A stretch of 64,000 bases of DNA from the NCBI GenBank assembly GCA_009914755.4, contig CP086569.2, forward strand, positions 7,968,001 to 8,032,000. Direction: 5' to 3'. Below are positions 1-64,000 of the stretch, in pieces; the first letter of the stretch is position 1, and each line of letters opens with the position of its first letter. Made by a program: the position numbers and the translations under genes. The notes under the pieces were generated by a model. The model had not been told where the DNA came from, made no database searches, and worked only from the letters and a program-made list of their open reading frames with translations. The DNA is from the human T2T-CHM13v2.0 reference genome, Homo sapiens.

Positions 1-1078
1 TGTCATTCTTACACAAGAACATGGCCTACAAGTAGGGTACTAAATTTCACACAAAAGAGCAGTCAAAGGTTGAAATTTTTCCCCTCATACACGGTTCAAC
101 CCCATGGGTAGTGTGGTGATGCAATATTCAGCCCAACTGTGAGATTGTGACTTTCCTACTGGAACATAATCTTCAAGTGGAACTGGACAACTTATGCATG
201 GATCCTGTTAAGACTGTGAGTCCTCAGCTTTGACTCAACTCACAGGAGATGTTGACTCACATGCACAAAGCCAGGACTTGTGTAGGGCTGTGGAACTTAT
301 TTCTGAATATTTCCAAGTGTGTGATTAGAATGTAGAAGTTAGCCCAGCTCCTGAATAATTTGACTCTCCTTTTTAGGCCATGACCACAGATAAAATTGTG
401 ACATATGTGGACAGTACACCTAAGCAAAGCTTCCTGGGCCTGACTACCAAGGATACTTTTACATATCATTGGGACTAGCATCAAGGTGAGGTGAATTCTT
501 TGTCTTTTCCCTGCCTACAAAAGGCATTGTGGCTTACAGTTAAGTCCATCATATAAGTTCATATAAGTGATGTCACTCCCTTCTAGTGCCTTGGCCCTGC
601 TATTTCAGTTCATTGTGACACATAACTGGGTACTGCACCCAGGTGATATGACTCTCTGTTTAGGGTTCTGCCAGCAGGAAGCTTTGTAACATATCACTTA
701 GCTCAGCACCTAGCTAATGCTTCTTCTCTCTTGCCTTGCTGTGATCAGAGGGGAGACTGTTTCATATTGCTAACCCTAGTGCTGAAGTCATGTCACTTTC
801 ATACCGTGGTTCTGAACATAGTGAACATTGTGACATGTCTAGGCCAATTCCTTAGGTAAAGTGAGTCTCCTCATCCTCTTAAGATTTGCTCACAGGGGGA
901 ATTTTGATTTATCACTAAAACCAGTATCCAGCTGATGTGAGTCTTATTCCAGGGTCCTGCCCACAAGAAAGATTGTGACATCTCACTGGACCAGCACCCA
1001 CCCAAATGATGTGACATTTCTGTTTGTTCTCTGCCCACAGGTCATATTGTGCCATATACCTAACACCACTTAAGATGA

Positions 1079-1409
<331 letters not shown>

Positions 1410-4400
1410 TAATCATGACTTTTAAACCTGGATCCTGGTCATATGCAAGATGGAAACTCCCATTCCTGGAACTTTCCACCAGTGTTATTGTGACATATAC
1501 CTTTGCCCGGCTCCTGAGTGATTTAATAATACTGCCTAATTGTAGCCCTCAAATTCGATTTAGACATATAGTTCATGTGATCACCTTTATGATTTCACTC
1601 TCCTGTTTTAACAATATCTTGCAGAAGGATTGTAACAGATTTCTGGACCCAACATCTAGTTACCTGACACTCCTCTCTTACCTGGACCCTGCTTCCACTA
1701 TGGATTGTAGCATTTCTAAGCACTACCTCCAAATTATATGAATCTCTTGCCTGGTCCTTTCAAGAGGAGACCTTGTGACATATCTCTGGGCTTACCATTT
1801 AGGTGATATGAGTCTCCTCTTCTGCCTGGACACTGCCTACAAGGGGTATTGTGTTATACATGTTGATGTAACCCCTGAGTTATGCAACTTTTCTGCCCAG
1901 AACATGCCTACAAGGAGAATATTGGAAAATTTCTGGCTCAGTATTTAGGTGACTTGTCTGTCATGCCTGTTTCATTACCACAGACTGAATTGTGATATAT
2001 ACCCAAGCACAGCTCACAGGCATGATAATGACTTTCTTATGTGGATCCCACAAATAGAAGTAATTTTGACTCTCATAACTTGCTTTAGAGACATGAGTGA
2101 TTAAATCTCTATCTGGCACCAAAAAAAAAAAAAAAAAACAAACAAAAGGTCAAAGAAGATTATAATGGCCTCACATATTTTATAAAGCCTTTGGCTTGTA
2201 CAGAGTGTCATAACAGAACCCAGCAGAGAGGTGAAATTGTGAGTCTCAAATGCACACCCAGCTGTCACTAAGGTCTAATCACCATCTCACCTATATGAAG
2301 CTAACTGTCACTAATGAAAACAGCACACACGTGATACTGTACACCTCATCAGGGGAATTTTCTGATAGTGTTATTGTGATATAAATCTTTGTTGAGCACC
2401 TGTGTGATTTAATTCTCCATAATTGTTCCAGCCCACATATGTTATTGTCATATCTACCTGGGCCAAACTCTACATGATGTGACTCTCCTGCCTAGGCCCT
2501 GCTCTCAGTAAGAATCATGACTTATTACTACATCCAGCACCTAGGTCATGTTACATCTTTGCCTTAGCCATGCCCAAAGATATTGTTGTGACATATTACC
2601 GTGTCAAATACTTAGGTGATATAACTCTCCTAATTAGAATAAACCCTGCACACATGGGGGATAGTGACATGGTACAGCCAGGCACACAGGTAACAGTACT
2701 CTTGTTAGAGCCATGTCCCAAAGAAAGAATTGTGACAAATCTCTGGGCTGATCACTTAGATTATGTTGCTCTCCTGCTTGGCTCCTGCTTTCCTGAATAG
2801 TGACATATTGCTACACTAGGCCTACAAGTGTTGGTACTCTTTTGCCAGGGTCATGCCTCAAGGAGAATAGGAGAATGTTGTGACATATCTCTGTGCCTAT
2901 CACTTAGGAAATGCTTCAGCATGGCCCACAAAGAGAATTGTGACATAAAGGTAGAATCTACACCTATTTGTTGTAACTCTCTTGTCTGAGTCTTGTCCTA
3001 AGGGAATCTTGTAACGCATCTCAGGAACCAGGATCAAGGTGGTGTGACTCTTCTGCGTGGCTTCACCTCACGTTAGATTTTGTCATATAGCTAGGGAAGC
3101 ACCTATGTGATATGACTCCTCTTCTGCCTGAGCCTTGCTTATTTGGGACATTGGGCCTTATATCTAAGCCAGTATCCTAAGTGATGTAATTCTATTCTTC
3201 TGCCTGAGCCTTTACAATTGGGTGATGTGACATATTGCTAAGCCCAATACTTAGGTTATATGACTCTTCTTTTTTTCCCAAAACATGCCCATGAAAAGGA
3301 ATTTTGACATATTGCATGGCCCAGCACCCAAGTGATGTTCCTCTTCTGCCTGGATCCTGCATAAAAAGAGAGTTATGGCATATTGCTGTGCCCCCCACCA
3401 TGATGCTGTAACCCTCTCCTCTTGCCAGTGCCAGAGCAACAGAAAGTAATTTTACATATCTTGGGCACACCCAGTAGGAATTTTGCTTTCATCATTTGAC
3501 TGTTTTTTTTTTGTTGTTGTTAGTTTGTTTTTAGGTGGGGGGATTGTGTCATATTGCTGAGCCCAGCACCTAGTTAATATAACCCTCATTTCTAGACCCT
3601 ACCTAGAGAATGCATTGTGATCTATTGCTTGGGACAGCACCTCAGTTGTGCTACCCTCTTGACAAGTTTTTTTTCCCCTACAAATGGGATTATGAAATTT
3701 ACATTGATCCAATTCAGAGGCATGTTGATCAAACTTAAACTGGGATTCCACCAATAGTAGGTATTTGCCTATCATCTCTACACTTAGGGTAATAAATTTA
3801 AAATTGTGAGTTGCATATTTGTAGAAAGCTCACAGCAGCTTAGAACACCAACTCATATTATAAAAACTGCTTGGGTGGTACACAGAGTTTTATAACAGGG
3901 CCTAGCAAGAGGTTAAGATTATGACTCTTGATTAGATGTGCAGGTGAGTGCAAATGTTTTCAGCATCCCATATTTACAAAGCCAAATGTTGAAGTCCTGA
4001 GCATAACAAGTAAATAAAGTACAAAATTGAAATTTTGACTTTCATATGTGGTTCTTGTTGTAGGTGAGATGGTGACTATTTTCTGGACCCAGATCACAGG
4101 CATAATAATGGGTCTCCTATCTGAACCCAGACTATTAGACAGATGTTGACAATCATAACCGGGTTTAGGCAATATGTAAGATTGTGAGTGAATATGAGCA
4201 TGTAAGCCCCAGAGTGGTTTGTAACTATCATGTATGTTGCATAAACACTCTGAATGTTGTAGAGTGTGTCATAAAATGACGCAGAACACATGTAAGGTTG
4301 TGACTGTAGTATACACACCAAACTAACAGTTAAAGGTGTAACCTAAAAGATGAAGAGATTGTGTCATATTTCTAGGCCTTGCACCCAGGTGTTAAGAATT

Positions 4401-4434
4401 CTGACTTAAATTCTTTACCATGGGTGCATTGTGA

Positions 4435-4690
4435 AATATCACTGTGTGTGTGTGTTTACTATGTATTATATATATGTATTTTATATTTACATATATATGT
4501 ATTATAATATTATATATGTATATGTATTATATATACATATTATATATGTATATGTATTATATATTATATGTATACTATATATACACACTTGTAGTGTATA
4601 TATGTAATATACATACATGTAGTGTGTATATATATACATACACAATGTATGTATGTATATCTATACATACAATGTATACTATAGCTGAGT
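4435..4690. repeat. TA/TG-rich compound microsatellite, (TATATG)n/(TATACA)n-like
   Basis: tgtgtgtgtgtg followed by ~240 bp of tatatgta/atacat units. Absent from the paralogous positions of other higher-order copies (e.g. ~11700, ~13560). Confidence 0.85.
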
Positions 4691-7600
4691 TAGAATCATC
4701 ATAAGATGACTCTTTTGCTTGGAGTCAGACAACAGGAGATATTATCACATATCTCTGGGCCTATCAGGTAGGTGGTGTGTCTCTCCTGCCAGGGCCCTGC
4801 CCACAGGGGACACTGTGACATATCGCTGAATATAGCATATAGGTAATGTGGCTCTGCTCTCTGCCTTGATACTGCCCACTGAATAATTTGTGACATACCA
4901 CCGAATGCAAAACCTAGGTGATGTGACTCTTCTCTTTGTCCTGGTCTCTATCCAGAAAGGGAATTATAACATATTGCTGTGCCCAACACCTAGGGTGTGT
5001 AACAATCCACTATTTTTTCAACCTTGTATACAGTGGGCATTATGACAAATTATTTGAGACTGTACCAAGGTAATATGACTCTTCTGCCTAGGTCATGCCT
5101 ACGAAAGAGATATAAGTATCCCTGGCTCAGCACCCAGATGATATGACTCTGCTGTCTTGTCTCTATGTGTAGGCAAAATTTTGGCATATACTGGATTCAT
5201 CTCAAATACACAATAATAACTCTCATACCCAGACCTAGTCAGAGAAGATATTTTGACTCTCCTAGCCAGTCTTGTGGTCATGGGTAAAGTCCTAGATCTC
5301 CCACCTGTAAGAATTCACAGAAAAGTATTCTACTCAGACATATCATGTAAAGCCTGGGTTGTACAAAGTATGTCAATACAGTCACCAGCAACCAAGTGCT
5401 ATTGTGACTCTTGGATGCATAACTAGCTGAAATGACTGTCATTTTCACACATGATCAGAGCCTACGAATAAGGTAGAAAATCTCACACACATAAGCACTT
5501 TTACTTACACACCTGAATCTGATACAAAGCGGTTTGGTGATGGTTTAATCATTAATCTGAAGACCTGTGGTGTTTTGACTTTCCTACTGGAACACAATCT
5601 TTAAGTAGGATTGGGACTCTTATACATGGATCTTGCCCATTGTGGAGATTGTGACTCCAGTACTTTGACCCAACTCATAGGAGGTGTTGACTTTCATAAC
5701 CAAAGCTAGCACTTGTGTGGGACTGTGAAGTTTATTTCTGAACATTTTTGAGTACATTATTGAGAAGCATGATTTTGCCCAGGATCTGAGTGTTTGATTC
5801 TCCTTTCTAGGCCCAGAGCACTGTTGAAATTGTGACATACATGCACCAAGCACCTAAGCAACGTATAACACTTTTTTGACAATGAGACAAAGGGCAGTTT
5901 TATATATAACTGGGGCCAGCACCTAGCTGACATAAAACCTTGGACTGAACCCTGCCAACAAAGATCATTGAGGTTTTTATCTAGGTCCATCACGTAAGTG
6001 ATGTGACTTCATGCTACTGCCTTGACCATGCACTAATGGTGCATTGTGCCACTTAACTGGGTACTACACCCAGGTGACCTGACTCTATTTCTGAAGGAGT
6101 TCTTCCAATAGGAAGCTTGGTAAATTACCACTTGTCTCAGCACCTCGGTGATGTTTCTTCTCTCTAGCCTGTGCCTTGAAGACCAGAGAGATTGTGTCTT
6201 ATTGCTGAACTTAGCACCAAGGTGAGGTCACTCTCCTGCCTTGGTCCTTCATATAGAGGGCATTGTGACATATATCCAGCCCACTTACTTGTGTGATATT
6301 CACCTTCTCTTGTGCCTAAGCTCTGCCCACAGTTGGGAGGACTTAGATATATCACTGAAATCAGCATCCAGGTGATATGACCTTTCTTCCAGAGTCTTTC
6401 CCACAAGGAGGATTGTGACATTTCATTGGACCAGTACACAATCAGGTGATTGTTTTCTTTATTCTCTCTGTCCACAGGTGATATTTTGCCATATATGTGA
6501 GACCAGATCAAAGGCCTATTAATGACTATTGTACCTGCAGCCAGGACCTGTGTAGGATCATGAGTCTCATAGCTGAATCTTGCCATAAGTGTAATTGTGA
6601 AATACACTTTGCCCAGGACCTGAGTGATTTAATGATCCTCAGGTCCTCAATACACCTTGGCCAAAGAAACTTGGTGATTTGCATCTCATGTCTTAACAGT
6701 GCCATCAGAAGAGATCATAACATACCATTGGATATAGAAACATTGGGAAATATCACTGAGCCCATGACCTAAGTGTTGTGACTCTCGTTTTCTGCCTGGG
6801 TTTTCACTATAGGAGATTTTGACACATTGCTGAGCCCAACAGTCAGGATATGTGACTCTCCTCTTTTTCCTGAACCGTGCCCACAAAAAAAGGTATTGTG
6901 ACTTATTGCAGGACCCATAACCCAGATGATGCTACTCTTCTGCCTGAGTTATGCATAAAGAGGAAATTATGGCATATTGCCTATTGCTGGGCCCAGAACC
7001 CTTACAATGTGTGTCTCCTGCCTGTGGTGGAGCCACTGAAGGTACTTTGACACATCTTGGGTCCATTTGGTAGGTGTTTTGGCTCACATAACTTGGCTGA
7101 GTTTTTTCCACATGTGAAATGGTGTATTTCTGGGTCCAGCACCCAGGTAATGTGATCCAATTTCATATGCCCTGCCTAGAGAAGGAAATGTGACATATTG
7201 GTTTGCACAGCATCTAAGTGATGTTACCCTCCTGTCTAATTTTTTGACCCCAATGGGATTATATCATATACCTTGATTCAGTCCACAGGCATGATTATTA
7301 TACTTATACTGGGATTCTGCCAATAGGAGATATTCCCTCTCATTGTTAAAACAATAAGTAAGTTTCTAGATATAAAATAATAGGTAAGTTCCTGTGTTGC
7401 ATATTGATAGGAACCTCACAGAATCTTACAACACTAACTTATATTGTATAAACTCTTTGCGGTAGAGAGTTTCATAAAAGGGGCCAGCAAAAATTTCAGA
7501 TTGAGACTCTCGGTTACACATCCAGTTGAAGTTAAAAGTAGTCACCATCACACATTTACAGTGCATGCTGTTGAGGTTCTGATTCTAACAAGGCGATACA

Positions 7601-10600
7601 GCACAAAGTAGGAATTGTAACTTTTGCATGTGGATTAGGCCACAGGCGGGATGGCTGCTCATTTCTGAACCCAGATCACAGACATAATAATAAGTGTTCC
7701 CTTTTAACCCTGCCTATAGGAGAGATATCATCTATCAAACGTGGGCAATATTTATGATTTTGAGTCCCCATGAGCATAAACACCTCAGAGAGGTTTGCAA
7801 CTCTCAATGAGGTTTCATAAAGCCCCAGATGCCTTACAAAGTATCATGCATTGGCCCAGCATACACGTGAGATTCAGACTCTAATATACATCCTCAGCTA
7901 AAGTTAAAGGTATCATCATACAAGATGAGGAGATTGTGTCATATCACTGGGCCTAGTTCTCAGGTTTTGACACTTTTTGGCTAAAATTCTTTTCCTTAGG
8001 AGCACTGTTGCAACTTGCTGTGTCAGAATTATAAGAATGTGACTCTTCTGCTTGGACCTAGACAACAGGGGATATTATCACTTATCTCTGGGACTATAAG
8101 CTAGGTGATATGTCTCTCCTGCTAGTGCCTTGCCCACAGGAGACACTGTGACATATCGCCAGATATAGCAGCTAGGTTATATGACTCTCCTCTCCTGCCT
8201 GAACCCTGCCCACTAAAGAAAGAGTGACATACAACTGAATGCAAAACCTAGGTTATGTGACTCTCCTCTTTGTCCAGGACACTGCCAAGAGATAGAATTA
8301 TAATCTATTGCTGAGTGCACAACCTAGGGGTTGTGACAATCCACTGTTTTTTCCACCTTGTACACAGTAGGCATTATGACATATTATTTGAGACTGTACC
8401 CTTTTTTTGACTTCTTTGACTTGGTCCTGCCTACAAAGGAGATTATAATGTATTCCTGTCTCAGGACTCAGAAGATATCGCTTTTCTGATTGTCTCTGTC
8501 CAAAGGTGAATTTGTCACATATAACTTGATTAAGCTCATATGCAAAATAATAACTCTCATACCTAGACCCAGCCAGGGAAGATATTTTGACTCTCATAGC
8601 CAGACTTAAGAACATGGATAAAATCCTTAATTTCCCATCTGTAAGAATTCACAGAAAAGTATGCAACTCAGATATATCATGCAAACCCTGTGTCGTACAT
8701 ACAGTGTCACAACGGACAATAGCAACCAGGTGCTATTGTGACTCTTGGATGCACATTCAGCTGACATAATTGTCATTCTCACACATTAACAGAGCCTACC
8801 AATGAGGCACTAGATCTTACACAGATAGGCACTTTGAAGCTTGTAATTGTTACTCTCATACATGAAACTGACCTACAGGTGGTTTTTTTGACGTTTGAAC
8901 AATGGCTCAGCAGACGTGTAGTGCTTTGACTCTCTTACTGGAATATAATCTTCAAGTATGAATGGAGCTTTTATAAATGGACCTTGCCCATTGATGACAT
9001 AGTGACTCCTTGTACTTCGACCCAACTCATGGGAGATGTTCACTGTTACATCCAAAGGCCGAACTTGTGTGGAACTGTCAAATATATTTCTGAACATTTT
9101 TGAGCGTGTGATTGAGCAGTGTGACTTTGCCCAGCATCTGAGTGTATGACTCTCCTTTCTAGGCCCAGAGCACAGTTGAAATTGTGTCATACATGCACCA
9201 AGCATCTGAGCAATCTATAACACGCGTTTGGCAATGTAATATAGAAAAATTTACAAATCAATGAGACCAGCACCCAAGTTTTGTGACATTTCTCTTATAT
9301 CACTACCTACAAAGAGAATATTGGAATATTTCTGGCTGAAGATTTAGTTGATATGGTTGTCCTGGCATGATATTTCTAGTCATATATGGACCCAGCCAAT
9401 AGGAGAAATTTTGACTAGTATAACTAGGTTGAGGTACATGAGTAATGTCTGGGGCCTAATTCTGGTAAAAATGTTACAGAAGATTACAACAGTCACACAT
9501 ATTTTATAACATCCTTGGGTTGTATAGACAGTGTCACTATAGGGCCCAGCACAGAGAGGAAATTCTGAGTCTCATATGCACACCCAGCTGACAGTAAGGA
9601 CTTTCACCATCACAGATGGATGAAGACAACTCTCCTACATGAAAACAGAATGTATGTGATCTTTTAAATCTAATCCCCAGAATTTTATTTCACTGTAACT
9701 ATGATATAAATATTTGCCAAGCACCTGTGTGATTTCACTCTTCAGACTGGTTATAGTCTACATATGAGATTTGGGTATCTCCCTGAGACAATCTTGAAGT
9801 GATGAGACTTGTCTGCCCAGACCCTGCTGTCAGTAACAATTGTGACATCACTGGATCCAGCATCAAAGTGTCATTACATTTTGCTTACACCATGCCTAAA
9901 GACATCATTGTGACATATAACTTTGTACATTAGTTAGAAGATGTAACTCTCCTCTCTGAAATAAGTCCTGCACACAGGGCAAAAGAGTGACATATTACTA
10001 GGACAGGCACACAGGTGACAATACTCTTTTGCCAGGGTCATGCCCAAAAGACGGCATTTTGACATATCACAGGTACTATCATGTAGGTGATATGGCTTTT
10101 CTGCTCAGGAGTTGCCTACTTGAATAGTGACATATTGCTAGGACAGGCACAAAGATGGTGGTGTTCTTTTGTCAGGGTCATGCTTTCAGGAAGGCTTTGT
10201 GACATATCTCTCAGCCTATCACTTAAGTGATATGCTTGGCCCTGGTCCTTGGTCCTGCTTGTCCCTGCCCACATGAAGCATTGTGAATAATAGTGGAGCA
10301 TGAACCTAGGTGATGTAACTAACTTCACTAGGTTCTTTTCTAAGGGGGACTGACTTGTGAGTATCTCAGGACACAGGAACAGAAGATGTGGCTCTTCACC
10401 ATGGTTTCTGATCACATATTAAATTGTGACATACACCTAAAGAAGCATCTAGGTGATCTGACTCTTTCTGCCTGAGCTCTGTCTACTGGTGACATTGGGC
10501 CATATCTCTGGCCCAATATGATAGACATAGCATATCTCTGTCTACTGGTGACATAAGTGATGGGACTCTCTTCTTCTGTCTGGACCTTAACAATAGAAAC

Positions 10601-13600
10601 ATTTTGACATATTGATGAACCTAGCACATAGGTAGTTTGACTCTCATCTTCTTGCTCAAAAACACCCAGGAACAGGGATTTTGCAATATTTCAGGGCCCA
10701 GCACCTGGATGATGCTACTTTTCTGCATAAGTCATGCATAAACAGGGAATTGTGGCATATTGCTTGGTCCAGCACCCTAATGACGTGACTCTCCTGCTTG
10801 TGACTGAGCAAAATAAAGTATTTTCAGGTATCTTTAGCCCATTTTATAGGAGCTTTGGCTCTCACCACTTTGCTGGGTTTCTCCCACCTGTGGTTGTATT
10901 ATAATGCTGGCTCCAGCCCCTGGTTAATATGACTCTCTTCCCTAGGCCTTGCCTAGAGAGGACATTGTGACATATTGCTTGGCCTAGCAATATGTTAACC
11001 TTCTGCTTGTTTATTAGCCCACTAATAAGATTATGATGTATACCTTCCTGCAGTTGAAGGGCATGATGATCAATATTATATTGGGATTCTGCCAATAGGA
11101 GATATTTTGCCACTCACCATTAGGTTTTGTTCAGTAAGTTCCTTTATTGCATATTTGTACAAATCTCACAGAAGTTTACAACGCTAACTCATATCATACA
11201 AACTCCTTGGGTGTTACACAGAGTTTCATAACAGGGCCCAGCAAAAAATTAGGATTGTGACCCTTGACTACACAGGTGAAAGTAAAAGTTGTTATCATTC
11301 TACATTTACAAAGCCCATTGTTGATGTCCTGAGTCTAACAAGAGAATATAGCATAAAGTTGGAATCCTGACTTTCATAAGTCAACCTGGCCACAGGTGGA
11401 ATCATGGCTCATTTCTGGACCCAACTCACAGGAATAATAGTGGTCTCATTCTTTAAGCCAGCCTATAGGAGAGATGTTGACTGTCATATGTGGGTTTAGG
11501 ACAATCTGTAAGTTTGCGATTCCATATAAGCATGCAGGCCCCAGAGAGGTTTGCAACTTTCGCACATGTTGTATACAGTTATCAGATGTAGAGTGTCACA
11601 CAATGGCCAGCACATACCTGAGATTGTGACTTTTGCATACAAAACTAGCTAACTGTTAATGGTGTCACCCTTAAAGATGAGGAGATTGAGTCATAATGCC
11701 TTGGCCTAATACCCCGGTGTTAAGAAGTTTGGTATATATATAATTTTTCAATAAGAGCATTGTTACATATCACTGGGTCAAGATCATGATAATGTGACTC
11801 TTCTGCCTGGGTCCTGCAAACAGTATATATTTTCATATGTCTCTGGGTCCCTCAGCTAGCTGATATGGCTCTCCTGCCAGTGCCCTGCCCACAGGGGTCA
11901 TTGTGACATATAGCTAGATATAGCATCTAGGAAATGTGACTCTCCTCTGCTGATTGGATCCTGCCTACTGAAGAAATTGTGACATACTGCTGAGTCCAAA
12001 ACCTAGGTGACATGAGTCTCCTCTTTGTCCTGGATTCTGCCAAGACAGGAAATTATTACATATTGCTGAACCCAGCACCCAGGAGTTGTGATTCTCTCTC
12101 TCTTTTTTTTTCTTTGAAACTGTCCTTATTGGGGATGCTGACATATTGCTTGAATCTCTACCTAGTTTATGTTGCTCTTCTGCTTGGTGTCTGCCCATGT
12201 GTTAGAATGTGATATGTAACTAGGAAAGTCCCTAGGTGATATGAGTCACCTTTTCTGACTGGGCTTTCCTTACTGGGGACAGTGGGATATATACCTATGT
12301 CCATGACCTAAGTGAAGTGACTCTCTTTTTCTGCCTGTTCTTTACAATGAGGGGATTGTGGCATATTGCTGAGTTCATTACTCATGTTATTTGTCTCTAG
12401 TTTTTTTCTACAGCCATGCCCACCAATAGAGTTTTTGACCTATTGCAGGCCTCAGCCACGAGATAATGTTACTCCTTTGCTTGGGTCCAGTGTATAGACT
12501 GAATTATGGCATATTGCTGGGGACAGCAACCTGACAATGTCATTTCAGAGCAGGGCATTATTTCATCTCTCATGCCTGTCCCGTATGCACAGAAGATTTT
12601 TAACATATCCTGGGCTTATTATGTAGGTGTTTTGACTCTCATCCCTTGGCTGGGATTTTGCACATGTGGGATGGTTTCATACTGCTGAATCCAGCACCCA
12701 GCTAATGTGACTCTAATTCCTATACCCTTTCTAGAGAGAACATTGTGACATGCTACTTGACACAGCAGCTAAACAATCTTACCTGCCAACGTAGTTTTTG
12801 CCCACAAATGGGACTATGATATATACTTTACTTCAGTTTGCAGGCATGAGAGTAAAACCTATATTAGTGATATGGTTCTCCTTCATATTCCAGACTCTGA
12901 CAACAGGACTTACTTTGTCTTTCATCGCTAGGCTTAGGGCAACGTCCTGTGTTACATATTTGTATCAAACTCACAGTGCGTTACAATACTAACTCATAAA
13001 GTATAATCTCCTCATGTGGTACAGAGAGTTTTATCATAGAAACCATCAAAAACTTCAGATTGGGTCTCTAGATTATACACCCTGGTAAAAGCAAATGTTG
13101 CTACCATTCCACCTATGCAAATCCCACTGTTACGGTCCTGAGTCTAACAAGTGAATAAAGTACAAAGTTGGAATTGTGACTTTCATATGTCCCACATATG
13201 TCCCACAGGTGGGATGATGACTCATTTCTGGATCCAGCTCACACGCATAATAATGTGTCTCATCCCTAATCCCAGCCTATAGAAGAGATGTTGACCATTA
13301 TACCTGGGTTAGGCCAGTAGTTATGATTTTGAATCCAAATGGGCATACAGGACTCAGAGTGATTTGCAACTCTCATGCATGCTGTATAAAGCCTTCAAAT
13401 GTTGTAGAGTGTCATACAATAGCCCAGGAAAAATGTGAGTTTGTGACTGTCATATACACATCCAGGTCACAGTTAATGGTGTCACCCTCAAAGACCAAAG
13501 GTTTGACATATTCTTAGGCCTTGTACTGAGGTGTTGAGACTTTTTGGCTTAAATATCTTCTCATGGGTTCATTATGACATATTGTTGAGTTATAATAATA

Positions 13601-16600
13601 ATATTATGACTTTTCTGCCTGGACCCTGCCAACCTGAGATATTATCACATAACCCTGGGCTTATAAGCTGGGTGACTTCTCTCTCCTATGTGTACCCTGC
13701 CCCTAGAAGACATTGTGAAATATTGTTTGGCCAACATTTATGTCATGCGATCCTCCTCCTGGCTAAGGTTCTGCTTACCAAAAATCTTGTGACATACTGC
13801 TGATTGCAGCACCTAGGTGATATGGCTTTCCTTCATATTCCAGACTCTGGCAATAGATACATTATTAAATATTGCAGGGCCCAGCACCTAGGTGGAGTAA
13901 CTCTCCTCTTATGCTTCTTCCCTGTCTATAGCCGGCTTGGTAACATACTATTTGAGGCTGTATCCAGGTTGTGTGATTTTCTGACTAGGCCCAGCCTATA
14001 AAAGAGATTATACTGTATCACTGGCTCAGCACCCAGATAATGTGACTTTCCTGCATTGTCCCTGCTAACAGGTGAAATTGTGATATACACATGAGTTAAG
14101 CACATATGCACAATAATAACTCTTATAACTGGACCAACCCAGTAGGACTATTTTAACACTCTGTGTTAAGGACACATGCATAATAAATTTTATACCTGGA
14201 CCCAGCCAGCAGAGATATTTTGAGTCTTACAGCCAGTCTCAAGTCCATGGGTAAAGTCCTGGGATTTTTACTTGTACAAAGTTCATGAAGAATTATAAGA
14301 CTCAGGCATATAATATAAACCCTTTATGGTGCAAAGAGTGTCATAAAAGAGATCAGCAACGAGGTGAGAATATGACTCTTGCATGCATACCTAATAGAAG
14401 TCAAAAGCTGAAATAATTACTCTTATACCTGCCTCTTAATCACAGGTGGTTTGGTAACATTTGCAGCATGATTCAGCACAATGTGGTGTTGTGACTCCCC
14501 AGCTGAAACATAATCTTCTGGTGGGATTCTGGCTGTTATAGATGGATCTGCATCATTGCTGAAATGTGACTCCTCTGCATCAACTCAACTCATAGAAAGA
14601 TTTGACTTTCATACACAAAACCAGGACTTGTGTAGAATGTGCAACTTATTTCAAACATTTCTGAGAGTGTGATTGGGACAGGTAAATTTCCCCAGCACAT
14701 GAATAATTTGACCCCTTTTTTTGGTCCACACTACAGATGAAATTGTGCCATATGTGGAAGAATATGGCCCTAAGCAATACGTAACACATTCCTTCGCACT
14801 GCCTATGAAGGGCACTTTTGTATATCACTAGGACCATCATCCTGGTGAGGCGAATTATCTGCCTAAACTTGCCTACAATGAGAATTGTGTCTTATATCAA
14901 GGTCCATTACATAAGTGATATGACTCCTTTCTACTGCCTTGGCCCTGCACTTATAGTGTATTGTAACACATAGCTTGGTACTGCACCCAGGTGATGTGAT
15001 TCTCTATTTTGGGTTCTGCCAACAGAAAGCATTGTAACATATCACTTGGCTAAGCACCTAGGTGATGTTTCTTCACTTTTGCCTGTTCCCTGGCCACAGG
15101 GAGACTGTGACATATTCCTGATTTCAGCATCAATGTGAGATCGCTCTCCAACCTTGGTACTGAATATTAGAGCCATTTTGACATATAGTGAGGCCAATTG
15201 TTAGGTGAACTGAATCTCCTCTCTTGCCAAATTCATGCCAACATGAGGAGTTTTGATATGTCACTGAAATTAGCTTTCCGGTTTTGTGACTTTTTGGCCA
15301 GTTTCCTGCCCACAAGGTGGATTGTGACATCTCATTGGACTTGCACCCACGTAGGTGATGTGACTTTCCTGCCTTCTCTCTTGCCACAAATAATATTGTG
15401 CCATGTATCTGAGACCATAAAAAAGCCTAATAGCAACTCATGTCTGGAGTCAGAACTTGCGCAGGATGGTGAGTTGTATTCTTAAACTTTTTCACAAGTG
15501 TAATTCTGACATATAGTATTGCTCAGCTCCTGAGTGACTTAATAATTCTGCCTAGATTCAGTCCACAAATGAGATTTTGACAAATACCTGGGCCAAGAAC
15601 CTTGGTGAATTAATCGTGCTATCTTAACAATGTCCTTAGGGTGAATGGTCACATATTTCTTTACCTGTCATCTAGGTTACATGACTCCCTTCTTTGGCCT
15701 GTACTCTGCTTTCTTTAGTAATTTTAGCATTTCTAAACACTGCATCCTAATGACTTGATTCTTTTTCCTGAGCCCTGTCAACATGAGATATTGTGACATA
15801 TTTTTGATCCCTGCTGTAAGGTGATATGAGTCTCCTATCCTGCCTGGACACTTCCCACAAGGGACGTTGTGCACAAAGCTGGATTTAGCACACCAGTTGT
15901 GTGACATTTCTTACTGGAATATTCCTACAATAAGAATATTGGGATATTTCTGGCCCAGGATTTCAGTGATGTGGCTCTTCTGCCTGCTTTATAACTACAG
16001 AGGGAATTGTAACCTATTCCTAGGCCTGCACAACAGGCATGATAATGAGTCATTTATGTGGACTCAGCCAGTAGAGGCTACTTTAAGTCTTATAAATAGG
16101 TTTAATGACATGTGTGATGTCTTGGATCATCTTCTTGTTCAAAGGTCACAGAAGACTGTAACACTTACACATGTTTACAAAATCTTTGGCTTACATACAC
16201 AGAATCTAAGCAGGGCTCAGCTTACAGGTGGTTTTGAGCCTTGTATGCACACCTAGCTCACAGTAATGACTGTCATCATCTAACATGTATGAAGCCAGTT
16301 GTTAAATGAAAACAGGATGTGTGTGGTATTGTAAATCTCATCTTTGGAATTTTCTGAGAGTGTGATTGTGATGTAAACCTTTGCCAAGCACCTGTGTAAT
16401 CTGACTCACCAGAATTGTTTCAGCCCATATATGAGATTGTGATCTCTACCTAGGACAACCTGGAGGTGATGTGACTCTCCTGCCTGGGCCCTTTTCTCAG
16501 TAATGATTGTGACATATCACTGGAGCTAGCATCCAGGTGATGTTATATTCTTGCCTTCACCATGCCACCCAAATTGCTGTTACATATATTTGTGTCCACC

Positions 16601-19600
16601 TCTTAGGGGATGCCACTCTCCTCTCTGTAATGGGCCCTGCACAAAGGAAGGATGGTGACATATTGCTAGCCCAGGCATACAGGTGAGGGAACTCTTAGGC
16701 CAGATCCATGCCCAAAGGAGGGCATTGTGACATATCTCTCGGCTTATCGCAGAGTTTATGTGGCTTTCCTGCTTGGGCTTTGCCAACCTGGAGAGTGACA
16801 TATTTCCAGGCCAGTCACACAGGTGATGATATTCTTTTGCCAGGGCTATGCTCCATAGAGGACATTGTTACATATATCTGGGCCTATCACCTCGGTGAAG
16901 TGAATCCCTGCTTTGGCCCTACCCATGTGGAGCATTGTGGCATAAGCAGAAACCTGCATCTAGGTGATATAACTCTCTTTGCTGGGTTCTGTGTTAAGAG
17001 AGCCTTGTGAAAGATCTCAGGAACCAGAACCTAAGTGATGTGTTTCTTTTGTCCACTTTCTGTCCACATGTTACATTGTGACACATTCCCAGGAAAGCAG
17101 CTAGGGGATCTGACTCTCCTCATCTGCCTGATCCCTGCTTGCGGTGGACATTGGGATGCTGGGGTTCAGTCAGCCTGGTGGGAAATTATTTATGTAAAAT
17201 ATAAACACATAATCTCTGGAAGGCCTGGAGGTTTGTATAAAGTGTTTGGCTGAAGACAGCCTTATACTTTTTGAGCTATAGCAAGGGTATTTAACGATGG
17301 AATACAGAGAAGTCTATTTAAATAGCTTGTTTACTCATGTGGTCCTAAAACTAACCTTTGACCATTTGCTGGTGTGTAATTTCTTTGTATTAGAGGGGTC
17401 AGCAATGGTAATTAATTTCTAGTGGTGTTTACTTGAGACTTTTGTCATTTAATGTGTGTTGAATGAATGCCAGGAGAGCCAGCAACTCAGGGCCACAGCT
17501 GACAGCACTCTCACTGGAGTCTGTAAGTGGCTTGGACTCTCAGCCAGACTGATAAGCATAATATATGCATCTGTGTACATTATTTATTTTTCGTTGAGTC
17601 AGGGTTTCCCGGAAAACCTCTCATTGGGACATATCTCTGAGCCCATGACCTAAGTGATGTGGCTCTCTTTTTCTGCCTGGGCCTTCACAATAGGAGGATT
17701 TTGACACATTGGTGAGCCCAGCACTCAAGGTACATAACTCTCCTCTTTTTCTGGACAATGCCTACAAAAATGGAATTTTGTCATATTGCAGGATTCATCA
17801 CTGGATGATGTTACTCTTCTGCCTGGGTCCTGCATAAAGAGGAAATTATGACATATTGCATATCACTGGGCCAAGCACCCTATTGATGTGACTCTCCTGT
17901 CTGTGCTTGAGCCACTGAAGGTATATTGTCATATCTTGGGCCCATTATGTAGGTGTTTTGGCTCTCATTACCTGGCTGGATTTTTTCCACATGTGAGATG
18001 GTACCATATTGATGGGTTCAGCACCCAGTTATGTGACCCAGTTTTCGATACCCTGCGTAGAGAAGGCATTGTGACACATTGCTTTGCACAGAATTGCTCA
18101 ATATTCAGGTTATTTGGCTAAGTGATGTTACCCTCCTGCCTAGTTTTTTGTCCACAAATGGAATTATGACATATACCTTGCTGAAGTTCAAAGGCATGAT
18201 GATCAAACTTATATTCGGTTTGAGCCAATAGGGAAAATTTTCCCTCTTATACTTAGGCTTAGGACAATAGAGAAGCCCCAGGTTGCATATTTGTATCATG
18301 CTCACAGAAGCTTACACCACTATCTTATATAGTATAAACACTTCTGTGGTAGGGAGTTTCATAACAGGAGCCAGCAGAAAGTTCACATTGGGGCTCTCAA
18401 TTACACACCAAGGAGAAATTAAAAGTGGTCATTATTCCACACCTACAAATCCCACTGTTGACATTCTGAGTGTAACAAGCAAATATAGTGCGAGGTTGGA
18501 ATTATGACTTTTATATGTGGATCTGGCCAAAGGTGAGATTGTGACTTATTTCTGGACCCAGCCCACAGGCATAATAATAGGTCTTCTCCCTTAACTCTGC
18601 CTATAGGAGAGATGTTGACTAAAAAACCTGGGGTTAGGGCAATATATAAGATTGTGAGTTCATAAGAGCATGTACACCTCAGAGAGGTTTGCATCCCTCA
18701 TGAAGGTGTTATAAATTCCTCGGATGTTGCAGAGAGAGTCATACATTGGTCCAGTACACAAGTGAGACAGTGACACTAATACACATGCTCAGCTAAAAGT
18801 TACCTGTCACCCTCAAAGATGAGGAGATTGTGTCATATCACTGAGCCCCAGTTTTGAGACTTTGGGGCTCATATTCCTTTCCATGGGGACATTATTACAT
18901 GTCACTGGGTCAAAATCATAATGATGTGACTCTTTTGCCTGGGCGCTCTCACCGGGGGATATTATCACATATGTCTGAGACTATTAGCTACGTGATGTGT
19001 CTCCCCTGACAGTGCTGTGCACACAGGAAACATTGTGACTTATCACTAGATATAGAATCTACGTAATGTGACTCTTCTGTCCTGCCTGGATCCTGCCCAC
19101 TGAAGAAATTGTGACATACCACTGAAAGCAAAATCTAGCTGAGTCATATCACCAAATATTTAGGTGATATGACTCTCCTCTTCTGCCTGAACATGGCCCA
19201 CAAGTGACAATGTGCCACAGAGCTGGATCAAGTACACAGGTTATGCCACATTTCACAAAGTATTCTGCCTACAAAGAAAATATTGGACTATTTCTGGCTC
19301 AGCATTCAGGTTGTTTGGCTACCATGACTGTTTCATTACCACAAAGTAACCTTTGATGTAAACCTGTGCACAGTTCACAGGCCTGGTGATAACTCTCGTA
19401 TGTGGACCCCATGAATAGGAGTAATTTTGACTCTCATAATTTTTTAAAAACAGGAGTGATTACATCCCTTTCTGCTAAAAAAAAAATCACAGAAGGTTAT
19501 AACAAACTCAGATATTTGGTAAAGACCTTGACTTGTACAGATCGTGTCATAAGAGAACCCAGCAGAAAGGTAAAATTGTATTCTTACATGCACACCCAGC

Positions 19601-21746
19601 AGTCAGTAATGACTGTCACTGTCTCACATATATGAAGCCAACAGTTACACATGAAAACGGGACGTGTGGAATCGTAAATCTCCTCTCAGGTATTTTCTGC
19701 CAGTGTAATTGTGATGTAAATATTTGCTGAGAACCTGTGTGATTTGACTCTGTAGACTGGATCCACCCCACATATGTTGTGATATCTACCTGGGGAAACC
19801 ACTAGGTGATGTGAATCTCCTGGCTGGGCTTTGCTGTCAGTAAGAATCATGGCATATCACTAGATCCAGGAACCAGGTCATGTTACATTTATTTCTGAGC
19901 CATGCCCACATAAATCATTGTGATATATGACTGTGTCAAACACCTGGGTGACATAACTCTCTTCATTAGAAGGCACATAGTGGAGTATAACGACATATGG
20001 CTTGATGAGTCAAACAAGTGATGGTACCCTTTTGCTAGGGCCTTGTCCTAAACAGGGCATTGTGGAAAACCTCTGGGCCTATCACCTAGGTGATATTGAT
20101 CTCCTGCTTGGGTCCTACTTTCCTGGATAGTGACATATCACTAGGCTAGGCATGCAGGTGATGGTACTCTTTCCACAGGGCCATGCCTCAAGGAGGACTT
20201 TCTGACATCTCTGGGCCAATCATCTAGGTGATGTGACTCTTGGCTTGAGGCCTGACCACATGGATTATTATGAAATAAGTGTAGACCCTGCATCTATTTG
20301 TTGTAACTCTCTTGCCTAGGTCCTGTCCTAAGGGAGCCATGTGACACATTTCAGGACCCAGCATCAAGGTGAGGTGGCTATTCTGCTTGGCTTCAGCTCA
20401 CATGTTAGATTGTGCCATGTACCTGGAGAAGCACCTAGGTGATATGACTACACTTCTACCTGACTCCTGCCTACTTGGAATATTTGGCTAATGATCTGAG
20501 CCTGGGTCCTAAGTGATGTGACTCTTTTCTTCTGCTTGAGCCTTTAAAGTATGGTGATGTGACACATTGTTAAGCCCAATACTTAGGTAATATGATTCTA
20601 CTTTTTATCCTGAACTATGCACATGAAAAAGAATTTGGACGGATTGCAGGGCTCAGCACCTAGATGATGTTCCTCTTCTGTACATGTCCTGCATAAACAA
20701 ATAATTATGGTATACTGCTAGGCACCCTCATCCTGATGATGTAAACTTCTCTCCTGTGCTAGAGCAACAAAAAGTATTTTTACTTATCTTGGGCCTATTG
20801 CATAGGTGTTTTTGCTATTATTTTTCTATGTTTCTTTTTTTCACATTTGGGATTTTGTCATATTACTGGGTCCAGCACCCAGTTAATGTAACCCTAACTT
20901 CTAGACCCTGCCTAAAAAAGGTATTGTGTCATATTGCTTGACACAGCATCTTAGTAGTATTTTTCCTACAAATGAGATTATGAAATTTATATTGTGTCAT
21001 TTCACAGGCAAGATGATCAAACTTAAATTTAGATTCCACTACTAGTGATATTTTCTTCTCATTTCTATGCTTCAGCAATAGGTAAGGTTATGAGTTGCAT
21101 ATTTGTATAAAGGTAACATAAGTTTGCAACACTAACTCATACCATATAAACTCCTTGGGTGGTACACAGAGTTTTATAACAGGGCCCAGCAGAAGGTAAT
21201 ATTGTGACTCCTGATTACATATGCAGGTGAGAGCAAAAATTATCACCATACCACATTTGCAAAGCCCAGTGTGGAAGTCCTGATTCTAACAAGTAAATAA
21301 AGTACAAAGATGGAGTTGTGAGTTTCATATGTGGATCTTACTATAGGCAAGATGATGAATCATTTCTAGACCCATATTAAAGGCATAATAATGTGTCTCA
21401 TGTCTGAACCCAGCCTATAAGAGAGATATTGACTATCATAACTGGGTTTAGGGCAATATGTGTCATTGTGAGTCAATACAAGCATGTACGACTCAGAGAT
21501 TTTCAACTCTCATGCATATTGCCTAAAACCTCCAGATATTATAGAGTGTGTCATACTACGACCCAAAATACACATGAGATTGCGACCCTTATATACACAC
21601 CAAGCTAACTGTTAAAGATGTTACACTAAATTATGAGAAGATTGTGTTATTTTACTAGGCCTAGTACCCGGTGTTGAAAGTTTTTGGCTAAATTTTTTCC
21701 CATGGGTGCACTGTAAAATATCTCTGAGTTAGAATCATAATAATGT

Positions 21747-22039
21747 GGCTGGACATGGTGGATCATGCTGTCATTCCAGCATTTTGGGAGGCTGAGGCTG
21801 GTGGATCACAAGATCAGGAGATCAAGACCATCCTGACTAACACGGTGAAACCCTGTCTGTATTAAAAATACAAAAAAGTTAGCCAGCATGATGGCAGGCA
21901 CCAGTGATCCCAGCTACTCAGGAGGTTGAGGCAGGAGAATGGCATGAACCCAGGAGGCAGTGCTTGCAGTGAGCCTAGATCATGCCACTGCACTCCAGCC
22001 TGGGTGACAGAGGGAGACTTCATCCCGGAAAAAAAAAAA
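21747..22039 (+). mobile_element. Alu SINE (AluS/Y-type)
   Basis: ggctggacatggtggatcatgc...gcactccagcctgggtgacagagggagact ending in an 11-nt poly(A); it interrupts a satellite monomer. Confidence 0.88.
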
Positions 22040-25000
22040 TAGTAATATTTTTCAGCTTGGACCCAGCCAACAGGACATATTATCCCACATTTTTGGTCTT
22101 ATAAGCCAGGTGATGTGTTTCTCCTCCCAGTTTTCTGACCACAGAGGACACTGTGACATATCTCTAAATATAGCACATAGGTAATGTGACTCTCCTCTCT
22201 TGCCTGGATCCTGCCCACTGAAGAAATTGGGACATACCACTGAGTGCAAAACCTAAGTGATGTGACTCTTCTCTTTCTCGCGGACTCTGACAAAAGAGGG
22301 AATTATCAGGTATTACTGCACACAGCATTTAGGGAATGTGACTATTCAATATTTTTTCAAACCTGTATACAGTGAGCATGATGTCATATTTGAGATTGTA
22401 CCCAGGTGACATGGCTCTTCTGACAGGGTCCTGTGTACAAAGAAGGTTTTAATGTATCCCTGGCTCAGCACCTTGATGATGTAACACTTCTGTCTTGTCT
22501 CTGTCCAAAGGTGAAAATGTGACATATACCTGCATTCAGCCCATATGCACAATAATAACTCTCATATCTAGACCCATCCAGGGCAGATATTTCAACTCTC
22601 ATAGCCAGTCATACAGGCTTGGGGAATGTCTCAGATTTCCAACTGTAAGAATTCACAGAAAAGTATGCTACTCAGGAATATTATATAAAGCCTGAGTGGT
22701 ACAAGGACTGTCATAACATAGAAACCAGATGCTATTGTGATTCTTGGATCCACACCTAGCTGACACAATTGTCATTCTCACACATGGACAGAGCCTATGA
22801 ATGAGGTGCTAAATCTCTCACACCTGAGCAGTTGATACTGTTACTCTCATACATGTATCTACTCCACAGGTGGTTTAATGACATTTGAGCCATGATTAAG
22901 TAGAACTGTGGTGTTTGACTCTCTTGCTGGAACACAATTATTTACTGGGATTCGGGCTTTTATACATGGATTCTTCCCCTCGTTGGGATTGTAATGCTTG
23001 TACTGCAACCCAAATCATAGGGGGGTGTTGACTCTCATACCAGAAGCCAGGAATTGTGTGAGACTGTGAAACTTATTTCTTAATATTTTCAAGTTTGTGA
23101 TTGAGAAGTATGACTTTGCCCAGCATCTGAGTGTTTTCACCTTCCTTTCTGGGCCCAGAGCACAACTGAAATTGTGACATGTATGCACCAAGCACCTAAG
23201 CTAAGTCCAACACCTTCTTTGGCAATGTGACAAAGGGCACATTTTTTCATATCATTGGGACCAGCACTCAACTGATGTGAAAACTTGTTCCAAACTCTGC
23301 CTGTGAAGAGTATTGTGGCTTCTATCTAGGTCCATCACATAAGTTATTTGACTTTCTTCTAATGCCTTGGCCATGCACTTATGGTGCATTGTGACACATC
23401 ACTGGGTACTGCACCCAGGTGATATGACTCTTTTTTATGGGAGGGGTTTTACCAGTAGGAAATGATGTGTCACTTGTCTCAGCATCTATGTGAGGCTTAT
23501 TCTTTTTTGCCTGGGCCCTGACTACTGGAGAGATTGTGAAATATTGCTGAACCCAACACCAAGTTTGGTCCCTCTCCTGCATGGTCCTGCACACAGGGGA
23601 AATTGTGACATATATCCAGACCAGTTGCTTAGGTGAGGTTTGTCTCCTATCCTGCCTAAGCCCTGCCTACAGGGGAAATTCAGATATGTCACTGAAACCA
23701 ACATTTATGTGATGTGCCTCTTTTTCCAGAATCCTGCCCACAAGGAGCATTGTGACATTTCACTGGACCAGAATCCACTCAGGTGATGTGACTTTCCTTT
23801 CTTCTCCCTCCCTGCCCACAGGTGATGTTGTGCCATATAACTGAGACTAGATGAAAGGCCTAACAACGACTTTTGTACTTGGAGCCAGGACATGTGCAGG
23901 ATGGTGACTCTCATCCCTAAACTTTTCCATTGGTGGTGTTGTGACATAACTTTGCCCAGCTCCTGAGTGATTTAATAATCCTGCCTAGTTATAGCCCACT
24001 GATGACATTTTGACATAAACCTGAGATAACAATCTTGGCGATTTGACTCTCATGTTTTAACAGTATCCTCAGAAGAGTTCACAACATACTCCTAGACCCC
24101 TTGTCTAGGTATGTGACTCTCCTCTCCTGCCTGAACTCGGCTTCCAGTGAAGAGTGTAGCATTTTTAAGCACTGTATCCAAACAACATAACCCTCTTGCC
24201 TAACCTTTTTGACAGAAGGTATTGTGAAATATTTCTGTGCCCATCATTTAGGTGGTATGACTCACCTTTCCTGCCTGGACACTCTGCACAGGAGGCATTA
24301 TGCCATAGAGCTGGGTTTAGCACCCAATATTTGTGATGTTTCTGTGAGGGTCTTGCCTACAAAGAGAATATTGGAATTTTTCTGGCTTCGGATTTAGGTG
24401 ACATGGTTGTCCTGCCTGTTTAGTAACCACAAAGTGGATGGTGGCATATACGTAGGCACAGCTAACAGGCATAATAATGACTCTCATATGTGGTCTGAGC
24501 CAATAGGAGAAATTTTGACTCATCTAACTAGGTTGATGTACATGAGTGATATGGAGGTTCTTCTTCTGGAAAAGGTCACAGAAGATTACAAAAATCACAC
24601 ATATTTTATAACACCTTTGGGTTGTACAGAGAGTGTCATAACAGGGCCTAGCACACAAAAGAAATTGTGAGTCTCCAATGCACACCAGCTGACTGTAAGG
24701 AATTTCACTATTCCAGATGGATGGAGGCAACTCTCCTACATGAAAACAGGACATGTGTGGTATGGTAAATCTAATCCCTAGAATTTTATTCTATCGTGAT
24801 TGTGATATAAATCTTTGTCAAGTACCTGTGTGATTTTACTCTTCAGACTGGTTCCAGCCTACATATGGGATTTTGATATCTACCTGAGCCACTCTTAAAA
24901 TGATATGACTCTTCTGCCTGGATCATGCTCAGTAAGAATGGTGACATCACTGGATCCAGCTCCCGGGTGACTTTACATTCTTGTCTGCACCATACCCAGA

Positions 25001-27600
25001 AACATCATTGTGACATATCACTGTGTCCATCCCTTAGAAGATGTTACTCTCATCTCTGGAATGAGCCCTGCACACAGGGAAGAATAGTGACACATTTCTA
25101 GGCCACACACACAGATGATGATACTCTTTTGTCAGGACCTTGACCAAAAGAGGACATTTTGACATATCTCAGGGCCTATCTTGTAGGTGATATGGCTCTT
25201 CAGCTTGGGACCTGCCCACTTGAACAGTGACATATTGCTAGGCCAGGCACAAAGGTGATGGTACTCTTTTGACAGGGCCATGCTTTAAGGAAGACTTTGT
25301 GACACATCTCTGTGGCTATCACCTAGTTTATGTGACGTCTTGCTTGGTCCTGCCCACATGGGGCATTGTGACATAAAGCTGGAACCTGGACATAGGTGAT
25401 GTATCTCCATTGTCTGGGTCCTTTTCTAAAGGGGACTTGTGAATACATCAGGACCAAAATTCATGTGATGTGTCTCTTCAGCCTAGTATCTGCCCACATA
25501 TTAATTTGTGACATATAGCTAAGGAAGCAATTGGATGATATGACTCTCTTTTTCTGCTTGAGCCCAGCATACTGGTGACATTGGGACATATTTCTGAGCC
25601 CATGACCTAAATCATGTGACTCTCTTCTTCTGACTGTGCTTTTATAATGAGAATATTATGATATATTGATGAGTCCAGCCCTTAGGTAATGTGACTTTCA
25701 TCTTTTTGCTGAACAACACCCACAAACAGGACTTTTCCCATGCTTCAGGGCCCAACTCCCAGATTATGTCAGTCTTCTGCCTAGGTCATGCATAAATAGG
25801 GAGTTATAGCATATTGTTCAGCCCAGCACCACAAAGATGTAACTCTCCTGCTTCTGCCCAAGCCACAGAAGGTATTTTGACGTATCTTTGACCCATTCGG
25901 TAGGTGTTTTGACTCTCATCACTTTTCTGGATTTTCTCCACATGAGGTTGTATCATATTGGTGGCTCCAGCCCCCAGTTAATGTGACCCTTTTCCTAGCC
26001 CTTGCCTAGAGAGGACATTGTGAAATATCGTGTGGCACAACACCTAAGTAATTTTAAAGTTTTGCTTGGTTTTCTTGCCCACAAATGGGATTATGACATA
26101 TACTTTGGTTCAGTTCAAAGGCAAGATGATCAAGCTTATATTGGGATTCACCCAATAGGGGATATCTTGCCTCTAGCATCTATATTTAGGTCGATAGGTA
26201 AGGTCCTTCATTTCACATTTGAACAGAGCACACTGAAATTTGCAATATTAACTCATATCAGGAAAACTTATTGGGTAGTACAGAGTTTCATAATAGGGCC
26301 GAGCAAAAGTTAAGATTGTGTCTCTTGACTACACACTCTCATGAAAGTAAAAGTTATTGTCATCCTACATTTACAAAGCCCATTGTTGAGTTCCTCAGTC
26401 TAACAAGTAAATACAGCAGAAAGTTGGAATTGTGACTTTCATAAGTGAATGTGGCCACGCATGGGATGGTGACTCATTTTTGGCACCAGCTTACAGGCAT
26501 AATAGTGGTCTCATTCCTGAGTCCAGCCTATAGGAGAGCTGTTTACTGTCATGCCTGGGTTTATGGCAATATGTAAGATCATGAGTCCATATAAGTGTTT
26601 GGGCCTAAGAAAAGTTAGCAACCCTGATGCATGTTGAACAAAGTTCCCTGATGTTGTAGAGTGTGCCATACAATGGTCAGCACACATGTGAGATTGTGGC
26701 TTTCATATACACAACTAGCTAACAGTTAATATTTTCACTCTTAAAAATGAGAAGATTGTGTCATATCCATTGGCTTAGCAACCAGGTGTTGAGACTTTTT
26801 GGCTTAACTTCCTTTCTATAAGGGCTTTGTTACATATCACTGGTTCAGAGTAATGATAATGCGATTCTTCTGCCTAGACCCAATAATCAGGGAATATTTT
26901 TAGATAGCTCTGGTCCTACTTGCTAGGTGATATTTCTCCCTTCCAGTGTCCTGCCCACAGGGGACACTATAGCATACCACAAGATAAAATATCTAGGTAA
27001 TATGACTCTCCTCTCCTGCTTGGATCCTGCCTACTGAAGAAATTGTGACATGTTACTGAGCATAAAACCTTGTTGACATGACTTTCCTCTTTTTCCTAAA
27101 CTCTGCCTAGAGGAGGAATTATTCCATATTTCTGAGCTCAGCACCCAACTGGTGTGATTCTCTTTTTCTTCTTCAAAACTGTCTACACTGGGGATGATGA
27201 CATATTATTTGAGGCTGTACCCAAGTGATGTGTCTCTTCTGTCTAGTTTCTGCCCACATGTTAGTTTGTGACATATAACTAGGGAAGCACCTAGGTGATA
27301 TGACTCTCCATTTCTGCCTGGGCCCTGCCTATTGGGGGCACTGGGAAATATCTCTGAGCCCATAACCTAATAAACTAACTGCTTCTTCTCTCTGGCTTTT
27401 ACATCAGTGGATTGTGCCATATAGCTGAGCCCATCACTCAGGTTATTTTATCCTTTTTTTTTTCTTGAACCATGAACACACAAAAATTTTTGACTTATTG
27501 CGTGGCCCCAGCACATAGATGATATTACTCTTTTGCTTGGGTCCTGCATATAGAGAGAACTATGGCATATTGCTGGGCCCAGCACCCTAAAAATTTGTAA

Positions 27601-28038
<438 letters not shown>

Positions 28039-44093: not shown

Positions 44094-47000
44094 CCTAGGT
44101 GCTAATCCAAGTGATATGTTACAATGTTTCCTGTTGACACAACCCAACCTGGGTGAAGTGAAGAGCTACATGTCAAAATGCGTTGTAAATGCAGGGCCAA
44201 AGAACTAGAAGGGAGTCACATCACTTATGTGAAGGACCTAAATATAAGACGCAATTCTTTTTGTAGGCAGGTTTCAGGATGATAATTCACATCACCTGGC
44301 TGATGGTCCCAGTGATCCCCAATCCCACTTAAATATTTTGTTACAATAGGGGAGTCACAGCACCACAGGTGTGCTGAATTCTGGTTCAAGTGTTACCAAA
44401 CCACCTGTGCATGTGATCCATGTATGAGAGTAATTATTTCAACCTTCGACTGCTTTATATGTGTGAGATTTAGTACCTTATTCCCAGGCCATGTTCATGT
44501 GTGAGAATGACAAATGTGTCAGCTAGGCGTTCATAAAAGAGTTCCATTCTCACCTTATTGCTGGTGTCTGTTATGACACTCTTTGTATCATGAATGCTTT
44601 TTATAATACAACTGAGTATTATAATCATTTGTGAACTTTATATAAGTGAAAAACACAGGACTTTACTCATGGCGATGAGAGTGACTATGACAGTAAAAAT
44701 ACATCTGCTGGCTGGGTTCAGGTATGAGAGTTATTATGGTGCATGTTTGCTTAAACCAGGTATATGTCACAGGTTCACCTGTGAGCAGGGCCAAGGCAGG
44801 AGAAGCACATCACTTGGGTGCTGAGCCAGTGATAGAGTATAATCTAATTTTGAGGCTGGACCTAGTCAGAAGAGTCACATTACCTGGGTGCAGCTTCAAA
44901 TAGTATGTCACCAAGACCACTATAGAAAGGGAAGAAGAAAGAGAAAAGAGTCACTCAATCTATTTACTGGGCTCTGCAATATGTAATAAAGCCCACTTTT
45001 GGCAGAGTCTAGAATATGAAGGAGAGTCATATAACCTAGATTTTTCAATAATCAGTATGTCACCATTTCCTTAGTTAGCAGGACGCAGATAGGAGATGAG
45101 AGTCACATTACCTAGGTGTTGTCAAACAATATTTAACAATGTTGTCTGAGGGCAGGGAACTGGCATTGGATATAAATTACCTAGCTTACAGGGCCAGAGA
45201 TAAGTGACAATATTCCCCATTGGCAGGGTCCAGGTGGAAGAGTCACATTATTATGACTCTAAGCCAGCGTTATGTCACAATGTACCCATGGGAGGGAATT
45301 TAAGCTAAAAATTCTCAACACCTGGGTATTAGGCTTAGGAGTATGACAAATCTTCTTATCTTTGGAGGCGACACTATTAACTGTGAACTTGGTGTGTATA
45401 TGAAAGTCACAATTTCACATGTTTTCTGGGCCATTGTATGACACTCTACAACATTTGAAGGCTTTATACAGCATTCATGAGAGTTGCAAACCACTGAAAC
45501 CTACAAGCTTGTATGCATTCACAATCTTAAATATTGCCTTAATCCTAGGCTTAATAGTCAACATCTCTTCTGTAAGCTGTATTTGGAATAATACTCATTA
45601 TTATGCCTGTGAGCTGGATTCAGAAATGAGTCACAATCCCATCTGTGGCCAGATCCACATATGAATGTCACAATTACAGGTTTGTACTTTACTCATTTAT
45701 TAGACTAGGACCTGAACAGTGTGGTTATGTTATGTGGGATGGGGAGAACATTTGCTTTCATCTGGGAGTGTAATTGAGAGTCCCAATCATAACTTTTTGC
45801 AGCTGCCCATCATGAAACCCTCTGTACAACACTAGGAGGTTATACATTATGAGTTAGTATTGTAAAGTTTTGTGAGCTTGGTACAAATATGCAACTCAGG
45901 ACCTTATCTATTCAATTAAGCCTAGAGATGAAAGGCAGCATATCTTCTATTGTCTGAATTTCACTACAAGTTTGACAATCATACTTTAAACAGAAGTAAG
46001 GCATATGCCATATTCCCATTTGAGGGCAAAAAACTAAGTAGGAGGGCAACATCACTTAGCAGCTGTGTTAAACAACATGTGAAAATACCCACCCTGGGAA
46101 GAGCATAGGAATTAGAGTCACATTAAATGGGTGCTAGACTCAGCAATATGAACCATCCAACATGTGGAAAAACAAAAACAAAAACAACAAACAACAACAA
46201 CAACAAAACAGCCAAGGGATGAGAGCCAAAACACCTACATAATTGGCCCACAATCTGTCAAAATACCTTCTGTTGCTTTGGCACAGGCATGAGAGTCACA
46301 CTATCAGGATGCTGGGCACAGCAATATGTCATAATTCTTTCTGTATGCTGGACCAGGAAAAAGAGTATCATTAACTGGGTGCTGGCCTCTGCCATAGGTC
46401 AAAATTTCTGTTTGTGAGCAAGGTTTGAGGAAAAAAAACAAGAGTCATATAACCTGAGTGTTGGTATCAGTAATATGTCACAATTCCCCCAATGTAAAGA
46501 CCAGGCAGAAGAAGAGAGCCATTTCATGTAGGTCGTGGGCTCAGAGCTATATCTCAGTGTCCCTCCTAGGCATGTACGAAGTAGAAAATGAGTCCCATAT
46601 CACCTAGGTGCTTCCCTAGTTATATCACTTGGGTACAGCCTCAAGTAATGTGTCAGCATGCCAAATGTAGATGGGTTAAAGAAAAAAAGAGAATCACACA
46701 ATCTGGTTTCTGGGCTCAGCAATATTTAATCATTCTCTCTCTTGGCAGAGTTCAAGACGAATAGGAGAGACAGGTCACCTAGGTTTTGCACTCAAATAAT
46801 ATGTTACAATGGACATACGTGAAAATTCCTGTTTCCAGAGCCCAGGCAGAAGACACACATTATCATGATTTTGACCCATAATGCTCTTATGGAGAGGAAT
46901 TTAAACAAAAAAGACTCAACACCGGGATACTAGGCCAAGGGATATGACACAATCTCCTCATCTTTAAGGGTGACATCATTAACGTTAGATAGTTGTGTAT

Positions 47001-48902
47001 ATGAGCATCACAATCTCATGTGTGTGCTGACCATAGTATGACACTCCCTACAACATCTGAGAATTTTATACAAGAGGCATGAGAGTAGCAAAACTCTGAG
47101 GCCTATATGGTTATATGAACTCACCATCTTACATATTGCCCTAAACCCAGGTATGACAGTCAACATCTCTCCTATAGGCTGGCTTCAGGGATGAGACCAT
47201 TATTATGCCTGTGAGCTGGGTCCAGAAATGGGTCACCATCACACCTGTGGCCAGATTCATTTCTGAAATTCACAATTCCAACTTTGTGCTTTATTCACTT
47301 GTTAGACTCATGACCTCATCAGTGGGCCTTGTAAATGTAGAATAGTAACAACTTTTACTTTCACCTTAGTTTGTAGTCTAGAGTCATAATCTTAACTTTT
47401 TGCTGGGTTCTGTTATAAAACACTCTGTTCCACCCAAGAAGTTTGTATGATGTGAGTTGGTGTTGTAAACTTCTGTGAGATTTGTACACATTTGCAGTGA
47501 AGAACCTTACCTATTGACATAATCCTAGGGGTGAGAGGCATCCTATCTCCTATTGGTTGAATCCCAATATAAGCTTGATCATTAGGTTTTGAACTGAAGC
47601 AAGGTATATGTCACAATCCCATTTCTGGGCAAAAAAGTAGGCCGAAGGTTAACATCACTTTAAGTGTTCTGCCAAGCCATATATCACAATGCCCTCTCTA
47701 GGCAGAGCCTAAAAATGAGGCTGACATTAACTGTCAGTTTAAGCCAGAAATTTTATACAACCACAAGTGGAAGAATCCTAGCAATATGATGAGAGCCAAA
47801 GTACTTACAGAATGGGACAAAGATATGTCAAAATATCTTCTATGGTTCTGGCAAAGAAAGGAGAGTCTCATGATTAGTGTGCTAGGCCCAGCAATATGCC
47901 ATAATTTCCTCTTTATAAATGACCTAGGCAGAAGAGTAACATCATCTGGGTGCTGGGCCTTGAAATACAGTAAGTGTCCTGTTTGTGGGCATTGTTCAGC
48001 AAGAAGACATAAGTCATATTACCTAAGTGCTGGGCTCATCAACATGTCACAATATTCCCATTGTAAAGGCCCAGAAAGAAGTCATGTCACTTAGGTTATG
48101 GGCTCAGAGATATGGCCCAATGTAACCAGCAGGCATGGCTCAGGCAGAAAAAGACAGTCATATTCCCTAGGTGCTTCTTTAGGTATATGTTGCAATTTAA
48201 TATGTTGGCACAACCCAGGTAGAAAAGCAAAATCACTTTGTCCTGGGTCATGAGATATTCTTAAGTCACCCTTAGAGAAGGACCTAGACAAGAGAGTAAC
48301 ATCACCTAGATGCAGGTTTCACCCTTATGCCACAATGATACATGTGGGCAGAACCAAGCAGGAAGTCACATCAACTAAGTGATAGGCCCAGAGATATGTT
48401 CCAAAGCCCTCCTTAAAGCATGGCCCTGACAAAAGAGTACCATCACTTTTGTGCCTTGCCTAGCAATATGTCACTATTCAAGTCAGCAGGTCCCAAGCAG
48501 AAGAGCCATATCACCTACATGATATGTTCTGTGATATGTAAAAATGCCCTTTTTTGAGCATGGCCCTTGCAAAAGAGTATCATCACCTGTGTGCCTGGCC
48601 TAGAAATATGTCTCTGTTCTTCCCTGTGCTGCAGGACCGCTTCCAGAGAGGAGAGTTATGTCTTCTAGATGATGGACACAGTCATATATCACAATGATGT
48701 CTGTGGGCATGGTGTAGGCAAGAATGTAACATCACCTAGGTGCTGGATCCAGTGATGTCACCATTCTTGCTAAGCATGATCCAGGCAGAAGAGTCACATC
48801 ATTTCAAGGTTGACCCATGTAGATATCAAAATCCCATATATAGTCTAGATCCAGTCTGAAGAATGAAATCATGCAGGTGCTTGCCATAGATTTATATCAC
48901 AA

Positions 48903-48940
48903 AGTTCTGGAATTATAGGCATTAGCCACTGTGCCCGGCC
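48903..48940 (-). mobile_element. Alu 5'-end remnant (38 bp)
   Basis: ctggaattataggcattagccactgtgcccggcc equals the reverse complement of the Alu 5' end. It sits where ~1.3 kb present in the paralogous copy (43100-44440) is absent. Confidence 0.6.
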
Positions 48941-49974
48941 TTTGAGTACAACTTTGTGTGAGATTTAGTACTTTATTTGTACCTGTTCTTGTGAGAGAAT
49001 AAAAATGAGGTCAGCTGGGTGTGCAACCAAGAGTCACAATTGCATCTGGTTGCTGCTGTTCCCTGTTATGACACTCTTTGTATTACTCAGGATTTATATG
49101 ATATGCCTGAGTTTCATAATCCTCTGTGAAATTCATGCAATTATGAGACCAATTACTTTACTTATTGCTGTAAGACTGACTATGAGATCCAAAATATCTC
49201 TCCCTTCTGGATCCAGGTATGAGAGTTATATTAGTGCATGTGAGTTGAACCTAGGTATATGTCACAATTTCACCTGTGGGCAGAAACAAGGCAGGAGGGT
49301 CTCATCCCCTAGATTCTGAGCTCAGGATGCATTATAATCTTCTTTGCAGCCAGGGCAAGTCAGAAGTGTTATATCACCTGGGTAAAGCCCCAAATAATAT
49401 GACACCATGTTCCCTGTAGACAGGGTGTGAAGAAAAAGAGGAGAGTCACACCACCTTGGTGCTGGGCTTGGCAATATGTAATAATCTCCTTTTTTTGCAG
49501 ACTCCATAATAAAAGGAAGAGTTGCATTACCTAGGTTTTGCACTCAGCATCATGTTGCATTACTTAATGCAACATAATGCACTCAGCATTATGTCAGTAC
49601 CATAATGCACTCAGCATTATGTCATGATTAGTTTAGTAGGCAGGACCCTGTGATCAGGGCCTAGAAAAGACAATCAAATAATTCATGGGCTGGGCAAAGG
49701 CTGTTGTCTTAATTACACTCTCAGTAATATTTGGAAATAAGTCTCACATCCCACACAAGTCCTGGTTTTGTACATGTGAGTCAAATCTTTCTATGAGTTT
49801 TTGTATATGTGAGTATATGAGTTTTGGTATATGTGAGTCAACTCTTTCTATGAGTTGGGTCAAAGTAGTCGAGTCACAATCTCAACAATGGGTAAGATTT
49901 ATGTGTAAGAACTCCAATCGCACTTGAAGATTGTGTTTCAGTAGGGGAATTACAGCATGACAGGTGTGCTGAAT

Positions 49975-50292
49975 CATGATTTAAATATTGCTCACTCCTT
50001 CAATCCCGACACTTTGGGAGGCCAAGACAGGAGGATCACTTGAAGCCAAGATTTTAAGACCACCCTGGGTAACATAGCAAGACCCTATCTCTACAAAAAA
50101 TTGAAAAATTATCCAGGCATGGTGGTGCATGCCTGTTGTCCTAGCTACTCAAGAGGCTGCAGAGGGAGGATCGCTTGAGCCCAGGAGTTTGAGGTTACAG
50201 TGAGCTGTGATTGTCCCACTGCACTTCAGCATGGGCAACAGAGTGAGACTTGTCTCTGAAACAAACCAATACTAAATTAAATAAAACATAAG
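49975..50292 (+). mobile_element. AluJ-type SINE (old), slightly 5'-truncated, with degenerate A-rich tail
   Basis: gctcactcc ttcaatcccgacactttgggaggccaagacaggaggatcacttgaagccaagattttaagaccaccctgggtaacatagcaagaccctatctctacaaaaaattgaaaaattatccaggcatggtggtgcatgcctgt... The paralogous copy at 44330-44400 lacks it. Confidence 0.8.
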
Positions 50293-51449
50293 CACAAATA
50301 CACACTCACACACATACAAGAGTATATATATATCCTAAAGTTTATTCCACAGTAACCATAGTAATATATAGAGATTTTTCTAATTCTTTTTACAGCTGCA
50401 TAATAATCGGTTGTGTTAATCTTCATAGTTTATTTAACTATTCTGTGTTATTGAATATTTGGATTATTTGCAATCCACTTGCTATTAAAAACGGTGGTTC
50501 AATAAAAAAAATTACCAAAGCACCTGTGAATCTGATCTATGTATGAGAGTAATTATTTCAACCTTTGACTATTTTATATGTCAGATATAGTACCTCATTC
50601 CTAGACCCTGTTCAAGTTTGAGAATGACAATCATGTCAGATAGGTGTGCATACAAGAGTCACATTCTCAACTGGTTGCTGGTCTCTGTTATGACACTTTG
50701 TACCACTAAGTGTTTATGTGATAGGCCTGAGGGCTATAATCCTTTATGACCCTTATACAAGTGAAAAATCCAGGACTTTACCCATGACCATAAGACTGGC
50801 TGAGAGTCAAAATATCTCTACTGGCTGGGTCCAGGTGTGACAGATATTATTATAAATGTGTATTTAACTCCGGTATATGTCACAATTTCACCTGTGAGCA
50901 GGGACAAGGCAGGAGAGTCACATTACCTGAGTGCTGAGCCAGTGATACACTATGATATCATTTGCAGCCTGGTCTTATTCAGAAAGGTCATATCACCTAG
51001 GTAAAGCCTTAAATAGTACGTCACCAAGCCCATGACAGACAGGGAAGAAGAAAAAAAGGAGAGTCACTCCACTAAGGTGCTGGGATCTTCAATATGTAAT
51101 AATTCCCTCTCTTGGCAGAATCTAGAATATGAAGAAGAGCCACATCACCTAGGTTTTGCAATCAGTAGTATGTCATAATTTCTTTTGTCGTCAGGACCCA
51201 GGCAAGACATGAGAGTCACATGACCTAGATTAGTTAGCCAAATGATATTTCAGAATATCCTCTGGGGGCAGAGGCAGGAGAGAAAAATTGCCTAGCTTAC
51301 AGGCCAAAAGATATGTCATAATATTCCCCATTGTCAGGGTCCAGGCAGAAGAGTCATATTATTATGATTCTAACCTGGAGATATGTCACAGTTCATCTGT
51401 ATGTAGGAATTTATGCCAAAACATCTCAACACCTTGGTAGTAGGCCTAC

Positions 51450-51893
51450 ATCTCCTAGACGAGTCAGCTGCTCCCACAGAATCCTCACACGACCACCCCA
51501 ACCTCTCACCCTCAATAATTATCTTTCTATGCTATTAAAATTAATTGTGACCACCACCCCATCATACTCAAATATTCATTGGACCAATGCCAACTCTCTT
51601 AATAATTCTAATAATAAAGACCCTCAAATATCAGTAGTTGACCCTCATGTTTCAGGATATTCCTTAATAGTGATAGCCACAGTATAACCAAAAACAACCA
51701 TCATATCACCTAAATAAATAAAAAAAAGACTATTGACCCTATGAAACCCCCAAGAAAATTCAACACAATTCCACAACACACAGCATCACTAATAATTAAC
51801 TCTAGGCCTCCATAAATAGAAGAAAGTTTTGAAGAAAAACCTACAAACCTTACAGCCAAGGGAATACTTAATAAAAATAAAGCATATTACATT
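51450..51893 (-). pseudogene. MT-ND6: MT-ND6-derived fragment (3'-truncated), NUMT copy
   Basis: Reverse complement of ND6: ..accaccccatcatac.., ..gaaaaacctacaaacc.., ending aaagcatattacat (= rc of the ATG start region). Confidence 0.75.
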
Positions 51894-51962
51894 ATTCTCA
51901 CATGGACTATAACTATGACTAATGATATGAAAACCATCGTTGTACTTCAACTATAAGAACAT
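51894..51962 (-). pseudogene. MT-TE: mt tRNA-Glu-derived, NUMT copy
   Basis: tattctcacatggactataactatgactaatgatatgaaaaccatcgttgtacttcaactataagaacatt aligns to human tRNA-Glu (L-strand). Confidence 0.7.
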
Positions 51963-51965
51963 TAA

Positions 51966-53082
51966 TGACCAATACTCACAAAACACATTGCTAATAAAAT
52001 TATTAACTACTAATTCATTGATCTTTCCACACCATCTAACATTTCTACATGATGAAACTTTGGATCACTTCTTGGTGGCTGCCTAATTCTCCAGATCCTC
52101 ACAGGATTATTCTTGGCCCTGCACTATACTTCAGACACCTCAACTGCATTTCCTTCAGTTGCTCATATCAGCCAAGATGTAAACTGCAGTTGAATGGTTT
52201 GTTATTTTCAGGACAATGGCCCTTCAATATTTTTCATCTGCTTCTTCTTATGTGTTGACCAAGGCTTATATTACAAATCATTTCTATTCCTGGAAACCTG
52301 AAATATTGGCATTATCCTCCTATTCACAACTATAGCATCAGCATTCATAGGCTACATGCTCCCATGGGACAAATATCATTTTGAGGCACTACAGTAATTA
52401 CAAATCTGCTATCAGCCATACAATATATTGGAACTGACCTGGTACAATGAATCTGAGGCAGATTCTCAGTGAACAAGGCCACCCTCAAACAACTATTCAG
52501 ATTCAATTTCATCTTACTTTTCAACCCTACAGCTCTAGCAACGATTCACCTTTTATTCTTGCATGAGAGAGGATTTTTAGGAGTTTCATCAGACCCAGAC
52601 AAAATCATGCTCCACCCCTACTATAAAACCAAAGATATCTAGGTTTAATTTTTCTTCTCCTTCTAATAACTCTAGTACTGTTTTCACCAGACCTCCTTAA
52701 CAACCCAGATAATTAGAGTTTAGCCAACCCCCTCAATACTCCACCCCACATTAACCAATACCTTTTTTTGGTGTACCCAATCTTACTACCTATCCCTAAC
52801 AACCTAGGAAGTGTACTGGCCCTCATATCATCCACTCTCATTCTAGCAGTTATTTCTGTACTTCACAAGTCTAAGCAACAAGGCATCATATGCCAGCCAT
52901 TAAATCAATGCATATTCTGAATCCTAGTGGCTGTTCTGTTTACATTCACATGAATCGGAGGGAAGCCATCAAATACCCTTTTATTGACATCAGACAGACA
53001 GCATCTATCATGTACTTCTCTACCATCCTCACCCTTATGCTGCTCACTACCCTAATTGAAAATAAATTACTTAAATGAAAAT
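51966..53082 (+). pseudogene. MT-CYB: MT-CYB-derived pseudogene, NUMT copy
   Basis: Starts atgaccaatactcacaaaacacattgctaataaaattattaactactaattcattgatctttccacaccatctaacatttctacatgatgaaactttgg (MTN.RKTH.L.KIINHSFIDLPTPSNIS.WWNFGS). Ends ..attgaaaataaattacttaaatga (ENKLLKW in the mt code). Confidence 0.88.
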
Positions 53083-53220
53083 TCTCTTGTAGTATAATTC
53101 AATACTCTGATCTTCTAAACCAGAAATGGAGAATCCCCTCTACAGGACAACTCAAGAAAAAAGCATTTCTACTTCACCGTCAACTCCCAAAGCTGAAATT
53201 CTAATTAAATTATCCCTGAA
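53083..53220. pseudogene. mt tRNA-Thr (+) and tRNA-Pro (-) derived, NUMT copy
   Basis: ttctcttgtagtataattcaatactctgatcttctaaaccagaaatggagaatcccctc.. / ..actcaagaaaaaagcatttctacttcaccgtcaactcccaaagctgaaattctaattaaatt; colinear with human 15888-16023. Confidence 0.75.
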
Positions 53221-54511
53221 TTTTTTTACAGCACACACTTTAACTACTATGTCAGTATTAATCAACTAACACTAATACATTAGTGCTTTTATGTATTTTG
53301 TACATTACTGCTATCCCCATGAATAGTATGTATTACTATAATTGTTTATTCATACTTTCATACATGCAGATACATTACAAATCTGCTCCACATACATATA
53401 AGCATGTATTAACCTTCCCTTAATCAACTATGCTATATCTACTATTATTGACAGTACAATACAAATCTAATTTATATGAATATTGACCTATATTAGATAT
53501 CCTTAATATGACATAGTGCCTACATTTATTTTTCAGACATAACACATTTCTGTCAAGAAATCTCTTGTCAACATGGATATCCTCTACCAAATCCTGATCT
53601 CTTAATCTACCAACTTCTGTGAAATCACCATCCTAATTGGGAGTACTACCCACCTCATTCTGGGCCCTTAACACATGTGGCTGACTATTTTGAAAGTATA
53701 ACTGGCAACTGGTTCTTACTTCAGGACCATGAAACTAAGATCACTCACATGTTCCCCTTAAATAAGACATATTGATAGACTAAAGGCTACCACCATATTA
53801 ACCAGTAATGGGAGCACTATCATGCATTTGATATTTTTAACTTTGGAGGCTGCTGTCACTCACCATCAAGGAAAGCCTAGTCTCCTCTGAATCTGCTGTA
53901 CATGAATTCAGATTTAATTCCTGCCAAATCAATGGTAGAAACTGAGCTCGTATTGAATATTCTGGGCTGGCACAGGAACCATAGCTGTTAATTAATTCTT
54001 GCTTAAAAGACATAACAATTAGTCATTAGGCACGTATGTTCATGAAGGTATGCTCACTTTCAAGAACTACTTCTGATTAAATCCACAAACTCCTCCTCCC
54101 CTCATCACTGACTTTACCATCAACCAAGGTAAATTTATCTTTGCCAAATTCCAAAAACAAGAGACTAAACTGGAACACAGCTAGAACTCAAAAATCATAT
54201 TTTAACCATGAATACCCCAACTTCTACCCCAGGATTGAGGAAATTTTCCTAAAAATCTTAAGACCCAACAAATCAAGCCTCCATTTTATATAATGAATAT
54301 AATAACTAAACTTCCATCTTAACACTAATATAATAACCTGAGCATATCTCTCTAAAAGCGCCACCCCATGTATTATACCTTAAATCAATTATATTCTAAT
54401 TATGAGTAATCCTCTCAACTCAATCTCTGCCAATTCAACTTCAAAGGCCGTGAATTCTCAGAAGTGTAAATGACTACTTATATTTACTTCTCTCCTTCTC
54501 ATATTCTAATT
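53221..54511 (+). other. mt control region (D-loop) derived sequence, NUMT copy, ~1.29 kb
   Basis: Contains ..gtacattactgc.. and the conserved central block ..ctggttcttacttcaggaccatgaaactaagatcactcacatgttccccttaaataagacat.. (human: ctggttcctacttcagggtcataaagcctaaatagcccacacgttccccttaaataagacat). Confidence 0.8.
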
Positions 54512-54594
54512 TTAGACTTAAGTATCTATACAGTTAACATAGCTTTATTATTTCAAAGCAAGACACTGAAAATGTCTAGATGGGTCTAGACAAT
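54512..54594 (+). pseudogene. MT-TF: mt tRNA-Phe-derived, NUMT copy
   Basis: gtatctatacagttaacatagcttta...cactgaaaatgtctagatgggtctagacaatcccataaaca aligns to human tRNA-Phe. Confidence 0.7.
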
Positions 54595-55122
54595 CCCATA
54601 AACAAACAGATTTAGTCCAGGCCTTTCTATTAGATCCTAGTAAGATTACACAAGCAAGCATCCCTGAGCCGGTGAAAATGCCTTATAGATCACCCGGATC
54701 AAAAGGAGTAAGAATCAAGGATGCACAAATGCAGCTCAAAACACTTTGCTCAATCACAACCCTGTGGGAAACAGCAGTGATAAATATTTAGTAATAAATG
54801 AATATTTAACTAAGCTATGCTGATATCCAGGGCTGGTCAGTTTCATGCCAGCCACCATGGCCATACGATTAACCCAAGCTAATGGAACACTGCATAAAGA
54901 GTGTGTAAGTTCTGCTCTCACTAAGGCTAAACTCCATCTAAGTTGTAAAAAACTCCAGCTGAAAAACAATATACTATGAAGGTGGTTTTATTATCCTGAA
55001 GGCACAATAGCCAAGACCCAAACAGGAATTAGATAACACACTATGCTCAGCCCTAAACTCTAATAGTTACATTAACAAAACCACCAGAATACTACAAGCA
55101 ACAGCTTAAAATTTAAAGGACT
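54595..55122 (+). pseudogene. MT-RNR1: 12S rRNA-derived (5' ~0.52 kb), NUMT copy; not a functional rRNA gene
   Basis: aacagatttagtccaggcctttctattagatcctagtaagattacacaagcaagcatccc...gtgccagccaccatggccatacgattaacccaagctaatgg.. Broken at 55122 by the L1. Confidence 0.9.
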
Positions 55123-57444
<2,322 letters not shown>

Positions 57445-57892
57445 AAAATTAAAGGACTCAGCGGTGCTTTATATCCCTCTAGAGGAGCCTGTTTTTTAAT
57501 CAATAAAACCTGATATACCTCACCACTTCTTGCCCCCAACCTATATATCCCCCTCTTTAGAAAACCCTAAAATGGTTATAGAGTAAGCACAAGCATACCC
57601 ACAAAAATGTTAGATCAAGGTGTAGCTCCTGAGCTGGCAAGAAGTGGACTACATTTTCTGTACCCAGAATATCTCATAACAACTTCTATGAATTCTAAGG
57701 GCTCAAGGAGAATTTAGCAGTAAACCAAGAGCAGAGTGCTTGGTTGAATAAGGCCATGAAGCATGCATATACCACCTGTCACCCTCCTCAAATATTATTC
57801 TAGAAATTACTATTACTGAAAATTCTCCATGCACTTATAAAGGAGCTCCATGACAAAATGGTAAGCATACTGAAAAGTGTGCTTGGACAAAC
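57445..57892 (+). pseudogene. MT-RNR1: 12S rRNA-derived (3' ~0.45 kb), NUMT copy
   Basis: ..aaaggactcagcggtgctttatatccctctagaggagcctgtt...gttagatcaaggtgtagctcctgagctggcaagaagtggactacattttctg..cacctgtcaccctcctcaa..gtaagcatactgaaaagtgtgcttggacaaac. Confidence 0.9.
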
Positions 57893-57961
57893 AAAAGTGT
57901 AGTTTAACCCAAAGCATCTGGCTTACTCCCAGAAGATGTCATCACAACCTGATCACATTGA
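57893..57961 (+). pseudogene. MT-TV: mt tRNA-Val-derived, NUMT copy
   Basis: aaaagtgtagtttaacccaaagcatctggcttactcccagaagatgtcatcacaacctgatcacattga. Confidence 0.7.
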
Positions 57962-59511
57962 GCCAGCTCTAGTCCCAAACCTCTCTAAAAATATAATAAA
58001 CTATCTTAATCATACTATTTATCTTAGACAAAAGTATAGGTGATAAATTTTTTTACCCTGGTGCAATAGACATAGTACCATAAGGAAAAGATGAAAAAAC
58101 TGAATAAAGCATTAGAAGGCAAAAACAAACCCTTTTATATTCTGAATAATGTATTGACTAGAAATAACTTTACACAGAGAACCATAGCCAAGTCCCCCAA
58201 ACCGGACTAGCTACTCAAGAACAGCTAAAAGAGCACAGAGTAGGAAGATTCATGAGTAGCAGTGACAAGCCTACTGAGACTGGTGATATCTGGTGGTCCA
58301 AGATAGAATCTTAGTTCAACTTATACTTACCCACAGAATTACTTAAACTCCCTGTAAGTTTAAATGTTATTCTAAAGAGGGACAGCTCTTTAGACCTTAG
58401 GAAACAACTTTCCTAGAGAAACTAAAAAATATTACCACCATAATTGGCCTCAAAGCAGCCCCGATTAGGAAAGCATTCAAGCTAAACATCCAATTACCTT
58501 AAATTCTAATCACCACACTAAACTTTAATATCACTTTGGACTAACTTATTACTTAATATAAGCAATAATGTTAATATAAGTAACATGAAAATATTCTTCT
58601 TTGGATAAGCTTATGTGAGACTGGAATAATTCACTGATAGTTAATAGCCCAATATTAATAATTGATATAATAAGCACCCTATTATTTATACTGTTAATCC
58701 AACACAGGTATGCTCTAAGGAATGATTAAAAAAACTAAAAGGAACTCAGCAAATCTTACTCTGGCTGTTTACCAAAAACTTCACCTCTAGCATTATCAGT
58801 ATTACAAACACTGCCTGTCCAGTGAAAAATGTTCAATGACCATGGTATCCTGAATGGACAAAGGTAGCATAGTTACTTGTTCCCTAAATAGGGACTTGTG
58901 TGAATGGCCATATGAGGGTTCATCTGTTTCTCACTTTTAATCAGTGAAATTGGTGACCTATCCATGAAGATGTGGATATAAACAAATAAGATGAGGAGAC
59001 CCTATGGAACTTTAATTCATTAATGTAAATAAAAACTCAAAAAATCCTCCAGACCCTAGTGTACTATCGCTGCATTAAAAATTTGGGTTATGGTGACCTT
59101 GGACCATAATTTAAACTTTGCACAACCTAAACTAAGACTGCACTAGTCTAAGAGAGTTGACACACATTGATCCAATAATTTCATCAATGAAATAAGTTAC
59201 CCTAGAGATAACAGCATAATCCTATTCTAGAGTTTATATCAAGAATAGGATTATGACCTATTGACCTTCATGTTTGATAAGGACATGCTAATGGTGTAGC
59301 CAGTATTAAGGATTCTTTTGTTCAGTGATTAAAGTCCTACATGATTTGAGTTCAGACCAGAGTAACCCAGGTCGGTTTCTATCTATTTAACTTTTCTCCT
59401 AGTATGAAAGGACAAGAGAAACAGGGCCCACTTCATAAAGCACCCTCACCCCACAGATGATGTTATCTTACTCTAATATATCACCATGCACCCTACCCAA
59501 GAGCAGGGTTT
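57962..59511 (+). pseudogene. MT-RNR2: 16S rRNA-derived (~1.55 kb, near full length), NUMT copy
   Basis: ..ggtgcaatagacatagtaccataaggaaaag.. ..ctgtttaccaaaaacttcacctctagcattatcagtattacaaacactgcctgtccagtgaaaaatgttcaatgaccatggtatcctgaatggacaaaggtagcatag.. ..gacctattgaccttcatgtttgataaggacatgctaatggtgtagccag.. ..gagttcagaccagagtaacccaggtcggtttctatctatttaac.. ..cccaagagcagggttt. Confidence 0.92.
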
Positions 59512-59587
59512 GTTAAGATGGCAGAACCTGGCAGTTTCATAAAACTTAAAGTTTATAATCAGAGGTTCAACTCCTCTTCTTAACAAC
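59512..59587 (+). pseudogene. MT-TL1: mt tRNA-Leu(UUR)-derived, NUMT copy
   Basis: gttaagatggcagaacctggcagtttcataaaacttaaagtttataatcagaggttcaactcctcttcttaacaac. Confidence 0.85.
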
Positions 59588-59959
59588 ATGCCTATAATTA
59601 ACTTTGTCCAACTTATTACTCCCACTCTAATTGCTATAGCATTCTTTACGCTCATTGAACAAAATATCTTAGGCTATATACAACAATGCAAAAGACTTAA
59701 CACTGTAGGTCCTACGGACTGATTCAACCATTCACTGATGGAATACACTACACACTGTATATTCACCAGAACTCTATATCACAAATTTTATTACAAAGAC
59801 CTTCTTTTACCCACCTTGTTTTTATAAATTGGAAGAGCATACCTCCAATTTAACTGTGAACACCTCACACATTTTCTATGAAAAAAAATTTCTATCACTT
59901 ACACTAGCATTCTGCATATATCACAATGTCTGTCCTAATTTTGAGCATTACACCCCAAA
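59588..59959 (+). pseudogene. MT-ND1: MT-ND1-derived remnant with ~650-bp internal deletion and in-frame AGA stop
   Basis: atgcctataattaactttgtccaacttattactcccactctaattgctatagcattctttacgctcattgaacaaaatatcttaggctatatacaacaatgcaaaaga... (MPMINFVQLITPTLIAMAFFTLIEQNILGYMQQCK-AGA). Homology jumps at ~59770 from ND1 codon ~45 to the C-terminal ..FVTKTLL.. region. Ends ..caccccaaag upstream of tRNA-Ile. Confidence 0.8.
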
Positions 59960-60165
59960 GAAAATATGTCTGACAAAATAATTACTTTGACAGAGTAAAC
60001 AATAGGTGTTAAAATCCTCTTATCTCTAGAATATAGGAATTGAACCTGCACCTGAGAATCCAAAATTCTCTGTGCTACCTATTACACCACGTCCTAAATT
60101 AAGGTCAGCTAAATAAGCTATCAGGCCCATACACTAAAAATGTTGGTTATATCCTTCCCAAAGTA
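59960..60165. pseudogene. mt tRNA-Ile (+), tRNA-Gln (-), tRNA-Met (+) cluster, NUMT copy
   Basis: gaaaatatgtctgacaaaataattactttgacagagtaaacaataggtgttaaaatcctcttatcta / tagaatataggaattgaacctgcacctgagaatccaaaattctctgtgctacctattacaccacgtccta / aattaaggtcagctaaataagctatcaggcccatacactaaaaatgttggttatatccttcccaaagta. Confidence 0.8.
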
Positions 60166-60640
60166 ATTAATCCATTAGTTCAACTTATTATCTCCATTAC
60201 TATTTTCACAGAAACCCTTATCACAATGCTAGACTTACACTGATTTCTCATTTGAATGGAAATAGAAATAAATATAATTGATTTTACCTCAATCTCCATT
60301 AAAAAATAAGTTTCTGCTCTAGAGAAGCAGCCACCAAATATTTGTTTACACATACAACTGCATCTATAATTCTCATGATAGGTATTCTTTCCAATAAACT
60401 TTCCTCCAGGCAATGAATACTATTAATCAAATTTACCCTTAATAATAATAACTGCCCTAGTAATACGACTCAGAATAGCCCCCTTACTTCTAAGTCCCAG
60501 AGATAACCCAAAGAACCTCTCTTATATCTGGCATAATTCTCCTCACATGAGTAAACTAGCCTGTATCTCGATTATGTTTCAAATCTTCCATCAATGAACA
60601 TGAACATCCTCCTATCTATCAAGAACCTATCCATTATAGA
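60166..60640 (+). pseudogene. MT-ND2: MT-ND2-derived 5' fragment (~475 bp), NUMT copy
   Basis: attaatccattagttcaacttattatctccattactattttcacagaaacccttatcacaatgctagacttacactgatttctcatttgaatggaaatagaaat.. (INPLVQLIISITIFTETLITMLDLHWFLIWMEME..). Ends inside the gene at the satellite junction. Confidence 0.85.
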
Positions 60641-63600
60641 GAAAGCTAAGTATTTACCAAGTTATATGGCACAATCTAACATGTGGGCAGAAATGAGGCA
60701 GAAGAGCTACATCACCAGGGTACAGCCCCTAGTAATGTGCTACCATGCCAAGTGAAGACAGGTATGAAGAAAAACAGAGAATCGCACCACCTGGGTGCTG
60801 GACTCAGAAATATATAATAATTCCTTCCCTTGAAAAAGTCAGGACAAAGGGGAGAGTCATGTCACCTAGGTTTTCACTTAGTGGTAGGTTACAATTTCTT
60901 TTGTGGGAAGGATCAAGGCAGGAGATAAGAGTCACATTACTTAGAAGTAATTCCACTGATATTCTAGTGGAATATCAGTGACCACCATAAACATGGCACT
61001 GGCAGCAGAGACAAAACACCTAGCCAATAGGCCTGGAGGTATATAAAAGTATTCTGTTTGCAGAGCACAGGCAGAAGAGTCACATTATCATGATTTTGAA
61101 CCTGTGATATGTAACAATGCCTTATGAAAAGGAATTAACCCAAAAAGTCTCAACCCAGAGGTACTAGGCCAAGGGATATGACAAAATCTCCTCATCTTTG
61201 AGGGTGACACCATTAACTGTTAGCTAATTGTGTATATAAGAGTCACAATCTATCCTGTTTGCTGGCCATTATATGACACTCTCTACAACATCTGAGAACT
61301 TTATACAAAATGCATGAGAGTTGCATACCTCCTTGAGGTCTAGATGCAAAATCTTTTTTGTTGCCCTAAACACAGGTATGACAGTCAACATCTCTCCTGT
61401 AGGCTGGCTTCAGGGATGAGAGTACTGTTATACCTGTGAGCTGGGTCCAGAAACGAGCCGCCATCCCACCTGTGGTCAGATTAAGCTATGAAAGTCAGAA
61501 TTCCAACTTTCTTCTGTATTCACTTCTTACAATCAGGACTTCAACAATGGGCTTTGTAAAGGTAGAATGGGAAAAACTTATACTTTCACTTGAATGTATA
61601 GTCAAGAGTTACAATATTAAATTTTTGCTGGGCCCTGTTATGAAACTCTCTGTACCACATAAGAAGTTTTTATAATATGAGTTAGTGTTGTTAATTTCCG
61701 TGAGCTTTATAAAAATATGCAATGAAGGACCTTACCTATTAACCTAAACCCAATGGTGAGAGTCAAAATATCTCCTTTTGGCTGAGTCTGAATATAAGGG
61801 TTAATCATTATGTTTTTGAATGAAGGAAAGTATATGTCATAATCCCATTTGTGGGCCAAAAAAAAAAATAGGATGTTAACATCCTTAGGACCTGTTTCAA
61901 GGAATATATCAAGGCAGGGTCTAGGAAAGACAGTCATATTAACTGAGGGCTGGAGCCAGCAATATGATACAACCACTAGTGGAGAAAATCCAGCAACGTG
62001 ATGAGAGCCAAAACACCTACACAACTGAACAGAGATACGTCAAAACACTTTCTATGGCTCTGGAACAGGCAGGAGAATCTTATCATTAGGGTGCAGGACT
62101 GAGCAGTAGGCTGTAATTTCTTCTTTATGCATGACCTAGGCAGAAGAGCAATATCATCCCAGTGCTGCAATCTGAAATACTGCAAAAGTCCTGTTTGTGG
62201 GTGTTTTTTGGCTACAAAACAAGAGCCACATTACCTAAGTGCTGGGCTCATCAATATGTCACAGTCTTCCCATTGTAAAGACCCAGACAGAAAAAAAGTC
62301 ACATCACTTAGAACATGGGCTCAGAGATATGACCCAATGTCATCAATATACAGGGCTCAGGTAGAAGAGAATCATATCACACCTAGGTGCTTCTTTATGT
62401 ACATGTCACAACCTAATATGCAGGCAAAATTATGGTGAAGAGCCACATCACCTGGTCCTGGGTTCTTAGATAATCACAAGTTCCCCTTAGAAAAGGCTCA
62501 GGCTAGAGAGTTATATCATCTAGGTGCAGGTTCCACCCTTACGTTACAAAGTTCCAAGTGGGCAGGGCCAAGTAGGATGTCATATCACCTAGATGATAGG
62601 CCCAGGGATATGTCACAAAGCCTTCCTAAAAGCATGGCCCTGGCAAAAGAGTACCATTGTGCTTGGCCTGGCAATGTGTCACTATACAAGTAGGCAGATC
62701 CCAAGCAAAAGAGCCGTATCACCTGCCTGATGGGCCCTGTGATATGTCAAAATGCCCTCTTTTGGTCATGGACCTGGCAAAATGGTATTATTACCTGTGT
62801 GCCTGGCCAAGGTATATGTCACTATATTGCCCTGTGTGTAGGGCTCATTCCAGAGAGGAGAGTTACATCTTGTAACTGATTGATGGAGTGATATGTCACA
62901 ATGATGTCTGTAGGCATGGTGCAAGCAAGAATGTAACATCATCTGGGTGCTGGATCCAATGATGTCACAATTCTTACCGAGAGCAGGTTCCAGGCAGAAG
63001 AGTCATATCACCAGGTAGACATCAAAATTCCCAATGTAGGCTGGAACCACTCTGATGAGTGAAATCACACAGGTGCTTGGCAAAGAATTATATCACTGTC
63101 ATGATAAAATAAAATTCTAGGGATTAGATTTAAAATACCACACATGTCCTGCTTTAATGTAAGACAGTTGCCTTCATCTATCTGTGATTGTGAAAATCTT
63201 TAAATCAGCTTGGAGCACATATGGGCTAAAAATTTCCTGTGGGTGCTTGGCCTTGTTATGACACTCTCTATAAAATCAAGGGTGTTATATAGTATATGTG
63301 ATGGTTTTAATATTCTGTGACCTTTTTACCAGAAGGAAATGCTGGACATCACTCATGTCCCTATACCTAGTTATGAGAGTCAACATTTCTCCTATCGGTT
63401 GAGTGTACGTATAAGAGTTATAATCTTGCCTTTGAGCTGTGCCTTGGTATAAGTCACCATCACCTCCTGTGGTTATTAAATAGTCAGGATAATTACAAAA
63501 CCTATATCCTAAGCCAGAAATATTCCAATATTATCTTTGAGACAGAAAAGTCACAAACCTTTTGTTCTAGGCCCAGCTCTATGGCATAATGCCCCTTGTG

Positions 63601-64000
63601 GAGAGTGTCCAGGCAGGAGAGTCATATCACCTGGATTATGGGCCCAGAGATATGTTACAATGCCTCCTGTTGAAAGGGTCCGGGGAAGAGACTCATGTAA
63701 TTTGGATGCAGGGCTTAGAAATGTTATACTCTTCACTAGAAGCAGGGTTGAGGCAAGAGAGGAGAGTCACATAACCTAGACTATGTGTCCAGAGATATGT
63801 TATGATCCCTTCTGAGGACACTGTGAAGACACAAGGGTCAAATCACCAAAGTCCTTGGCCCAGGTACATGTCAATATGCCATCTGTGGGCTAGAATTAGG
63901 CAGAATTATTAAATCACTCAGGAGAAAAGTAAATGTCACTATAACACCTGTGGACATGTTCAGGGATGAGAGTCATCATCCTGTATACATCTTGGCTCCA
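60641..64000 (-). repeat. Beta-satellite-like array (reverse arm, part 2) resuming after the NUMT
   Basis: Same reverse-complement monomers (e.g. 62560-62640 gtcatatcacctagatgataggcccagggatatgtcacaaagcc). Higher-order landmark at 61490 paralogous to 41480/45660/47270; 60700-61500 is ~90% similar to 46620-47290 (by eye). Confidence 0.7.

What the first reader, a model, noticed from the sequence alone, without database searches (positions are those of the whole stretch)
51450..60640. Old, highly diverged ~6.9-kb NUMT spanning ND6 to ND2 across the entire control region, embedded in satellite DNA
The window carries a colinear copy of about 40% of the mitochondrial genome. It runs ND6(rc), tRNA-Glu, CYTB, tRNA-Thr/Pro, the full D-loop, tRNA-Phe, 12S, tRNA-Val, 16S, tRNA-Leu, ND1, tRNA-Ile/Gln/Met and 5' ND2. 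It crosses the conventional mtDNA coordinate origin, so it derives from one contiguous circular-genome fragment. By eye its identity to modern human mtDNA is only ~72-80%; for example CYTB begins MTNTHKTHC.. and ND1 carries an in-frame AGA. Nuclear DNA evolves much more slowly than mtDNA, so this divergence implies an insertion tens of millions of years old, a 'molecular fossil' of an ancestral primate mt genome. The NUMT also predates the L1PA-type element inserted into its 12S region. Large NUMTs lying inside satellite arrays are poorly represented in pre-T2T assemblies.
Basis: partly seen in the sequence, partly recalled or inferred. Interest (0 to 1): 0.7.

Follow-up and report, generated by a model that had tools for sequence, protein, structure and literature searches.

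The report
Old mitochondrial DNA copy on human Y
This is a real, very old (tens of millions of years) dead copy of about 7.3 kb of mitochondrial DNA on the human Y chromosome; it is already listed in published catalogues, so it is ordinary, except that it looks like the human counterpart of a copy that was amplified on the chimpanzee and bonobo Y.

Summary
Window 51449-60639 is one colinear nuclear copy of mitochondrial DNA (NUMT). It runs from inside ND6, through CYTB, the whole control region, both rRNAs and ND1, into ND2 (human mtDNA about 14236 to 16569, then 1 to 4959). It keeps about 6.87 kb, and a 2.3-kb inverted L1 with a target-site duplication interrupts the 12S gene.

Identity to human mtDNA is 68-78% by block, about 73% overall. 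CYTB has at least 4 frameshifts and 6 stops.

Two lines date the insertion to roughly 40-75 Myr ago, on the stem-anthropoid lineage: CYTB character states, and 15-17% decay at mitochondrially invariant sites.

It is not new. It is HSA_NumtS_575/576/577 (hg18 chrY:8.29-8.30 Mb, validated by PCR in 2011) and CHM13_pri_N763-766 in the T2T catalogue. The window is T2T chrY:7,968,001-8,032,000.

The flanks are a degenerate satellite with a roughly 70-bp period. There is no target duplication, and about 1.1 kb of the array is missing at the site.

The one point of interest is the roughly 7-kb NUMT family in Pan Y palindromes. It has the same mtDNA end points and the same identities. A 2026 paper dates that insertion to 2.5-7 Myr ago, which this human copy contradicts.

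The parts
51449..51891 (-). ND6 pseudogene, partial (about rCRS 14236-14673). The first 20-38 bp at the left junction are not securely assigned.
   Evidence: Position relative to the CYTB start and to the published HSP mt 14274 = window 51487. Satellite homology ends at 51445-51448.
51892..51961 (-). tRNA-Glu remnant with a damaged anticodon loop
   Evidence: ARAGORN -mtmam at default threshold; position between ND6 and CYTB.
51965..53080 (+). CYTB pseudogene: at least 4 frameshifts and 6 in-frame stops under the vertebrate mitochondrial code
   Evidence: Three-frame translation. Stitched protein hits cytochrome b at E 1e-159, 68% to platyrrhines and 65% to human.
53083..53150 (+). tRNA-Thr remnant, placed by position only
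   Evidence: Read from the sequence. No tRNA tool called a tRNA-Thr here; ARAGORN's only call in this stretch is a minus-strand 'Ser' at 53079-53135.
53151..53219 (-). tRNA-Pro (anticodon TGG)
   Evidence: ARAGORN -mtmam.
53220..54532 (+). Complete control region (D-loop), 1313 bp. Only the central domain still aligns to modern mtDNA.
   Evidence: Rfam mtDNA_ssA at 53221-53332, 37.3 bits. Published HSP mt 16294-16561 = window 53501-53770 at 68.5%. CSB1-3-like blocks were read by eye against remembered human sequence.
54533..54604 (+). tRNA-Phe
   Evidence: Rfam, ARAGORN, alignment to human mtDNA at 74.6%.
54605..55124 (+). 12S rRNA, 5' part (to rCRS 1175)
   Evidence: Alignment to human mtDNA. 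Published block of 572 bp at 77.6%.
55125..57449 (.). 5'-truncated, 5'-inverted L1 (twin-priming type). The inverted ORF2 segment is 55125-56620 (-). The direct segment, with 3'UTR and poly(A), is 56621-57449 (+). The target-site duplication is 15-17 bp, AAAATTTAAAGGACT(T/C)(G/A).
   Evidence: Sequence. A 314-aa ORF2 fragment lies on the minus strand. The two segments are adjacent in a normal L1 at 33228-34458. rCRS 1159-1175 is duplicated at both edges.
57450..57892 (+). 12S rRNA, 3' part
   Evidence: Alignment to human mtDNA; 12S overall 76.6%.
57893..57961 (+). tRNA-Val
   Evidence: Rfam and alignment.
57962..59512 (+). 16S rRNA, 74.2% to human
   Evidence: Rfam LSU rRNA at 58960-59388, 97 bits; alignment.
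59513..59586 (+). tRNA-Leu(UUR), 86.5% to human
   Evidence: Rfam tRNA, 34.9 bits; alignment.
59589..59960 (+). ND1 remnant. rCRS about 3458-4056 is deleted (about 575-600 bp). There is an in-frame AGA.
   Evidence: The published blocks end at 3458 and restart at 4057.
59961..60166 (.). tRNA-Ile (+), tRNA-Gln (-, 60026-60096) and tRNA-Met (+)
   Evidence: ARAGORN and Rfam for Gln. Alignment at 82-87%.
60167..60639 (+). ND2, 5' 473 bp (to rCRS 4959). This is the right end of the NUMT.
   Evidence: Alignment at 67.7%; published block end.
50926..51448 (+). Left flank: degenerate satellite with a roughly 70-bp period, of subfamily 'type 1'
60646..61170 (+). Right flank: the same satellite, homologous to the left flank but of another subfamily ('type 2')

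Best explanation
A single fragment of about 7.3 kb of mitochondrial DNA (ND6 to ND2, across the control region) was captured into a break in a degenerate satellite array with a roughly 70-bp period. The array lies on what is now human Yp11.2. The source was an early anthropoid ancestor, and the capture happened roughly 40-75 Myr ago, most likely by non-homologous end joining. No target-site duplication was made, and about 1.1 kb of the array is missing at the site. The copy has no function. It has since decayed as an unconstrained, probably Y-linked pseudogene (about 15-17% substitutions, CpG loss, frameshifts). It later took up a twin-primed L1 in 12S and lost about 600 bp of ND1. Shown here: the identity, extent, decay, L1 structure, flanks and catalogue identity. 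Inferred: the end-joining mechanism, the date, and Y linkage throughout.
For: - **Anatomy and mitochondrial origin:**
- **Reference pieces verified by solved structures:** human, pig and a ruminant-like artiodactyl nearest sheep; the remembered human CYTB was also verified.
- **Divergence:** 68-78% identity by block.
- **Decay:** at 2239 sites invariant in four functional mtDNAs the NUMT differs at 15.2% (JC 0.170). Outside CpG the figure is 13.3% (JC 0.147). 56 of 106 CpG positions have changed. C>T (103) and G>A (65) dominate.
- **Source lineage:** the top 63 CYTB hits are all platyrrhine, and no catarrhine is in the top 120. The NUMT has 0 of 13 human-lineage-specific states, 0 of 5 platyrrhine-specific states, and 3 derived against 2 ancestral of 6 anthropoid-specific states.
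- **Flanks:** the satellite motif occurs 191 times against 11.6 expected, with only 4 inside the NUMT plus L1. Paralogue alignments stop exactly at the NUMT edges. The upstream 6.1-kb duplicon carries about 1.1-1.2 kb (45338-46558) that is absent here.
- **Catalogue identity:** block sizes match exactly (572, 2295, 877 bp), and 14 of 14 published primers match exactly.
Against: - The decay of 0.15-0.17 is higher than a genome-average neutral rate would give for a 43-65 Myr human lineage. I explain this by Y linkage and the local context, but I did not test that.
- The anthropoid-stem placement rests on few CYTB characters. Several of them (G>A, C>T) could be nuclear decay; only Q162 (derived) and V243 (ancestral) are robust.
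- No non-human primate mtDNA was available for a DNA tree.
- The missing 1.1 kb could be a later rearrangement rather than a deletion at insertion.
Confidence: 0.93

Rival explanations
1. The catalogues are right to list it as three or four separate NUMTs, that is, several independent insertions that happen to lie side by side.
For: RHNumtS.2 lists 575, 576 and 577 separately, and the T2T list gives four entries. About 1.1 kb of the control-region interval does not align to modern mtDNA.
Against: - All pieces lie on one strand, in mitochondrial order, and at mitochondrial spacing. The control-region interval is 1313 bp against about 1120 bp in human.
- All pieces have the same level of divergence.
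- tRNA-Pro, the ssA element, the central domain and tRNA-Phe are all in register.
- The other gaps are an L1 with a target-site duplication and an internal deletion.
- The Pan copies show the Phe-to-ND2 part uninterrupted.
Confidence: 0.03
2. It is a recent NUMT, an assembly chimera or contamination.
For: None beyond the general risk in repetitive regions.
Against: - Identity is 68-78%, with frameshifts and stops.
- An old L1 with a target-site duplication lies inside it.
- It is present in both hg18 and T2T-CHM13v2 chrY.
- PCR products spanning both L1 junctions were sequenced (primer pairs 184A and 184B1).
Confidence: 0.01
3. The mtDNA did not insert at this spot. The NUMT arrived as part of a larger duplicated block copied from another locus, so this human copy is an old paralogue of the original insertion.
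For: - The Pan Y carries many copies of the same NUMT, and non-palindromic copies differ from palindromic ones by a Tamura-Nei distance of 0.133.
- No Pan copy has the L1 or the ND1 deletion, although the L1 looks older than the human-Pan split: 9 in-frame stops in 699 codons, and the two TSD copies differ at 3 of 17 positions.
- The region is built of kb-scale duplicons.
Against: - Only one copy exists in the human reference.
- Satellite homology ends exactly at the NUMT edges, so the insertion went directly into this type of satellite.
- The duplicons inside the window lack the NUMT.
- This rival is compatible with the main explanation; it differs only on where the first insertion sat.
Confidence: 0.4

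Closest known systems
HSA_NumtS_575/576/577 (RHNumtS.2, Simone et al. 2011, PMC3228558), the same as CHM13_pri_N763-N766 in the great-ape T2T NUMT catalogue (bioRxiv 10.1101/2025.04.24.650511; Genome Res 2026, PMC13629686)
   Same: It is the same locus. The block lengths (572, 2295, 877 bp), identities (77.6, 74.5, 71.8, 70.2, 68.5%) and mtDNA coordinates are identical. All 14 published primers match the window exactly.
   Different: The catalogues split it into 3-4 entries. They do not describe it as one insertion that spans the control region, and they do not date it.
The roughly 7.1-7.4-kb NUMT family in Pan Y-chromosome palindromes (PMC13629686; also Ptr_Numts_685-700 in RPNumtS, PMC3314570)
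   Same: The mtDNA span is the same once the Pan numbering from tRNA-Phe is allowed for (14274-576=13698; 596-576=20). The three-block structure is the same, as are the identities to mtDNA (69-76%). Both are Y-linked.
   Different: Pan has dozens of copies, and its Phe-to-ND2 block of 4.34 kb is uninterrupted, with no L1 and no ND1 deletion. Human has one copy, outside palindromes. The paper proposes an insertion 2.5-7 Myr ago in the Pan ancestor and states that nothing is present outside Pan in that palindrome cluster. I did not align the sequences directly.
Other old, large human NUMTs that cross the control region (HSA_NumtS_043 on chr1, mt 12156-16569 plus 1-6202; HSA_NumtS_059 on chr2, mt 11589-16569 plus 1-708)
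   Same: They are multi-kb, 71-78% identical to mtDNA, colinear across the coordinate origin, and interrupted by later events.
   Different: They have different mtDNA end points and lie on different chromosomes, so they are independent insertions.

Membership tests
NUMT (nuclear copy of mitochondrial DNA) | Significant sequence similarity to mtDNA over its length | tested here: met
   Identity to verified human mtDNA is 74.7% over 2908 columns and 71.9% over 909 columns. CYTB hits cytochrome b at E 1e-159. Rfam finds rRNA and tRNAs.
NUMT (nuclear copy of mitochondrial DNA) | Mitochondrial gene order and strand are kept | tested here: met
   The order is ND6(-), Glu(-), CYTB, Thr, Pro(-), control region, Phe, 12S, Val, 16S, Leu, ND1, Ile, Gln(-), Met, ND2.
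NUMT (nuclear copy of mitochondrial DNA) | Flanked and interrupted by nuclear sequence | tested here: met
   Satellite lies on both sides, and an L1 with a target-site duplication lies inside 12S.
NUMT (nuclear copy of mitochondrial DNA) | Loss of coding capacity and a nuclear mutation pattern | tested here: met
   CYTB has at least 4 frameshifts and 6 stops. 53% of CpG positions have changed, with an excess of C>T and G>A.
NUMT (nuclear copy of mitochondrial DNA) | Presence of the same insertion in related species | tested here: inconclusive
   Published tables show same-span copies on the chimpanzee and bonobo Y. I could not align the sequences or compare the flanks.
L1 insertion by target-primed reverse transcription with twin priming | A 3' poly(A), a target-site duplication starting at an A-rich endonuclease site, and a 5' segment inverted and adjacent in L1 coordinates to the direct 3' segment | tested here: met
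   The poly(A) ends at 57449. The target-site duplication AAAATTTAAAGGACT.. lies at both edges. The inverted part (55125-56620) and the direct part (56621-57449) map to 33607-33228 and 33631-34458 of an uninverted L1, about 23 bp apart. The L1 subfamily was not determined because no consensus library was available.
Beta satellite (68-bp Sau3A family) | Tandem monomers of about 68 bp that match the family consensus | tested here: inconclusive
   A period of about 70 and 140 bp is seen at 10-15 times background. A recurring motif GATATGTCACAATG occurs 191 times against 11.6 expected. TRF finds no array there. No reference consensus was available, so the likeness to beta satellite rests on memory only.

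The most novel reading that the evidence does not exclude
The human Yp11.2 NUMT and the roughly 7-kb NUMT family amplified in chimpanzee and bonobo Y palindromes descend from one ancient insertion, at least about 40 Myr old. If so, the Pan family did not arise from a new mitochondrial insertion 2.5-7 Myr ago, as proposed in PMC13629686. It arose by palindrome-driven amplification of an old Y-linked NUMT block. Humans keep that block as a single, L1-disrupted paralogue.
Probability: 0.8. Interest if true: 0.4.

Novelty: already known. Interest (0 to 1): 0.25.

Why it matters
As a NUMT it adds nothing new. It has been in the reference since hg18 and is in the UCSC-era and T2T catalogues.

Three modest points have some value.

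1. It is one insertion, but the catalogues count it as three or four. It is also one of the rarer old NUMTs that keep an entire control region, which Tsuji et al. 2012 (PMC3467031) report as under-represented among NUMTs of this age.
2. It shows that for constrained mtDNA regions an old Y-linked NUMT can be more diverged than the mitochondrial lineage itself. Dating by 'identity to modern mtDNA' is therefore unsafe.
3. It supplies an outgroup copy for the Pan Y-palindrome NUMT family. It argues against the recent-insertion date given for that family, which affects how those NUMTs are used as markers of palindrome history.

Tried and rejected
- **Fetching primate mtDNA.** The look-up of encoding contigs on a platyrrhine CYTB and on the L1 ORF found nothing. 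A scan of viral contigs with a 16S motif gave 0 hits. The search for related loci in metagenomes returned only protist and bacterial cytochrome b at 51-57% identity; I attribute this to back-translation under the standard genetic code, and the scan was wasted. A 16S motif scan of GTDB genomes worked only through contaminant contigs.
- **19p12 hypothesis.** I first thought the window was the 19p12 ZNF/beta-satellite cluster, because of a zinc-finger array and the satellite. This was wrong; the catalogues place it on Yp11.2.
- **520-bp target-site duplication.** The left flank 50926-51448 and the right flank 60646-61170 are homologous and abut the NUMT. The alignment shows they belong to different, older subfamilies, each with closer paralogues elsewhere. 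It is therefore not a target duplication. Relative to the neighbouring duplicon, about 1.1 kb is missing instead.
- **ARAGORN at a permissive threshold.** It called 223 'tRNAs' and was discarded. Only the default run is used.
- **Literature.** A search for NUMT plus beta satellite returned nothing.
- **Protein searches.** I ran no further search on catarrhine, tarsier or lemur CYTB, because the top-120 listing cannot be steered to those taxa.


Full report
**What is there**

The stretch 51449-60639 differs from its surroundings in strand composition; GC skew is about -0.2 to -0.3. It carries mitochondrial features in mitochondrial order.
- Rfam finds the 3' half of large-subunit rRNA at 58758-59388. 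It finds tRNAs at 54533-54604, 57893-57961, 59512-59585 and 60026-60096 (minus strand). It also gives a near-threshold match to the control-region element mtDNA_ssA at 53221-53332.
- ARAGORN with the mammalian mitochondrial model adds a damaged tRNA at the tRNA-Glu position (51892-51961, minus) and tRNA-Pro (53151-53219, minus).
- Translation with the vertebrate mitochondrial code shows CYTB starting MTNTHKTHC at 51965. It is broken by at least four frameshifts and six stops. ND1 has an in-frame AGA.
- The stitched CYTB protein matches cytochrome b at E 1e-159.

**Reference mtDNA**

No primate mtDNA could be fetched directly. A scan of bacterial genome assemblies with a conserved 16S motif returned contaminant mitochondrial contigs. 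I identified them by comparing their ND1 proteins with solved complex I structures.
- L083 is 318/318 identical to human ND1 chains. L133 overlaps L083 at 99.8%.
- L118 is pig.
- L122 is a ruminant-like artiodactyl, nearest to sheep.
- L105 is a further mammalian mtDNA that I did not identify.
- My remembered human CYTB was confirmed the same way.

**Extent and identity**

Against the human pieces (rCRS about 461-5739):
- Window 54553-59738, with the L1 removed, equals rCRS 596-3457 at 74.7% over 2908 columns.
- Window 59763-60639 equals rCRS 4056-4958 at 71.9% over 909 columns.
- By feature, identity is 12S 76.6%, 16S 74.2%, tRNAs 70-87%, ND1 69.5% and ND2 67.7%.
- ND1 has lost about 575-600 bp (rCRS about 3458-4056).

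For the left half, published BLAST blocks give 70.2% (mt 14274-16017 = window 51487-53213) and 68.5% (mt 16294-16561 = window 53501-53770). The weighted identity over the 5.7 kb that can be aligned is about 73%.

The mitochondrial span is about 14236 to 16569, then 1 to 4959. That is roughly 7.3 kb, or 44% of the genome, of which 6.87 kb remains.

**The L1**

The segment 55125-57449 is a 5'-truncated L1.
- Its 5' 1.5 kb is inverted (55125-56620, minus strand, including an open 314-codon ORF2 fragment).
- Its 3' 0.83 kb is direct and ends in poly(A).
- In an uninverted L1 elsewhere in the window the two segments lie about 23 bp apart. This is the signature of twin priming.
- It is flanked by a 15-17-bp duplication of 12S sequence, AAAATTTAAAGGACT.. 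(rCRS 1159-1175 occurs on both sides).

So the NUMT predates the L1. The L1 is itself not young.
- It has nine in-frame stops in 699 aligned codons, and 88% amino-acid identity to my remembered L1HS ORF2.
- The two target-site copies differ at 3 of 17 positions (read from the sequence).
- The comparison with L1HS rests on memory, and the subfamily was not determined.

**Flanks**

The rest of the window consists of copies of a repeat that are 70-80% identical to one another, in both orientations.
- There is a weak period of about 70 and 140 bp, at 10-15 times background.
- There are longer periods of about 1.6 and 6.1 kb.
- The motif GATATGTCACAATG, allowing up to 3 mismatches, occurs 191 times against 11.6 expected. 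It lies on the minus strand up to 35.5 kb and on the plus strand from 37.7 kb. Only four matches fall inside the NUMT plus L1.
- TRF does not call an array there.

'Satellite' is therefore fair, but it is an old, degenerate one. Its likeness to beta satellite is from memory only.

Alignments of the flanks to their paralogues stop at 51445-51448 and restart at about 60646. The last 520 bp on the left and the first 520 bp on the right are homologous to each other, which at first looked like a giant target-site duplication. The multiple alignment shows that they belong to different subfamilies, each closer to other copies in the window. They are neighbouring units of the array.

Relative to the upstream 6.1-kb duplicon (44393-50511), about 1.1-1.2 kb (45338-46558) is absent at the NUMT site. 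This fits capture of mtDNA at a break with loss of target sequence, which is the usual end-joining picture. A later rearrangement cannot be excluded.

**Age**

Three-point distances were computed over 3355 shared columns with three non-primate outgroups (pig L118, the ruminant-like L122, and the unidentified L105). They give 0.114 for the human mtDNA branch, 0.216 for the NUMT branch and 0.16-0.175 for the outgroup branch.

At 2239 sites invariant in all four functional mtDNAs, the NUMT differs at 15.2% (JC 0.170). Outside CpG it differs at 13.3% (JC 0.147). It has lost 56 of 106 CpG positions, and C>T and G>A changes dominate.

CYTB places the source lineage.
- The 63 best hits are all platyrrhine. 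Pig, mongoose, cat and galago rank above any catarrhine.
- The NUMT carries none of 13 states specific to the human lineage and none of 5 specific to platyrrhines.
- It carries 3 derived and 2 ancestral of 6 states that separate anthropoids from other mammals.
- Only two of those last six are robust to nuclear C>T and G>A decay.

Taken together, the source mtDNA sat on the anthropoid stem, and the insertion is roughly 40-75 Myr old. The decay is higher than genome-average neutral rates predict for that age. I attribute this to Y linkage (male mutation bias, established knowledge) and to the local context, but I did not test it.

**It is already known**

The RHNumtS.2 table lists, on hg18 chrY plus strand:
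- HSA_NumtS_575: mt 14274-16017 at 8,291,603-8,293,329, 70.2%.
- HSA_NumtS_576: mt 16294-16561, 68.5%.
- HSA_NumtS_577: mt 596-4959 in three blocks of 572, 2295 and 877 bp at 77.6, 74.5 and 71.8%.

These are exactly my block sizes and identities. The authors amplified and sequenced seven fragments (FN674051-55, FN674060-61). All 14 primers match the window exactly, including pairs that span both L1 junctions.

The great-ape T2T catalogue lists the same blocks as CHM13_pri_N763-N766 at chrY 8,019,494-8,028,639. This fixes the window as T2T-CHM13v2 chrY:7,968,001-8,032,000.

No other human NUMT has these end points. Other old human NUMTs also cross the control region. My early guess of 19p12 was wrong.

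**Link to Pan**

The chimpanzee catalogue (panTro2) lists about 15 chrY NUMTs with blocks at mt 13698/13853-15434, 15721-16045 and 1/20-4343, at 70-76% identity. Pan mtDNA is numbered from tRNA-Phe. These are therefore the same end points as in human (14274-576=13698; 596-576=20).

The 2026 T2T paper describes this family as 7.1-7.4-kb NUMTs, 69-76% identical to mtDNA. They are present as inverted pairs in Pan Y palindromes: 11 pairs in bonobo and 6 in chimpanzee, plus non-palindromic copies. The paper proposes an insertion in the Pan ancestor 2.5-7 Myr ago and notes that palindromes of that cluster outside Pan lack it.

The human Yp11.2 copy has the same span, structure and divergence. This makes a single ancient insertion much more likely; I put it at about 0.8.

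All Pan copies have an uninterrupted 4.34-kb Phe-to-ND2 block, with no L1 and no ND1 deletion. Since the L1 looks older than the human-Pan split, the human copy is probably an old paralogue of the Pan copies rather than their strict orthologue. The Tamura-Nei distance of 0.133 between non-palindromic and palindromic bonobo copies also points to old duplications. I could not align the sequences, so this remains an inference from published coordinates.

**Verdict**

The object is an ordinary NUMT that is already catalogued and bench-validated. The residual interest lies in merging the catalogue entries into one insertion that spans the control region, and in its bearing on the origin of the Pan Y-palindrome NUMT family.

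Noticed in passing
window 39146-39936: An array of 9.5 degenerate 84-bp units (71% matches) whose consensus encodes C2H2 zinc fingers (..KCEECGKAF..HTGEKPY). No long ORF survives, so it looks like a KRAB-ZNF-type pseudogene fragment embedded in the satellite.
   Followed up: partly
window about 35500-37750: The satellite changes orientation here. The motif GATATGTCACAATG lies on the minus strand from 1 to 35.5 kb and on the plus strand from 37.7 to 64 kb. The switch region holds an L1 3' fragment (about 33070-34470, +), a (TTTC)n tract (37880-38090) and the zinc-finger remnant.
   Followed up: partly
window 44393-50511 compared with 50512-64000: A tandem duplicon of about 6.1 kb. The NUMT-bearing copy lacks about 1.1-1.2 kb (the equivalent of 45338-46558) exactly where the NUMT sits. 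The two NUMT flanks are homologous units of different subfamilies.
   Followed up: yes
Published tables: panTro2 chrY (Ptr_Numts_685-700) and the T2T chimpanzee and bonobo chrY: The same-span NUMT exists in dozens of copies on the Pan Y, all without the L1 and without the ND1 deletion. The published date of 2.5-7 Myr for that insertion conflicts with the 69-76% identity and with the human copy.
   Followed up: partly
L083, L133, L118, L122 (GTDB genome contigs): Bacterial assemblies contain host or dietary mtDNA as contigs. Human mtDNA appears in a 'Francisella sp.' MAG (CALTZA010000022.1) and in Actinomadura cremea JCM 3308 (BMRF01000083.1). A contig of mtDNA length (16,605 bp), of which the 8 kb held is pig mtDNA, appears in a human-gut Lachnospiraceae MAG (CAAFXG010000492.1). 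A 16.5-kb ruminant-like mtDNA appears in a 'Chlamydiaceae' MAG (CALGBW010000058.1).
   Followed up: partly
window 27640-28041 and 4460-4676: An Alu-like insertion sits inside one satellite paralogue, and there is an AT-rich compound microsatellite. Both are ordinary.
   Followed up: no
window 54160-54532: The interval between the CSB3-like block and tRNA-Phe is about 160 bp longer than in human mtDNA and aligns to nothing available. It could be ancestral control-region length variation or a small insertion.
   Followed up: no
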